A stretch of 64,000 nucleotides of DNA from positions 21,644-85,643 of the forward strand of contig JAITVV010000011.1 of NCBI GenBank assembly GCA_031285625.1, written 5' to 3'. Below, one piece after another: positions 1 to 64,000 of the stretch. Position 1 is the stretch's first letter, and each line of letters starts with the position of its first letter. This stretch comes from Prevotella sp. (lineage in GTDB: Bacteria; Bacteroidota; Bacteroidia; Bacteroidales; Dysgonomonadaceae). The notes below the pieces were generated by a model, which saw only the letters and a program-made list of their open reading frames with translations, was not told where the DNA came from and did no database searches. A program made the translations under genes and the position numbers.

Positions 1-754
1 TCTCAGTCAAATACTTCCAAAACCGTCTTGGCATATGCTGCCTTTGTAGTTTTAAATTTATACGTTCCTTGATAGTCATTGATTTAAAATAGCCTTTCCA
101 TAATTCCTGAAATAACTTTTCATCATCGGCCATTAGCTTTTCATCCAGCTTCCCACTCAACAAATGTTCATCATTATCAAGGGTCATTTCGACCATTGTA
201 TCCAGATCATAATAATACCCATACTTTCGTTTAATATCATAGATAACCCATTTCTGGTCAGAAAACCGGTCTTTAAAATGCTCGACAGCAAGAGGTAAGG
301 CATTATATTGCGGAGATATAGGTGCAAAGAAAATATCATCAGCAGCTTTCTGGAAACGGACAAACTGTATTATGTAATGTTTTTCGTGAGACACTTTTTT
401 TGCCAACTGATGAACTTCAAGAACATCTATATCTGCAAAGTTGGTTTCTATCGACACCTTACTGTCAAATGTCTTCTTTATATAGCGAAACAATAACTCA
501 TCACTACCTTCTGCTTCCGACAACCATGTATATGTGAGCATATTACGTGCAAGCTTACTCATCTTATTCTCTAACGACTTCCATACACGTGCAGATTTAT
601 CTTCTGCTGTAGTTACAGTATACTCTTCAGTCATAAACATAGGTGCAATTTCTCCAATACCCAAAAGCCTGTCAGGAAATGTTTTCCGGCTATAGGCATC
701 AAAAACTGCAGTCAGCAAGCCTTCAAAGGTTTTATCATAAAAGAATACCAACAT
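1..754 (-). CDS. TIGR03915/DUF4130 family putative DNA repair protein (3' end runs off the window)
   Basis: Not in the ORF track. Manual translation from CAT at 752-754 gives MLVFFYDKTFEGLLTAVFDAY...QFVRFQ...HFKDRFSDQKWVIYD...QRQHMPRRFWKYLTE, typical of DUF4130. Lies directly downstream of the radical SAM gene. Confidence 0.85.
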   Translation of the reverse strand, partial: MLVFFYDKTFEGLLTAVFDAYSRKTFPDRLLGIGEIAPMFMTEEYTVTTAEDKSARVWKSLENKMSKLARNMLTYTWLSEAEGSDELLFRYIKKTFDSKVSIETNFADIDVLEVHQLAKKVSHEKHYIIQFVRFQKAADDIFFAPISPQYNALPLAVEHFKDRFSDQKWVIYDIKRKYGYYYDLDTMVEMTLDNDEHLLSGKLDEKLMADDEKLFQELWKGYFKSMTIKERINLKLQRQHMPRRFWKYLTE

Positions 755-756
755 AT

Positions 757-2022
757 TTAACTATCAGGAAAAATTATTGACAATTGGCTGTCATCTTTCT
801 TCTTTTTCTTAGGTTCAGTCAGTATTTTACGTACATATTCGGGTGTAGCCTCATTTACTGTATACATAGGCAGTTCATTGCATGTCATAAAATACTGCGC
901 TTTTTTCATCACTACACCTATTTTCTTCAGATGAGTAGCATTCAGTCGCCCATGCCTGCGAGACATTACAATAAATTTTGCTGACTTCACCCCAATACCG
1001 GGTATACGCAATATCATAGAATAATCCGCCTTATTTATATCCACCGGAAACATTTCAGGATGACGAAGTGCCCATGCAAGTTTCGGATCAATTTCAAGGT
1101 CGAGGTCAGGATACGAATCATCTACAATTTCATCCGCTCTGTATTCATAAAACCTCATGAGCCAATCTGCCTGATACAGACGATTTTCCCGTACCAACGG
1201 AGCCTGCTTCAAAGCCGGCAAACGACTATCGTAACTATTAACGGGAATAAAACCGGAATAATACACCCGCCGCATCTGAGTCTGCTGATAAAGTATGGAA
1301 GAAACCCGTAAAATATCTTTATCTTTTTCATTCGTAGCCCCTACTATCATTTGTGTACTTTGTCCGGCAGGAACAAAACGGGGTGCCTTCCTGAATTTTT
1401 TACGGTCTTCGATACTTTGTTGCATTCCCTGTTGAATATAGCGCATTGGTTTATACACGCTACGATGATCTTTTTCGGGAGCTAATAACTTCAAGTTCGC
1501 TTCGGTTGGTATTTCCAGATTTACGCTCATACGATCGGCATACAGTCCGGCTTCGTTTACCAGTTCCGGACTCGATCCGGGAATACTTTTCATATGAATA
1601 TACCCGTTAAAACGATGAGTCTCACGAAGATTCTTTACCACACGTACCATCCGCTCCATAGTATAATCAGGATTATTGATCACTCCTGAACTAAGGAAAA
1701 GCCCCTCGATATAATTCCTCCTATAAAATTCAATTGTCAGATCGACCAGTTCGTTCACCGTGAAAGTAGCTCTTCTTATATCATTACTTCTGCGATTGAT
1801 ACAGTAAGCACAATCATAGATGCAGAAATTAGTAAGCATTATTTTCAGTAATGAGACACATCGCCCATCCTCTGTAAAGCTGTGGCATATACCCATTCCA
1901 CCTACCGTATTGCCCAGTCCGCCCGCTTTATTATTGCGGACAGTGCCACTGGAAGAACAGGAAACATCATATTTTGCTGATTCTGCCAATACTTTCAGTT
2001 TTTCGAGTACATTATCGTTCAT
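757..2022 (-). CDS. Putative DNA modification/repair radical SAM protein (TIGR03916-like) with C-terminal HhH
   Basis: CIYDCAYC CxxxCxxC motif, AKYDVSCSSSG N-terminus, GICHSFTEDGRCVSLLK, HhH LRIPGIGVKSA. Confidence 0.9.
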   Translation of the reverse strand: MNDNVLEKLKVLAESAKYDVSCSSSGTVRNNKAGGLGNTVGGMGICHSFTEDGRCVSLLKIMLTNFCIYDCAYCINRRSNDIRRATFTVNELVDLTIEFYRRNYIEGLFLSSGVINNPDYTMERMVRVVKNLRETHRFNGYIHMKSIPGSSPELVNEAGLYADRMSVNLEIPTEANLKLLAPEKDHRSVYKPMRYIQQGMQQSIEDRKKFRKAPRFVPAGQSTQMIVGATNEKDKDILRVSSILYQQTQMRRVYYSGFIPVNSYDSRLPALKQAPLVRENRLYQADWLMRFYEYRADEIVDDSYPDLDLEIDPKLAWALRHPEMFPVDINKADYSMILRIPGIGVKSAKFIVMSRRHGRLNATHLKKIGVVMKKAQYFMTCNELPMYTVNEATPEYVRKILTEPKKKKKDDSQLSIIFPDS

Positions 2023-2256
2023 AAAATCGAAGACACTTTTTGATAAATGAGTAATAATAAGTGATTATGATTCAAAAATATATGATCAAGTACTTATTGC
2101 ATTTTCTTCTTACAAAGAAAGAAATTTTGATCGAGAGGCAGCAACAAAAAACATTAAAAGATTACAGCCTGTTGAAAAGTTTATTTTCCATAAAAAGCAA
2201 CAAATAAAATGATACTTCAATAAATATAACTTACTATAAATCAACTATAAAATATA

Positions 2257-2277
2257 AAAAAGTGACAAAAGTAACAG
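2257..2277 (+). repeat. Dispersed GTGACAAAAGTAACA motif, copy 1
   Basis: aaaaagtgacaaaagtaacag; matches copies at 22959, 28406 and 44573. Confidence 0.6.
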
Positions 2278-2395
2278 TTTTTAGTCCGTTTTCAATTGTT
2301 ACATTATCATCTAAACAAAGAGCTCTTTATATAAGATAATAATTGGATTATAAGTTAAAAATCATATAATGAGGTTGTCTCGAAAGTATCTTCAT

Positions 2396-2502
2396 TCTTT
2401 GTCATGTTGAACGGAGTGAATTGAAAATCGGCAGAGCGAAGCGGAGCCAAACTCTCGTGTCTGGAGGATCGAGATTCTTCACTACATTCAGAATGACAAA
2501 GA
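2396..2502 (+). repeat. REP-like palindromic intergenic element (TGTCAT...ATGACA), copy 1
   Basis: Terminal inverted repeat tctttgtcat/atgacaaaga; internal sequence near-identical to 19509-19612 and to the reverse complement of 28148-28252. Confidence 0.85.
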
Positions 2503-2688
2503 TCGTATCACAGAATCTTAATATTTCATGCGAATCAGTATTTGAATAAAAGCAAAGTGTGCAGTATATTTTAAAGAATATATAAATTCATTATAGGATA
2601 TTTTTAATTAGATACATATTTTCAATTATTTTAACCTAAAGTGAAAAAAAATAAGATTGAAAATATAGTTAAAAACACTAGTTTTACT

Positions 2689-2696
2689 TATATTTG
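2689..2696 (+). promoter_or_regulatory. Bacteroidetes sigma-A -7 element (TATATTTG) for ykfC-ykfB
   Basis: TAnnTTTG consensus 40 bp upstream of the ATG at 2736. Confidence 0.55.
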
Positions 2697-2735
2697 TATT
2701 ATCACATCGATAATATTTACAGCAAATCAACAATT

Positions 2736-3935
2736 ATGAATAAACTATATATATTCTTCATTATAATATTGTGTTCTAACATATTATATGCACAAGACAA
2801 ACCTGTATATAAACATTCCGAATTAGACATTATTGTCAACAATGTCAAAGAGCAATATATTCCCGATAAAAGAATAAAAGTTTTTGATGTAAAAGTCGAT
2901 GATAGCAACAGAAGACCAACTCTACAAGGAGTAACTTCCGATGTAACTGCATATAATGAAGTGATCAGACAAGCCAAAGAAGCTTACGGATCGGACTTTG
3001 TAGATAAAATAAAATTATTACCTGAGAGTGACTTGGGAGATAAAACATATGGTGTAATCACTCTATCGGTTGCAGATATACGCGTCGAAGGCAAATTTTC
3101 GGCAGAGATGGCCACTCAGGCTACACTAGGAACCCCAATCAGAATACTGCAAAAAGACAGATGGAGCCGGATACAGACTCCCGACGGATATATAGCATGG
3201 ACACAGGAGATAAACTACCAACCAATGACAAAACCGGAATATGAAAGCTGGAAAAAATCTGAAAAGGTAATATTCACAGACTATTTTGGTTTCTCATATA
3301 AAGAACCGGATACAAAAAGCCAAACTGTATCTGATCTGGTTAGTAATAATATCATGAAACTTGAAGGAGATAGTGGAGACTTTTACAAAGTTTCATATCC
3401 CGACGGCCGTATTGGTTATATCTTAAAAAATCAGAGCAAACCTTACAATGAATGGCTAGCTTCTGTTAACATTACAGGAGATAGTTTTGTACAAAAAGCT
3501 TATACACTGATGGGAATCCCATATGTATGGGGAGGAACATCTGTTAAAGGAATGGACTGTAGCGGGTTTACTAAAACAATAATGCTCATGCATGGCATCA
3601 TACTCATGCGCGACGCCTCACAACAAGCATATACGGGGATTCCTGTAGATATAAGCAAAGGATATAAAAACCTACAAGTAGGAGATCTTATGTTCTTTGG
3701 TAAAAAAGCAGAAAAAGATAAAAAGGAACGTGTACGTCATGTTGCCTTTTATATAGGCAATAATAAATTTATTCATGCTTCGGGATATATCAGAATAAGC
3801 AGCCTAAACCCTGCAGACCCTGATTATGATGAAACAAACACTAAAGAATTTATCAGGGCATCACGTATTATCGGAGCTGTAGATAAGGAAGGATCAGGCA
3901 TCTGGTCTATTTCAGGTAATTCTTTTTACAAATAA
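2736..3935 (+). CDS. ykfC: SH3b + NlpC/P60 gamma-D-glutamyl-diamino acid endopeptidase (dipeptidyl-peptidase VI, YkfC-like), secreted
   Basis: PYVWGGTSVKGMDCSGF catalytic Cys, RDASQQ, HVAFYIG..FIHAS; signal peptide from ATG 2736; adjacent to an Ala-Glu epimerase. Confidence 0.85.
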   Translation: MNKLYIFFIIILCSNILYAQDKPVYKHSELDIIVNNVKEQYIPDKRIKVFDVKVDDSNRRPTLQGVTSDVTAYNEVIRQAKEAYGSDFVDKIKLLPESDLGDKTYGVITLSVADIRVEGKFSAEMATQATLGTPIRILQKDRWSRIQTPDGYIAWTQEINYQPMTKPEYESWKKSEKVIFTDYFGFSYKEPDTKSQTVSDLVSNNIMKLEGDSGDFYKVSYPDGRIGYILKNQSKPYNEWLASVNITGDSFVQKAYTLMGIPYVWGGTSVKGMDCSGFTKTIMLMHGIILMRDASQQAYTGIPVDISKGYKNLQVGDLMFFGKKAEKDKKERVRHVAFYIGNNKFIHASGYIRISSLNPADPDYDETNTKEFIRASRIIGAVDKEGSGIWSISGNSFYK

Positions 3936-3952
3936 ACCTAATACTATAAATC

Positions 3953-5098
3953 ATGCCTCAATCAAGACGGAAATTTCTAAAAGCGGCTGCATTTACAGCC
4001 ATTGGAACAGGAATTTTAGCAGGAAATCCTTTAGAAGCATTTTCCTTGAATAACAAGAAAACAGTTTCTCTGAATAAGAAAATGAAGCTAAGCTTCAAAT
4101 CTTATGATTTACAGTTGCGTCATGTATTCACAATAGCCAATTCATCACGCACCACAACCCCTGTTGTGCTGACAGAAATCACATATGATGGCATAACCGG
4201 CTATGGGGAAGCATCCCTCCCACCCTATTTGGGAGAAACACAGGCCTCCGTAATCGAATTTCTAAAAAAAGTAAATCTGGAACAATTCTCGAGTCCATTC
4301 GAACTGGAAGATATACTTAACTATATAGACAAAATAACAGAAAACAATACTGCTGCAAAAGCATCAATCGACATTGCTTTGCACGATCTGGCAGGTAAAA
4401 TAATGGGACAACCCTGGTATAAAATATGGGGACTTGATAAAGAAAAAACACCGTCTACAACCTTCACAATAGGAATTGATACAGATGAAGTTGTAAAACA
4501 AAAAACAAGAGAAGCTGCCCCATTGTATAATATACTGAAAGTAAAGCTGGGACGTGATAATGATAAGCAGATGATCGAGGCCATACGCAGTGTAACCGAT
4601 AAACCGATTGCTGTAGATGCCAATCAGGGCTGGAAAGATAAACATTATGCTCTGGATATGATAAACTGGCTGAAAGAACGTGGTATAGTCATGGTAGAGC
4701 AACCGATGCCCAAGTATAACCTGGAAGATGCAGCCTGGGTTACAGAGCGGAGTCCATTACCTATATTTGCCGACGAATCATTCCAGCGCTTACACGATGT
4801 ACTGCGGCTAAAAGGGGCATTTACAGGTGTAAATATAAAACTGATGAAATGTACCGGAATGCGCGAAGCCTGGAAAATCCTTACTGTTGCACGTGCCGCC
4901 AATATGCAGGTAATGGTAGGTTGTATGACCGAAACTTCGTGTGCTATATCAGCAGCAACACAGATTTCGCCAGCTGTAGACTGGGCAGACCTGGATGGTA
5001 ATTTACTTATAAGTAACGACTGTTTCAAAGGTGCGACTGTGATAAAAGGCAAACTCCATCTGGATGATACTCCGGGTATTGGTGTTGAGAAGCTTTGA
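3953..5098 (+). CDS. ykfB: L-Ala-D/L-Glu epimerase (enolase superfamily) with twin-arginine signal
   Basis: LKVKLG (KxK), VDANQG, EQP, ADES, NIKLMK, DLDG motifs; SRRKFLK Tat motif. Confidence 0.88.
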   Translation: MPQSRRKFLKAAAFTAIGTGILAGNPLEAFSLNNKKTVSLNKKMKLSFKSYDLQLRHVFTIANSSRTTTPVVLTEITYDGITGYGEASLPPYLGETQASVIEFLKKVNLEQFSSPFELEDILNYIDKITENNTAAKASIDIALHDLAGKIMGQPWYKIWGLDKEKTPSTTFTIGIDTDEVVKQKTREAAPLYNILKVKLGRDNDKQMIEAIRSVTDKPIAVDANQGWKDKHYALDMINWLKERGIVMVEQPMPKYNLEDAAWVTERSPLPIFADESFQRLHDVLRLKGAFTGVNIKLMKCTGMREAWKILTVARAANMQVMVGCMTETSCAISAATQISPAVDWADLDGNLLISNDCFKGATVIKGKLHLDDTPGIGVEKL

Positions 5099-5184
5099 TA
5101 ATTTTATTTAGATATAAAGATAGATTCCTGTATTTTATTTTGTTCTATCTTTGCGCATATTTACCATAACTAATATAAAAATAC

Positions 5185-6033
5185 GTGATATTATTAGCTG
5201 AAAGTGGCTCTACAAAAACCGAATGGTGCATGGTTGACAGAAGTGGAATTGCAGAACATTTCTTGTCGGACGGTGTTAATCCTTTTTTCCAAACAAGAAA
5301 AGAGATCAGCCGTTTGATCCGTTTGCAATTGCCACCTATATTCTTTAAGACAAAATTCAGTAACATTTATTTTTATGGTGCAGGTTGCTCCTCCATTGAA
5401 AAGAAAGGTCTTGTAAAGGCATCATTAGAGGCACAATTCAAAACACCATCTATTATCGAAAGTGATTTACTAGGCTCCGCCCGTTCATTGTTTCAGGATG
5501 AAGCAGGCATAGCATGCATTTTAGGCACAGGCTCAAATTCCTGTTTTTATGATGGAAATGAAATCGTTAAGAATGTCAAATCATTAGGATATATACTTGG
5601 TGATGAAGGAAGTGGAGCATCATTAGGCAAAGCCTTTTTATCCGATTGTTTAAAGGGATTGGCACCCAAGGAATTAATAGACCCATTCTATAAGAAATAC
5701 AAGATCGAGCCAGATGAAATAATGGATTACATCTACTCTAAACCATTCCCCAACAAGCTTTTATCAGTCCTTTCTTTTTTCTTATACGAATATCTCGAAC
5801 ACCCTTATGTGAACAATCTCGTTCGCAAGAACTTAAGATCTTTTTTTGAAAGAAATATTCTACAATATGAATATACTGAATATCCGATACGCTTTGTTGG
5901 CTCGGTTGCCAAAATGTATTCATTCATACTGAGGGAAATAGCACAGGACATTGGCATCTATATAGATGTGATAATTGAGAACCCTATAAAGGGGCTGATT
6001 GAATACCACCGCGAAAACGGGCAATTATTATAA
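5185..6033 (+). CDS. BadF/BadG-type amino-sugar kinase (MurK/NagK-like), paralog 1
   Basis: GTG start; ESGSTKT, FYGAGC, ACILGTGSNS, LGDEGSG motifs; TATCTTTG promoter at 5146-5153. Confidence 0.82.
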   Translation: MILLAESGSTKTEWCMVDRSGIAEHFLSDGVNPFFQTRKEISRLIRLQLPPIFFKTKFSNIYFYGAGCSSIEKKGLVKASLEAQFKTPSIIESDLLGSARSLFQDEAGIACILGTGSNSCFYDGNEIVKNVKSLGYILGDEGSGASLGKAFLSDCLKGLAPKELIDPFYKKYKIEPDEIMDYIYSKPFPNKLLSVLSFFLYEYLEHPYVNNLVRKNLRSFFERNILQYEYTEYPIRFVGSVAKMYSFILREIAQDIGIYIDVIIENPIKGLIEYHRENGQLL

Positions 6034-6038
6034 GATAA

Positions 6039-6066
6039 AAAAGGACACATTTACATGTGTCCTTTT
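6039..6066. terminator. Bidirectional intrinsic terminator
   Basis: aaaaggacacat-ttac-atgtgtcctttt between convergent genes. Confidence 0.8.
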
Positions 6067-6085
6067 CAGTTTAGATATCAACCAT

Positions 6086-9000
6086 TTATTTAAATATGAA
6101 TGAAAGAATATTTGACATAAGATCATATCGTTCTTTCTCATCTTTAATTACCTCAAAAGGGAATCCCAATACACATGTCTTATAACTTCCATTATAAGCA
6201 ACACCCGCACTCAGATTATTTTCCGAGTACCTGAATATTGTATAGCTATTCTCGCCCACAGGCTCTATGGCATCAGGAGATTCTACAGCATAGCAATCGG
6301 CATTCAGCTTCGAATGGAACTCGTAGTTTCCTGATAATACAGGAAGTGGAGAGGCAATACATTTCACTTTACCTTCTACAGCAGCCCTGTCAACACGCCA
6401 TTTATATTTCAATATATCAGCAGCAAACTGCTGATCTTCTTTCAATGGGTTTTCAGTATCCCACAAATCAGAGGCTACATAGGCCCCACTAATAAATATA
6501 TTACCTCCCTGCTTACAATATTCAGTGATCTTATTTTGTAATTCTACAGGGAAAGTTTTAAACTCAGCAGGATAAACACCTCTTCCTATTTTTGTTTGTT
6601 TTTGCTTTCCTAATATAAGGTCAACCAGTTTATATGATTTCATATCCACTTTATCAGAAACAATGGCATCGCGGCTCGCTGATACAAAAGAATACCCGGC
6701 ATAGGCAATAGCAGCACCATGAATAGAAGGAAAATCGAATGTATTTCCTGCAACTACCTTTGACTCAAAATTAGCATTACTGGCACCAAATCCGGGAGCA
6801 TCATCATCCATCCAGGGAATAATCCTTCTGAATTCGTACTGGTTACCAATATAATTATACTCTACCTTATCAGGCACACCATGATCTATAAAGTCTAAGA
6901 ATCCTGCAATACTATCTGTAGATGCGAAACTATATGGTGCTGATATACGATCAAAACCATTCACAATCAACACTTGTCCTTTTTCGTTTGATTTACGGCA
7001 AACCGAGAGTATCTCTGAAGGGAAACTCTCACCTCCGTCATTTACAGCAGCTATTTTATAACTATAAATCTTATCTTTTTCTATCGGCAAAATAGCATTG
7101 GATTTACTTACAATCTGTCCATTGTCAAAGTCACCATCACCAATACGGGTATAAATAATATATCTATCCGGCGTTGCTGTCGGTTCCGACACATCATTCA
7201 CAGGAACCCAGTTTAGCTTTACTTGTGTATCACCTGAAAATTCTGCACTGAAAGATGTAACAGGTAATGGTTGTACGACAAAATCATTTCCATATTGATA
7301 AGCCACAAACTTAAGCATCCCCTTATAAATAGATCTGCTAACAGTAAACCTGAAACGTGGATCAAGACCATATTTCATATCAGCAAAATTCTGATGCGAT
7401 AATAGCTCAAGAAGCATAGTAGGCACATTGGGTACACGGGCCTCACTGTATGACCTGTTCCACATATGCCTGCGTGTCCATTCCGGTTCGTATTTTAACC
7501 GTATATCTTTCACAATCTCATCCATAATAATATTAGTGAGATCGCGGGATGCCCAGCGAGACTTACCATTATCAAATATCTCTTCATTATGATGTGTCAT
7601 ATATATACCCAATGTCCCAATAATAGAATCATTAAATGTTGTTCCCGCATCGGTATGAAAGGCCATTGCCAGATCGACCGGAATATTCAACCCATCGCTC
7701 TTAGGTAAAACAGAAGAACCTCCTGCTATATAGTTCACCCAGAAGCCCCGGCTTTGATAGTCATCGGTATAATCATTCTTACTTTCACTCTTATTATAAA
7801 CACTATCCGGTGCCCCAGCCCACTGTAGCCAATATCTGGCTCCTTCGGTATACCGCGGATAACCACTTATTTCCGGTTTATAGTCTATAACAGGAAGCTT
7901 CTTTATATTGTCAGCATCAATAGATTCAGAACTTTTTGCATTATCAGTAACTACACCACTTGAATGAGGTAAGCGGGCAATATTACCCATTCCCCCTCCT
8001 ATCTTTACAGCATCTGCCGTAATTACGCGTCCGGCTTTATTACTTTTATTGCTAAGAACAATCTTTAGATTTTCATTTACTCCTTTGTCAAAAGAGAAAA
8101 AGCCCAGGAATATCCATGTTCCACCACCCATTTTCTGGTTAATACTAAATTCGGTTTTTCCCCCTAAGTGATAAACTGTATATTTGGCATCATCTGCACT
8201 GTTTTTTAAAGTTTTATATGAAATATACACCCCATATTGGCCTTTTTCCGGTATATCGGGAATCCACTCACAAAAGCTTTCATCACCTTTGCTTATTGTT
8301 TTCACCTGACGATAAGAGCCCGATCTGAATGGATTTTCTCCATCCAGATATGACTCTTTCAAATTTGCAAACCCTTCTAGTAAGCCAGCTGTCCAGCTGT
8401 CTTTTCCATTTTCTTCTCTATAAATGGAATTACTTTTAACCTTATCGTTGTCTACTATTATTTCATGTTTTTGAATATCTCTTTCGCGTGGCAATAATAC
8501 ATTTGCCCCTGCATTTTCCAGCATAGGTACTAAATATGGCAATACATAACTTTGCGTATACAAGTCTTCCACCGTTTGCAGTACACGAGCGCGTTGCCAT
8601 TCCCATCGTGCCAGTTTTTGCTCATAATACCATCCATGACTCTGCCACAATGCCAAGTGATGGTTTTCTAATCCTTTCCCGGCTGTATATGGTTTTGATA
8701 AATTCCTAATCAGAGGTTTGTCTAATTTATTCGCGAATAAATCTTTTTTGTTTCGGGCAAATAAAACAAGATCTTCAATCTTTTGAGTATCAGTTATGAG
8801 TTCTAATTTATATTTTTTATATTCAGATGGGAGGATATCCCTTATTCGGGAATAGACATCCTCTACATCCTTTTGATTAACAGGTATATATGACAAATTA
8901 ACTCCGGCAAATAAACTGATTGTTTTCTTTTTTATGTCAACCGAATCTATTTTCACCTTACCGACAGTTACATCTTTATTAGCAAACCCTGTAAGGTAGT

Positions 9001-9109
9001 TTCCTATCTCGGAACGAATATGTTCTGAAATATCCTGTGCTTTTATTTCATGGATTGAAAAACATGAGATAAATAAAATAGAAGTAAGTAAAGCTAAACT
9101 TTTTTTCAT
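6086..9109 (-). CDS. Large secreted protein of the Bacteroidetes 'xanthan lyase'-annotated family: split Amidase_3-like domain + inserted beta-sandwich + FN3; probable N-acetylmuramoyl-L-alanine amidase
   Basis: Signal peptide; ALWQSHG, TVED, AFHTDA and PTMLLEL resemble the Amidase_3 H/E/H/E motifs; FN3 (LNW...YIIY...YKIAAVNDGGES). Confidence 0.65.
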   Translation of the reverse strand: MKKSLALLTSILFISCFSIHEIKAQDISEHIRSEIGNYLTGFANKDVTVGKVKIDSVDIKKKTISLFAGVNLSYIPVNQKDVEDVYSRIRDILPSEYKKYKLELITDTQKIEDLVLFARNKKDLFANKLDKPLIRNLSKPYTAGKGLENHHLALWQSHGWYYEQKLARWEWQRARVLQTVEDLYTQSYVLPYLVPMLENAGANVLLPRERDIQKHEIIVDNDKVKSNSIYREENGKDSWTAGLLEGFANLKESYLDGENPFRSGSYRQVKTISKGDESFCEWIPDIPEKGQYGVYISYKTLKNSADDAKYTVYHLGGKTEFSINQKMGGGTWIFLGFFSFDKGVNENLKIVLSNKSNKAGRVITADAVKIGGGMGNIARLPHSSGVVTDNAKSSESIDADNIKKLPVIDYKPEISGYPRYTEGARYWLQWAGAPDSVYNKSESKNDYTDDYQSRGFWVNYIAGGSSVLPKSDGLNIPVDLAMAFHTDAGTTFNDSIIGTLGIYMTHHNEEIFDNGKSRWASRDLTNIIMDEIVKDIRLKYEPEWTRRHMWNRSYSEARVPNVPTMLLELLSHQNFADMKYGLDPRFRFTVSRSIYKGMLKFVAYQYGNDFVVQPLPVTSFSAEFSGDTQVKLNWVPVNDVSEPTATPDRYIIYTRIGDGDFDNGQIVSKSNAILPIEKDKIYSYKIAAVNDGGESFPSEILSVCRKSNEKGQVLIVNGFDRISAPYSFASTDSIAGFLDFIDHGVPDKVEYNYIGNQYEFRRIIPWMDDDAPGFGASNANFESKVVAGNTFDFPSIHGAAIAYAGYSFVSASRDAIVSDKVDMKSYKLVDLILGKQKQTKIGRGVYPAEFKTFPVELQNKITEYCKQGGNIFISGAYVASDLWDTENPLKEDQQFAADILKYKWRVDRAAVEGKVKCIASPLPVLSGNYEFHSKLNADCYAVESPDAIEPVGENSYTIFRYSENNLSAGVAYNGSYKTCVLGFPFEVIKDEKERYDLMSNILSFIFK

Positions 9110-9126
9110 TGTATATTATTAAAAGA

Positions 9127-9148
9127 ACAGAGGGACGAATCCCTCTGT
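9127..9148 (-). terminator. Hairpin/terminator between susD and the amidase-like gene
   Basis: acagaggga-cgaa-tccctctgt, followed by TCTTTT on the minus strand. Confidence 0.6.
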
Positions 9149-9177
9149 AAATATTCTAAAATGAAAAATAACAAAAT

Positions 9178-10659
9178 TTATCTTGGGTTTTGAGTAATGA
9201 TACCATTATTTTTATCAATTTCATCTTGAGGTATAGGCAATATTTCATCTCGATTGGCTACAAATCCTTTAAATAATTGAGGGCCTTTACCAAAACGAAC
9301 CACATCCCAGAAACGGAATCCTTCCATTGCAAGTTCCAGACGTCTTTCTTTCAGAATATCTTCAACTAACTGATCTCCTGATGATGTAATAGCCGGTAAT
9401 CCAACCCTGTCGCGCAACAGTTTCAAATACTTCTTCGCCTCCCCTTCGTTCTTTGTTGCACCTCTGGTACAAGCCTCTGCATAATTTAAATATACCTCAG
9501 CCAAACGGATAAGCTGGATATTCAGTGGATTATTTCTAATTTCTTTAGAGCGTTCACTTGGAGGCAAATAATATTTTTGATTAAAATAACCAGTTCTGTT
9601 ACGTTCCAGTTTCGCAAAATCTTCTGCAGACTCCCATGCTTTCAGGTCATCTTCGGTCAACAAAGTTGCATCTTTTCTCTCTGTATCACCAATTGCATCA
9701 AATGCATCTGCCAGAGCCTGATATGGCTGATTGATTCCGTAACCGTAAGTTACTCCGAACGGCATCATCATCAACACATGGAAATTACCGTTATTACTTG
9801 TTGCAGCCGATTGTGAAGGCGAATCGTAATGATTTATCTCCAGAATAGATTCAGTACTATGCTCTCCAGCCAAAGTAAACTGATAACCATAATCATCTAC
9901 AAGTTTGTAATCACCGGATTCTATTACTTTCAATGCAGCCGTTTTAGCTTCATCAAACTTTTCTTCATACAGATATACTCTGGAAAGCATTGCATAAGCA
10001 GCACCTTGTGTAATACGACCTGCATAATCTGCATAGTTAACTTCAGAGCGACGTGGCAATGCTGCTGCAGCTGCATTCAGGTCAATTTCAATCTGAGCAT
10101 ATACTTCAGCTTTAGGTGTCCGGGGTTTCCCTTTATCCGCAACAGTAGGAGTTGCAGTCAATAAAGGTACATCACCAAAACATTTTACTAATTCGTGATA
10201 GAAATATCCTCTGAGAAAAAGAGCCTCGCCTAGTAATGCATTTTTCTTGTAAACAGAGAATAATGCATCATCCATCTTGTTAATGCCATCTATGGTTTGA
10301 TTAGCCTTATTTATAGCCCTGTAGCATAACATATATCTATTTAATATACGTCCATTATCAGCAGGATAATCGTAAGCTTCCATACGTGCATACCCGGAAA
10401 CGTCGGCATCGGAACCACTATAAGTAGCGTCATCGGATAATATATCACCAAATGCCCACAATGTCCATGTATACCGGTAGTCTTTCATATCTGAATAAGC
10501 TGCGGTCAAAGATTGGAAAGCTTCTTCTTCTGTTTTGAAAAAATTATCGGTAGTAAGGCTTCCTAACTTACTTTTATCTAGGGCATCATCACAGCTATTC
10601 ATCAGGAACATACTGAGTCCGATAAATAAACATAATATTTTATTTGTTTTCATTGTCAT
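9178..10659 (-). CDS. SusD/RagB family outer-membrane lipoprotein
   Basis: Lipobox MNSC; GEALFLRGYFY, IRLAEVYLNYAEA, ERRLELAMEGFRFWD, LPIPQ. Confidence 0.93.
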   Translation of the reverse strand: MTMKTNKILCLFIGLSMFLMNSCDDALDKSKLGSLTTDNFFKTEEEAFQSLTAAYSDMKDYRYTWTLWAFGDILSDDATYSGSDADVSGYARMEAYDYPADNGRILNRYMLCYRAINKANQTIDGINKMDDALFSVYKKNALLGEALFLRGYFYHELVKCFGDVPLLTATPTVADKGKPRTPKAEVYAQIEIDLNAAAAALPRRSEVNYADYAGRITQGAAYAMLSRVYLYEEKFDEAKTAALKVIESGDYKLVDDYGYQFTLAGEHSTESILEINHYDSPSQSAATSNNGNFHVLMMMPFGVTYGYGINQPYQALADAFDAIGDTERKDATLLTEDDLKAWESAEDFAKLERNRTGYFNQKYYLPPSERSKEIRNNPLNIQLIRLAEVYLNYAEACTRGATKNEGEAKKYLKLLRDRVGLPAITSSGDQLVEDILKERRLELAMEGFRFWDVVRFGKGPQLFKGFVANRDEILPIPQDEIDKNNGIITQNPR

Positions 10660-10671
10660 ATTCCTTTTTAA

Positions 10672-13600
10672 TTAAAATGTTATACTCACGCCACCTGTTA
10701 TAGTCATAGCCTGTGGATATGTACCGATATCAACACCTCTACTTAAATAGTTAGTTGAAGTAATCTGTCCAACTTCAGGGTCTGCTCCGCTATAGTCCGT
10801 AAATGTAAACAGGTTTTGTCCTGTTACATATATTCTCAACTTCTGCATATAAGCTTTCTTTGAAAAAGACACAGGGAATGTATAGCCTAATTGGATATTA
10901 CGCAAACGCAAATATGATCCATCCTCTACATAGCGGTCAGAAATACGCATATTATCATTCACATCACTACCAGCCAGACGAGGTATATTTGTATTTGTAT
11001 TGTCCGGTCTCCAATAGTTTAATACAGCCACATCTTTATTTGTCACAGAAGAAAGATCATATGTATAATAACGCATAGCATTAAATATATCATTACCATA
11101 TGTACCTCCCCATTGCATATTCAGGTCAAATCCTTTATAACCGAATCCTAGATTGATACCATAAATAAAATCAGGAATAGGATTTCCTATTACAACCTTA
11201 TCTTGGTCATTTAATGATTCATCTCCATTTGTATTTACAAAAACGACATCTCCTAGTTGTGCATTTGGTTGTAGTTTCCTTACTTCAGTAAGTTGTGCTT
11301 CAGTTTGTACCAGTCCATTTGTCTTATAACCGTAGAATGCTCCTATAGGATCTCCCACACGGGTTAATGTTGCATTACCATTTCTTAAAGCGCCCCCTGT
11401 TATTGGAGAACCACTACCAATACTTAACATTTTGTTTTTAATTGTAGAGATATTAAATCCGACATTGTAACTGAAATCTCCGATCTGATCGCGCCAATCT
11501 ATATTGAATTCAAATCCTTTATTTTCAGCACTACCAATATTCGTCATCGGACCAGTTTCAAATCCTAAGTAATTAGGGATAGGTTCGGTAATTAACATGT
11601 CCTTTGTTTTCTTATAATAATATTCACCACTAAATGTCAAGCGACCACTTAAGAAGTTTGCATCAAGTCCGATATTGGTTGACTCTGTCGTTTCCCATTT
11701 TACATTTGCATTACCCATTTTTACGGCAACCAAGCCCTGATATAATTGTTGAGCCGAACCATTACCAAATAAATATGAATATTGAATATTAGAAGATAAT
11801 AAGTTCTGATACATATAGTTATCTATATTCTGATTACCTATACGTCCCCAACCGGCTCTCAATTTTAAAGAAGACACCCATCCTGCATTCAGGTTTTTAA
11901 AGAAATCTTCATTCGAAACTTTCCATCCTAAAGCAAATGAAGGGAAGTTACCATATTGATGATCACTACCAAATCTGGAAGAACCATCGCGACGAATAGA
12001 AGCCGTAAACAGATAACGATCATCGAAATCATAGTTGATACGTCCCAGATAAGAAATCAAAGCAGACTCATATGCAGTACCTACAGCTGTTGCTGAAGAT
12101 CCATCTTGTGCTGCATCCAGATATTGTAAATCAAAATCATTATTTGGTGTATTCTTTTTCGAGCCTTCTAGTGTTTCTGTGCGTCCCCATTCTCTGGTGT
12201 AACCGACAAGAGCGTTCACACTGTGTTTTTCAGCAAATGTCCTTGTATAATTTAATGTGTTTTCCCAAACAAAATAATCAGATTTAAGATAACCGCGAGT
12301 AACCATATTCACAGGATTTTTCTGATAACTGGAAACTTCGTAGGTAGGATTAAATATATAATCATCGGTTTTTCTCATATCCACACCGAAACTTGATTTG
12401 AACTTAAAGTATTTCAAAAAATTCAGGTCAGCATATATATTTCCAACGATACTGGTTGTTTTACTTTTATTATTTGTAAAGTCAATATCAGCTACAGGGT
12501 TATTATAGTCTACATATGGAGAAAATCCATAATTTCCATCCTCATCACGTACAGGAATTACAGGTTCTAGCTTGATTGCAGAGTTTACAATACCGACAGT
12601 ATTACTTCCTTCCAGAATTTTATTCGTTCTGGATTGAGATATATTCAGATTTGTCCCTAATACCAGAGTCTTTTTAATAATCGTTTTCTCTATATTTTGT
12701 CTAAAAGAAAGACGTTGATAGTCTGTTTTTTTAATCGTACCTTCCTGATCAATATATCCTACCCCCAAATTGTATGTATATTCATCAACCATACCACCTG
12801 ATATTCCCAGATTATAACTTTGAATAGCAGCAGTACGTGTAATTTCTTTCATCCAGTCTGTAGAAGTGTTGCGATCTACCTTAGAAAGATCGATAGGAGC
12901 ACTTCCTCTTACTTTATTTATCTCTGTCTGTAGATCATACCATTGAGGTCCATCCAGTAAGTCGAGTTTATTAACAACCTTACTTGCCCCATAATATGCA
13001 TCCAATGTTACAGTTGTTTTACCCGCTTTCCCTTGTTTAGTCGTGATCAACACCACACCATTTGCACCTCTGGCTCCATAAATAGCTGTAGCCGAGGCAT
13101 CTTTTAAGATTTCCATCGACTGTATGTCTGACGTACTAAGGTAATCGATGTTACTTACAGGCATTCCATCGACTACATATAATGGGTCTGAATTATTAAC
13201 AGTACCAATACCTCTGATACGTACATTTATAGAACCACCTGGAGCTCCTGAATTTGATGTAACGATAACACCCGGAACTTGTCCCTGCAAGGCCTGTGCT
13301 ACATTGGCTACAGGTTGTCTTGATATCGCATCGGATTTTACTGAAGATATAGCTCCTGTAACATCACTCTTTTTCATCACTCCATATCCTACAACAATTA
13401 CCTCATCCATCATCTGGGCATCTTCTTCCATTGTTATACTGATATTTGTCTGATTACCTACAGCAATCGATTGAGCTTTGTATCCTATATAAGTAAACAC
13501 TAATGTAGCATCAGAAGTCGTTGCAATACTATATGCCCCATCTATATCAGTCATAGTTCCATTAGTAGTTCCCTTTATCGTTACACTAACTCCCACTAAG

Positions 13601-13770
13601 GGTTCTCCCTGTGAATCTATAACTTTCCCTTGAACTGTAACTCTTGCTTGTTGTTGTTCCACAACACCATCTGATTTCAGACTGTAAGCATATATATTTC
13701 CTACAGACGAGCAAATTAGCCCGATGGCCAACAAACAAAGAATTTTCATGTGTGTTTTTGAGTTATTCAT
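10672..13770 (-). CDS. SusC/RagA TonB-dependent transporter
   Basis: GEPLVGVSV CarboxypepD-like domain, VVGYG, LKDASATAIYGARGANGVVLITTK, C-terminal F. Confidence 0.95.
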   Translation of the reverse strand: MNNSKTHMKILCLLAIGLICSSVGNIYAYSLKSDGVVEQQQARVTVQGKVIDSQGEPLVGVSVTIKGTTNGTMTDIDGAYSIATTSDATLVFTYIGYKAQSIAVGNQTNISITMEEDAQMMDEVIVVGYGVMKKSDVTGAISSVKSDAISRQPVANVAQALQGQVPGVIVTSNSGAPGGSINVRIRGIGTVNNSDPLYVVDGMPVSNIDYLSTSDIQSMEILKDASATAIYGARGANGVVLITTKQGKAGKTTVTLDAYYGASKVVNKLDLLDGPQWYDLQTEINKVRGSAPIDLSKVDRNTSTDWMKEITRTAAIQSYNLGISGGMVDEYTYNLGVGYIDQEGTIKKTDYQRLSFRQNIEKTIIKKTLVLGTNLNISQSRTNKILEGSNTVGIVNSAIKLEPVIPVRDEDGNYGFSPYVDYNNPVADIDFTNNKSKTTSIVGNIYADLNFLKYFKFKSSFGVDMRKTDDYIFNPTYEVSSYQKNPVNMVTRGYLKSDYFVWENTLNYTRTFAEKHSVNALVGYTREWGRTETLEGSKKNTPNNDFDLQYLDAAQDGSSATAVGTAYESALISYLGRINYDFDDRYLFTASIRRDGSSRFGSDHQYGNFPSFALGWKVSNEDFFKNLNAGWVSSLKLRAGWGRIGNQNIDNYMYQNLLSSNIQYSYLFGNGSAQQLYQGLVAVKMGNANVKWETTESTNIGLDANFLSGRLTFSGEYYYKKTKDMLITEPIPNYLGFETGPMTNIGSAENKGFEFNIDWRDQIGDFSYNVGFNISTIKNKMLSIGSGSPITGGALRNGNATLTRVGDPIGAFYGYKTNGLVQTEAQLTEVRKLQPNAQLGDVVFVNTNGDESLNDQDKVVIGNPIPDFIYGINLGFGYKGFDLNMQWGGTYGNDIFNAMRYYTYDLSSVTNKDVAVLNYWRPDNTNTNIPRLAGSDVNDNMRISDRYVEDGSYLRLRNIQLGYTFPVSFSKKAYMQKLRIYVTGQNLFTFTDYSGADPEVGQITSTNYLSRGVDIGTYPQAMTITGGVSITF

Positions 13771-14507
13771 AATACTTTGTTTATTAATTATTTTGATACT
13801 TTCCCTATTTACTGTGAATTAATAGCACTGAGCTATCATACATTTTATGAGCAGATTCCCGATTCAACAATAAGTACTAAAACATGAGAAGATTTAAAGA
13901 CTAGACTAGACCAGATTCAAAGCTTTTTTTTCATAAGTTCGTTTTATAGAGGTTATACATATTTTGAGAAATGAGTCTTAAACTATTGGAATAATTAAGA
14001 TCGCTATTCGATTTAGAGCTTTACAAATATAAAATGTTTTTATATATCTTTTTAGAGTCATTTAATTATTTTAATATTTATTATATTTAGTTTGTATATT
14101 TTTACATTAATAAAACTATGAATTATATATAAATATCTAATTAAAAGTATTTTAATATACAAATAATAAATACAATAAGAATTATATTTTTATATCATAC
14201 ATATATTTTCACATTTATTAAATACAATATGCATTAAAATTAGAACATAGAAGAACACAGAAGCCTGAAAAGAAATCTATATATAGAAATATTTAGCAAT
14301 AATCAGATTCAATAAATATAAATAATTAAATATTTGTATATAAATACAAATTATTGTTAATTTAATGATTTTAACAAAGTAGAAATTATTCAATTTAAAT
14401 ATATCATCTTATATTTGCTCAATAATCCAACAAAATAAGAACCACATATCATTATAATCTCTAATCTTTTATCTTTGGCAATTAAAAACAAATTAAAGGA
14501 TTAAACT

Positions 14508-15674
14508 ATGAAAAGATTAATTAATATAACACTGCTATTCTTATGCACATTGGTTATTAATGCGCAAAATGGTCAAGTCATAACAGGAGCAGAATCTATA
14601 AATGAGTACTTCCCCTTAATAAAAGGGAAAAGAGTTGCTCTGGTTTCTAATCACACCGGTATGATAAAGGATCAGCATGTAGTAGATATATTAGTAAAAG
14701 AGAATATAAATGTAACAGCTATATTTTCTCCGGAACACGGATTCAGAGGAAATGCCGATGCAGGAGAACATGTTGCCAGTTCTGTTGACAAAAAAACAGG
14801 AATTCCAATTCGTTCACTGTATGATGGAAAAAGTAGAAAACCCAGCAAACAATCAATGGAACTTTTCGATGTTCTTTTATTTGATATTCAAGATGTAGGC
14901 CTAAGATTTTACACCTATTATATAACAATGTTCAGATTGATGGACGTGTGCGCAGAATATAACAAAGCGATGATCATACTTGACAGACCAAATCCAAACG
15001 GGCATTATGTAGATGGTCCCATAATGAATATGAAATACAAATCAGGTGTAGGATACCTGCCAATCCCCGTAGTACATGGTATGACTCTGGGAGAACTGGC
15101 TCTAATGATCAATGGAGAAGGTTGGCTGCCCGAGTCGAAAAAATGTGATATAACAATAGTGAAATGCAAAAACTATACGCATAAGACAATGTACCAACTA
15201 CCGATAGCACCTTCGCCTAATCTGCCAAATATGAAATCAATATATCTGTATCCATCCACATGCTTATTTGAAGGCACACCTGTGAGCCTGGGTAGAGGGA
15301 CATCTTATCCGTTCCAGGTATATGGACACCCTCAAATGAAAGGATATACATTTAGTTTTACACCCAAAAGCATCCCCGGAGCAAAGAATCCTCCTCTGCT
15401 AAATCAAAAATGTTTTGGAGTAGATTTAAGAAATATACCTGACGAAAATATATATACAAAAGGTATCGATCTTTCCTACATAATAGACGCTTATAAGAAT
15501 CTGAAAATGGGAAATAAATTTTTCACCTCATTCTTTGAGAATCTGATTGGCGTTGATTATGTAAGGAAAATGATTGTACAAGGTAAATCAGCAGATGAAA
15601 TTAAGGAAATGTGGAAAGATGATGTTGAAAAGTTCAAACAACAGCGTAAACCATATTTATTATATGAAGAATAA
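14508..15674 (+). CDS. namZ: Exo-beta-N-acetylmuramidase (DUF1343/GH171), paralog 1
   Basis: Signal peptide; FSPEHGFRG, DIQDVGLRFYTY, LDRPNP, HGMTLGELA, PSPNLP. Confidence 0.9.
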   Translation: MKRLINITLLFLCTLVINAQNGQVITGAESINEYFPLIKGKRVALVSNHTGMIKDQHVVDILVKENINVTAIFSPEHGFRGNADAGEHVASSVDKKTGIPIRSLYDGKSRKPSKQSMELFDVLLFDIQDVGLRFYTYYITMFRLMDVCAEYNKAMIILDRPNPNGHYVDGPIMNMKYKSGVGYLPIPVVHGMTLGELALMINGEGWLPESKKCDITIVKCKNYTHKTMYQLPIAPSPNLPNMKSIYLYPSTCLFEGTPVSLGRGTSYPFQVYGHPQMKGYTFSFTPKSIPGAKNPPLLNQKCFGVDLRNIPDENIYTKGIDLSYIIDAYKNLKMGNKFFTSFFENLIGVDYVRKMIVQGKSADEIKEMWKDDVEKFKQQRKPYLLYEE

Positions 15675-15699
15675 TCACAATCTAAATAAATAACCAAAA

Positions 15700-17157
15700 A
15701 TGAAAATCAATTGTTTTATACCTTTTCAAAGCACGGACCAAGTTAGAGCAACTATAGCTTCTTTAAAATCATCCAGTCTTGTTGGTAAAGTATTTTTACT
15801 AACAGATAACAACTGTAAAGATATGGTAGATGACTGTGAGATAATCAATATAGATTCATTACGGTCGACCGAAACAATAAAGAAAATAGCATCTAAAGCA
15901 AATACTGAATATACATTAATCTATACCAAACCGGCAGATCTTCGATTAGGCATGTTTGCTCTCGATCGCATGCTGCAAATAGCCAAAGACTCGGGTGCAG
16001 GATTAGTATATGCAGACCATTATCAGTCGGCAAACGACGAAAAGAAAAACAGCCCTGTTATTGCTTATCAGAAGGGTAGTCTGCGCGATGATTTCAATTT
16101 TGGTTCTGTACTGATATATAAATCAGAAAGCCTGAAAAAGGCTGTTTCTGAAATGGATACAGCGTATAAGTTTGCAGGATTATATGACCTGCGCTTAAAA
16201 GTATCACAAGGAGCTGAACTTGTACATATCAACGAATATTTGTATACAGAGGTGGAGAACGACACCCGTAAAAGTGGGGAGAAAATATTCGACTATGTAG
16301 ACCCGAAAAACAGGGATATGCAAATAGAAATGGAGAAAGTCTGTACCGATCATCTGAAGAAAATAGGTGCATACCTTGTTCCTGAATTCAAGAAAGTAGA
16401 GTTCAACCAATCTGAATTTGAATATGAAGCTTCCGTTATTATCCCAGTAAGAGATCGTATACGAACAGTTGCTGATGCGATAAAATCAGTGTTAAATCAA
16501 AAGACCAATTTTAAGTTCAACCTTATTGTGGTAGACAATTATTCTACTGACGGAACAACAGAAGCGATAGATAAATTCGCTTCCGACGAGCGCTTAATCC
16601 ACGTTATCCCTGAGAATAAAGAATTAGGAATCGGCGGGTGTTGGAATGCGGGTGTTCACCATCCTAAATGCGGTAAATTTGCTATACAATTAGATAGTGA
16701 TGATGTATATTCCGATGAAAATACTTTACAAAAAATAGTGGATGCATTTTACGCACAAAATTGTGCTATGGTAGTTGGGACATATATGCTTACCGACTTC
16801 GATATGAATATGATACCTCCGGGAATTATCGACCATAAAGAATGGACACCCGAAAATGGAAGAAACAATGCTTTAAGAATCAACGGACTTGGAGCTCCCC
16901 GCGCTTTCTATACTCCGGTACTGAGAGATATAAAAGTACCAAATACCAGCTATGGTGAAGATTATGCATTGGGATTGTATTTCTCCAGAGAGTATCAGAT
17001 AGGACGCATATATGATGTATTATATCTATGCCGCCGTTGGGATGATAACTCAGATGCCTCGCTGGATATCGTAAAAATGAATGCACACAATACATATAAA
17101 GACAGAATCCGTACATGGGAAGTAGAAGCTCGTATTGCTTTAAATAAGAGCAAGTGA
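15700..17157 (+). CDS. Two-domain glycosyltransferase family 2 protein
   Basis: C-terminal GT-A fold: SVIIPVRD, VDNYSTDGT, LDSDD, GEDY; N-terminal degenerate GT-A-like domain. Confidence 0.85.
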   Translation: MKINCFIPFQSTDQVRATIASLKSSSLVGKVFLLTDNNCKDMVDDCEIINIDSLRSTETIKKIASKANTEYTLIYTKPADLRLGMFALDRMLQIAKDSGAGLVYADHYQSANDEKKNSPVIAYQKGSLRDDFNFGSVLIYKSESLKKAVSEMDTAYKFAGLYDLRLKVSQGAELVHINEYLYTEVENDTRKSGEKIFDYVDPKNRDMQIEMEKVCTDHLKKIGAYLVPEFKKVEFNQSEFEYEASVIIPVRDRIRTVADAIKSVLNQKTNFKFNLIVVDNYSTDGTTEAIDKFASDERLIHVIPENKELGIGGCWNAGVHHPKCGKFAIQLDSDDVYSDENTLQKIVDAFYAQNCAMVVGTYMLTDFDMNMIPPGIIDHKEWTPENGRNNALRINGLGAPRAFYTPVLRDIKVPNTSYGEDYALGLYFSREYQIGRIYDVLYLCRRWDDNSDASLDIVKMNAHNTYKDRIRTWEVEARIALNKSK

Positions 17158-17181
17158 CAAATTGTAGTTAAACAAGTTTTG

Positions 17182-17229
17182 AAAAAGTGAGAGTCAGAAA
17201 AACTACTCATGATAAGGCTCTCACTTTTT
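17182..17229 (+). other. Intra-operon stem-loop
   Basis: aaaaagtgagag ... ctctcacttttt 12-bp inverted repeat with a long loop. Confidence 0.45.
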
Positions 17230-17248
17230 GATCTAAACAAAAAAAAGT

Positions 17249-18181
17249 ATGAACTTAACTTCAAAAATAGCGAAAGATTTACTCCGGGATCAACTTGATG
17301 AATGGCCTCTGGCTAAAACCAATTTTGATGCACTGAAAGGTGTAAAATCCAAAGAATTCCAATTCGATGATTTTATTATCAAAGTACAGTTTAATCCTGC
17401 CCGTATTCAATCATCAGCAGCTAAAGTGGATGCAAAGTCTATTCAGGAGAGAAAATGCTTTTTGTGTCCGGCTAACTTACCTAAGGAGCAAAAAGGAATT
17501 CCATTTGGTGATTATCAGCTACTCGTTAATCCGTTTCCTATATTTCCGGAGCATTTTACTATACCTGCTTATGAGCATACTGACCAATTGATCTTAAACA
17601 GATATGGCGATATGCTTGATCTGGCTAAAAGCCTGGATAAATATACTGTATTTTATAACGGACCAAAATGTGGAGCTTCGGCACCGGATCATGTGCATTT
17701 TCAAGCCGGAAGCAGAGGTTTTCTACCCTTAGAAATTGAAATAGAGAACATACCCAGAGAAATAATATACAGAACGAATGAACTCAATGTATTTATCATC
17801 CACAACTATCTGAGAAATAGTTTCTTTATAGAGACTAAAAATAGAGAGCAAGCCATACAGTTCTTTAAACAGCTATACTCTTTACTTGAAATAAAAGAAG
17901 GTGATAACGAGCCGATGATGAATATTCTGACATGGTACGAAAATGGAATATGGTACAGTTACATTATACCTCGCGAAAAACACCGTCCTGCCTGCTTCTT
18001 CGCAGAAGGAGATGATAATATACTGATCAGTCCTGCTGCTGTAGATCTGGGAGGTGTGTTCATTACTCCTTTAGAAAAGGATTTTAATAAAATCACCTCG
18101 GATGATATAAAAGGAATTCTAAAAGAAATATGCATCAGCAATCAAAAGATGCGCTCAATCATTGAAAAATTAAAACGATAA
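17249..18181 (+). CDS. DUF4922 protein, HIT/GalT-like nucleotide phosphorylase/transferase
   Basis: VQFNPARI, CFLC, LVNPFPIFPEHFTI, GASAPDHVHFQ (HxHxQ). Confidence 0.8.
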   Translation: MNLTSKIAKDLLRDQLDEWPLAKTNFDALKGVKSKEFQFDDFIIKVQFNPARIQSSAAKVDAKSIQERKCFLCPANLPKEQKGIPFGDYQLLVNPFPIFPEHFTIPAYEHTDQLILNRYGDMLDLAKSLDKYTVFYNGPKCGASAPDHVHFQAGSRGFLPLEIEIENIPREIIYRTNELNVFIIHNYLRNSFFIETKNREQAIQFFKQLYSLLEIKEGDNEPMMNILTWYENGIWYSYIIPREKHRPACFFAEGDDNILISPAAVDLGGVFITPLEKDFNKITSDDIKGILKEICISNQKMRSIIEKLKR

Positions 18182-18186
18182 TAAAC

Positions 18187-19482
18187 ATGGAACCAAAAGT
18201 AAGTGTCGGCATCTTATGGAATAACAGAATATCATTTATTCTGAGTTCTGGTTACTTATATCAGGGAAAACAAGTCTCTGACGTAAATACTGTTTCATAC
18301 ATAGATGGAAAAATATTATGGAATGGGAAAACGTATGATGAATTATATTTTGAACCAACAGCTAATAATGCCTCATTTATCATTAAGGATGTTGTTATTG
18401 GTATTAATTTTCATTGGGAACGCAAAGAAGACCAGGAATTTCAGGGAGCACTGAAATTGATAGTTGAAAACAATATGATAACAGCTATCAACATCATCAA
18501 AGTAGAAGACTACCTTACCAGTGTTATATCATCAGAAATGAGTGCGACGGCTTCGCTGGAGCTACTTAAAGCACATGCTGTAATATCGCGTAGCTGGCTT
18601 TTGGCACAGATAGAAAAGAATAAAGAAATTGTTGCAAGCAAAGAACAATACACAACATTTACCGAAACCGAAAATGAACGTATCCGCTGGTATGACAGGG
18701 AAGACCATACAAACTTTGATGTATGTGCCGATGACCATTGTCAGCGATACCAAGGAATAACACGTACTTTTGCCAATATAGAAGTGGTAAAGAAAGCCAT
18801 AAACGAAACAAGAGGACAGGTATTAAAATCGGAAAATAAAATATGCGATGCCCGTTTTTCCAAATGCTGCGGAGGAATTGCAGAAGAGTTTCAAAACTGT
18901 TGGGAAGATATCAAATTCCCCTATCTGGTAAAACTCAGGGATGACGATAAAATTCAGGATATACCCGATCTTACACAGGAAAGCGAATCTGTAAAATGGA
19001 TTCAAACCCGCCCTTCGGCTTTCTGTAATACCAAAGACAAAAAAATACTAGAACAGGTCTTAAATAATTACGATCAGGAAACGACTGATTTTTATCGTTG
19101 GCAAGTTGTTTATAGCCAAAAAGAATTATCTGAACTGGCTTATAAACGCTCAGGAATAGATTTTGGAACCATAGAAGAGTTGATTCCTGTTGAGAGGGGT
19201 ACATCAGGACGCCTTATAAAGCTAAAGATAGTAGGTTCAAAAAAAACTATGACCATTGGTAAAGAACTGGAAATACGCCGTACATTATCTACCTCGCACT
19301 TATATAGCTCTGCATTTATTGTTGACAAAAAAGATGATAAATTCATCCTTACTGGTGGAGGTTGGGGGCATGGTGTAGGACTATGTCAGATAGGTGCAGC
19401 AGTTATGGGCGAAAAAGGATATTCATACGATAAGATTTTATTGCATTACTATATTGATGCAACCATTGAGAATTTATATTAA
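18187..19482 (+). CDS. SpoIID/LytB domain protein (lytic transglycosylase family)
   Basis: VEDYLTSVISSEM, LKAHAVISRS, DVCADDHCQRYQG, GGWGHGVGLCQIGA, ILLHYY. Confidence 0.9.
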   Translation: MEPKVSVGILWNNRISFILSSGYLYQGKQVSDVNTVSYIDGKILWNGKTYDELYFEPTANNASFIIKDVVIGINFHWERKEDQEFQGALKLIVENNMITAINIIKVEDYLTSVISSEMSATASLELLKAHAVISRSWLLAQIEKNKEIVASKEQYTTFTETENERIRWYDREDHTNFDVCADDHCQRYQGITRTFANIEVVKKAINETRGQVLKSENKICDARFSKCCGGIAEEFQNCWEDIKFPYLVKLRDDDKIQDIPDLTQESESVKWIQTRPSAFCNTKDKKILEQVLNNYDQETTDFYRWQVVYSQKELSELAYKRSGIDFGTIEELIPVERGTSGRLIKLKIVGSKKTMTIGKELEIRRTLSTSHLYSSAFIVDKKDDKFILTGGGWGHGVGLCQIGAAVMGEKGYSYDKILLHYYIDATIENLY

Positions 19483-19508
19483 GAGTTGTTTAAAATATTT
19501 CCGTTTCT

Positions 19509-19612
19509 TTTGTCATGTTGAACGCAGTGAATTGAAAATCGGCAGAGCGAAGGGGAGCCAAACTCTCGTGTTAATTAGGATCGAGATTCTATGTTACACT
19601 CAGAATGACAAA
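19509..19612 (+). repeat. REP-like element, copy 2
   Basis: tttgtcatgttgaacgcagtgaattgaaaatcggcagagcgaag...gagattct...cagaatgacaaa. Confidence 0.85.
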
Positions 19613-19678
19613 GAAGATAAACTTTAAATAATGTGATATCACTTTTAAGAAAGCCAAAATACAACTAAACATAAAATC

Positions 19679-21550
19679 ATGAAAGAAAATAAGAAATCGC
19701 CGTGGGCATGGATACCGTCACTTTATCTGGCAGAAGGGTTACCATATGTTGCAGTAATGACCATTTCGGTGATCATGTACAAGCGCATGGGTATATCCAA
19801 TACCGATATAGCACTATATACCAGCTGGTTGTACCTACCTTGGGTTATTAAACCATTCTGGAGTCCCTTCGTTGATTTACTGAAAACAAAGCGCTGGTGG
19901 ATTGTAACCATGCAAATACTCATTGGCGCAGGGTTTGCCGGTATAGCATTTACAATACCCCTACCCTTCTTCTTTCAGGCTACTTTAGCATTCTTTTGGC
20001 TATTAGCTTTTAGCTCGGCAACACACGATATTGCTGCCGACGGATTCTATATGTTGGGATTAAATACGAATCAGCAAGCCAAATATGTAGGTATAAGAAG
20101 TACATTTTACCGTGTTGCTACCATTATGGGACAAGGTGTACTTATTATTCTGGCTGGTTTTTTAGAAAGTACCTCAGGGTGTGAACCTGTAAAAATAAAT
20201 ATAGATGCCTCGCCACAATATACACAGTCGACACTAATCTTACCACAAACACCAGATATTGCAGCTCAGGATGTAGAAATTCATTTTATAGTAGACAAAG
20301 ATATTGTGCAGATAGGTACACATGGTGTTGATAAAGACAGTCTGCAGTCTTTTTTAGATAAGGTAATAGCCTTAAACCAGGATAACGGATTTGTGGCAAA
20401 AGAACATACTTCCGATGCAAATATAACTGAAAAGAAAGAAAGCGTATGGACAAGGAATGTATCTAAACCCTTCGGTGACTGGATAAAAAGTAACTTTGGA
20501 GAGAAACGCTATGTTACAGAATCGGAACATACAGGGAATGTTGCTGTTGCTGCAGTAAGACTATCCAAACAGCCAGAAGATAATAAAGAAATGATACTAA
20601 ACACAACCATGAACAGAGGTGATAATAGTATAGCCCTGTTACATGGTGAACGTCTGGCTTTCAACAATACAAACTGGAACAAACCAGCTTATCTTATTTT
20701 CCAGATCGATCCGAAACTAACTACTACCAGTACAGCCGAATATAAAGGACTGTCGGGAAATATACCATTTGCATGGTCTATCACATTCTTTGTATTGGCC
20801 GGATTGTTTATATTCTTTAGTTTCTATCACAGGGTAGTACTCCCTAAACCAGATTCAGACAAGGCTCATGCACATATAACAGCGAAATCTATTTTTACTG
20901 AGTTTGGTCAAACATTCAAAAGTTTCTTTAAGAAACCACAGGCTGCCGCCGCTATATTCTTTATGCTTACCTTCCGCTTTTCAGAAGCGCAATTGCTTAA
21001 ACTCATCAATCCGTTCCTACTAGATTCGAGGGACATCGGAGGGTTAGGTTTAACGACAGGTGAAGTAGGACTTGTATATGGAACAATTGGTATTATAGGG
21101 CTTACATTAGGCGGTATTATCGGAGGTTTTGTTGCTGCCAAAGGCGGACTAAAAAGATGGGTATGGCCTATGACACTAAGCATGTTGCTGACTATCGCCA
21201 CTTTCCTCTATTTGAGCTTCACACAAACAGATAGCCTGATCATCATCAATATTTGCGTATTTATTGAACAATTCGGGTATGGATTCGGATTTACAGCATA
21301 TATGCTATACCTTATCTATTTCTCGGAAGGAACACATAAAACAGCTCATTATGCCTTCTGTACCGGATTTATGGCGTTGGGTATGATGGTTCCGGGTATG
21401 TTTGCCGGATGGCTGCAAGAACAATTAGGATATAACCACTTCTTTATTTGGGTAATGATATGCTCTATTGTTCCTATCATCGCTGTTTCGCTGTTGAAGA
21501 TCGATCCTAATTATGGAAAGGCGAAAGAAGAAACTGGAAATGAACAATAA
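19679..21550 (+). CDS. ampG: AmpG-like MFS muropeptide permease with a large inserted soluble loop
   Basis: AEGLPY, LPWVIKPFWSPFVD, SATHDIAADGFY, TAHYA motifs; about 195 extra hydrophilic residues. Confidence 0.82.
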   Translation: MKENKKSPWAWIPSLYLAEGLPYVAVMTISVIMYKRMGISNTDIALYTSWLYLPWVIKPFWSPFVDLLKTKRWWIVTMQILIGAGFAGIAFTIPLPFFFQATLAFFWLLAFSSATHDIAADGFYMLGLNTNQQAKYVGIRSTFYRVATIMGQGVLIILAGFLESTSGCEPVKINIDASPQYTQSTLILPQTPDIAAQDVEIHFIVDKDIVQIGTHGVDKDSLQSFLDKVIALNQDNGFVAKEHTSDANITEKKESVWTRNVSKPFGDWIKSNFGEKRYVTESEHTGNVAVAAVRLSKQPEDNKEMILNTTMNRGDNSIALLHGERLAFNNTNWNKPAYLIFQIDPKLTTTSTAEYKGLSGNIPFAWSITFFVLAGLFIFFSFYHRVVLPKPDSDKAHAHITAKSIFTEFGQTFKSFFKKPQAAAAIFFMLTFRFSEAQLLKLINPFLLDSRDIGGLGLTTGEVGLVYGTIGIIGLTLGGIIGGFVAAKGGLKRWVWPMTLSMLLTIATFLYLSFTQTDSLIIINICVFIEQFGYGFGFTAYMLYLIYFSEGTHKTAHYAFCTGFMALGMMVPGMFAGWLQEQLGYNHFFIWVMICSIVPIIAVSLLKIDPNYGKAKEETGNEQ

Positions 21551-21553
21551 ATA

Positions 21554-21628
21554 TTTTGTCATGCTGAGGTAACGAAGCATCTCGTCTCCTTTCAGGCAAG
21601 AAATTTCACTCCGTTCAAAATGACAAAA
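21554..21628. repeat. Short REP-like element, copy 4 (lacks the internal core)
   Basis: ttttgtcatgctgaggtaacgaagcatct...ttcactccgttcaaaatgacaaaa; same termini as the other copies. Confidence 0.7.
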
Positions 21629-21640
21629 AATAAAAAAGTT

Positions 21641-22876
21641 ATGAAAAAAACATCAATTATATTATCTGTATTCTGCTTACTCTCATTCACCTGTTTTGCA
21701 CAAAAGATAAAAATCAAAACAGGGATTGAGGTACTGAAAGAACAGAACTTTAAAGTACTGGAAGGCAAGCGTGTAGGACTTATCACCAATCCTACCGGGG
21801 TAGATAATAATATGAAATCTACAATTGACATCTTACACGAAGCCAGAAATGTGCAATTAGTAGCCCTTTTCGCTCCCGAACATGGAGTGAGAGGTGATGC
21901 CCATGCCGGAGACCATGTGGATAATGTAAAAGATCCAAACACCGGACTCCCGGTATACTCATTACATGGAAAAACTAAAATTCCCACTGCAGATATGCTC
22001 AAGGGAATTGATGCTTTGGTGTATGATATTCAGGATATAGGTTGCCGCTCATTTACCTATGTAAGCACAATGGGGCTTGGGATGCAGGCCGCTGCTGAAA
22101 ACAATATCGAATTTATTGTCCTCGACAGGCCAAACCCTCTTGGAGGATTAAAGGTAGAAGGTGGCTTGGTTGACGAAAAATTTATTTCCTTTGTAAGCCA
22201 ATTCAAAATACCTTATGTATACGGATTGACTTGTGGCGAACTGGCTCAGTTGCTTAACGGAGAAAATATGCTCAGTAAACAATGTAAGCTACAAGTAGTA
22301 AAAATGAAAAGTTGGAAACGCAAAATGACATATGAACAAACAGGACTGCAATGGATCCCATCGTCTCCGCATATCCCCCAGCCCATTTCTGCAGTGATGT
22401 ATCCTGTATCGGGCATTTTGGGTGAACTAGGTTATATGTCTATTGGTGTTGGATATACAATCCCGTTTCAGATGTTTGCTACCGAATGGATAAAAGCGGA
22501 CGAACTGGCAAACAGTCTCAACAGACTACGTTTACCCGGAATTCATTTCCGGCCTCTCTACATCAAACCATTCTACTCTGTGGGGCAAGGTAAACAACTG
22601 GAAGGGGTACAGGTACATATAATGGATTATGAAAAAGCCCGCTTATCTGAAATACAATTCTATGTTATGCAGGAAGTAGCACGGTTATACCCTGATAAAG
22701 CAGTATTTGATAATGCAAATGATAAACGCTACAGAATGTTTGATCAGGTGTGCGGCAGTGATTATGTCAGGCTTACTTTTGCAAAGAATAATAAATTCGA
22801 AGATATTAAAGATTTTTGGTACAAAGAAACCGAACCATTTAAAAAGATATCAAAGAAATACTATCTGTATAAATAA
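21641..22876 (+). CDS. namZ: Exo-beta-N-acetylmuramidase (DUF1343/GH171), paralog 2
   Basis: Signal peptide from ATG 21641; FAPEHGVRG, DIQDIGCRSFTY, LDRPNPLGG. Confidence 0.9.
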   Translation: MKKTSIILSVFCLLSFTCFAQKIKIKTGIEVLKEQNFKVLEGKRVGLITNPTGVDNNMKSTIDILHEARNVQLVALFAPEHGVRGDAHAGDHVDNVKDPNTGLPVYSLHGKTKIPTADMLKGIDALVYDIQDIGCRSFTYVSTMGLGMQAAAENNIEFIVLDRPNPLGGLKVEGGLVDEKFISFVSQFKIPYVYGLTCGELAQLLNGENMLSKQCKLQVVKMKSWKRKMTYEQTGLQWIPSSPHIPQPISAVMYPVSGILGELGYMSIGVGYTIPFQMFATEWIKADELANSLNRLRLPGIHFRPLYIKPFYSVGQGKQLEGVQVHIMDYEKARLSEIQFYVMQEVARLYPDKAVFDNANDKRYRMFDQVCGSDYVRLTFAKNNKFEDIKDFWYKETEPFKKISKKYYLYK

Positions 22877-22958
22877 CTGAACACAATTTTATCTATATAA
22901 TGCAGATAACAAGTAGATTATCCGATAAAAAAGGTTACAATAAAAAGTAACTGAAATG

Positions 22959-22978
22959 TGTTACTTTTGTCACCTTTT
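22959..22978 (-). repeat. Dispersed GTGACAAAAGTAACA motif, copy 2
   Basis: tgttacttttgtcacctttt. Confidence 0.6.
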
Positions 22979-23073
22979 AATATATAATAATATGATTATA
23001 AGCAATATAACAATTTAATAATTGTGTTACCTTTTATTAAAATACAGATCCTAACGAATAAAGAAATAGTATT

Positions 23074-24246
23074 ATGACCCAGAAACCCAATAATAATAGA
23101 TTATTATCTCTTGATATACTAAGGGGAATCACCATTGCCGGCATGATAATGGTAAACAATCCTGGATCATGGAATTATGTATATGAGCCGTTAAGGCATG
23201 CTGCATGGAACGGGCTTACCCCTACCGACTTGGTTTTTCCATTCTTCATGTTCATTATGGGGATATCTACCTTTATTTCTTTACGGAAATTCAATTTCGA
23301 GTTTAGTAAGCCTACCTTATTCAAAATAATAAAAAGAACGATTATTATATTCCTTATTGGTCTTGGTTTAGGTTGGCTATCTCTTTCATTCAGAACATTC
23401 GGTAACCTATCCGGTGAAGAATTAGGGTTCTTCGAAAGATTCTTCAAAGCCATTACCGATTTTGAACATATACGCATACTGGGTGTAATGCAACGCCTAG
23501 CCATTACATACGGAGCTACAGCCTTGATAGCTATTCTGGTTAAGCATAAATATATACCTTATATTATTGTGGTTACACTATTCGGCTATTTCTTGCTCCT
23601 GCTATTTGGAAACGGATTCGAATTTAGTGAAGATAATATTATTTCTGTTCTCGACAGAGCTATACTTGGAACGAATCATATGTACAAGGATAGTGGTCTG
23701 GCAATTGATCCGGAAGGATTATTAAGTACAATTCCGGCCATCTGTCATGTATTGATAGGATTCTGTTGCGGAGAACTGCTATTGTCAACAAAGGATAATC
23801 ACGAACGGATACAACGACTATTTATAATTGGTGCTATAATGACATTTCTTGGTTTTCTACTTAGTTATGGTTGCCCGATCAATAAAAAGATATGGTCACC
23901 GACATTTGTTATAGCTACATGCGGACTGGCAGCTACACTATTAGCTTTATTAATATGGATAATAGACATCAAGGGATATAAAAAATGGAGTGTATTCTTT
24001 GAATCATTCGGTGTGAACCCTCTGTTTATATATGTAGCAGCAGGCGTATTCTCGGTATTATTAGCCAATATTCAATTCACATATTATGGAAACTTAATAA
24101 GTATTAAAGATTTCGCATATCAAAAATGTATACATCCACTTTTCGGAAATTATTTAGGATCATTGGTGTATGCATTATTATTTGTCGGATTCAACTGGGT
24201 GATAGGTAATATATTGTATAAAAAGAAAATCTATATAAAGATATGA
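23074..24246 (+). CDS. HGSNAT/NagX-like (DUF5009/DUF1624) membrane protein, positional homolog of Tannerella MurT
   Basis: RLLSLDILRG, VNNPG, HAAWNGLTPTDLVFPFF, GVMQRLA, DPEGLLS, PINKKIWSPTF; namZ-X-kinase-murQ gene order. Confidence 0.8.
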   Translation: MTQKPNNNRLLSLDILRGITIAGMIMVNNPGSWNYVYEPLRHAAWNGLTPTDLVFPFFMFIMGISTFISLRKFNFEFSKPTLFKIIKRTIIIFLIGLGLGWLSLSFRTFGNLSGEELGFFERFFKAITDFEHIRILGVMQRLAITYGATALIAILVKHKYIPYIIVVTLFGYFLLLLFGNGFEFSEDNIISVLDRAILGTNHMYKDSGLAIDPEGLLSTIPAICHVLIGFCCGELLLSTKDNHERIQRLFIIGAIMTFLGFLLSYGCPINKKIWSPTFVIATCGLAATLLALLIWIIDIKGYKKWSVFFESFGVNPLFIYVAAGVFSVLLANIQFTYYGNLISIKDFAYQKCIHPLFGNYLGSLVYALLFVGFNWVIGNILYKKKIYIKI

Positions 24247-25103
24247 TATTACTAGCGGACGGAGGATCTACCAAAGTCGATTGGCGTTTGGTAGATGGTA
24301 GCAAAGAGATAAAACAGATTTCCACAAAAGGGTCTAATCCGTTTTTTCGTACGAGAGAAGATATTAGTGACGAAATAAAGGCTGTTATAAAACCGGCTGT
24401 GGAAAACTATGTAATCGATGCTGTATTCTTTTTTGGAGCAGGGTGTGCCACTCCTGAAAAAAGTATGGTAATAAAGAATGCAATAGCCGATAATATAAAA
24501 ACTCCCTATATAGAAGTTGACAGTGATCTGCTTGCTGCGGCAAAAGGCCTCTGTGGTACAAATGAAGGCATAGCCTGTATCCTGGGTACAGGATCAAACT
24601 CGTGCTTCTATGACGGAATAGCCATAAAAGAAAATATCTCACCTTTGGGTTATATACTTGGGGATGAGGGAAGCGGTGCTGTCCTGGGCAGACTGTTTAT
24701 AGGAGCATGTTTGAAAAACCAACTAACAAAAGGACTTAAAGAGAAGTTCCTCAAGGAGTTTGATCTTACACCGGCTACTATTCTGGATACTGTATATAAA
24801 CAACCAATGGCTAACCGCTTTCTGGCAAGTCTCTCTCCTTTCCTGATAGAGAACATACAGGACGAAAGCGTCTATAATCTTGTCTATAATGCATTTAAAG
24901 ATTTCTTTGTAAAGAACGTAATGCAATATGACTATAAAAATAATGATGTACATTTTACAGGATCTGTGGCATACCACTACAAAGACATATTACATAAAGT
25001 AGGTTCTGACATCGGCATCAAAATAGGTACTATTGCACAATCGCCAATGGAAGGCCTTATCAGATACTATGCAGGAGAATGTCAAACAATATATAACAGA
25101 TAA
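24243..25103 (+). CDS. murK: BadF-type N-acetylmuramic acid kinase, paralog 2
   Basis: DGGSTK, GTGSNS, LGDEGSG; start overlaps the upstream stop; directly before murQ. Confidence 0.75.
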   Translation: MILLADGGSTKVDWRLVDGSKEIKQISTKGSNPFFRTREDISDEIKAVIKPAVENYVIDAVFFFGAGCATPEKSMVIKNAIADNIKTPYIEVDSDLLAAAKGLCGTNEGIACILGTGSNSCFYDGIAIKENISPLGYILGDEGSGAVLGRLFIGACLKNQLTKGLKEKFLKEFDLTPATILDTVYKQPMANRFLASLSPFLIENIQDESVYNLVYNAFKDFFVKNVMQYDYKNNDVHFTGSVAYHYKDILHKVGSDIGIKIGTIAQSPMEGLIRYYAGECQTIYNR

Positions 25104-25107
25104 TAAA

Positions 25108-25932
25108 ATGACTTTTGTAAAAATCACAGAACAACCTTCACTATATGATAATCTGGAAGATAAATCCGTTTTGGAGTTACTGACAGATATAAACAACGAA
25201 GATAAGAAAGTCGCACTTGCAGTAGAAAAAGCAATACCACAGATAGAAAAGTTGGTTTTACAAATAGTTCCACGGATACAGCAGGGAGGGCGTATTTTCT
25301 ATATGGGAGCAGGAACCAGCGGTCGTCTCGGTGTGCTTGATGCATCAGAGATTCCACCTACATTTGGCATGCCCAATACGCTGGTTATAGGACTAATAGC
25401 CGGAGGCGATACTGCATTACGCAATCCGGTGGAAAAAGCTGAAGATAATATGGAAACCGGATGGAAAGAATTAGAAGCTCATAATATAAATGAGAAAGAT
25501 ACTGTGATAGGTATTGCGGCTTCAGGTACTACCCCGTATGTAGTAGGAGTTCTCCGTGAAGCCCGCAAACATGGGATACTCACAGCATCTATATCGAGTA
25601 ATCCCGATTCCCCGATTGCACAGGAAGCAGAGATTCCTATCGAGATGATTGTCGGTCCGGAGTTTGTTACAGGTAGTTCTCGTATGAAGTCGGGTACAGG
25701 GCAGAAAATGATACTGAATATGATAACTACATCAACAATGATAAAACTCGGCCGTGTAAAGGGTAACCGCATGGTTAACATGCAATTATCCAATGCAAAA
25801 TTGGTAGACAGAGGTACGCGTATGGTATCAGAAGAACTCGGTCTTGATTACGATCAGGCCAACAGGTTATTACTATTACACGGCTCAGTAAAAAAGGCTG
25901 TTGATGCATACAAAGCAGACAACAAGCAGTGA
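25108..25932 (+). CDS. murQ: N-acetylmuramic acid 6-phosphate etherase
   Basis: GAGTSGRLGVLDASEIPPTFG, ASGTTPYV, GPEFVTGSSRMKSGTGQK, KLVDRG; likely start ATG 25108. Confidence 0.95.
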   Translation: MTFVKITEQPSLYDNLEDKSVLELLTDINNEDKKVALAVEKAIPQIEKLVLQIVPRIQQGGRIFYMGAGTSGRLGVLDASEIPPTFGMPNTLVIGLIAGGDTALRNPVEKAEDNMETGWKELEAHNINEKDTVIGIAASGTTPYVVGVLREARKHGILTASISSNPDSPIAQEAEIPIEMIVGPEFVTGSSRMKSGTGQKMILNMITTSTMIKLGRVKGNRMVNMQLSNAKLVDRGTRMVSEELGLDYDQANRLLLLHGSVKKAVDAYKADNKQ

Positions 25933-25936
25933 AAGG

Positions 25937-25968
25937 AAAAGGAATAGTCAGATATGGTTATTCCTTTT
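25937..25968. terminator. Bidirectional terminator
   Basis: aaaaggaatagtca-gata-tggttattcctttt. Confidence 0.7.
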
Positions 25969-26621
25969 TAACTAAATAAAAGATCAGATAATCCTTTAAT
26001 GTCCTCGACAATATAAGTAGCTCCTGCGAGATTCAATTCATCATAATCACCATATCCGTATAATACACCAACAGAGTCAATTCCTACATTTTTAGCTCCG
26101 ATAATGTCATGTTTACGGTCTCCTATCATTATCGTTTGTGAGAGATCAGTTATATTATTTATTTGCAGGACATGCTCTATTACAGCCGTTTTTGTATTAC
26201 GTGAATTGTCTAAGCTACTGCCACCTATAAATGTAAAGTAATTTATCAGATTAAAGTGGTCAAGTATTCTTTCGGCAAAAACCGTCGGTTTTGAGGTAGC
26301 CAGATAGAGTTTAAACCCAGATGAGTCCAGATACTCAAGAATGTCCTTCATTCCCTCATAAAGATAGTTCTCGTACAACCCTATTTCTGAGTATCTTTCG
26401 CGGTATTTTGCCAATGCAATTTCTATTTGGTCATCGGATAAGCTATAAAATTCCCTGAACGAATCTTTTAAGGGAGGTCCGATAAAAGGACACAGATCGG
26501 TCAGATCATTTACATCGATACCTAAATGGTTCAAAGCAAACTCTACAGATTTTGTGATTCCAATCATAGGATCGGTAATAGTACCATCCAGATCAAAGAG
26601 AATATGTTTATAATTTCCCAT
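25968..26621 (-). CDS. HAD-family phosphatase (Gph/5'-nucleotidase-like)
   Basis: FDLDGT, ATSKP, MIGDRKHD; likely start MGNYKH at 26621. Confidence 0.88.
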   Translation of the reverse strand: MGNYKHILFDLDGTITDPMIGITKSVEFALNHLGIDVNDLTDLCPFIGPPLKDSFREFYSLSDDQIEIALAKYRERYSEIGLYENYLYEGMKDILEYLDSSGFKLYLATSKPTVFAERILDHFNLINYFTFIGGSSLDNSRNTKTAVIEHVLQINNITDLSQTIMIGDRKHDIIGAKNVGIDSVGVLYGYGDYDELNLAGATYIVEDIKGLSDLLFS

Positions 26622-26816
26622 AAAGATTAAACTCTGCGAAATTAATATTTTACAATAACATAATATCGAATGAATGGCAAAATTCTTATATATATTTACA
26701 GTATCAGAACAGATTATCTCATTTGATAATGTATCAGGAACACACATTTTTATTATCTTTACCCTCTGTATTTTATTTATTAAACCTAAATCAATATGAT
26801 GTTTACAGTAAAAAAA

Positions 26817-28085
26817 ATGATGATGAAAAGCCTTTTGGTATGCTCTGTAGCTGCCTTATCTTTTACATCCTGCGATGGTGGAGGTCAGCCCAATACTCTC
26901 ACCGAACAAGAAAAAGCAGACGGATGGCAACTTTTATTTGATGGAACCACGATGACCGGATGGCGGGACTATAACGGGACAAGCCTTACCGAGCCATGGC
27001 ATGTAGTAGACGGATGCATACAAGCCAAGGGAGATGGAAGTGATGCCAGTGGTTATATTGTTACAGACAAACAATATGAAAACTTTGAACTTTCATGGGA
27101 CTGGAAGCTATCAAAAGGTGGAAATAGCGGTATGCTATATCATGTTGTAGAAAGGCCTCAGTATAAAGTACCTTATGTAACAGGACCTGAGTACCAGCTT
27201 ATCGATACTCCTAATTTTCCTGAAAAGCTGGAAGATTGGCAAGATATGGGTGCTGACTATGCAATGTATGTTCCGGATAAAGCCAAGATGAAAGTTAACC
27301 CTCAGGGAGAATGGAATAATTCTAAGATTGTGTTTGATAATGGCCATGTAGAACATTGGTTGAATGGAGTTAAGATAGTAGAATTTGAAGCATGGACAGA
27401 AGACTGGTTCGCCCGTAAAAATAGCGGAAAATGGAATGATGCTCCTGAATATGGTTTAGCAAGAAAAGGCGTATTGTGCTTACAAGATCATGGATATCCG
27501 GCATCTTTCCGCAATATTAAAATAAAAGAGCTTCCTCGTAAGAATAAAGAAGTAAATCTTTTTAATGGAAAAGATTTAGATGGATGGCAAGCATACGGAA
27601 CAGAGAAATGGTATGTAAAAGATGACCTGCTAATATGCGAAAGTGGCCCGGATAAACAATATGGCTATCTTGCCACTCGTGAATACTATGATGATTTTGA
27701 TCTGACAGTTGAGTTTAAGCAAGAAGCTGACGGTAACTCAGGTGTATTTATCCGTTCGTTTATTGAAGAAGGAGTTAAAGTAAACGGATGGCAGGTAGAA
27801 GTGGCTCCAAAAGGACATGGCACCGGTGGTATCTATGAATCTTATGGAAGAGGCTGGCTGATACAAATACCAAAAGAAAAAGAAGAGTTTCTTAAAGTAG
27901 GAGACTGGAACACCATGCGTATCCTTGTACAAGGCGATAAAGTAACCACTTGGCTGAACGGACAAGAGATGGTTAACTTCCAGGATGATAAAATAGGTGC
28001 GGGTCAAGGCCGCATTGCATTACAAATCCATGATGGAGGAGGTATAAAAGTATTATGGCGTAACTTGAAACTGAAAACACTGTAA
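26817..28085 (+). CDS. Tandem DUF1080 (3-keto-disaccharide hydrolase-like) lipoprotein
   Basis: Lipobox FTSC; two repeats of LFD/NG...GW, NSG, EYQ/QVE, LQDH/LQIH, FRNIKI; start uncertain (26796-26823). Confidence 0.85.
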   Translation: MMMKSLLVCSVAALSFTSCDGGGQPNTLTEQEKADGWQLLFDGTTMTGWRDYNGTSLTEPWHVVDGCIQAKGDGSDASGYIVTDKQYENFELSWDWKLSKGGNSGMLYHVVERPQYKVPYVTGPEYQLIDTPNFPEKLEDWQDMGADYAMYVPDKAKMKVNPQGEWNNSKIVFDNGHVEHWLNGVKIVEFEAWTEDWFARKNSGKWNDAPEYGLARKGVLCLQDHGYPASFRNIKIKELPRKNKEVNLFNGKDLDGWQAYGTEKWYVKDDLLICESGPDKQYGYLATREYYDDFDLTVEFKQEADGNSGVFIRSFIEEGVKVNGWQVEVAPKGHGTGGIYESYGRGWLIQIPKEKEEFLKVGDWNTMRILVQGDKVTTWLNGQEMVNFQDDKIGAGQGRIALQIHDGGGIKVLWRNLKLKTL

Positions 28086-28108
28086 CTATATTCTCATAAT
28101 AAAGAAGG

Positions 28109-28279
28109 TGTGTCAAAAGTAAAACAGCACAATCAAAGTGTTAGCCTCTTTGTCATCCTGAGTGTAACGAAGAATCTCGATCCTAATTAACACGAGAGTT
28201 TGGCTCCGCTTCGCTCTGCCGATTTTCAATTCACTGCGTTCAACATGACAAAAAGAAAGTGAAAATTACTTTTGACACA
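28109..28279. mobile_element. MITE-like unit: 14-bp inverted repeats enclosing REP copy 3
   Basis: tgtgtcaaaagtaa (28109-28122) / ttacttttgacaca (28266-28279). Confidence 0.5.
28148..28252 (-). repeat. REP-like element, copy 3 (inverted)
   Basis: Reverse complement nearly identical to copy 2. Confidence 0.85.
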
Positions 28280-28405
28280 GCCTCTTATTTTCAACTCTTC
28301 CCTTTCAATTCTTTCGAAGTTTATAAAGTTCAATATTAATTATCTTATTATACAACTTCACTAATTTGTGAAAAGAAAAGTAACAAGTTCAAAATAATAA
28401 AATAC

Positions 28406-28426
28406 CTGTTACTTTTGTCACCTTTT
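28406..28426 (-). repeat. Dispersed GTGACAAAAGTAACA motif, copy 3
   Basis: ctgttacttttgtcacctttt. Confidence 0.6.
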
Positions 28427-28518
28427 GTAATCGAGTTTAAGGTTTATTCACCGTCAATTAAAAGTTGTATGTATTACAAAAAACTGATACCTTTGAAGCC
28501 ATAAAAATAACTGAATAT

Positions 28519-30612
28519 ATGAAATACAAATCAATTATGGTATTAATTTTTGGTGCGGCATTAGTATCCTGTAACTCAACTAAAAAAGAGAATACGGAAC
28601 CGGAAGCACCTATTATTGGTAAATCAAACGTCAAGGTGGAGAATAGTATAATGACACCCGAGATCCTGTACAGTTTTGGACGAGTATCAGATCTTCAGGT
28701 ATCTCCGGATAAATCTAAGATATTGTATGGAGTAACATATATTAGTATTGATCAGAATAAGACTAATCGTGAGTTATTTACGATGAACGTAGATGGTTCT
28801 GAGAAAAAACAGATAACTCAAACACCCAAAAGTGAGAATAATGCAATATGGGTAAAGGGCGGAGCTAAAATAGCATTTCTGTCAGGAGAAAGCGGCTCGT
28901 CCCAAATATGGGAAATGAATGCCGATGGTACTGAACGTATGCAAATCAGTAATATTGAAGGAGACATTAACGGCTTCTCATATTCGCCTGACGGAAACAA
29001 GATAATGTACATCAAAAACATAAAGTTCGGAGAACGTACCAGTGATCGTTATAGTGACTTGCCTAAAGCTTCAGGCCGTATTATAGATGACCTGATGTAT
29101 AAGCACTGGTCTGAATGGGTAGAAGAAATACCTCATACCTTCATTGCAGACTTTGATGGCACTAAAATATCTGAGGGAATAGATATCCTTGGTGATGAGC
29201 CATACGAATGCCCAATGCTTCCTTTTGGAGGGGTTGAACAATTAGCTTGGAGCCCCGACAGTAAAACAGTTGCTTATACCTGCCGTAAGAAAAAAGGTTT
29301 AGAATACGCCCTATCTACTAACTCTGATATTTATCTATATAATATAGAGACCAAGCAAACATCTAACCTGACAGAAGGAATGATGGGCTATGATACCAAT
29401 CCTGTCTTTTCACCTGATGGAAAATACATAGCATGGCAAAGTATGGAGCGTGATGGTTATGAGTCTGATAAGAACAGAATGTTTGTAATGAATCTTGCTA
29501 CCAATGAAAAGATGTATGTAACTGAAAATTTTGATTACAACACTGACTACTTGGCTTGGAATGAAGATAATCAAAGTATCTACTTCGTTTCGTGCGTAGA
29601 AGCGAAAACTCATTTGTTTCAAGTATATATACATACTAAAGAAATTAAACAAATCACCAAAGGCGATTATGATTATGAATCATTTGGCATAGCAGGTGAT
29701 AAGCTGTTAGCCCTTCGTCACTCGATGTCGAAACCAAATGAAATTTATTCTGTTAATATAGTATCCGGAGAAGCTACAGAGCTAAGTTTTGAAAATAAGG
29801 AAATTCTAGACCAGCTTACAATGGGTAAAGTTGAAGAGCGTTGGATCCCAACTACTGATGGTAAAAAGATGCTGACATGGGTTGTGTATCCACCAAACTT
29901 TGACCCGAATAAGAAATACCCTACCCTACTCTATTGCCAGGGTGGTCCACAAAGTACAGTGAGCCAGTTTTGGTCGTATCGTTGGAATCTACAGATGATG
30001 GCTGCGAACGGTTACATAATTGTTGCTCCTAACCGCAGAGGCTTACCGGGTTTTGGTCAAGAGTGGCTGGAACAGATCAGCAAAGATTATGGTGGTCAAA
30101 ATATGAAGGATTACTTATCGGCCATCGATACTATGTCTAAAGAACCTTTTGTCAATACCGACAAATTAGGTTGTACAGGAGCTAGTTATGGTGGTTTTTC
30201 AGTGTATTGGCTAGCTGGTAATCATAACAAACGCTTCAAAGCATTTCTCGCCCATGCAGGTATATTCAATCTGGAAGCTCAATATCTGGAAACGGAAGAG
30301 ATGTGGTTTGCAAACTGGGATTTAGGCGGATCGTTCTGGGACAGGAGTAACACTATAGCTCAACGTTCTTATGCTAACTCGCCTCACAAGTTTGTCGATA
30401 AATGGGATACTCCTATAATGATAACACATGGAGAACGGGATTACCGTATCCTCGCATCACAAGGGATGATGGCTTTCAATGCTGCCAAATTGAGAGGTAT
30501 TCCAGCCCGTATGCTCATTTATCCGAACGAAAACCACTGGATAGCGCAACCTCAGAACGGAATACTATTCCAAAGAGAGTTCTTCCGCTGGTTTGATACA
30601 TATTTAAAATAA
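28519..30612 (+). CDS. S9 family serine peptidase (dipeptidyl-peptidase 5-like) lipoprotein
   Basis: Lipobox LVSC; beta-propeller SPDG repeats; QGGPQ, GASYGG, D..., ENHW triad. Confidence 0.9.
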   Translation: MKYKSIMVLIFGAALVSCNSTKKENTEPEAPIIGKSNVKVENSIMTPEILYSFGRVSDLQVSPDKSKILYGVTYISIDQNKTNRELFTMNVDGSEKKQITQTPKSENNAIWVKGGAKIAFLSGESGSSQIWEMNADGTERMQISNIEGDINGFSYSPDGNKIMYIKNIKFGERTSDRYSDLPKASGRIIDDLMYKHWSEWVEEIPHTFIADFDGTKISEGIDILGDEPYECPMLPFGGVEQLAWSPDSKTVAYTCRKKKGLEYALSTNSDIYLYNIETKQTSNLTEGMMGYDTNPVFSPDGKYIAWQSMERDGYESDKNRMFVMNLATNEKMYVTENFDYNTDYLAWNEDNQSIYFVSCVEAKTHLFQVYIHTKEIKQITKGDYDYESFGIAGDKLLALRHSMSKPNEIYSVNIVSGEATELSFENKEILDQLTMGKVEERWIPTTDGKKMLTWVVYPPNFDPNKKYPTLLYCQGGPQSTVSQFWSYRWNLQMMAANGYIIVAPNRRGLPGFGQEWLEQISKDYGGQNMKDYLSAIDTMSKEPFVNTDKLGCTGASYGGFSVYWLAGNHNKRFKAFLAHAGIFNLEAQYLETEEMWFANWDLGGSFWDRSNTIAQRSYANSPHKFVDKWDTPIMITHGERDYRILASQGMMAFNAAKLRGIPARMLIYPNENHWIAQPQNGILFQREFFRWFDTYLK

Positions 30613-30627
30613 GAAACTATCAGATAC

Positions 30628-30658
30628 AAAAAGGATTGTCTATTGGACAATCCTTTTT
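30628..30658. terminator. Bidirectional intrinsic terminator (a second hairpin lies at 30677-30703)
   Basis: aaaaaggattgtc-tattg-gacaatccttttt. Confidence 0.85.
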
Positions 30659-30739
30659 CATTTTTATATAGACAGAGAGGTCGCCCTGAAACAAGGCGAC
30701 CTCAAAAATAATACTAATAATAACCAGAATCCCTAGCGC

Positions 30740-31576
30740 TTATTTCTTAGGTACAAACACCCAGAAGTAACAGTCGCCCCATGCTTTTGTACCTGCCGGA
30801 GAGTAAGCTAAAATAAGTTCATCTTCTGTAAGTTTGATAATATCATATGTGCTTACCATTTCTATAGGATCTGAGTTTAAGAAATATGGACAAAGAACTG
30901 TTGTCCCTATCGTATTCAGTTCCCCTTTAGCCCATACTGTCTTCTCATCTTCCATTAGCTTAATTTTGGTCATATCTAAAGTAAAACGTCCGGTTTCCTC
31001 TGTTCCATTATTCCTTAGTTTAGTTAAGGCAGCCTTCTTTATAGAAAACACCAAGCTAGCTCCTATCGTTTCTCCTGGAGCGTCTTGCTCCCCTCTTTCG
31101 GATCCCGGTTGCCACCACCAACCAGGTTCTACAGTACCCAGATAGCCGGCCAGTCCCCAACTTAGGTCAGATTTCCAAGTCCATTCTTTTTCACCTTCAC
31201 CAAAAAGCATAGCATATTCCGGAGGAACGGAAAAAGACATTTCTTCAACATCAACAGTTAGAGTTTTAGTGATTTTAGTACCATCTGCATTAAGTCCAGT
31301 AAATTCTATTTCATTAAGTCCTTGTTTGAAAAGTAACACTGTATCGGTTTGTTTACTGCTAGATAAAACACCACACTCCCAATTAGATAAGACAGGGCTG
31401 TGATTAACAACTATCACTTTATTGGCTCTTTTTCCATCTACTGTTACTAATGTTGCAGAAACATCCAATTGGTCTACAGTTATTGCCCCACTAATAGTCT
31501 CTCTATCTACAACCGGATCACATGCCATAAATGTCATGACAGCTAACAGTATGAAATATATAATTGATTTATTCAT
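30740..31576 (-). CDS. PUL-associated surface lipoprotein (SusE/SGBP-like)
   Basis: Lipobox FMAC-DP; Trp-rich; downstream of susD. Confidence 0.7.
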   Translation of the reverse strand: MNKSIIYFILLAVMTFMACDPVVDRETISGAITVDQLDVSATLVTVDGKRANKVIVVNHSPVLSNWECGVLSSSKQTDTVLLFKQGLNEIEFTGLNADGTKITKTLTVDVEEMSFSVPPEYAMLFGEGEKEWTWKSDLSWGLAGYLGTVEPGWWWQPGSERGEQDAPGETIGASLVFSIKKAALTKLRNNGTEETGRFTLDMTKIKLMEDEKTVWAKGELNTIGTTVLCPYFLNSDPIEMVSTYDIIKLTEDELILAYSPAGTKAWGDCYFWVFVPKK

Positions 31577-31609
31577 AATCTTATAATTAAGTATTAACAT
31601 TATTAAATA

Positions 31610-33328
31610 TTACCATCCCGTAAATTCAGCCTCAGGTATTCCCCATCCTTTATTCTGAAGTAACACACCCTCAGATAAAGATATTTGAGTTTCGGGAATT
31701 GGCCAGAATCCGCCAGTCGCTTCATATCGAGCTTTATAACCGCCACCAAATGCTTTATTAACAGCATCAACATTTTTATTCTTGAATGATACACCTTCTT
31801 GTTTTGCTAGTAATGCCGGAGCATCTCCCCAACGCATAATATCAAACCAGCGCAAACCCTCAAAAGCTAATTCAAACCGACGTTCTCTCTTTATAGCATC
31901 AAGAGAATATGCGACAGCAGGTAAACCGACACGTGCACGTACCAAGTTCAAGTTTGCAGCATCTTGTTTTAATTCTGAATGCATTAATAATACATCAGCA
32001 AAGCGGATTAGTACTAAATCCTGAGTATTTGCTAACTGATAATCTCCACCCTGATAATTATCTTTCTGGACTGAATATGATATATCAAGTTTTCCCGTCT
32101 GCTTATTATAGGCCTTTATTGGCATATACTTTTTTTGCCAAAAGCCTGTTTCCTCCATCTGATTATCAGCACCCCATGAATAATCTGCTAATTCAGTAGT
32201 AATATCCAGAATAGAAGCTACGCGCCTTATATCATTAGGCTCAGCACTTCTCCAGTCGTTCCATAAGGTTGTATTTACAGTTCCAGCCCCCCATCCTACA
32301 CCATAAGGGAATGTGTTTACTTCTCCGTTAGGACCGCGAAGGCCAAAATGTAATGCAAGCTGATTAGACTGACCTATCGAATTTTCATTTCCCCAAGCTC
32401 CTTTGATTGAAAACTTTATAGCAAATACTGTCTCTTTATTACCGTCTCCTGCCCATAGCAAATTGTTATCTTTAGCATATTTGTAATCAGAATTAGTAAA
32501 TTCATTGCCATAAGGCCATAGATTCCGAAAATCTGAGATCAAACCATGTCCACTATTAGATATACAATCCTCGAGCCAACTTATTACTTGTGTTTTTGTA
32601 ACGCTTCCACCACTTTCACCGGCAACAGAGATAGCCTCTTTATTATAATAACCGGTATAGAATAAAAATACTCGTGCCATTAATGCTTCCGCAGCCCATT
32701 TTGTGGCATGTCCAGATTCCGCAGCAGTAGAAGGCCTGTTATACATCAGGTCAATAGCTTGAATCAAATCATAAGCAATTTGGGCATAGATTTCATCAGC
32801 AGATGCCTTTGGTAAATTTACAGGTTCTGTAGTGATTACTAAAGGCACTTCTCCAAACATCTGAGCCAATTCGAAATAGAACAATGCTCTCAAAAAATAT
32901 GCTTCACCCAAAAATTGTTTTTTCTGGTCATCAGTACACTCTATACACTTATCCATTCCTGTAATGGCCAAATTCGCGCGATAGATTCCCTGATAGCGAG
33001 CAGACCAGAAATTAGCAAAACGATCCGGTTTTGTATTCATTAAACGGTCAAGCCCCTGCATATCTTTATCATTTTCACCTCCGCCTCCAAATCGTTCATC
33101 TGAAGCTAGCTCTGCCATATAGAAATGGGTCTCTACCGGAAATTCAACAGCTTTTTGTAAAGTAGAATAAATACCTGTAAGCATTTGCTCTGCATCCTTT
33201 ACTGTGGTAGGAACGTTTCCACTATCTTTTTTTGTATAATTCTGAGAATCCAAAAAACTCTCACAACCCCAAAAAGATAATGTGGTGAATATAACCAATC
33301 CTGTATATATTATTTTTTTCATAATCAT
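31610..33328 (-). CDS. SusD/RagB family lipoprotein
   Basis: Lipobox WGC; GEAYFLRALFYF, IRFADVLLM, ERRFELAFEGLRWFD, WPIP. Confidence 0.93.
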   Translation of the reverse strand: MIMKKIIYTGLVIFTTLSFWGCESFLDSQNYTKKDSGNVPTTVKDAEQMLTGIYSTLQKAVEFPVETHFYMAELASDERFGGGGENDKDMQGLDRLMNTKPDRFANFWSARYQGIYRANLAITGMDKCIECTDDQKKQFLGEAYFLRALFYFELAQMFGEVPLVITTEPVNLPKASADEIYAQIAYDLIQAIDLMYNRPSTAAESGHATKWAAEALMARVFLFYTGYYNKEAISVAGESGGSVTKTQVISWLEDCISNSGHGLISDFRNLWPYGNEFTNSDYKYAKDNNLLWAGDGNKETVFAIKFSIKGAWGNENSIGQSNQLALHFGLRGPNGEVNTFPYGVGWGAGTVNTTLWNDWRSAEPNDIRRVASILDITTELADYSWGADNQMEETGFWQKKYMPIKAYNKQTGKLDISYSVQKDNYQGGDYQLANTQDLVLIRFADVLLMHSELKQDAANLNLVRARVGLPAVAYSLDAIKRERRFELAFEGLRWFDIMRWGDAPALLAKQEGVSFKNKNVDAVNKAFGGGYKARYEATGGFWPIPETQISLSEGVLLQNKGWGIPEAEFTGW

Positions 33329-33334
33329 AATTAA

Positions 33335-36300
33335 TTAAAATTTAAGATTAACACCTATAAGATAAGTTCTTGGAGTCGAATAAAATCCCAGATCTATACC
33401 TCTGGCCCAAGAAGCTGAATTACCATCAATCTCAGAACTATAGCCGACTTCCGGATCCTGTCCTTTATAACCGGTTATTGTAAACAGGTTTTGAGCAGTT
33501 AGGTATACCCTAGCTTGTCCCAATGGCATACGAGGAAATAGTCTTTTAAAATCATAGCCAAGAGTCAGATTCTGTAATTTTATATAGTCAGCATCTTCTA
33601 CATATAAATCTGATATATATTGTGTATTAGGATGGCTACCACTGATCAAACGAGGTATTCTATTTGATGTACCTTCACCATGCCATCTATCAAATATTTC
33701 TGTAGTATAATTATTATAAGGGCTATCTGCAAATGAACGGTAAGATCTGGCAATCTGATGGCCAAATGCACCATTTGCTGTGATCGATAAATCAAATCCT
33801 TTATAACCAAAATTCAAATTGATACCTAATATTACATCCGGATTTGGATCACCAATCATTGTTTTATCCTTATCTGTAATAAATCCATCACCATCGTTAT
33901 CCACAAAAATAACGTCTCCAGCTTGTGCACCAGATAGCTTAGCTTTTGTAGATGCTACTTGTTCTGCATTCTGGAATATACCAGCTGTTTTATATCCATA
34001 GAAATAGCCTATAGGAAAACCTTCTTCGAAGCGGGATATAAAATTTGTGGACTGACTCAATACATCAGTTGGGCCATTTATGTATCCAGCACCGTTATTT
34101 ACAGTTGTAACCTTATTTTTATTATAACTAAAGTTAATACCTGCACCATATGTGAAGTCTCCAATATTATCATTCCAAGTTAAGCCTAACTCCACTCCCT
34201 TATTTTCAACATCACCTGCATTTCTCCAAGGTGCATCTGCACCCCATGACGCCAATATTTGAGGAACAAATAATAAATCCTTATTTTTCTTTACATAATA
34301 ATCAAAAACAACTCCGAATCTGCCATTAAGGAATCTGGAATCAAAGCCTAAGTCGAGCTGCTCAGATGTTTCCCACTTCAAATCTGGATTTGGTATTAAA
34401 GTCGGGAATAATCCGATATTAGGATTCGATTTATCGTCACCGAAGAAATACTGGCTCTTATTATTAGATGAATAAGTAGCTAAATATTGTAAATTTGGTG
34501 TATTTGATATATTTGCATTCTGTCCCCAACTGCCCCTTAGTTTGAAAAAATCTAACCAACTACGAGTACCTTCCATAAAGGATTCGTTGGTCAATACCCA
34601 ACCCAAAGATACTGAAGGATAATAACCCCATCTGTTACCTCTGGCAAACTTAGAAGAACCATCAGCACGGAAAATTACTGTTGCCAGATATGTTTCTTTA
34701 AAGTTATAGTTTATACGCCCAAAGAATGAAGCTAACATTCCATCTTCCCATGGAGCGCCATTAATAGTTGATGATGCAGAAACTGGTTGAGTATTGTCTA
34801 TCCATGCATGATCCCAAGAACCTGGAAAGTTTGAATTTAAGTTACCAATGGATAAACCTTCTCCAAGCCCCCATTTTTCAGCTGATTGCCCAACAACAAC
34901 ATCGAAGTTATGCTCATTAGTTTTAAATGCATATGAAATAGTATTATCTAATGTCCAGCTACGCCCTGAACTTTGATTCTGATTTACGACGTCATTTGTA
35001 TTAACAGTACTGGAAGAAAGATTATATGCAGGAACATAAGAACGATAACTGTTAGCTTCCATCTTATAACCATAACTACTCCTGAATTTTAAATTCTTGA
35101 TAGGTTGTATTTCCAAATAAACGTTTGCAAATAGATTATGATTCTTACTTATATTCTGTCCACGTCTGTAAACCATGTCTGCAACAGGATTTACGGCTGT
35201 ATTATCAAATGTCCATTTATCACCGGTCTTACTTGGTTGGTCGTAATACCCGCCATTACTATTATATACCGGCATTAACGGATTTGCGATTAAAGCATTA
35301 TGAATATCATTCCAGTATATATCGCCAATACCGATACCTGATTTCTCAGAATATGTATATGTAATGTTTTCTCCAATCTTTATTGCATCAAAATCTTTTA
35401 TCTTTAGGACAACATGCTCTGAATTAACACGTAATGTATATCGTTCAAATTTAGGCTCAACTGGCTTACCATATATACCATCTTGTCTGGAATATGAAAA
35501 ACCACCTGAGAATCTGGACATCTCATTTCCTCCGGTCAAACCAATAGCATGATTGTGAGTTATAGCATTCTTATTACGTATTTCTTCTAACCAGTTCGTA
35601 CCGTTCCATGTACCATCCATTATTGATTGATATTGATTTGGAATAAGGGTAGCAAAGTCATATGGCGCTTTTCCTTCATTAAACATTCTCTCATTTTGCA
35701 TTTGCATATATTCTTTAGCATTCAGCAAAGAGGGTTCTCTATATGGATTCTGCCAACCAAAATATCCGTCATAAGTTAATTGCATTTTTCCGGCTTTCCC
35801 TTGCTTGGTAGTAATTAAGATCACACCATTAGCAGCACGGGCACCATATATTGCAGCTGAAGCAGCATCTTTTAAGACGTCAATAGATTCAATATCCGAA
35901 GGATTTATATTATTTATATTACCTCCAGCAACACCATCAATTACATAAAGGGGTTGATATCCACCATTTGTACCAAGACCACGTATTACAACACGAAAAT
36001 CTTCGCCCGGCATACCCGAGCTCTGTGTGATATTCATTCCAGGAGCCATCGTTTTCAATGCATCTAAAGCATTAGTCGTACTCATTTTAGACAAATCATC
36101 ACCTTTAACTTGCACTGTTGCACCTGTTATCAATTTTTTCTTTTGCACCCCATAACCAACCACCACCACTTCTTCGAGAAAAGCATCCTTACTTTTCATT
36201 ACTATTGAGATATCAGTTTTATTATTAACTGCAATCTCCTGTGTATCAAAACCAACATAAGTAAAAACAAGAACAGTGTTATTGTTAGGAATAGATAGTG

Positions 36301-36550
36301 AATACCGACCGTCCATGTCAGTCATTGTACCGGTAGTAGTACCTTTTATACTTACACTTACTCCAATTAGTGGATCTCCAAGATCATCAGTAACTGTACC
36401 AGAAATAGTCCTTTCTTGCTTTACACCATTATTTTCATAATTTTCGGCAAAAGCACAAGGTACACTTATCAATAAAAATAAGATCATCAATGTTGTAAAT
36501 CGACTAATCTTTTTCTTCGATTTTTCATGTAAAACTTGTATGTTCTTCAT
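33335..36550 (-). CDS. SusC/RagA TonB-dependent transporter
   Basis: VLKDAASAAIYGARAANGVILITTK, LKWETSEQ, C-terminal F. Confidence 0.95.
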   Translation of the reverse strand: MKNIQVLHEKSKKKISRFTTLMILFLLISVPCAFAENYENNGVKQERTISGTVTDDLGDPLIGVSVSIKGTTTGTMTDMDGRYSLSIPNNNTVLVFTYVGFDTQEIAVNNKTDISIVMKSKDAFLEEVVVVGYGVQKKKLITGATVQVKGDDLSKMSTTNALDALKTMAPGMNITQSSGMPGEDFRVVIRGLGTNGGYQPLYVIDGVAGGNINNINPSDIESIDVLKDAASAAIYGARAANGVILITTKQGKAGKMQLTYDGYFGWQNPYREPSLLNAKEYMQMQNERMFNEGKAPYDFATLIPNQYQSIMDGTWNGTNWLEEIRNKNAITHNHAIGLTGGNEMSRFSGGFSYSRQDGIYGKPVEPKFERYTLRVNSEHVVLKIKDFDAIKIGENITYTYSEKSGIGIGDIYWNDIHNALIANPLMPVYNSNGGYYDQPSKTGDKWTFDNTAVNPVADMVYRRGQNISKNHNLFANVYLEIQPIKNLKFRSSYGYKMEANSYRSYVPAYNLSSSTVNTNDVVNQNQSSGRSWTLDNTISYAFKTNEHNFDVVVGQSAEKWGLGEGLSIGNLNSNFPGSWDHAWIDNTQPVSASSTINGAPWEDGMLASFFGRINYNFKETYLATVIFRADGSSKFARGNRWGYYPSVSLGWVLTNESFMEGTRSWLDFFKLRGSWGQNANISNTPNLQYLATYSSNNKSQYFFGDDKSNPNIGLFPTLIPNPDLKWETSEQLDLGFDSRFLNGRFGVVFDYYVKKNKDLLFVPQILASWGADAPWRNAGDVENKGVELGLTWNDNIGDFTYGAGINFSYNKNKVTTVNNGAGYINGPTDVLSQSTNFISRFEEGFPIGYFYGYKTAGIFQNAEQVASTKAKLSGAQAGDVIFVDNDGDGFITDKDKTMIGDPNPDVILGINLNFGYKGFDLSITANGAFGHQIARSYRSFADSPYNNYTTEIFDRWHGEGTSNRIPRLISGSHPNTQYISDLYVEDADYIKLQNLTLGYDFKRLFPRMPLGQARVYLTAQNLFTITGYKGQDPEVGYSSEIDGNSASWARGIDLGFYSTPRTYLIGVNLKF

Positions 36551-36789
36551 ATAACTATTATTTGTTTGTGAAACTTCGCATTTCCATTAGGTATTAGAAA
36601 ATACTTTAAATAATTTACTTAGGGATCTGTGATAAAAACAATCAAGTTATCTAATTTACAAAAGAATACACTCAATAATTAATACAAAAAGCCTATCTCC
36701 AATAACTATATATTATTAGGAATAAGCAATAGAAAATTGAGACAAAATATATTTTGATATTTGCCTTTTATACTTGTTTGTGAATGTAT

Positions 36790-36858
<69 letters not shown>

Positions 36859-37621
36859 ATAAAATACACTTAACCACCAAATTATCAAGCGAAAAAATGG
36901 CAGACATATATGTTATATTTTGCTGTTTATTTGACATATTAATATGATCTTATCATCAATTTAATAATTTAGTTTCTGTAGTAAATGTGATTTGCGATCT
37001 TTTGTATTAGACTTACTGAATTTACGTTGTATTATTTGTACTATTCATTCATAAGCTCTCAGAATTTTGGTTAAACAATATTACTATTTGGTAGTATTAA
37101 TATTAAAAATGTATCATTAAGCTAACACTTCTTTTTCCAGAATCAATGATTTTGCTTATAACACATATAAACAAATCTATTCTTTCAAAATGACAGAAAA
37201 GAAGTAAAATAATTGCATATATATTGATCAGTCATAGCTTCAATCACAAGTTAAACATAGTTTGATCCAAAATAGTTCACATTTTTTAATAAATCGATTA
37301 AAAAATGTTTATACAAACATACACTTTTATTTTAAATGCAAACAGTATTTTAATATAAAAAAGAGCAGATATGCTAAAAAAGCATCATTTTTAACATTAA
37401 GTTTGTATCAGTTATTAAAATAGAAATTACAGCATATGGAATAATTACCTAAAAATAAGAAAATTATCACATATAAGATAAAATTAACAAAATCCACACA
37501 TATGTTAAATAACATATGATCAGTAAATTTCTTACATTAAAAAAAATAATCTTTATCTCATCCAAGATTCGTATTAACAGAATTTTAAGAGTAACTTTGC
37601 GATTATAGAAATTTGCAAACA

Positions 37622-39295
37622 ATGAAACATACCAGAACATATTGTATTACAATTATATCTATTATATGCCTGGCCTGCAATACAAAACACAATACTGCAG
37701 ATCAATATCTAAAAGAAGCGGAGCAAATAGTAGAGATAAATCCTGATAGCACTTTATCTTTATTGGATTCTATTCTCATACCAGAAAATCTAAAAGGCAA
37801 AAGATATTATGACTTTTTGCTTCTGCAGGTGAAGGCAAAAGATAAATCAAACAAAAACATATCTGAAGATACTACCATCTTTGATGTAAAAAACTATTAT
37901 ATAAAAAATAATGACTTGGATAAAGCTACAATGGCTAGCTTTTACTCCGGCCGAGTATTAGAAGTTCAGAAAAAACATAAAGAAGCAATGGCTGCTTATA
38001 TAGAGGCCGAATCATACGCAGACAAAACAACTGAGAATTACAACTTAAAAGGTTTGATTCAATCTTATATTGGATATTTATATTATGACCAATTATTACA
38101 GGATGAAGCTCTTGTGAGATTTAAAAAAGCTGCTGATTATTTTCAACAAGCCGAAAACTATAGAAATGAAGCCTATACATTCAGAGACATAGGGAGCAGT
38201 TTTTTACTCAAAAAGGAAACAGATAGTGCATATTATTACTACCAGAAAGGAATAGAGATAGCTAATACAGCCAATGACTCTGTATGCCAATCTAGTATAA
38301 GACAAAATATAGGGCTAATATTCAGGAAACAAGGAAATTATAAGAAATCGAAGGAATATCTTGCACAAGCGATTCCTTTTGCAACTAATAATATAACCAG
38401 AGCAAAGATATATTCAAATATAGCTCAAGTTCTCTACACAGAAAATAAAACTGACTCGGCTGTATTATATTTTCAAAAATCGCTAGTATTATTAGACAAT
38501 AGTGACGATTCTTTTTTAAAAGCTAAAATATACGAATTCCTATCAAATATAGAAGCTGCGAGAGGAAACCATAAAATATCATTAGATCATAATAAAAATC
38601 GCATTGAAAATTTAAAAAATATCTTTGATAAAAACGAAAGTCAAACAATTCTAAATATACAAAAGAAGTATAATTACGAATTAGTAAAAAACACAAATAA
38701 TAAACTATTAATTCAACGGCAATTTTTATTCATTGTATTATTGGCTTTGGGGCTGGCCATAGTTGTAATTATATTTTTATATCGTCAAAAAAGCCTAAAG
38801 AAAGAGCGAGATTTATTTGAAGCAGAGCAAAAAATAAGCCAACTAAGCCAAATGGCAAAGAGTTATGATAAAAAAGAAGATTCTTTCAGGAGTAAGTTAC
38901 TACATCATTTTGATATATTAAAAAAATCCGCTTTACTGGAAGGATTCCTTAGAGAGGATGAAAAAAAACATGGACAAAAATTATTAAAGAAATTCAACGA
39001 GATTGTATATAATCAGGCATCTTTAGATTGGAATCTCCTATATCAAACAATGAATGAATTGCATAATGGATTTTTCGATTCTCTTCGGGAAACTTTTCCA
39101 CAATTAGATGAATCTGAATTCAAGATATGTTGTCTCATCTATTCTGATTTTACAAATGCAGAGATTGCTATAATTATAGGACAAAGTATTAATACAATTA
39201 CAGCAAAACGATCTTCAATCAGGAAGAAAATAGGAGTAAAAGACTATGGAAATATTGTCGATTATCTCAATAATAATGTAAAAAAGAAAAAATAA
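37622..39295 (+). CDS. Membrane-spanning TPR sensor with C-terminal LuxR/GerE-like HTH
   Basis: Lipobox-like CLAC; TPR helices; TM FLFIVLLALGLAIVVIIFLY; LDESEFKICCL...EIAIIIG..NTITAKRSSIRKK; TAACTTTG promoter at 37592-37599. Confidence 0.8.
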   Translation: MKHTRTYCITIISIICLACNTKHNTADQYLKEAEQIVEINPDSTLSLLDSILIPENLKGKRYYDFLLLQVKAKDKSNKNISEDTTIFDVKNYYIKNNDLDKATMASFYSGRVLEVQKKHKEAMAAYIEAESYADKTTENYNLKGLIQSYIGYLYYDQLLQDEALVRFKKAADYFQQAENYRNEAYTFRDIGSSFLLKKETDSAYYYYQKGIEIANTANDSVCQSSIRQNIGLIFRKQGNYKKSKEYLAQAIPFATNNITRAKIYSNIAQVLYTENKTDSAVLYFQKSLVLLDNSDDSFLKAKIYEFLSNIEAARGNHKISLDHNKNRIENLKNIFDKNESQTILNIQKKYNYELVKNTNNKLLIQRQFLFIVLLALGLAIVVIIFLYRQKSLKKERDLFEAEQKISQLSQMAKSYDKKEDSFRSKLLHHFDILKKSALLEGFLREDEKKHGQKLLKKFNEIVYNQASLDWNLLYQTMNELHNGFFDSLRETFPQLDESEFKICCLIYSDFTNAEIAIIIGQSINTITAKRSSIRKKIGVKDYGNIVDYLNNNVKKKK

Positions 39296-39462
39296 AAGTC
39301 ATATTTTGAGCTCACAACAAACATAGTAAATACTTAATAAATAAATATTTACATAAAATTTAAAGTAAAAAAAAGTCATATCACCTCTTCTGACATCAAC
39401 AACCATCATATATCCTGTTTAATTTTATAGTGTGGAACACTAAAATTAAACAAGGGCATATT

Positions 39463-39840
39463 ATGAAAAAGTCAATTTATTTTTTTACAGCTATTCTTTT
39501 AATGGTTTCTTTATCAATCAGTGCTGGTATAAAGAACGACGATCACAAAATAGATATAATGGGAGATATATCTAGTGAGGACAGAACAAAATCTTACATT
39601 GAAAATCCGATAGAAATATTTAAAACATCTTCATCGATAGATGTATATTTCTATGTTAACACGAATTTCAAAATAGATGTATACACTAACACCGGAGCAT
39701 TACTTTATACCAAAACTGTAAACAGGTATGGAGGGCAAATATTAAATATAAACACGAAAGGCTGGAGTGCAGGTAAATATAAAATAGTTATAACTAATAT
39801 AACTGATAATAAAACAGCCTACGGACAATTTAATATATAG
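39463..39840 (+). CDS. DUF3244-like small secreted Ig-fold protein
   Basis: Signal peptide; INTKGWSAGKYKIVI..AYGQF C-terminus; follows the TPR regulator. Confidence 0.65.
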   Translation: MKKSIYFFTAILLMVSLSISAGIKNDDHKIDIMGDISSEDRTKSYIENPIEIFKTSSSIDVYFYVNTNFKIDVYTNTGALLYTKTVNRYGGQILNINTKGWSAGKYKIVITNITDNKTAYGQFNI

Positions 39841-39965
39841 AATATAAAGTAGTTTTTCTGATTTTCATACCGTAGTGCTGGTACTTACTTTGCTTTTCAA
39901 CACTTCTTATTTACAACCATGCACTACGGTTATTTTTGAGGAAGGAAATAAAGAATATTGTATTC

Positions 39966-39993
39966 AGTCTGGCATATCAATGCCAGACTTTTT
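39966..39993 (+). terminator. Intrinsic terminator
   Basis: agtctggcat-atca-atgccagact-tttt. Confidence 0.8.
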
Positions 39994-39996
39994 ATT

Positions 39997-40215
39997 TTAA
40001 ACTGTTTCTATTTTAAAACCTGCATTTTGTACAATTTTCATAATCTCGCCTTCTGGTATCCCATCTGATACAACCGTTAATATTTTATCTTTATTTGCTG
40101 TATCTACTTTCCAACTGGATATTCCTTTAGCAGAATCAAGAAATGGAGTAACTTTAGCTATACATCCACCACAATTGATATTGGTCTTAAACGTAAAAAT
40201 CTTGTTCTTTTCCAT
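39997..40215 (-). CDS. HMA-domain copper chaperone (CopZ-like)
   Basis: NINCGGC metal-binding motif; follows the P1B ATPase. Confidence 0.85.
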   Translation of the reverse strand: MEKNKIFTFKTNINCGGCIAKVTPFLDSAKGISSWKVDTANKDKILTVVSDGIPEGEIMKIVQNAGFKIETV

Positions 40216-40238
40216 AATTTCATTATTTAATTTGTAAT

Positions 40239-42449
40239 TTATTTTTTCCATTTTAGTCTCAAACTATTACTGACAACACTTACACTACTCAAAGCCATTG
40301 CAGCCCCGGCAATCATCGGATTTAGAAGAAATCCGGTAAAAGGATAAAGGATCCCTGCTGCGACCGGAATTCCTATAAGATTATATATAAAAGCCCAAAA
40401 TAGATTCTGTTTTATAGTATTTACTGTCTGTTTCGAAAGTTTTATGGCTTCGGGTATCTTGTTTAAATCTGATGATATTATAGTCATTTTAGCTACATCC
40501 ATTGCTATATCACTCCCCTTTCCCATTGCAATACTCAGATCTGCCTGAGCTAATGCCGTACTATCGTTAATTCCATCACCTACCATGGCAACCATTTTCC
40601 CCTCAGCCTGCAATTGCTTGATAAATTCAGACTTCTCATGTGGCAAAACCTCTGCTTTATAATGCTTAATTCCTGTAGCTTTAGCGATCTCCTGTGCAGT
40701 AGATTCATTATCACCGGTCAACATATACACCTCTATCTTAGAAGATTGAAGCTGTTGTATAGCTGCTTTCGATGTTGATTTCACTTTATCTGCAATAGCA
40801 ATAGAAGCAAGGGCATGGTCACTATTTGCAAACCAAATAATAGTCTTTGATTGATCACTTGATTTTTGAACTTTATCCTTTAACTGATTATCAATAGAAA
40901 TGTTATTCTCAAGCAACAATTTATAATTTCCTACAAAATAAGTTTGTCCATCAATAACACCTTTTGCTCCTTTGCCTGTAATACTTTCAAAATCTGTCAT
41001 AGGGACAGGCAGTATATCATTAAAATAGAGACTAACAGCATCAGCCAATGGATGCTCCGATTGCTTTTCCAGACTAAGTAAAAATACACTCTTACTATCA
41101 TCTCCATTCAACCACGAAATGTCTGTAACAACAGGTCTTCCTTCTGTTATTGTTCCGGTTTTATCTAGCACTATTGCATTTACTTTTTTTGCCAATTCCA
41201 AGCTTTCTGCATCTTTTATCAGAATTCCATTTTCTGCGCCCTTACCTACTCCAACCATTATTGCTGTTGGCGTAGCCAATCCCAGAGCACAAGGACAAGC
41301 TATAATCAACACAGTTACTAAAGCCAATAACCCTTGAGTAAATCCATTTGTGCCTCCCAATATTAACCAGAAAACAAAGGAAAGGATAGCAATACTAATA
41401 ACAACAGGAACAAATATCCCAGCTATTTTATCAACTAGTTTCTGCACTGGAGCTTTGCTTCCCTGTGCCTCCTGTACCATTTTGATAATGTGAGCCAACA
41501 TTGTATCAGAACCTACTTTTTCTGCCTTAAACTGAAAACTTCCTTTCTGATTGATCGTTCCTGCAAAAACTCTGTCATTCTCTTGTTTCAAGACGGGTAT
41601 TGGTTCCCCACTTAACATACTTTCATCAACATATGATGTACCCTCAGTAACAAGTCCGTCAACTGCAATCTTTTCACCGGGTTTCACAAGTAAAATATCA
41701 TCAATACCTATCCTTTCTACAGGCAATTGCACATGAGTACCATCTTGAATAAGTGTCACTGTCTTAGGCTGCAATCCCATTAATCTTTTTATTGCAGAAG
41801 ATGTATTTCCCTTTGCTTTTTCTTCTAATAACCGACCTAGTAATATAAATGCAATAATAACACTTGCTGCCTCAAAGTATACATGAGGCTGAATTCCTCT
41901 TTGTAACCAAAAAACAGGAAACAATGTATTGAATACACTAAACAGATAGGCTACACTGGTACTTAATGCGACAAGAGTATCCATATTGGCAGAACGATGT
42001 TTAGCCTGTTTCCATGCATTCACAAAGAAATCTTTACCAAGCCAGAATATAACAGGAGTAGAAAGTATCCACATTATTTCGTTCGCATATGGGATATCCA
42101 TAAAGAACATACCTATAATAACAACTGGTAATGACAGTATTATAGCCCAGATAGTGCGACGTTTTAAACTATCAAACTTCTTTGTATGAATCTCATCTAA
42201 AATATCTGTTTTATCACCTTCATCATTCTCAATGAGTAAGTCATATCCCCCATCCTGTACAGCCTTACGTATTTCCTTCGGAGAAATAACATCAGGAGCA
42301 TATTCTACAGCAACACTTTCTGTTGCAAAATTAACAGAAGCAGCAGTAACTCCCTCAAGTCCCTTTATTATACTTTCGGCACTGATAGCACATGAAGCAC
42401 AAGACATCTGAAGTACCGGAAATGTTTTCTTTATTGTGGTAGTGTTCAT
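40239..42449 (-). CDS. copA: Copper-exporting P1B-type ATPase
   Basis: [36 protein letters not shown] and MALSS Cu(I) motifs. Confidence 0.93.
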
Positions 42450-42533
42450 AATCAATCTATTATAATTATGATACAAAGATCGTAACAAACTCATCCGAAT
42501 CTGTTATATTATTATTTGAAAAAGTTATGAGAT

Positions 42534-43103
42534 TTACACCTTATCCAAAGGCTTGCGTTTATTGGTCTTTATTTGCTTAAAATGTGTTGGGGTTAGCCCT
42601 GTCACTTTTTTAAACTGAGTACTTAGATGCGCCACACTTGAATAATTCAGTTTAAATGTTATCTCATTCAATGTAAGTTCATCATAAACAAGCAGTTCCT
42701 TTACTTTTTCCACTTTCTGGGCAATGAAATATTTCTCAATAGTGGTACCCTCTACCTCCGAGAATAAATTACTCACATAATTATAATCATGGTGAACCTT
42801 CTCACTAATATAATCCGATAAATTAATTTTCAGATCATTATTATTATAATGAACCAACTCAACAATAAGAGTTTTTACCTGTTCTATTAATCGGGCTTTC
42901 TTATCATCTATAAGTGCAAAACCTAGAGATTCCAACACTCCATTTAATTCCTCTTTCTGCGAGCTATCCAAAGCTTTGGATAAAGTAACCTCTCCAAGTT
43001 CAATAGATATAGGTTCTATTCCCAATTTTTCCAGTTCAGACCTGACAACCATTATACAACGGTTGCAAACCATATTCTTTATATATATCTTTTCCTCTGA
43101 CAT
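42534..43103 (-). CDS. AraC-family regulator with N-terminal CxxC metal-binding domain
   Basis: NMVCNRC; LNYSSVAHLSTQFKKVTGLTP. Confidence 0.88.
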   Translation of the reverse strand: MSEEKIYIKNMVCNRCIMVVRSELEKLGIEPISIELGEVTLSKALDSSQKEELNGVLESLGFALIDDKKARLIEQVKTLIVELVHYNNNDLKINLSDYISEKVHHDYNYVSNLFSEVEGTTIEKYFIAQKVEKVKELLVYDELTLNEITFKLNYSSVAHLSTQFKKVTGLTPTHFKQIKTNKRKPLDKV

Positions 43104-43109
43104 AATAAA

Positions 43110-43967
43110 TTACAACTGAGAATAAGGAACGGAGAAAGTATCTCCATCAGCAATATTGCCAGTTTGAAGTCCTTTTTTGAGCCAACGGCTACGCTGAGCA
43201 GAAGTACCATGATTGAAGGAATCGGGAACGGTATATCCTTGTGATTGCATTTGCAACCTGTCATCCCCTATTTGTGATGCAGCATTCAGTCCTTCCTCAA
43301 TATCACCGTCTTCTATCGAATTAAAATTTTTGTTATCATAAAAAGCCCAAATACCAGCATAGAAATCAGCCTGTAATTCTAATCTTACATTCAGTTGGTT
43401 GCTTTCTTTTTCACTCATTCGTTGTTGCTGTTCATGCACCTTATCCAATGTTCCCAATAGATTTTGTACATGATGACCGACTTCATGAGCAATAACATAA
43501 GCATAAGCAAAATCTCCACCTGCATTTAACTGTTTATCCATTTCGTCAAAAAAAGATAAATCTATATATACGGTTTTATCGGCCGGACAATAGAACGGCC
43601 CGGTTGAAGATGACGCATTCCCACATCCCGATTGGGTAGCACCACTAAACAATACCATCTTGGGAGGAACATATGTCATATTGTTTTGCTGAAATACAGC
43701 TGTCCAAACATCTTCGGTTCCGGCAAGAATTGTTTTTGCAAATGTAGCAGCTTTTTCTTCCTCAGCAGTAGGTGTATAATTACCATTTGTTGTTGTAATA
43801 CCATCTACAGCCTGTTGAGTTAAAAAACTCACAGGGTTTCCACCCATAAACCAGATAATCAATCCGACAACAATGGTACCTCCAATACCCAATGAGATCT
43901 TGCCGGAAGGTCTTTTCCCCCGACGGTCATCTACATTATCACTCGTTCTGCGTCCATCAAGTCTCAT
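43110..43967 (-). CDS. Neutral zinc metallopeptidase (YpfJ family)
   Basis: GPFYCPAD, AHEVGHHVQ, ELQADFYAG, SFNHGTS. Confidence 0.9.
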   Translation of the reverse strand: MRLDGRRTSDNVDDRRGKRPSGKISLGIGGTIVVGLIIWFMGGNPVSFLTQQAVDGITTTNGNYTPTAEEEKAATFAKTILAGTEDVWTAVFQQNNMTYVPPKMVLFSGATQSGCGNASSSTGPFYCPADKTVYIDLSFFDEMDKQLNAGGDFAYAYVIAHEVGHHVQNLLGTLDKVHEQQQRMSEKESNQLNVRLELQADFYAGIWAFYDNKNFNSIEDGDIEEGLNAASQIGDDRLQMQSQGYTVPDSFNHGTSAQRSRWLKKGLQTGNIADGDTFSVPYSQL

Positions 43968-44101
43968 AGCTATTCAGTTTATAAAGTATACAAAGATGCA
44001 AAAAACAATTTTAGATTTAAACAGTTATCTTTTTCTTTTGTTCGAAACCATCTTTTTACGATTATCATATGGACCGTGATAGTTTTCTAAATTTTAAATT
44101 A

Positions 44102-44428
44102 TCAACCTCTAATCATGGTCAATAACATCTTAAATCTTTCCACTGCAAACAATGCATGTGAAATATTGGCAGGCATAATAATGGTTTCCCCTTGTTTTAA
44201 TAATACCGGATTGCCTGCTATTTTAATTTCCACCTCTCCGTCTAACACCTGCACCATAGCATCGAATGGTGCTGTATGTTCACTCAAGCCCTGTCCTTTG
44301 TCGAAAGAGAATAAGGTAATATTTCCTGCATTGCTTTTTAGTATCTGTTTGCTGACAACTCCTCCATCAGAATAATCAACAAGTTGTGATAAACTTAGAA
44401 TCTTCCCTTTTTCGAATATATCATTCAT
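44102..44428 (-). CDS. Cupin domain protein
   Basis: FSFDKGQGLSEHTAP, MPANISHAL. Confidence 0.85.
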   Translation of the reverse strand: MNDIFEKGKILSLSQLVDYSDGGVVSKQILKSNAGNITLFSFDKGQGLSEHTAPFDAMVQVLDGEVEIKIAGNPVLLKQGETIIMPANISHALFAVERFKMLLTMIRG

Positions 44429-44485
44429 AATTTTATTAATTAAGAGTTTTATAATGTGAAGATATTAAGATAAGACTGAAAAATT

Positions 44486-44501
44486 TGTCGCATTTGTTAC
44501 A
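44486..44501. promoter_or_regulatory. Candidate Crp/Fnr-family (HcpR-like) operator upstream of the cupin gene
   Basis: TGTCGC-attt-GTTACA imperfect palindrome 58 bp upstream of the ATG. Confidence 0.4.
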
Positions 44502-44572
44502 ATCTGCATGTTGAGCCGAAATACTAATTTTTTCTACTTTTATAATCTTCTGTTTTTCTGTACAATACGAAT

Positions 44573-44598
44573 AAAAAGTGACAAAGGTGACAGTTTTT
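44573..44598 (+). repeat. Dispersed GTGACAAAAGTAACA motif, copy 4
   Basis: aaaaagtgacaaaggtgacagttttt, followed by ttgtaac...gtcacc. Confidence 0.55.
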
Positions 44599-44876
44599 AC
44601 GCATTTCTGTATTGTAACTTTTTCGTCACCTAATATTACATAGAACTATTTATATACAGACAATTAAATATACTATTTGTAACATGAGTACGATATAAAA
44701 AGTTCTGAAATATTACATATATAAAATGATATCAATGTCATTTTTTTAAATATATATATCAAAAACAGTAATTGCTTATTACTTAGAGATATTAAATTTG
44801 TATGATATAATACTAGCAAAAATCAATTAATACCAAATCTATCAGAAAAAAACAATATAATAATCAACAATTTACA

Positions 44877-47501
44877 ATGAAACATTTTCTTGTTTACTTA
44901 TTTATGTTGTTCTCAATAACAACATTAGTGGCACAACCTATCAACCTGCGTTGTGAACATCTTAACAATCCCCTAGGTATCGACGAAAAAGAGCCACGGC
45001 TTACATGGATGATTGAAGACACACGTTCCGGAGCCATGCAAACTGCTTTTCGGGTAATAGTTGACACAGACTCTTCAGCCATTGTTAACGGACAAGGTAG
45101 TATGTGGGATACGGGTAAATTAGATTCAAATAATATTCTTATTACATATGCAGGTAAGAAGCTAGTTCCTTTCACCAAATATTATTGGAAAGTTATCAGC
45201 TGGGATCAGGATTCAAAGCAAAGTTCTTCGCAGATCAATACCTTTGAGACAGGGATGATGGATATGAGAAACTGGCAAGGGTCATGGATTGGAGATGGAA
45301 AAGATATTGATTACAAGCCTGCCCCCTATTTCCGGAAGAAATTTGCAACAAAGAAAACTGTAAAATCTGCCAGGGCATATATTGCTGTAGCCGGACTTTA
45401 CGAACTATATATCAATGGAGAAAAGATAGGAAATCATCGTCTTGATCCGATGTATACACGCTTCGACAGAAGAAATTTATATGTAACATATGATGTTACC
45501 GACCAACTTCAAAACGGGGATAATGCTATCGGAGTACTTCTGGGAAATGGTTGGTACAATCATCAATCGATGGGAGTATGGGATTTTCACCGCGCACCTT
45601 GGCGCAATCGTCCAACCTTCTGCCTCGACCTGCGGGTTACATATACTGACGGAACCGTAGAAACAATAACAACCGGCAGAGACTGGAAAACAGCGTCCGG
45701 TCCTCTGGTACTGAATAGTATATATACGGCTGAGCATTACGATGCACGGCTGGAACAGAAAGGGTGGAATACAGTATCTTTCGACGACTCGAAATGGCAT
45801 GGTGTAGGATACAGGGCTGCACCATCCGAAAATGTAAGAGCACAACAAGTACAACCAATACGTAATGTATTGACCTTTCCTGCAAAATCAGTAAAAAAAC
45901 TAAATGAAAATACTTATTTATTTGATTTTGGACAAAATATGTCAGGTGTAACAAAGCTTAAAATATCAGGAGAGGAAGGTACAATACTTAAACTCAAGCA
46001 TGGAGAACGTCTATCAGAAAACGGACATATTGATATGTCAAATATAGATGTATATTATCGGGGAGATAATGAGAAAGAGCCTTTCCAGACCGACATTGTA
46101 ACTCTGAGTGGTGGCGAAGATGAATTTATGGCCAAGTTTAACTATAAAGGATTTCGCTATGTGGAAGTAACCAGTAGTAAGTCTATCGAACTCAACACAA
46201 ATAATCTCACAGCCTATTTTATGCATAGTGATGTATCATCTGTTGGAAGTATAAAAACATCTAGCGACCTTGTAAATAGGATATGGTGGGCTACCAATAA
46301 TGCTTATTTATCAAATCTGATGGGCTTCCCTACCGATTGCCCTCAGCGTGAAAAGAATGGCTGGACAGGTGACGGACATTTTGCTATAGAAACGGCACTC
46401 TACAACTTCGATGGAGTTACTGTATATGAAAAATGGCTTGCCGACCATAGGGATGAGCAACAGCCCAACGGTGTACTTCCTGATATAATTCCTACTGGAG
46501 GATGGGGCTACGGAACAGATAACGGATTGGATTGGACCAGTACAATAGCTATTATCCCATGGAATATATATCTTTTCTATGGAGATAGTAAGCTCTTAAA
46601 AGATTGCTATGATAATATTAAAAGTTATGTAGACTATGTAGATCGTATAAGTCCAAACGGATTAACATCATGGGGGCGCGGCGACTGGGTTCCTGTTAAA
46701 TCCCAGTCAAACAAGGAGCTAACCTCTTCTGTTTACTTCTATGTGGATGCAAAGATATTAGTCAATGCGGCCAGATTATTCAATAAACAGGACGATTACC
46801 AGTATTATACAGCATTAGCTGAAAAAATTAAAAATGCAATCAATACTAAATTTCTGGATAGAGAGAAAGGTATCTACGCAAGCGGAACCCAAACAGAGTT
46901 AAGTGTACCATTGCAGTGGAAAGTTGTTCCTGAAGATATGATACCTGTAGTTGCACAGAATCTGGCTAATAAGGTAAAAGATACGGGATTTCACCTTGAT
47001 GTCGGTGTACTGGGAGCTAAAGCAATATTGAATGCATTGAGCGAAAACGGTTATGCAGAAACTGCCTATAAAGTAGCATCACAAGATACATATCCATCCT
47101 GGGGATGGTGGATTGTTAACGGAGCCACTACATTACTGGAAAACTGGGATTTGAAGGCAGAACGGGATATCTCTGATAATCATATGATGTTTGGTGAAGT
47201 TGGCGGTTGGTTTTATAAGGGATTAGGAGGTATTTTTCCTGATCCGGAGCAACCCGGCTTCAAGCATACTATTCTTCGTCCTAATTTCGTAGACGGCTTA
47301 ACCAACTTCGAAGCCAAGTTTAAATCTCCATATGGTGAAATTTCATCTAAATGGGAAATAAAAAAGAAGAACGTAACCTATGAGGTAGTAATACCAGCCA
47401 ATAGTAATGCAACCCTTTATTTACCGGATAATATCAGTGGAGAGAAAATAAGACAGCTGGATGCAGGTAAGCATGTTTTGATGTTAATCAAAACCAAATA
47501 A
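44877..47501 (+). CDS. GH78 alpha-L-rhamnosidase, secreted
   Basis: LRCEHLNNPLGID, PTDCPQREKNGWTGD, GATTLLENW, NHMMFG. Confidence 0.9.
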   Translation: MKHFLVYLFMLFSITTLVAQPINLRCEHLNNPLGIDEKEPRLTWMIEDTRSGAMQTAFRVIVDTDSSAIVNGQGSMWDTGKLDSNNILITYAGKKLVPFTKYYWKVISWDQDSKQSSSQINTFETGMMDMRNWQGSWIGDGKDIDYKPAPYFRKKFATKKTVKSARAYIAVAGLYELYINGEKIGNHRLDPMYTRFDRRNLYVTYDVTDQLQNGDNAIGVLLGNGWYNHQSMGVWDFHRAPWRNRPTFCLDLRVTYTDGTVETITTGRDWKTASGPLVLNSIYTAEHYDARLEQKGWNTVSFDDSKWHGVGYRAAPSENVRAQQVQPIRNVLTFPAKSVKKLNENTYLFDFGQNMSGVTKLKISGEEGTILKLKHGERLSENGHIDMSNIDVYYRGDNEKEPFQTDIVTLSGGEDEFMAKFNYKGFRYVEVTSSKSIELNTNNLTAYFMHSDVSSVGSIKTSSDLVNRIWWATNNAYLSNLMGFPTDCPQREKNGWTGDGHFAIETALYNFDGVTVYEKWLADHRDEQQPNGVLPDIIPTGGWGYGTDNGLDWTSTIAIIPWNIYLFYGDSKLLKDCYDNIKSYVDYVDRISPNGLTSWGRGDWVPVKSQSNKELTSSVYFYVDAKILVNAARLFNKQDDYQYYTALAEKIKNAINTKFLDREKGIYASGTQTELSVPLQWKVVPEDMIPVVAQNLANKVKDTGFHLDVGVLGAKAILNALSENGYAETAYKVASQDTYPSWGWWIVNGATTLLENWDLKAERDISDNHMMFGEVGGWFYKGLGGIFPDPEQPGFKHTILRPNFVDGLTNFEAKFKSPYGEISSKWEIKKKNVTYEVVIPANSNATLYLPDNISGEKIRQLDAGKHVLMLIKTK

Positions 47502-47512
47502 TTCGAGGGTAG

Positions 47513-47548
47513 TAAAGGATCTCACTTGTCAAGAAGTGAGATCCTTTA
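47513..47548. terminator. Bidirectional terminator
   Basis: taaaggatctcactt-gtcaag-aagtgagatccttta. Confidence 0.85.
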
Positions 47549-47553
47549 TTATA

Positions 47554-48888
47554 TCAGAATCTTAAGCATTCTTTGAAGTTTTCAGTTGAATGAAAACGTT
47601 TAAGGTATAGCAAAGATAATACAAGTAAAACAATTACATATAGCTGCTCAGCTGTCCAATATACAGCAAGTGGAATATTTGATGAGCATGACAGTATATA
47701 CAGATAAAGTAAGTAGATAGTTATATTTATCATTTGGAATAGAAATGCTATTCTTGTATTACCTGTACCAATGACAGTATTACAATAGATATAAGCCGGA
47801 ACGGAAATAATAAATGTTGATAACATCACACAAAATGGATAAAATGCAGTCTGAACAACTGCTATATCATTAGTAAACAACCCCAAAAGACTTTCTGAAA
47901 AAAGAAAAGATAGCATTATAAAAGGGATACCAGTTGCATAATTCAATATAATAACACGGCGACAGACCGGCATCACTTTTATAGCTTGCCCTGCTCCAAT
48001 GAGATTACTTACCAATGAAATAGTCGTTGTAGCAAAGGAATTTACAATAATAAAGAAAAGCATAGAGATACTTCTTACAACATTAGCGGCAGCAAGTTCA
48101 CATTCCCCTAAATGTTCAATCGCAACAAAGAAAAGAAACCAGGGCGCTATGCAAAAGAATGACCGGATCATAGTCCAAACGGATATACTAAGAAGATGGA
48201 GTGATAATTTTAAGTTGAATGCAAATTGTATTCCATACCGATTCTTATCTACATGCCGCCACATGTAATAAACAAGAAACAACAATCCAATCAGCCCCGC
48301 TAAAGATGAACCGATGGCAGCCCCGCTAATTCCAAGCCGGGGGAACCCAGCCTTTCCAAAAATCAATAGGTAGTTAAACAGGGTGTTACATATCACCATT
48401 AAAATGGAGCTGACTGTTAAAATCTTAGTATTGGTAGTTCCAATAAAAAAAGCACGAATGGCTAATAAAGGAAAGGCGAAAAGATAACTATAATCCCTCC
48501 ACTCCATATATTGTATTGTTGCCTGATACACGTTATCCGAAGAAATTACTAAACGAAGTAATACTGGAGAGAATAACTTGGACAAAATAAAAATGATAAT
48601 GGCAAAAACGGATAAAAAGATCAGAGCCTGATAGAAAACTTTGCCAACTTCCGTATATCGTTCTTCTCCGTTTCGTCTAGCAATAACAACTTGCGCCCCA
48701 AGACTAAAGCCAAAGCCTAACATATAAATAGCGGTGTAATACATTGTAGCCAAGGCTGATGCGCCAAGGTCTATTTGACTGACATGGCCCAGAAAAATAG
48801 AATCTGTCAAATTAATTAACTGTTCCATTAGTAAGCTCACCATAATGGGCAGGTTGATGAGCCAGATTTGTTTATATGTATAATTCAT
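47554..48888 (-). CDS. MATE family efflux transporter
   Basis: About 12 TM segments; INLTDSIFLGH, GAQVVIARRNG, FPRLGISGAAIGS. Confidence 0.9.
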   Translation of the reverse strand: MNYTYKQIWLINLPIMVSLLMEQLINLTDSIFLGHVSQIDLGASALATMYYTAIYMLGFGFSLGAQVVIARRNGEERYTEVGKVFYQALIFLSVFAIIIFILSKLFSPVLLRLVISSDNVYQATIQYMEWRDYSYLFAFPLLAIRAFFIGTTNTKILTVSSILMVICNTLFNYLLIFGKAGFPRLGISGAAIGSSLAGLIGLLFLVYYMWRHVDKNRYGIQFAFNLKLSLHLLSISVWTMIRSFFCIAPWFLFFVAIEHLGECELAAANVVRSISMLFFIIVNSFATTTISLVSNLIGAGQAIKVMPVCRRVIILNYATGIPFIMLSFLFSESLLGLFTNDIAVVQTAFYPFCVMLSTFIISVPAYIYCNTVIGTGNTRIAFLFQMINITIYLLYLYILSCSSNIPLAVYWTAEQLYVIVLLVLSLLYLKRFHSTENFKECLRF

Positions 48889-49036
48889 TTTGTTTTTATG
48901 AAAAAGACATGCTTATGCAACACATCGAAAATGCTGCAAAAACATTAATAATTTTATTGATTAAACTCTGTAAAAGATATGGGCATAGTAGTTTAATGCT
49001 GAAGAGATATTCCCCAACATGCCCAATGCTGAATAG

Positions 49037-49060
49037 CTATATACAGAGTTGCCACTTCAT
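49037..49060 (-). promoter_or_regulatory. Putative leader peptide MKWQLCI in the structured 5' leader of the MATE gene
   Basis: ATG AAG TGG CAA CTC TGT ATA TAG just downstream of a TATCTTTG promoter; overlaps one arm of a 9-bp inverted repeat. Confidence 0.5.
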
Positions 49061-49119
49061 AAGTCAATAAATTGAATTATAGATACAAAGATAATTTAAT
49101 TTTTAAATATGGTATTACT

Positions 49120-49512
49120 TTATTCAGGTTCGTCGGTATCGAGACAGAAAGGATGTCCTGCCGGATCGATCATAGTTCTTGAAGTCCTGAAATATTGTTC
49201 GTCTGCAAGCTTAGCTCCTAATTCGATGGCATAAGTCACTGCTTCGTCCAAATTGTCAACATAAAAATCCAGATGTAGCATTTGACCTTGCTCTTCTTTT
49301 CTCCATGGCCATACAGGTGGTTGATAATCCTCAATTTCTTGAAAAGCCATTACCATACCTGTAGGAGAAGTTATCGCCGCCCATCCGTTTGCTTGAGGAT
49401 GTGTCCAATCCCAACCTAATAGTTTACTATAGAATTCAGCTAATACACCGGCATCTTTACAATCTATTACAACATTGATTTTTCTGATATTTATTTTTGA
49501 TTTTTGGTCCAT
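49120..49512 (-). CDS. VOC/glyoxalase-like protein
   Basis: VVIDCKD...LAEFYSKLLG, MLHLDFYV, DPAGHPFCL. Confidence 0.88.
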   Translation of the reverse strand: MDQKSKINIRKINVVIDCKDAGVLAEFYSKLLGWDWTHPQANGWAAITSPTGMVMAFQEIEDYQPPVWPWRKEEQGQMLHLDFYVDNLDEAVTYAIELGAKLADEQYFRTSRTMIDPAGHPFCLDTDEPE

Positions 49513-49584
49513 AGTTATATACATCTTTTTAAAGAGGAACTACTCTCCTACTGGCAGAAGAGTAGTTCTTAATTATTTTATAAA

Positions 49585-50154
49585 TTACCTGTCGGATTCG
49601 TCATCTCTCCAGTGCTCAGGTTTGTTCAAGGCATCACAACACCTTATTTTACCTTTTTCTATGCCAAACCCCTCCTCACCTATTGGTAATACCATCCAGT
49701 AATCATCATTTTCGTCAGGAATCGGATATGGGGCCGGATAACCCAGACGTGTAGCCTGAGGTATAAATCCATATTTAGGGTAATACTCTTTATGACCCAA
49801 TACAAAGATAAAACTTGAGCCTCTTTCTTTTAATATCTGAATGCCTTTCTTTATAAGCTGCCCGCCAATACCCTGCCGTTGATATTCCGGCTTTACAGCC
49901 AATGGAGCAAGAATATGCATCATAGGTTGCTCACCCTGCCGATCAAAACAAACTCTGGTGAATAGAATATGTCCAACAGCTTCATGTCCATTAAAGGCCA
50001 AAAGTGATAACATCGGCTCCCCTGTCTTATCCTCTAATAAATCAGCTACGAGTTTTGCTTCCTTATCATACCCGAAGGCTAATCTTTCAACCTCCATGAT
50101 GTCGTTGAAATCATGCTGCACTGTTTCTCTAATTAAAATATTGTTTATATTCAT
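49585..50154 (-). CDS. GNAT N-acetyltransferase (YhbS-like)
   Basis: VGHILFT, LAPLAVKPEYQRQGIGGQLI, VLGHKEYYPKYGF. Confidence 0.9.
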   Translation of the reverse strand: MNINNILIRETVQHDFNDIMEVERLAFGYDKEAKLVADLLEDKTGEPMLSLLAFNGHEAVGHILFTRVCFDRQGEQPMMHILAPLAVKPEYQRQGIGGQLIKKGIQILKERGSSFIFVLGHKEYYPKYGFIPQATRLGYPAPYPIPDENDDYWMVLPIGEEGFGIEKGKIRCCDALNKPEHWRDDESDR

Positions 50155-50305
50155 TTCTTTTTTGCTTTTATGTAATAACCTCGACTTCAGAATTATTCTA
50201 AAATTCTGAATCAGTTATTGTTAATAATTAATATGAAATTGACTGACAATATTAAATGTCAGAAATGAATAAGGGATAATTTGTAATGGTATATTTACAA
50301 ATTAT

Positions 50306-50338
50306 TTACTTCACCAATATCTTCTTAGATTTAGACAT
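50306..50338 (-). promoter_or_regulatory. Putative leader peptide MSKSKKILVK upstream of GNAT-VOC
   Basis: Short ORF 17 bp after a TATATTTG promoter (50355-50362, minus strand), followed by three hairpins. Confidence 0.5.
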
Positions 50339-50433
50339 ATTCCGTTATTTAATGCAAATATAATTTTTTTACTTTAATCAAACAATATGATTCCTCATAT
50401 AAAGGAAACTTTATATCTTTGCAGAGAAAGAAT

Positions 50434-51108
50434 ATGATCAAAACTTATCCGGCAAACTCCCCACTGCCTGCCTTAAATAAAATAGACTCCCTGATATGGG
50501 ACTGGAATGGTACACTTCTTGATGATGTGGATGTAAACCTTAAAGTTATAAATAAAATTCTCTCCATAAGAGAACTAAAGCCCTTATATTTAGACAAGTA
50601 TAAAGATTCATTTTGCTTTCCGGTACAATTATTTCACCGTTCGATAGGATTAGATTTTGAAAAAGAATCCATTGAAGATATCTCCGCTGAATATCACATA
50701 ACATATAAATTGTATGAAAACAGCATCAAACTAAATGCCAACACCACTTTTGTATTGGATGCAATTCAGAATATGGGAATCAGACAATATATTCTATCTG
50801 CATCGATGAAAGATGATTTAATGAAAATGCTTCATTATTATAATCTAACAGATAAATTCACCGGAATATATGGAGCAGGCGATATTTGTGCAACAGGCAA
50901 AGTTGATATTGGAAAACAAATGATGCTGGATCACTCTTTAAATCCTAATAACACACTAATCATAGGTGATACACTACATGATGCAGAAGTAGCCAGGTCT
51001 TTAGGTGTACATCATTTATTATATTCAGGAGGTCATAACAGTTACGATCTATTAATAAAAAAGTCAAGGGTAATTACAAGTTTGAAAGAAATATTATCAC
51101 TTAGCTAA
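50434..51108 (+). CDS. HAD-family hydrolase
   Basis: WDWNGTL, ILSAS, IGDTLHD. Confidence 0.85.
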   Translation: MIKTYPANSPLPALNKIDSLIWDWNGTLLDDVDVNLKVINKILSIRELKPLYLDKYKDSFCFPVQLFHRSIGLDFEKESIEDISAEYHITYKLYENSIKLNANTTFVLDAIQNMGIRQYILSASMKDDLMKMLHYYNLTDKFTGIYGAGDICATGKVDIGKQMMLDHSLNPNNTLIIGDTLHDAEVARSLGVHHLLYSGGHNSYDLLIKKSRVITSLKEILSLS

Positions 51109-51126
51109 GATCGGAGTTATAATAAA

Positions 51127-51164
51127 AATGACTATTTTGGACAACAATATCCAAAATAGTCATT
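51127..51164. promoter_or_regulatory. 15-bp perfect inverted repeat overlapping the promoter of the AraC-Fpg-GyrI operon (operator or terminator)
   Basis: aatgactattttgga-N8-tccaaaatagtcatt, abutting TATATTTG at 51166-51173. Confidence 0.6.
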
Positions 51165-51179
51165 ATATATTTGTACATC

Positions 51180-52319
51180 ATGGATAATACAATAAATAGT
51201 CAATATTGCCAAAGTTGTGGAATGCCCCTGCGTTTTGATGTGGAAGAGTATCTCGGAACTAATACAGACCATTCTCAAAGTGATGAATTTTGCTATTACT
51301 GTCTGAAGGATGGAGAATACACTGTTGACATCCCTATGGAAGAGATGATAGATATCTGGATAAAATATACTGATAAATATAACGAATACTCTTCTACGAA
51401 TTATACTTCTCAGGAATTAAGAACTCTTCTGAACAAACGTCTTCCAACCCTGAAACGTTGGAGAAACAAGACCGCAACCCATGATATCCACTACGAAACA
51501 ATAAATAGAATAAAAGAGTACATTGATAAAAATCTATATAAAGAAATAAATGTCACTGAATTGTCTCAGATAGCTAACCTCTCTGTTTTTCATTTCAGAC
51601 GAATTTTCAAGGAGATTACAGGAGAGAATGTGGGAGCCTACACACAGCGAATTCGCCTCCAGGAAATTGCCCATATATTGATCTCTACAAATTATCCTAT
51701 CAGTGATATATTACAAAAAACAGCTTATCAAACAAAATTTAGTTTAGCCAAAGCATTTAAGAAGCACTATGGCATACCTATGTCGTTGTACAGAGAACGT
51801 TATAAGTATATTTCTGATAAAGAAATAGCCATGAAAACAATGTGGTGTCCGGAAATAAAAAAACTAAAACCACAAAAAGTTATTTGCTCACCATTAGATA
51901 ATATTCAAGGAAATAAAGAGAAATATATAGCATCTTGGCGAGAAATAATTCATTATAAAAAGAAACACATTAAAGAAGAAGAAAATAACAGGTTTATCAG
52001 TATCAGCATGGACAATCCGTTGGTTGCCCCCAATAATCAACGCCGCTTTTACATAGGCATAACCACAACTAAAGATATATGTCCAAAAGGGAAATTCTTC
52101 TTGCAGGAAATTCATGGAGGGCTCTATGCTATTTTCAGGTACAAAGGTAATTATGCATTATTGCCTGAGCTATACCGCTTTATTTCGGAAAAGTGGCTTC
52201 CTGAAAACAATTATTTCCAAAAACAACCTATGAGTTTTGAGGTATACCTAAATTCTCCCAGAGATACTGAGATTTCAGAGCTATTAACCGAAGTATATAT
52301 CCCAATCGAAAAACAATAA
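51180..52319 (+). CDS. Zinc-ribbon + AraC HTH + GyrI-like effector domain regulator
   Basis: YCQSCGMPL...FCYYC; SVFHFRRIFK, AFKKHYG; GGLYAIFRYKG...KWLP...FEVYLNSP...TEVYIPI. Confidence 0.88.
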   Translation: MDNTINSQYCQSCGMPLRFDVEEYLGTNTDHSQSDEFCYYCLKDGEYTVDIPMEEMIDIWIKYTDKYNEYSSTNYTSQELRTLLNKRLPTLKRWRNKTATHDIHYETINRIKEYIDKNLYKEINVTELSQIANLSVFHFRRIFKEITGENVGAYTQRIRLQEIAHILISTNYPISDILQKTAYQTKFSLAKAFKKHYGIPMSLYRERYKYISDKEIAMKTMWCPEIKKLKPQKVICSPLDNIQGNKEKYIASWREIIHYKKKHIKEEENNRFISISMDNPLVAPNNQRRFYIGITTTKDICPKGKFFLQEIHGGLYAIFRYKGNYALLPELYRFISEKWLPENNYFQKQPMSFEVYLNSPRDTEISELLTEVYIPIEKQ

Positions 52320-52331
52320 AAAAGAATTATT

Positions 52332-53156
52332 ATGTTGGAATTACCCGAAGTCGTAACACTCGCAAAACAAGCAAATGAAACATTAAAGGGCAAAAAAATA
52401 GCCCAGGTATTTAATGCTACAAAAGTTCATAAGTTTACATTCTATAATAGTGATCCGTTGGAATATGGTAAACTGTTGACCGGAAAAGTAATAAAATCTG
52501 CCAAGGGCTATGGCATGTTTGTAGATTTATTCCTCGATGATAATACCATTATAAGTATTGGTGACGGGGTTAGCCCACATTACTATAATGCAGGAGAGAA
52601 AATCCCTGACAATTACCAATTGCTGATTGCTTTTGAAGATGAATCTTTTCTTGTTTTTACTGTTGCAATGTATGGTTTCATTAATGTTTATTCTGATGGT
52701 ATTATTGAAAATGAATACCATATATTAAGTGAGAATAGTATATCACCCTTAGATGACAGGTATACGAAAGAGCAGTTTTTCAAACTATTTTCAGAGACAA
52801 AAAAGAATCTGACTGCCAAAGCTATATTGGCAACCGGGCAACGTATTCCCGGTGTTGGAAACGGAGTATTACAGGATATATTATTCAATGCTAAAATTCA
52901 CCCGAAACGGAAAATATCTACTCTATCGGATAATGAGAAACTGAATTTATACCATTCGTTGAAGAATACATTACAGGAAATAGCTTCAAAAAAAGGACGG
53001 GACACACAAAAAGATCTTTATGGCGATGCCGGAGATTACAAAACAATTCTCTCTGCTAAAACGTGGAAACAACCTTGTCCGATTTGTAATGGAGTAATTA
53101 TCAAAGAATCCTTTATGGGTGGAACTATTTATTTTTGCCCGACTTGTCAAAAATAA
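52332..53156 (+). CDS. Atypical Fpg/Nei-family DNA glycosylase (endonuclease VIII-like)
   Basis: MLELPEV N-terminus, H2TH PGVGNGVLQDILFNAKIHP, zinc finger CPIC...CPTCQ. Confidence 0.85.
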   Translation: MLELPEVVTLAKQANETLKGKKIAQVFNATKVHKFTFYNSDPLEYGKLLTGKVIKSAKGYGMFVDLFLDDNTIISIGDGVSPHYYNAGEKIPDNYQLLIAFEDESFLVFTVAMYGFINVYSDGIIENEYHILSENSISPLDDRYTKEQFFKLFSETKKNLTAKAILATGQRIPGVGNGVLQDILFNAKIHPKRKISTLSDNEKLNLYHSLKNTLQEIASKKGRDTQKDLYGDAGDYKTILSAKTWKQPCPICNGVIIKESFMGGTIYFCPTCQK

Positions 53157-53183
53157 TATTGAATTATTATAAAAATATTTGTT

Positions 53184-53654
53184 ATGGCTAGAATTACAGA
53201 AATAATGCTGTTGGAACAAGCAGAACATACCGCCTTGGTTATAGAAAGACAAGGTAGTATGAGCACATTCAGTCAGTTGATAGGAGAAGGTTTCCTGAAA
53301 ATAGGTACCTATCTGAATGAATTAAACAAAGCACCCTGCGATATTCCTTTTGTCGAATATCCTGCTTATAATGAAATGACTGAAGAAAATATACGGATGG
53401 TCATTGGCTTTAATACCACAAAATCACTCCCTGCAAAAAATGATATTCAAAGTATCATCATTCCGGAAAGAAGGATAGTTGTTTGTCTCCATAAAGGTTC
53501 GTATGATGAACTTGCCAACCTCTATAACGAAATGGCTGAATGGATAAAAGAACAAGGTTATACACCAAGTGGAACTAGTATAGAACATTATTATACAGGC
53601 CCTGAGGTTCCTGAATCAGAACAGATCACCAGAATTGTTATGCCCTTAGAATAA
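53184..53654 (+). CDS. Stand-alone GyrI-like small-molecule-binding protein
   Basis: CLHKGSYDEL..LYNEMAEWIKEQGY, EHYYTGP, TRIVMP. Confidence 0.85.
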   Translation: MARITEIMLLEQAEHTALVIERQGSMSTFSQLIGEGFLKIGTYLNELNKAPCDIPFVEYPAYNEMTEENIRMVIGFNTTKSLPAKNDIQSIIIPERRIVVCLHKGSYDELANLYNEMAEWIKEQGYTPSGTSIEHYYTGPEVPESEQITRIVMPLE

Positions 53655-53688
53655 TATTTCTATATAAGAAGTCTGTTAGATATAATAG

Positions 53689-53716
53689 AAAACGCGGCTA
53701 TAATAACCGCGTTTTT
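53689..53716. terminator. Bidirectional terminator
   Basis: aaaacgcgg...ccgcgttttt. Confidence 0.75.
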
Positions 53717-53730
53717 GAATATTAATATAA

Positions 53731-54984
53731 TTATATCTTACGCAGTGGTTGCCACTCAAGATAAGTACCTGATCTCCACAGCCATTCGAGTGGGCCATAC
53801 CGAAAATATTTCAGCCAATATTTACTTATTATAATTTGTATAATATATATTATCAGCCCTAATACAAAGACTTCTGTTGTACCCCAACCTCCAAAGATTG
53901 AGCCGAATCCCCACATTGAAAATATAATAGACCCTACTACTCCTTGCATTTCGTAATTTGTTAAACCCATACGCCCATAAGGTGTTAATACATCCAGATA
54001 TTTTCCAACAGATCTGATTTGATAAAGTACAATAAAGCCCATAGCCAAAACTCCCGAAAACACGATGATCTGAATATCATTTAAAGCTGTGACGGCCAGC
54101 ATAGCAAATGATATATCAAAGTCCGGCATCATAAGCATTCTGAAATTAAGTGGCTCTTGCGGAATCACATTAAGTATAAGACTAATCACTAAAGCCAGAA
54201 GTGCAAAACCAATAAAAAGAATAACATTTCTTTTCTGTGTGGTCTGGACACCTTCAAAAAAACGTAAGCGACCAACAACCAGGCCCATTATAAAAAGCGC
54301 CATTGTAATATATCCACGCCCGTACATTCCAAACTGATATCTTAGTTTCCCTTGCAATCCGGTAGTTAAGTTGGCTTTAGCCGATTCAAAATATGAAGGC
54401 TTTTCCATATTCGGATTTGGAGGCATATTTCTATTTGGTCGTTCAGGTGTATTTTGTTGCTGTGCATCTGTTTGTTCTGTTTTCACAACCTTATCGTAGC
54501 ATGCCATTATAACACGGGGAGTTCCCAATATTAAAAGACTGGCAATAATGATCAGTATCCAGTTTTTCAATGGAAAAAGAAAAACCATCAATACTCCAAA
54601 TACAGCATATATACACAAAATATCAGCTGTAAAAAAACTATTACCTATTATACCAATGACAAAGAGTATAGTCATACGCCACAAAAAACGTTTACGAAAA
54701 TCAATTCCTTTTCTTGCGGCTCTATCCATTTGTATAAAAAAACTCAGTCCAAATAAGAAAGCAAAAATATTGATAAACCGCCCCATTATCACATTCTGGG
54801 AAAGCCATTGGATAGCTTCATCCAAAACCGGGAATTGTGCTTCAGGCCTCATACCTGAGTATATACCAAAATGTTGTAGCGCATGCATAAGTATTACTCC
54901 CAATAGAGCAAAGCCTCTTAAAGCATCTATTACTGTTATTCTTCTACTTGTAGTTTCTTCGTTAGTTAAATTCACTGTTTGCAT
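53731..54984 (-). CDS. DUF418 (YeiB-like) membrane protein
   Basis: RITVIDALRGFALLG, FAFLFGLSF, GRMGLTNY, GPLEWLWR. Confidence 0.88.
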   Translation of the reverse strand: MQTVNLTNEETTSRRITVIDALRGFALLGVILMHALQHFGIYSGMRPEAQFPVLDEAIQWLSQNVIMGRFINIFAFLFGLSFFIQMDRAARKGIDFRKRFLWRMTILFVIGIIGNSFFTADILCIYAVFGVLMVFLFPLKNWILIIIASLLILGTPRVIMACYDKVVKTEQTDAQQQNTPERPNRNMPPNPNMEKPSYFESAKANLTTGLQGKLRYQFGMYGRGYITMALFIMGLVVGRLRFFEGVQTTQKRNVILFIGFALLALVISLILNVIPQEPLNFRMLMMPDFDISFAMLAVTALNDIQIIVFSGVLAMGFIVLYQIRSVGKYLDVLTPYGRMGLTNYEMQGVVGSIIFSMWGFGSIFGGWGTTEVFVLGLIIYIIQIIISKYWLKYFRYGPLEWLWRSGTYLEWQPLRKI

Positions 54985-55177
54985 AATGAGTGTATATTAT
55001 TTTCAATTTAATTATTCGACCTGAATATTAACTCTACTACAAAGATTGAATAAATACAAATTACTTATATTGCATTATAGATCAACACGAAAAGATCAAT
55101 TCTTAAAGCGAATAAGAATAAATAAATCCTTTCATCTGATGACAAAAGGATTCCCGTTTATATAATAAATTGATAAC

Positions 55178-55927
55178 TTATTTACTCACCCATGCTTTAA
55201 AATCTGCCGCCTTATTCTTGCTGATATAAATACGCTCAGGCACATCTATATCAAGTGTAATAAGCAAACGATTATCAAACCAAATAGTTATATTCTTAAC
55301 ACTGTCTCTGGCAATAATATATTGTTTGTTTGCACGGTAAAAATTTGCGGGATCTAAAGATGAAAAAATCTGTTCTAATGTTTTAGAATAAGGATAGGAT
55401 TTGCCATCCCTTAAATAAACCTGTGTACTTTTATCCGTTGTATAAAAATAAGAAACATCACGCAAATCAATTGGAAGTAGTTTATCTTTCACCGGCAGTA
55501 ATAATTTGTTATTATAACGAGGTTGTGGTGCCAGTTGTGGTAATCGAGAAAGATATTCAAGAATATCTTTTCGCGTCCATCTACTAAATTTATGTAATGC
55601 CCGCTCCAATTCCTCTGATTTAATGGGTTTTAGTAAATAATCTACACTATTCAGTTTAAATGCATCAATTGCATACTCATCATAAGCCGTGGTAAAAATA
55701 ATAGGGGTTTCTACCTCTATACTTTCAAATATAAGGAAAGAGGAACCATCGGAAAGATGAATATCCATAAATATAATATCAGGTTCCGGATTATTATGTA
55801 ACCAATGAATAGTTTGACTGACACTCTCTGTATTTCCAACAACCTGTATAGCCGGATCAATATCTTTTAGGATATCAACTAAGCTTTCATATGCTGCTGT
55901 TTCATCTTCAACAATTAATACCTTCAT
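55178..55927 (-). CDS. LytTR-family response regulator
   Basis: IVEDE, FMDIHLSDG, FTTAYD, YLLKP, FYRANKQYII. Confidence 0.92.
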   Translation of the reverse strand: MKVLIVEDETAAYESLVDILKDIDPAIQVVGNTESVSQTIHWLHNNPEPDIIFMDIHLSDGSSFLIFESIEVETPIIFTTAYDEYAIDAFKLNSVDYLLKPIKSEELERALHKFSRWTRKDILEYLSRLPQLAPQPRYNNKLLLPVKDKLLPIDLRDVSYFYTTDKSTQVYLRDGKSYPYSKTLEQIFSSLDPANFYRANKQYIIARDSVKNITIWFDNRLLITLDIDVPERIYISKNKAADFKAWVSK

Positions 55928-55933
55928 AGTAAG

Positions 55934-56947
55934 CTATTTTAACGGTAAATAAACAAAGAATGTAACCCCATCGTTCTCAGTTCTAATCTGCTTATTCATC
56001 AATAGAGAAAAACGGTTCTCCAAATTTCTTAAACCTGTTCCATTGGTCACCGGTGTAGATAATTTAGGATATATAGGATTGGTAACAACCAATTCTTCTT
56101 TCTCATTCATATAGATAGATATAATCATCTTATGATCGCTGTCAATCATATTATGGACAACAATATTATCAAGAAGTGGAAGAACAGACAAAACAGGTAA
56201 TTTATATGATAGTGCATTCTTATCTACTTTTATATGATATTCAAGTTTATTAGCAAAACGAACTTCCATCATATAGCGGAATGCATCTACAAATTCTAAT
56301 TCCTCTTCTAATGTTACAAGTCCCTTTTTATCACTCTGCAAAATATAACGGAATACATCTGATAAATTATTAACATAGATAAGCGTAACATTATCATCTT
56401 TTTTTCTGATCAATGATGTCAGACCATTTAAAGAATTGAAAAAGAAATGTGGATTAATCTGATTTGTTAATGCATCATAACGGCTCTGCAGATTTTCAAC
56501 TTTAAGCTGTTCTATCTCTCGTTCTTTCGCCTTCTGCTCTTTATATAAAAGAAAAATATATCCTATAAGAGTGGAAAGAATGCATATAATAACAAATTGA
56601 AATAAAATTAAACTACCCAGATGGCGTACCTTTGAGTGTAAGAAAAAAGAGATTCCACCATAAATAATAAAAGCAGCAGTACTGATCAGTATATTATACC
56701 ATAAACGTTTTTTAAAAGAAAAAGTCTTTATTTTTTGTAAATTGACTTTTACTAGTAGGAAAATGAGGGCTGTATAAAAGATACAACGAAAAATAAAGAA
56801 CATTATAAAACATGTTCGCTGAGGTCCTTCATGAAAATCGAGTTCCCAAGGCAACCATGTTATTTCAGGATATATGACAAATAAAGCACATATCAGGCTT
56901 ATAAAAGGTAATCTATTAGAGCTATATATTCCCAGTATATTTTTCAT
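55934..56947 (-). CDS. LytS-type sensor histidine kinase
   Basis: N-terminal TMs; QINPHFFFNSLN, TLEEEL, GTGLRNL. Confidence 0.9.
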   Translation of the reverse strand: MKNILGIYSSNRLPFISLICALFVIYPEITWLPWELDFHEGPQRTCFIMFFIFRCIFYTALIFLLVKVNLQKIKTFSFKKRLWYNILISTAAFIIYGGISFFLHSKVRHLGSLILFQFVIICILSTLIGYIFLLYKEQKAKEREIEQLKVENLQSRYDALTNQINPHFFFNSLNGLTSLIRKKDDNVTLIYVNNLSDVFRYILQSDKKGLVTLEEELEFVDAFRYMMEVRFANKLEYHIKVDKNALSYKLPVLSVLPLLDNIVVHNMIDSDHKMIISIYMNEKEELVVTNPIYPKLSTPVTNGTGLRNLENRFSLLMNKQIRTENDGVTFFVYLPLK

Positions 56948-57059
56948 TCTTTATTTATCTTTCGCTACAATATACGAAAATAGATATTTCCGCCATTAGA
57001 TTATGAAAGAATTTAATCAAAACGAAAAAAAGGATATTAAGACGAAAAAAGTTGATGAT

Positions 57060-59123
57060 TCATTCAAAAGAGACGAATTCACTCAGTTTACCGTAATAAG
57101 TAAGACTTAATCCATGTAATGCTCTTGTTACAGCTACATATAGCATGCTTTTATCTATTTCTGAATGATAGTTTTTGTTATTAACCTGTGGTACAATCAC
57201 TTCATCAAACTCCAGTCCCTTTGCCATATGTGCAGATGTAATAATAATGCCTTGTATAAAGGCTGAACTTTGGCTTGATAGGAAATACACTTCATTAATA
57301 TATGTTTTCAGCCTTTCCGATAATTCCTTTGCCTGTAACTCGCTTTTACATATAATACCTAGTGATTTGTATGGGGATTTTTTGAATTTAGAAATCAAGT
57401 CAACTATACAGGAGACTTCCTCATCTTCGTTTTTAAATTTCAGTATCTGTGGCTGTTCCCCATGCCTTGCAATGGGTTCTAATTCATTATTTTTTCTTAT
57501 TTTTTGTGCAAAATCAGTTATCTCAAACGTTGAGCGATAACTTTTGCACATTTTCATCACATCCCCTGTTATAAATGTTTTCTGAATCATATCAGCTGTA
57601 GATGATCCGTAAGGATTGACAGATTGGTTGGCATCCCCCAAAATCGTTTTCCGGCAAGAATAAAGTTTTTGAATTACCTTATACTGAACAGGAGAATAAT
57701 CCTGCATCTCATCAATAAGCAAGTGCTTCACACTATTCGTATTATTCCCCTCCAGAGCTATATGAAGATACGTTATTGGAGCTAAATCAGCGTATTCCAG
57801 CATTCGGTTCTTCCGCATTTTAAACATATCAGGTTTGCCCAACCATTCATAGAAGTCTTTATAAAGCTGAATATCATTATTTCCCGCAAACATTTTCTTT
57901 ATCTCCTTTTTGAGGCTATTTCGCTCAGCAGTAGTAACCGTTATTTTATATTGAATTTCAGCCATATTCAAAATATAATCAGTCATTACTTCAAACCGCC
58001 GACGCATAGGATAGCGATTAAATCTACGGAATTGTTCATCAATAAAATCTCCGGGAATAGTAAAGAACCTTGTTAATTTAACATCTGTGGCTTTAAAATA
58101 TGTGTTTTCTACATGAAGGATAAAACGGTCAAGCTGTGCAATAAAATCAAAAGTTGCTTTATATTCAATCCGCTTGATAAAAGCCGATGAGGGTTTGTCC
58201 AGCAATTCATTCACCTGTTCGAAAAAAGTTTGAAATTTGTTTTTATTATCGAGTATTCCCGATAGTATCAGCTCCATACTTGTTTCAGGAACAGTATCTT
58301 CCCCTAGTTCGGGCAATACATTGGAGATATAATCAGCAAAAACTTTGTTAGGTGAAATAATAAGTATGTCCTCAGATGAAATACTCCCCTTCATAGCATA
58401 TAATAGATAGGCAATACGATGTAAGGCTATAGAAGTTTTTCCTGAACCTGCTACTCCCTGTATAATGAGCACCTGCGCCTCGTCGTTACGAATAATCCGG
58501 TTTTGTTCTCTCTGGATGGTTGCCACTATATTCCTCATTCTATCATCAGCACTGGTACTAAGCTCTTTTTGTAAAATATCATCATGTACGGTTATAGAGC
58601 TTTCAATCATAAATTCCATTCTACCCTTACGAATACGATACTGACGCTTCAATGAAATGTCTCCCCTGATTTCATCAGTAGGGGAATTATAGGAAGCTTC
58701 ACCAAGTTCATAGTCATAGAACATGCCTGAGATTGGAGCTCGCCAGTCATATATGAGATTCATCTTATTGATAGCATCATAGAATGTATGTATACCAATA
58801 TAAATGGGAATTGCTTTGAATTTTCCATTCTTCTCTTTAAAATCAATTCTTCCGAAATAGGGAATATCCAATATTTTCCCTAACCGTTTACGTTTATTTA
58901 TAACATTCTCTCCAACTGCAAAATGGTTAAGAATACTCTCTCTCATCGAACGTATTTCATGTGGATCGATATCTTTACTTGACCACAGGTAATCTTTATA
59001 TTCCTGCAATGTATCTACATGCTCTTTCACTGATACATCTGTTTGATTAATTGTACTCTTAATAAGGTCTATAATCTTTTGTAAATATCCTCTTTCCTGT
59101 TCTTCGGTTTTATTAAATATCAT
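57060..59123 (-). CDS. HelD-like SF1 ATPase (RNA polymerase recycling factor family)
   Basis: PYFGRIDF, DWRAP, IVATIQREQN, QGVAGSGKTSIALHRIAYL, IDEMQD, AKGLEFD, YVAVTRA. Confidence 0.85.
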   Translation of the reverse strand: MIFNKTEEQERGYLQKIIDLIKSTINQTDVSVKEHVDTLQEYKDYLWSSKDIDPHEIRSMRESILNHFAVGENVINKRKRLGKILDIPYFGRIDFKEKNGKFKAIPIYIGIHTFYDAINKMNLIYDWRAPISGMFYDYELGEASYNSPTDEIRGDISLKRQYRIRKGRMEFMIESSITVHDDILQKELSTSADDRMRNIVATIQREQNRIIRNDEAQVLIIQGVAGSGKTSIALHRIAYLLYAMKGSISSEDILIISPNKVFADYISNVLPELGEDTVPETSMELILSGILDNKNKFQTFFEQVNELLDKPSSAFIKRIEYKATFDFIAQLDRFILHVENTYFKATDVKLTRFFTIPGDFIDEQFRRFNRYPMRRRFEVMTDYILNMAEIQYKITVTTAERNSLKKEIKKMFAGNNDIQLYKDFYEWLGKPDMFKMRKNRMLEYADLAPITYLHIALEGNNTNSVKHLLIDEMQDYSPVQYKVIQKLYSCRKTILGDANQSVNPYGSSTADMIQKTFITGDVMKMCKSYRSTFEITDFAQKIRKNNELEPIARHGEQPQILKFKNEDEEVSCIVDLISKFKKSPYKSLGIICKSELQAKELSERLKTYINEVYFLSSQSSAFIQGIIITSAHMAKGLEFDEVIVPQVNNKNYHSEIDKSMLYVAVTRALHGLSLTYYGKLSEFVSFE

Positions 59124-59266
59124 AAAGCATTAAAAATTTGAGAAAAGACAAAAGTAGAATTCCAACTCAAAAAAGGATTGTAAAATTAGGACATTATTTG
59201 TGTGTCATAAATAGCTAATTATAGCTATTAAGTATGTATTTTTACGTTCAATAAAAGCATAAGAAT

Positions 59267-59737
59267 ATGACTGATATCACTATATTGCAAGCTAATCTGG
59301 AAGATTTGACTGAAATACTTCAACTCCAGAAACAGGCATTCAAAACTGAAGCTGAATTGCATGGAAATTATGATATAGAACCTCTAAAACAAACCTATGA
59401 TTCGATCTTGTCAGATTTCAGCACGCATTCATTTCTAAAAGGGATATATGAAAATAAGATTATCGGATCGATAAAGTACAGATCGGTAAACGATGCAACA
59501 TGGGTGGGAAAACTCATAGTAAGCCCCGACTTCAGGAGGCAAGGGCTTGGAAAAAGGTTGCTCCTGGAAGTTGAGAAAATCAATCCGGAAGCAAACAAGT
59601 TCCAGCTATTCACTGCCGCTTCAAGTATTCAGAATATAAGGTTATATGAGTCTATTGGATATAAGGTTTGTAATAAATACAAAGACGAAGCCCAGGCAGG
59701 CTTGGAGATGGTAGAAATGATCAAAATCATTAAATGA
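59267..59737 (+). CDS. GNAT N-acetyltransferase
   Basis: VSPDFRRQGLGKRLL, NIRLYESIGY. Confidence 0.88.
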   Translation: MTDITILQANLEDLTEILQLQKQAFKTEAELHGNYDIEPLKQTYDSILSDFSTHSFLKGIYENKIIGSIKYRSVNDATWVGKLIVSPDFRRQGLGKRLLLEVEKINPEANKFQLFTAASSIQNIRLYESIGYKVCNKYKDEAQAGLEMVEMIKIIK

Positions 59738-59742
59738 ATATT

Positions 59743-60513
59743 TCAACCAATAAGCCCCAGATTCTTGGCAAGATTAAGAGCTTCGATAGCATTATTCACT
59801 TTTAACTTAGATAATATATTCTTACGATGATTATTTACCGTATATATACTAAGATTAAGCCTACCAGCAATCTCCTTACTCAAATAACCACGATGTATTA
59901 GTAATAGGATTTCCTTTTCCCGGTTAGTTAACTGTACATCCTGATATATAAAAGGAGAAGAGATAATCTCCCCTGTTTTTTTATTTATAACAGTACATTT
60001 CACTCTTTCAAGAGGCATTTGGTCAGGGGATATATCCATTACACCCATAATGATCCATGCTTTATTATTTCTATCTTTTTGTATAACCTGCTGACGACTG
60101 ATAACATTTACATATTGTTGTTTTTCATTGAAAATTCGAATTTGAAATATCTGCTGATAGTCATTTCTGCATTCAGGTGGAAGAGAATATATAAAATTTC
60201 CATGGTCGATCTGATATTCTACTAATTGGTCCCTATCATCGGGATGGATTCTTTCTTCCAGTACATCACCTTGTTTTCTAATCGTTTTTATCCAACTGGA
60301 TTTATAACCCAAAAGCCTGGAAAAATTATCAGAAGCAAAATCATACCTTTCTTTGAATACATCAACAGTAAAAATACAACTGGAACTCATCTGAGAAAAT
60401 TCCCGGATAGAATTTCTCTTCTCATTCCAAAGATCATAGTCTACATCGGAACTGCTAATTTGCTGTTTCGACCAAAGTTCTCTGGGTGTAATTTTATTGG
60501 AAATCATATACAA
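59743..60513 (-). CDS. PAS-fold + LuxR HTH transcriptional regulator
   Basis: RIHPDD; LTNREKEIL...SKEIAGRLNLSIYTVNNHRKNIL. Confidence 0.88.
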   Translation of the reverse strand: MYMISNKITPRELWSKQQISSSDVDYDLWNEKRNSIREFSQMSSSCIFTVDVFKERYDFASDNFSRLLGYKSSWIKTIRKQGDVLEERIHPDDRDQLVEYQIDHGNFIYSLPPECRNDYQQIFQIRIFNEKQQYVNVISRQQVIQKDRNNKAWIIMGVMDISPDQMPLERVKCTVINKKTGEIISSPFIYQDVQLTNREKEILLLIHRGYLSKEIAGRLNLSIYTVNNHRKNILSKLKVNNAIEALNLAKNLGLIG

Positions 60514-60708
60514 TAATACGTATTTATTGGGGATTCTACTATTAAATATAATTGAAAATACTTAATAGGCTTTCTATACGAGGAAATAAAAATAACATTT
60601 TATCACTATATCTTGGTATAAGATAGCATATATATAATAATATATAGCGATTGTCTACTATTGTCCATTCATGTAGGTTTGCATTATTTTTCACAAATAC
60701 TAAAAACA

Positions 60709-63090
60709 ATGAAAACATCTCGATTTTTACTCACCTTTATATTATTAATCACCAGTGCGTTTATGCATGCACAAAATAACCGTTCAACGGTATCAGGAAC
60801 AATTGTTTCTCCTGAAAAGACCCCATTAGAGAATATATCTGTATCAATAGAAGGCACTCATTATGGGGCTTCGAGTGACGAAGAAGGTAAGTTTCGTTTT
60901 AGCGGGCCAATAGGTCAGTATACACTTGTGGTATCATCACTGGATCATAATCCTTATAAATCGACCATACACCTCAAACGTGGAGAGAATACCTTCAATA
61001 TTATACTGGCAGAAAAAACGCATGAGCTAACCGAAGTCATCATTGAAGCAGGCATAAATAAATTTTCTAACAAAGAATCTGAATATATAGCCAGACTACC
61101 TATCAAGAATTTGGAAAATCCACAGGCATATTCAATAATTGGAAAAGACCTGATAAAAGAACAAATTATTGTAAATTTTGACGATGCTCTAAAAAACAGT
61201 TCAGGTATTGATAAACTCTGGTCATCAACCGGACGAGGTGGAGATGGAGCTGCCTACTTCTCATTAAGGGGATTTGCTACTCAGCCAACAATGGTAAATG
61301 GTATGGGAGGACAAACCAACGGGGGACTTGATCCGGCAAACATAGAACGGATAGAAGTATTAAAAGGTCCTTCCGGAACTCTATTCGGGAGTAGCCTTGT
61401 GTCGTTCGGTGGATTGATCAATGTAGTTACTAAAAAACCATTTGAATATTTAGCTGGCGATATATCTTATACAATGGGAAGTTATGGACTAAATCGTATT
61501 GCTGCCGATATAAATACACCTTTGGATAAAGAAAAGAAAATATTGCTTAGGACAAATGCAGCCTATCAATATGAAAATAGTTTTCAGGATGCTGGATTTA
61601 AGAAATCTATATTCTTTGCTCCATCGCTACTTTACAGAGCAAACGATAAATTGTCGTTTACACTGAATACTGAATTTTATACATCAGAGAGTACAAATCC
61701 ACTAATGGTCTTCCTCAACAGGACCCGGGAACTAGAATTTAAAACGCCTGACGAACTGGGGATGGATTATAAACGGTCATTTACAAGCAATGAGATAACA
61801 ATAAAAACACCTACCACCAAACTGTTTGGTATGATGGAATATAAATTATCTAATGAATGGACATCTCAGACTTCCGTTGCATACAGCAACCGCCAATCGA
61901 AAGGTCTATACTCTTATGTTATGTTTCTCGAGCCACTCAGGGATGATACATTAAGCCGGTATGTCGGATCACAGAATACAACAGGAACGACGATGGATAT
62001 CCAACAAAATTTTATTGGCGATTTTAAAATAGGGAATATGCGTAACCGTCTGGTAGTAGGAGTAGATTACTTTAATAATAAGTCGAATGGAAGCAGCAAT
62101 TATATATTATTTGATAAAATCAGCAGCACAGGAGCCGACAAAAATTATGCAAATTTGAGTGAAGCAGCCGTAAATGCCAAATTAGCAGGGAATACTCCTT
62201 CCAGATCAAACTCCAATTCAAATACTTATAGTGCATATTTTTCTGATATACTGAATATTACAGACAAACTACTATTAATGGCTAGCTTGCGACTCGATTA
62301 TTTCGATGATAAGGGCTACTATAATGTAAACAAAGATGAAACAACCGGAGACTATAATCAAACAGCATTATCTCCCAAATTTGGAGCTGTGTATCAAATA
62401 ATACCGGAGAAACTTTCTGTTTTTGCAAATTATATGAATGGATTTAAAAATGTAGGTTCCTCTACCCAGCCGGATGGCTCTGTACGTACATTCAAGCCAC
62501 AGCAGGCAAATCAGATGGAAGGAGGTATCAAAGCTTCATTGTTTGAGGGGAAATTAGTAGGTACAGTCAGCTACTATGATATATACGTAACAAAGGTCAC
62601 TCGTCCCGATCCTGATCAAGCCGGTTTTACTGTGCAGGACGGGGATGTCTATAGCCGTGGTTTCGAGCTTGATATTACAGCCAATCCCATTGCAGGACTC
62701 AGTTTAATTGCCGGATATAGTTACAATGACAGTGAAAATAAAAAGACAAGCGTGTCCATCGAAGGGCGCAGACCAATAAATGCAGGTCCTAAAAATTTAG
62801 TAAACGGATGGATAAGTTACACTATACAGAACGGGATGGCTAAAGGATTTGGTTTTGGATTTGGAGGTAATTATGCCAGTGAAAATGTAATAACTAATAG
62901 TGCAGAAACAGGTAAGTTTACAGTTCCATCATATACAATATTGAATGCTACGGCTTTCTATACCACAGGTTCATTTCATTTCGGACTGAAAGTAGATAAT
63001 CTGATCAATAAAAAATATTGGAAAGGATGGAGTACCGTTGAACCTCAAAAACTAAGACAGATAATAGGAAATATTTCATTTCACTTTTAA
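60709..63090 (+). CDS. TonB-dependent siderophore-type receptor
   Basis: Signal peptide; CarboxypepD-like domain; ENPQ, IERIEVLKGPSGTLFG, GGLINVVTKKP; C-terminal F. Confidence 0.9.
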   Translation: MKTSRFLLTFILLITSAFMHAQNNRSTVSGTIVSPEKTPLENISVSIEGTHYGASSDEEGKFRFSGPIGQYTLVVSSLDHNPYKSTIHLKRGENTFNIILAEKTHELTEVIIEAGINKFSNKESEYIARLPIKNLENPQAYSIIGKDLIKEQIIVNFDDALKNSSGIDKLWSSTGRGGDGAAYFSLRGFATQPTMVNGMGGQTNGGLDPANIERIEVLKGPSGTLFGSSLVSFGGLINVVTKKPFEYLAGDISYTMGSYGLNRIAADINTPLDKEKKILLRTNAAYQYENSFQDAGFKKSIFFAPSLLYRANDKLSFTLNTEFYTSESTNPLMVFLNRTRELEFKTPDELGMDYKRSFTSNEITIKTPTTKLFGMMEYKLSNEWTSQTSVAYSNRQSKGLYSYVMFLEPLRDDTLSRYVGSQNTTGTTMDIQQNFIGDFKIGNMRNRLVVGVDYFNNKSNGSSNYILFDKISSTGADKNYANLSEAAVNAKLAGNTPSRSNSNSNTYSAYFSDILNITDKLLLMASLRLDYFDDKGYYNVNKDETTGDYNQTALSPKFGAVYQIIPEKLSVFANYMNGFKNVGSSTQPDGSVRTFKPQQANQMEGGIKASLFEGKLVGTVSYYDIYVTKVTRPDPDQAGFTVQDGDVYSRGFELDITANPIAGLSLIAGYSYNDSENKKTSVSIEGRRPINAGPKNLVNGWISYTIQNGMAKGFGFGFGGNYASENVITNSAETGKFTVPSYTILNATAFYTTGSFHFGLKVDNLINKKYWKGWSTVEPQKLRQIIGNISFHF

Positions 63091-63110
63091 TGAATTAATA
63101 TCTCTGAAAG

Positions 63111-63135
63111 GGTGAGTCGCTCTGGCTCACCTTTT
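63111..63135 (+). terminator. Intrinsic terminator
   Basis: ggtgagtc-gctct-ggctcacc-tttt. Confidence 0.7.
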
Positions 63136-63169
63136 ATAATTTGATACATAATATTCATAATCAAAGATC

Positions 63170-64000
63170 TTATCTTAGCATATACTAAAATAAACTTCCA
63201 ACAAAAAAGCAGAAATAAGCAGAGTATAGCGAATTAGCTGACAGAGCGTTCGTTACGCTCTGTTTTGCTTTATATGGCTATCTATGAAAAGCCGTATTTC
63301 GGCAAAGCAAAGCAAGAGATAAGTTACTATCCCGTTACTTGGGGTAGAGCGAAAAAACTTTGCTACATGGTTATTATTCAGTGTATTGCGTAAATTTGCA
63401 TACCGTCTTATAACTCAATGATAACTAATTTTGTAACCAGAAAAAACATTGAGTTATGAGGTCAACATTCAAGGTCTTATTTTATGTAAAGAAAGGCAGC
63501 GAGAAACCTAACGGCAACCTGCCTTTGATGTGCCGCGTCACCGTGGACGGCGAAGTCAAACAGTTCAGTTGCAAGACAGATGTTCCGCTCCGCCTGTGGG
63601 ATGTGAAGAACAACCGGGCATCAGGGAAAAGTACGGAAGCACAGAAAATCAATCTCGCCATCGACCGTATCCGTGTGGATGTAAACCGCCGTTATCAGGA
63701 ACTGATGCAGACAGACGGCTATGTTACCGCCGAAAAACTGAAAAACGCCTATCTCGGTATTGGTATCAAGCAGGAAACGTTGTTAAAACTGTTCGAGCAA
63801 CACAACGCCGAATTTGAAAAGAAGGTGGGGTACAGCAGGGCAAAGGGTACTTTCTCCCGTTACCGCACTGTCTGCAAACACATCCGGGAGTTCATGCCCT
63901 TGACATACCACAGGGAGGATATACCGCTAAAGGAACTTAGCCTTAGCTTCATCAACGACTTCGAGTATTTCCTGCGGACAGAGAAAGGATGCCGTACCAA
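63170..64000 (+). mobile_element. Probable end of a Bacteroidetes integrative element (conjugative/mobilizable transposon); left boundary approximate
   Basis: Visible GC increase, inverted repeat acagagcgt/acgctctgt (63241-63263), GTTAC repeats, integrase gene. Confidence 0.65.
63456..64000 (+). CDS. Site-specific tyrosine integrase, CTn-type (N-terminal part; runs off the window)
   Basis: Not in the ORF track. Manual translation MRSTFKVLFYVKKGSEKPNGNLPLMCRVTVDGEVKQFSCK...WDVKNNRASGKS...FINDFEYFLRTEK (arm-binding + SAM-like domains). Confidence 0.9.
   Translation, partial: MRSTFKVLFYVKKGSEKPNGNLPLMCRVTVDGEVKQFSCKTDVPLRLWDVKNNRASGKSTEAQKINLAIDRIRVDVNRRYQELMQTDGYVTAEKLKNAYLGIGIKQETLLKLFEQHNAEFEKKVGYSRAKGTFSRYRTVCKHIREFMPLTYHREDIPLKELSLSFINDFEYFLRTEKGCRT

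Follow-up and report, generated by a model that had tools for sequence, protein, structure and literature searches.

The question raised by this locus is what three proteins, a GT2 glycosyltransferase, a DUF4922 protein and a SpoIID/LytB-domain protein, contribute to a cluster of genes for the salvage of peptidoglycan fragments. The relevant features of the window, i.e. the whole 64,000-nucleotide stretch of Prevotella sp. DNA that was analysed, are as follows.

6086..13770, minus strand: divergent set of SusC, SusD and a 1007-aa Golvesin_C-domain protein (ORFs, Pfam)
14508..15674, plus strand: NamZ-family exo-beta-N-acetylmuramidase (GH171), copy a (Pfam NamZ_N 2.2e-77, NamZ_C 6.1e-33)
15700..17157, plus strand: GT2, soluble tandem GT-A glycosyltransferase, 485 aa (Pfam, motif, AlphaFold model)
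17249..18181, plus strand: DUF4922 protein, two-lobed HIT-fold of the Apa2 / GDP-sugar phosphorylase type, 310 aa (Pfam, fold)
18187..19482, plus strand: signal-less SpoIID/LytB-domain protein, 431 aa (Pfam, NCBIfam)
19483..19678, no strand: SpoIID-AmpG intergenic region with a copy of a dispersed palindromic repeat, ~110-130 bp (blastn)
19679..21550, plus strand: AmpG-family MFS muropeptide permease, 623 aa (TIGR00901, E 2.3e-46)
21620..22876, plus strand: NamZ-family exo-muramidase, copy b, with signal-like N-terminus (Pfam, hydrophobicity)
23074..24246, plus strand: membrane protein in the MurT position, NagX-like family below cut-off (NCBIfam NF046061)
24243..25103, plus strand: BadF/BcrAD-type sugar kinase in the MurK position (Pfam PF01869, E 1.1e-9)
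25033..25932, plus strand: MurQ, MurNAc-6-phosphate etherase (NCBIfam NF003915)

The plus-strand cluster opens with NamZ copy a, whose N-terminus has a signal-like hydrophobic core (hydrophobicity 2.78), and runs in the order namZ, GT2, DUF4922, SpoIID, ampG, namZ, murT, murK, murQ, with only 5 nt between the DUF4922 stop and the SpoIID start. The trio thus sits between namZ and ampG, as the preliminary description had it in placing the three genes just upstream of ampG (19679-21550) in a salvage operon, and its membership of a peptidoglycan-fragment salvage locus is supported. AmpG matches TIGR00901 with only 158 bits, less than the curated 350, and carries an insertion of ~193 aa in its central loop (nt 20180-20758). 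The membrane protein, which occupies the position of MurT in T. forsythia, matches NF046061 with E 7.2e-39 and 133.9 bits (cut-off 480), and the kinase is placed as murK by the T. forsythia gene order. Residues 30-294 of the MurQ ORF match NF003915 (372 bits, cut-off 168), the true start probably being the ATG near 25108, directly past the murK stop. A relative of the Golvesin_C protein occurs in 16 of 71 related loci and directly precedes GT2 in 11 of them.

The gene order matches that of the co-transcribed T. forsythia operon Tanf_08345-08385, as far as the available portions of the literature describe it. There the counterparts of the trio are Tanf_08350/08355/08360, named gtf, gtf and lytB and reported as being of unknown function (PMC5388701, 10.1101/2021.12.02.470905, both in part); the trio, as genes, is therefore already in the literature and not new. 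In the same portions, the gene preceding the first gtf is annotated as 'xanthan lyase' (PMC5388701), and growth of this organism on sources of GlcNAc-anhMurNAc and GlcNAc-MurNAc depends on its AmpG (PMC5388701, 10.1101/2021.12.02.470905, PMC7670621), GlcNAc-anhMurNAc being used although no AnmK is predicted (PMC7670621).

Among related loci, which were collected with patterns of the DUF4922 protein and are thus biased toward close relatives, GT2 lies directly upstream of DUF4922, within 2 kb, in 53 of 58, and in 40 of 63 SpoIID follows downstream at no more than 1.5 kb, with 6 further cases elsewhere in the locus. Of the 57 loci whose downstream DNA is long enough, 36 contain AmpG; NamZ is found in 28 of 56. 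A majority of homologues unlinked to ampG/namZ, which the preliminary description had named as counting against its proposal, is thus not what is seen; where the genes are unlinked, all five genomes (5/5) still have a SpoIID-like orthologue and AmpG-like genes elsewhere. In 10 loci one ORF encodes both DUF4922 and SpoIID, and 19 long representatives scanned from the 150 best included 5 GT2-DUF4922 and 7 DUF4922-SpoIID fusions. The fused forms do not group together on a quick ML tree, whose well-supported branches require each fusion type to have changed at least 3 times. In 201 sampled genomes, which are kin rather than independent, strong DUF4922 hits and SpoIID-like orthologues occur in exactly the same 34, and GT2 orthologues in 36 (the same 34 plus 2 more), trio members often lying on different contigs within the 34. 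The family matches of the three ORFs are far beyond chance, and dozens of genomes share their arrangement. Catalytic residues are invariant in each of the three family alignments; the trio is under strong purifying selection with its catalytic motifs intact. Fusions, synteny and the same distribution across genomes support a functional link among the three proteins, and cytoplasmic processing of imported peptidoglycan glycan fragments is a likely general role for them.

Export was checked by N-terminal hydrophobicity (10-residue maxima) with internal controls from the same locus. SusC, SusD, the Golvesin-domain protein, both NamZ and the 3-keto-disaccharide-hydrolase protein gave 2.4-3.3, and the cytoplasmic comparators MurK and MurQ 1.0 and 0.13. 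The trio scored near the latter and below the exported controls (GT2 1.68, DUF4922 0.49, SpoIID 1.53), as expected from the absence of signal peptides noted earlier, and this check showed neither a TM segment nor a signal peptide in GT2. A cytoplasmic location of all three, as predicted from their sequences, is supported.

The third protein had been called SpoIID from the outset, and both Pfam PF08486 (E 7.4e-24) and the TIGR02669 SpoIID/LytB domain (175.7 bits, cut-off 83.3) agree. Its E117 (nt 18535-18537), within SSEMS, and a Cys/His cluster (C180/H184/C185/C228) are invariant, and the N-terminal region (1-95) is family-specific with an invariant FHWE motif. Such a complete domain would also suit a periplasmic lytic transglycosylase, in keeping with the name TfLytB, that reaches the periplasm by an unrecognised export route and makes GlcNAc-anhMurNAc for AmpG, the GT2 and DUF4922 proteins having a separate task. 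The available parts of the T. forsythia reports are consistent with this: extracts yield GlcNAc-anhMurNAc from peptidoglycan (PMC7670621), and lytB is labelled a putative lytic transglycosylase or 'amidase enhancer precursor' (PMC5388701, 10.1101/2021.12.02.470905). This reading is very unlikely, however, as the signal peptide is absent here and in homologues: 33 of 35 stand-alone SpoIID-like ORFs from related loci have a 12-residue hydrophobicity maximum of at most 1.6, the exceptions being L008, where the value of 2.17 comes from the conserved strand, and L057, an ORF extended upstream, with 1.73, and nearly all 35 open with a conserved (E)P.(I/V).VGI. Moreover, the domain recurs in single ORFs behind DUF4922, a nucleotide-dependent domain, with no TM segment seen, forms with GT2 and DUF4922 one ORF of 1297 aa in L071, and shares its distribution across genomes with DUF4922.

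The two-domain GT2 with intact DxD of the preliminary description was recovered by both alignment and structure. Residues 245-373 match Pfam PF00535 (E 1.9e-22), and a canonical GT2 makes up the C-terminal half (about 240-485). Its DxD (D332-S-D334-D335 within 'QLDSDD', nt 16693-16701; D332/D334) is invariant among 37 homologues, and this half matches inverting GT-A enzymes with Z 20-23. Residues 1 to about 195, the N-terminal half, are GT-A-like and strongly conserved. The AlphaFold model (pLDDT 90.5) superposes, over residues 1-482, on the two GT-A domains of chondroitin polymerase K4CP (VIA Z 25.3, 403 aligned; Foldseek E 4e-20), a two-domain alternating-copolymer polymerase, and the fold matches also list PmHS2 and LARGE1. 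It is conceivable, though improbable, that the tandem GT-A protein works as K4CP, heparosan or LARGE polymerases do and builds a cytoplasmic alternating GlcNAc/MurNAc-type oligosaccharide or glycoconjugate from NDP-sugars, with DUF4922 controlling the NDP-sugar pool and the SpoIID-like enzyme trimming the product; as SpoIID enzymes act on peptide-free glycan, such a product would be a substrate. In L044 and L060 the SpoIID-like gene and GT2 are separated by a GT4 gene, and in Ignavibacteria-type loci the GT2-DUF4922 pair lies away from ampG and at times beside a GT4 glycosyltransferase, which could point to synthesis. An earlier study cited by Ruscitto et al. (PMC5388701, in part) called the T. 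forsythia operon glycosylation-related, a label that would then be right. Against synthesis, the N-terminal half has no conserved DxD in the 37-homologue alignment, only D106 being at least 90% conserved, which makes it doubtful that the protein has two active transferase sites; the constant partners AmpG, NamZ, MurK, MurQ and NagB/PIG-L, with fragment-trimming enzymes, are those of import and catabolism; and a Pfam search of the cluster found no flippase, polyprenyl-phosphate transferase or export gene.

The DUF4922 protein matches Pfam PF16269 over residues 11-154 (E 1e-64). The HVHFQ motif reported for it lies at residues 148-152 (nt 17690-17704), with H148, H150 and Q152 invariant among 75 diverse homologues, and its place in the nucleotidyl-transferring HIT branch is supported by the fold, which is much nearer to Apa2-type phosphorylases (yeast Ap4A phosphorylase Apa2: Z 22.6, rmsd 3.4, 263 aligned) than to GalT (GalT and ADP-glucose phosphorylase: Z 8-10). 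GDP-L-galactose and GDP-glucose phosphorylases bear the same Pfam domain, according to the portion of the literature available. These two enzymes and Ap4A phosphorylase, its closest relatives, use NDP-X and phosphate rather than NTP and sugar-1-phosphate.

The preliminary description had favoured NTP-dependent activation of MurNAc-1P or GlcNAc-1P, as a possible equivalent of AmgK/MurU, and had listed phosphorolysis or transfer by GT2 last; the Apa2-type fold and the presence of MurB disfavour the former, and the latter fits better, the GT2 activity itself being inferred. In the anabolic version, DUF4922 would make UDP-MurNAc or UDP-GlcNAc from sugar-1-phosphate, either by running phosphorolysis backwards or, in the manner of GalT, by exchanging the nucleotide of UDP-GlcNAc onto MurNAc-1-P, and salvaged sugars would rejoin wall synthesis without the cost of MurA/MurB or AmgK/MurU. 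The invariant nucleotidyl-transfer motif and GalT-class fold are compatible with this, as are C70/C73 (CxxC) and H110, each at least 90% conserved among the 75 homologues, which presumably recall the structural zinc site of GalT; the CxxC cysteines are absent from Apa2 in the alignment. In addition, an NTP_transferase gene adjoins the SpoIID-like gene in L068, and T. forsythia, a MurNAc auxotroph, retains the trio, according to the available parts of PMC5388701 and 10.1101/2021.12.02.470905. This version is nevertheless unlikely: GalT was not recovered by the DUF4922 sequence profile; the genome has MurB, hence is not auxotrophic and does not need a bypass; and neither GT2 nor the SpoIID-like enzyme is given a role despite sharing the distribution of DUF4922. 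The AmgK/MurU search found three APH-family ORFs in the genome, and no family named the candidates L080:1186-2274 and L081:1171-2271.

The favoured reading is breakdown of imported fragments, by the following proposed scheme. SusC/D, the Golvesin-domain protein and the two NamZ, at the outer membrane and in the periplasm, would release peptide-free GlcNAc-MurNAc-type fragments, AmpG would import them, and the trio would dismantle GlcNAc-(anh)MurNAc inside the cell. The canonical GT-A half of GT2 would act on the beta-1,4 GlcNAc-MurNAc bond with a nucleoside diphosphate, converting disaccharide and NDP by reverse glycosyl transfer to NDP-GlcNAc and MurNAc. DUF4922 would then, through a covalent nucleotidyl-His150 intermediate, convert NDP-sugar and phosphate to sugar-1-phosphate and regenerated NDP, so that the pair would equal a glycoside phosphorylase needing NDP in catalytic amount only and would save the ATP and acetyl-CoA otherwise spent on remaking GlcNAc-1-P. 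MurNAc, once freed, would pass to MurK/MurQ, and the salvage route is probably unlike the textbook one. This phosphorolytic pairing is tentative, at well under even chance: reverse transfer by a GT2 on a plain beta-glycoside is thermodynamically uphill, and a GT and a HIT enzyme are not known to us to form such a pair in nature. The statement as a whole, mechanism included, is plausible at somewhat less than even chance, with direction (breakdown or synthesis), nucleotide and sugar all inferred.

The SpoIID-like enzyme, with its lytic-transglycosylase fold, would attack MurNAc-GlcNAc bonds or 1,6-anhydro-MurNAc ends. For such steps AnmK was not found in this 94%-complete genome, and a hexosaminidase search confined to NagZ and GH3 yielded no NagZ above cut-off (the best GH3 carries a signal peptide). 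The role of the SpoIID-like enzyme is the weakest link, because the disaccharide GlcNAc-MurNAc offers no MurNAc-GlcNAc bond to a lytic transglycosylase, and the module is no simple replacement for AnmK, as AnmK co-occurs in 15 of 33 other module-positive genomes.

Accessory genes, either placed within the module or fused with it, trim peptidoglycan fragments: an AmiA-like MurNAc-L-Ala amidase is fused to GT2 in L049, the module of L042 includes a GNAT, which also occurs as fusion P0211, and that of L064 includes an SGNH/GDSL esterase. Two small genomes keep GT2 alone (G118) or with a short SpoIID-like gene (G074), and in both GT2 still adjoins murK, murQ and a NagB/PIG-L gene. Fusion of DUF4922 to an AraC-type DNA-binding domain (P0226) would agree with a module that carries no bulk flux but detects, produces or degrades a muropeptide-derived signal in the cytoplasm, or clears wrongly made NDP-sugars, a task suggested for GDP-glucose phosphorylase in animals; housekeeping roles have been assigned to GDPGP1-type enzymes in the part of the literature available. 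We consider this highly improbable, since the fusion is the sole case among the 19 long representatives and may be a gene-calling artefact, and tight operon linkage with transport, catabolic and trimming genes favours flux.

A minor observation concerns the palindromic repeat between SpoIID and AmpG, for which a blastn search of the whole genome returned 46 hit lines, with about 7 hits spanning 104-130 bp at 84-92% identity. Depth spikes at this place, and the contig of a related strain skips 19482-19664.

The locus that holds the GT2, the DUF4922 protein and the SpoIID-like protein is already known: it corresponds to an operon of Tannerella forsythia. The three genes that the preliminary description had placed just upstream of ampG, with an HVHFQ motif in the DUF4922 protein and an intact DxD in the GT2 (within QLDSDD), are all present as described. 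They lie in a plus-strand cluster with the following features, in coordinates of the window:

6086-13770, minus strand: SusC, SusD and a 1007-aa Golvesin_C-domain protein, divergent from the plus-strand cluster
14508-15674, plus strand: namZ (first copy)
15700-17157, plus strand: GT2, 485 aa
17249-18181, plus strand: DUF4922 protein, 310 aa
18187-19482, plus strand: SpoIID/LytB protein, 431 aa
19679-21550, plus strand: ampG
21620-22876, plus strand: namZ (second copy)
23074-24246, plus strand: MurT-position membrane protein
24243-25103, plus strand: MurK-position kinase
ending at 25932, plus strand: murQ, which closes the cluster begun at 14508

The order gtf - gtf(DUF4922) - lytB - ampG - namZ - murT - murK - murQ on one strand is the same as in T. 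forsythia (Tanf_08345-08385). The accessible text of Ruscitto et al. (2017, PMC5388701) reports that the operon genes are co-transcribed, as determined by RT-PCR, and labels them xanthan lyase, gtf, gtf, lytB ('amidase enhancer precursor'), ampG and ybbC. Judged by position, the second 'gtf', Tanf_08355, should be the DUF4922 gene. The available portion of Borisova et al. (bioRxiv 10.1101/2021.12.02.470905) describes both 'Gtf' genes as having unknown functions and names Tanf_08360 a putative lytic transglycosylase; beyond papers calling the trio genes unknown, no later characterization of them was found in the openly accessible literature. The two loci differ in that a 'xanthan lyase' gene precedes the first gtf in T. 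forsythia (PMC5388701, as far as its text is accessible), whereas here an additional namZ (14508-15674) is the first gene and the Golvesin-domain gene sits within the divergent SusC/D set. T. forsythia is a MurNAc auxotroph, whereas MurB is present in the genome studied here, and thus this organism can make MurNAc itself and is not a MurNAc auxotroph.

According to the accessible parts of the respective papers, T. forsythia needs its AmpG to grow on sources derived from peptidoglycan (Mayer et al. 2020, PMC7670621), the transporter imports GlcNAc-MurNAc and GlcNAc-anhMurNAc (PMC5388701, 10.1101/2021.12.02.470905, PMC7670621), and, as an AnmK orthologue is not predicted, what becomes of anhMurNAc 'remains to be explored' (Mayer et al. 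2020, PMC7670621). The processing of AmpG-imported disaccharides in Bacteroidales, among them the MurNAc auxotroph T. forsythia and gut Bacteroides, is an acknowledged gap (Mayer et al., PMC7670621). The module is the obvious candidate for this processing, because it comprises three enzymes with intact active sites, the same genome distribution, repeated fusions and no assigned reaction.

The trio appears to act as one cytoplasmic unit. That its members carry no export signals, as had been proposed, agrees with their hydrophobicity of 0.5-1.7, similar to that of MurK and MurQ, against 2.4-3.3 for six envelope proteins of the locus. Patterns derived from the DUF4922 protein and scanned over 185,579 species genomes yielded 71 related loci, and the synteny counts are restricted to those in which the flank concerned was long enough. 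The DUF4922 gene has a same-strand GT2 gene at most 2 kb upstream in 53 of 58 loci, and a SpoIID-like gene at most 1.5 kb downstream in 40 of 63 (six more have it elsewhere in the locus). The association with ampG, which the preliminary description had suggested examining, is found in 36/57 loci, and that with NamZ in 28/56. Moreover, DUF4922 and SpoIID form a single ORF of ~764 aa in 10 loci, and in L071 all three genes make up one 1297-aa ORF; Pfam confirms the fusions of loci L022 and L071. Nineteen long proteins scanned from the 150 best cluster representatives included five GT2-DUF4922 and seven DUF4922-SpoIID fusions. In a quickly computed tree built from 105 DUF4922 domains, whose deep branches are weak, the fused forms are scattered and the well-supported branches force at least three changes per fusion kind; one clade probably holds triple-fusion fragments.

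The phylogenetic distribution of the trio follows the same pattern. In a sample of 201 genomes, strong DUF4922 matches and SpoIID-like orthologues were each identified in 34 genomes, exactly the same ones (three further weak DUF4922 matches were of another kind), and the GT2 orthologue in these 34 plus the genomes G074 and G118. This co-occurrence is not only an adjacency effect, as the genes are on different contigs in many genomes, although the counts are of limited weight because the sampled genomes are kin. Five Ignavibacteria-type genomes without SpoIID beside GT2-DUF4922 all possess a full-length orthologue elsewhere (>700 bits), together with AmpG-like genes that score under the family cut-off (5/5). 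All module-positive genomes of the sample carry the label 'same phylum' relative to the genome of the window (G000), and those labelled as the same genus, order or class are without DUF4922. Despite these labels the window proteins are nearest to Dysgonomonas (73-93% identical to their D. mossii counterparts), and the contig is homogeneous in GC (~36% in the window); the absence of DUF4922 in labelled close kin may be due to the labels of the sample, to loss of the gene in near relatives or to transfer.

Judged from their sequence families, the genes inserted in or fused to the module encode putative enzymes trimming peptidoglycan fragments. They include an AmiA-like MurNAc-L-alanine amidase fused to GT2 (L049), a GNAT acetyltransferase located between DUF4922 and SpoIID in L042 and present as a fusion in the representative protein P0211, and an SGNH/GDSL esterase between DUF4922 and SpoIID in L064. 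In Dysgonomonas a sodium:solute symporter precedes GT2 (L001), and in L004 the two read as one ORF. Genomes G118 and G074 are small ones with partial loss of the module. In G118 (2.3 Mb; locus L092), which is devoid of DUF4922 and SpoIID-like orthologues, a GT2 orthologue of 61% identity adjoins a NagB/PIG-L fusion and a divergent murK-murQ-susC set. In G074 (2.0 Mb; locus L093; GT2 identity 57%) DUF4922 is the only member of the trio missing, a 348-aa SpoIID-like gene directly follows GT2, and murK is nearby. The trimming add-on enzymes and the position of GT2 beside murK, murQ or NagB in reduced genomes argue that the module is tied to the sugars of imported wall fragments, and the same add-on genes and neighbours oppose the alternative that the trio serves protein or surface glycosylation. 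In some Ignavibacteria loci, a GT4 glycosyltransferase lies between the SpoIID-like gene and GT2, and other loci of that group are without ampG and have a gene for a TonB-dependent receptor or an RlpA-like protein in the vicinity, which speaks against a purely catabolic reading. We consider a general role in the cytoplasmic processing of imported peptidoglycan glycan fragments likely; a signalling role of the module is a rival to it.

For the DUF4922 protein, the HVHFQ motif occupies residues 148-152 (H148-V-H150-F-Q152), and H148, H150 and Q152 are invariant in 75 diverse homologues, in which C70 and C73 (CxxC) and H110 are conserved at 90% or more. A structure and fold search, as suggested in the preliminary description, was run for this protein and for the GT2. 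The AlphaFold model of the DUF4922 protein (pLDDT 96.8; residues 1-310) matched yeast Apa2 (VIA Z 22.6, rmsd 3.4, 263 aligned; Foldseek E 5e-10), followed by ADP-glucose phosphorylase, GalT and related uridylyltransferases at Z 8-10. GalT (rmsd 4.5-5) was absent among the sequence and profile matches with E up to 1, and Apa2 was the sole relative recovered by sequence, its DHKHLQ aligning with DHVHFQ. The Apa2 fold match and the aligned, invariant HxHxQ assign the modelled protein to the phosphorylase-type (Apa2 / GDP-sugar phosphorylase) branch of the HIT superfamily. It has in common with Apa2, VTC2/GGP and GDPGP1 a two-lobed HIT fold over the full length and the aligned HxHxQ; identity is 17-19%, however, and the conserved CxxC is missing from the aligned Apa2. 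The GDP-L-galactose and GDP-D-glucose phosphorylases (VTC2/GGP, GDPGP1) are described in accessible sources as carrying the same Pfam domain, and where the accessible literature mentions 'DUF4922', it does so only for the eukaryotic GDP-L-galactose or GDP-glucose phosphorylases. Unlike Apa2, VTC2 and GDPGP1, the protein studied here comes from a bacterium and is linked with GT2 and a SpoIID-like partner. Shorter paralogues at L023, L024, L035 and L067 (280-297 aa, 40-42% identity) have none of the module neighbours (GT2, SpoIID, AmpG); next to them are genes for a monofunctional transglycosylase and a TPR protein. They were handled as a separate subfamily.

The GT2 protein exceeds the Pfam PF00535 cut-off by far (80.4 bits vs 23.3), and D332, D334 and D335 of its QLDSDD motif are invariant in 37 homologues. 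Its AlphaFold model (pLDDT 90.5) is a tandem GT-A protein, to which the chondroitin polymerase K4CP aligns over residues 1-482 (Z 25.3), and the C-terminal half alone has many inverting GT-A matches at Z 19-23 (SpsA, TarP, TarS, WrtF). Both halves are highly conserved among the 37 homologues, and the DxD is confined to the C-terminal one. The N-terminal half has a strongly conserved YQxGSLRDDFNFG loop, no column pair forming a DxD in the 37 homologues (only D106 is conserved at 90% or more), and unnamed or GT2 clusters as its only matches in an ESM Atlas search. These features bear on a synthetic, polymerase-like role of the module as a rival explanation. As in K4CP, PmHS2 and LARGE1, two consecutive GT-A domains are found in one soluble chain. 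Identity is ~16%, and the two domains are oriented differently, as their joint superposition leaves an rmsd of ~21 A; a DxD in both domains is expected of K4CP-type bifunctional polymerases, GT2 is without a conserved DxD in the N-terminal domain, and we see no sign that it is a polymerising enzyme. The invariant C444-R-R-W447 was considered as a QxxRW-like motif of processive GT2 synthases and dropped, because the spacing is off and a strand is predicted where a helix is expected.

The SpoIID-like protein contains a full SpoIID/LytB domain (TIGR02669, 175.7 bits vs a cut-off of 83.3). Residue E117 of its ..SEM.. motif, presumably the catalytic residue, aligns to the ASEM of 4RWR and is invariant in 28 homologues, as are the C180, H184, C185, C228 cluster and the GHGVG motif. 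With SpoIID of Bacillus and Clostridioides (PDB 4RWR, 5I1T, 5TXU) it has in common the domain, the ..SEM.. glutamate and GHGVG; its score of 122.3 bits is under the cut-off of 234.75 for SpoIID proper (TIGR02870, spore_II_D equivalog). Unlike them, it has an additional conserved N-terminal region of ~95 residues with an invariant FHWE motif, and its orthologues are fused to cytoplasmic enzymes in other genomes. A signal peptide or membrane anchor is expected of SpoIID/LytB lytic transglycosylases, but neither was seen by hydrophobicity in this protein; a periplasmic LytB is a rival explanation. Nearly all of 35 stand-alone SpoIID-like ORFs start with one common short motif, and 33 are without a signal-like hydrophobic core, the exceptions being L008 (conserved strand) and L057 (upstream-extended ORF). 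In one Mediterranea MAG (L009:10955-12754), residues 203-306 of a 599-aa SpoIID-like ORF form a DUF559 / endonuclease-like domain that splits it.

The main idea of the preliminary description was that the DUF4922 protein is an activating enzyme in an anabolic nucleotide-sugar shortcut, a counterpart of AmgK/MurU of Pseudomonas. The module and its place in a salvage locus are upheld, whereas an analogy to AmgK/MurU is improbable. No match to an APH-type kinase or NTP_transferase fold was obtained in any of the three trio proteins, in keeping with the preliminary description, which had proposed a likeness of function only. The genome has three APH-family ORFs, of which two (L080:1186-2274 and L081:1171-2271) have no NCBIfam model match; L079 has aminoglycoside-kinase matches only, below cut-off, and no nucleotidyltransferase was seen in their 1.5-kb flanks. 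Enterobacterial recycling (AmpG, NagZ, AmpD, AnmK, MurQ) has an AmpG-type importer and the MurQ end point in common with the locus and faces the same task, in which GlcNAc has to be separated from (anh)MurNAc and the ring of the anhydro sugar opened. Unlike in enterobacteria, a GT2, a HIT-fold and a SpoIID-like enzyme stand here at the place of NagZ and AnmK. AnmK (PF03702) was not found in the 94%-complete assembly, and no GH3 protein in the genome is above the NagZ cut-off (the best scores 155.7 bits vs 207 and has a signal peptide). Replacement of AnmK by the module, with an inverse distribution of the two, was dropped as a rule: AnmK was identified in 136 of 201 genomes, namely 15 of the 33 other module-positive ones (18 without it) and 121 of the 167 module-negative ones, a mild depletion and not an exclusion, and the module is therefore not a strict AnmK substitute.

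A specific scheme, which we hold tentatively, would treat GT2 and DUF4922 as a phosphorolytic pair. An inverting GT-A enzyme would make or break a β-glycosidic bond with an NDP-α-sugar as the other side of the equation, and an enzyme of the Apa2 / GDP-sugar phosphorylase class would interconvert NDP-X + phosphate and NDP + X-phosphate via a nucleotidyl-histidine intermediate. With NDP recycled, the two might form a reversible glycoside phosphorylase: GlcNAc-β-1,4-MurNAc + phosphate -> GlcNAc-1-P + MurNAc. Such a pair would explain why GT2-DUF4922 is the invariant core, at the place expected of a cytoplasmic N-acetylglucosaminidase, and why an anaerobe would retain it, since GlcNAc-1-P would go directly to UDP-GlcNAc, the conversion carried out by GlmU. 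GH94 chitobiose phosphorylase is a glycoside phosphorylase acting on GlcNAc disaccharides. By analogy, the net reaction of GH94-type enzymes (β-disaccharide + phosphate -> sugar-1-phosphate + free sugar) resembles the proposed one; we know of no homology between them and the trio, and the likeness is one of function only. Unlike in GH94, the reaction here would be shared by two enzymes, a transferase of the Leloir type and an NDP-sugar phosphorylase, and NDP would be the recycled carrier. The SpoIID-like enzyme is harder to place in this scheme. Acting as a lytic transglycosylase on peptide-free glycan, it could cleave oligomers after their import, or it could reverse the energy-neutral anhydro-bond chemistry and open GlcNAc-anhMurNAc. 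The SGNH esterase beside the module would fit a need for a free C6-OH on MurNAc, a view based on the single locus L064 and general knowledge.

A wider reading, less likely still than the phosphorolytic pair, is that many Bacteroidota, Ignavibacteriota and a few others use such a route in full. Imported peptidoglycan sugars would be dismantled without NagZ or ATP-dependent AnmK chemistry; a reversed Leloir-type GT2 and an Apa2-like NDP-sugar phosphorylase would jointly do the work of a glycoside phosphorylase, recycling their nucleotide carrier; the 1,6-anhydro bond, which is rich in energy, would be used or opened by a lytic transglycosylase of the SpoIID type in the cytoplasm; sugar-1-phosphates or NDP-sugars would re-enter wall synthesis directly; and in some lineages an inserted cytoplasmic domain of AmpG would be the docking site of the enzymes. 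If the chemistry proposed for the trio is correct, it would be a new route of cell-wall recycling with a natural transferase/phosphorylase pair behaving as a phosphorylase, the first function for bacterial DUF4922 proteins and the first cytoplasmic role of a SpoIID-type enzyme. Owing to the natural fusions, the chemistry of the trio can be addressed directly with one purified protein.

AmpG (19679-21550) contains a ~193-aa insertion of no known family (nt 20180-20758) in its central loop, which in MFS transporters is cytoplasmic. The insertion was identified in 12 of the 201 sampled genomes, all of them among the 34 module-positive ones (0 of 167 others), and 10 of these 12 carriers are from one family. 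Module-linked AmpG ORFs comprise 22 long and 14 short forms, and thus the insertion is not universal. In the contig of a related strain, window positions 20343-20618 are replaced by 262 different letters, and ESM Atlas matches of the insertion scored at most 0.83 and were uninformative. The cytoplasmic enzymes could dock on this insertion.

With respect to expression, scans of the window gave no usable promoter signal, either for sigma-70 (54 matches vs 57.7 expected) or for the Bacteroidetes-type motif TAnnTTTG (83 vs 84 expected); two copies of the latter, at 14410 and 14470, precede namZ. No convincing internal terminators were found (five seen vs 6.8 expected). RNA-labelled library contigs of a related strain (~95% identical) span the entire trio, joining namZ/GT2 (14742-17190) and DUF4922/SpoIID (17191-19611); they are a weak hint of trio expression, as contigs do not equal a single transcript and DNA is possibly present.

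Several further features were observed around the cluster. The 1007-aa minus-strand protein is signal-bearing, with Golvesin_C as its sole Pfam match, and a relative is present in 16 of the 71 related loci, in 11 of these immediately 5' of GT2; it is probably an uncharacterised envelope enzyme feeding the pathway. Convergent with murQ is a minus-strand gene (25968-26747) for a phosphatase of the HAD-IA type (phosphoglycolate-phosphatase / MupP family), for which every match is below cut-off (best 114 bits vs 225; MupP model 46.6 vs 359); a role as MurNAc-6-P phosphatase is possible but unsupported. The adjacent 26796-28085 encodes a signal-bearing protein with two 3-keto-disaccharide-hydrolase domains, kept just 3' of murQ or ampG in L001, L002 and L005 (84-89% identity). 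The spacer between the SpoIID-like gene and ampG (19483-19678) carries a dispersed repeat of ~110-130 bp with inverted ends (..TTTGTCAT.. / ..ATGACAAAG..), further copies of which lie at ~2398-2502 and 28135-28264. Besides numerous fragments, the genome contains ~7 long copies that are 84-92% identical; the spacer copy coincides with a spike in sequencing depth, and the related strain, which skips 19482-19664, is without the element.
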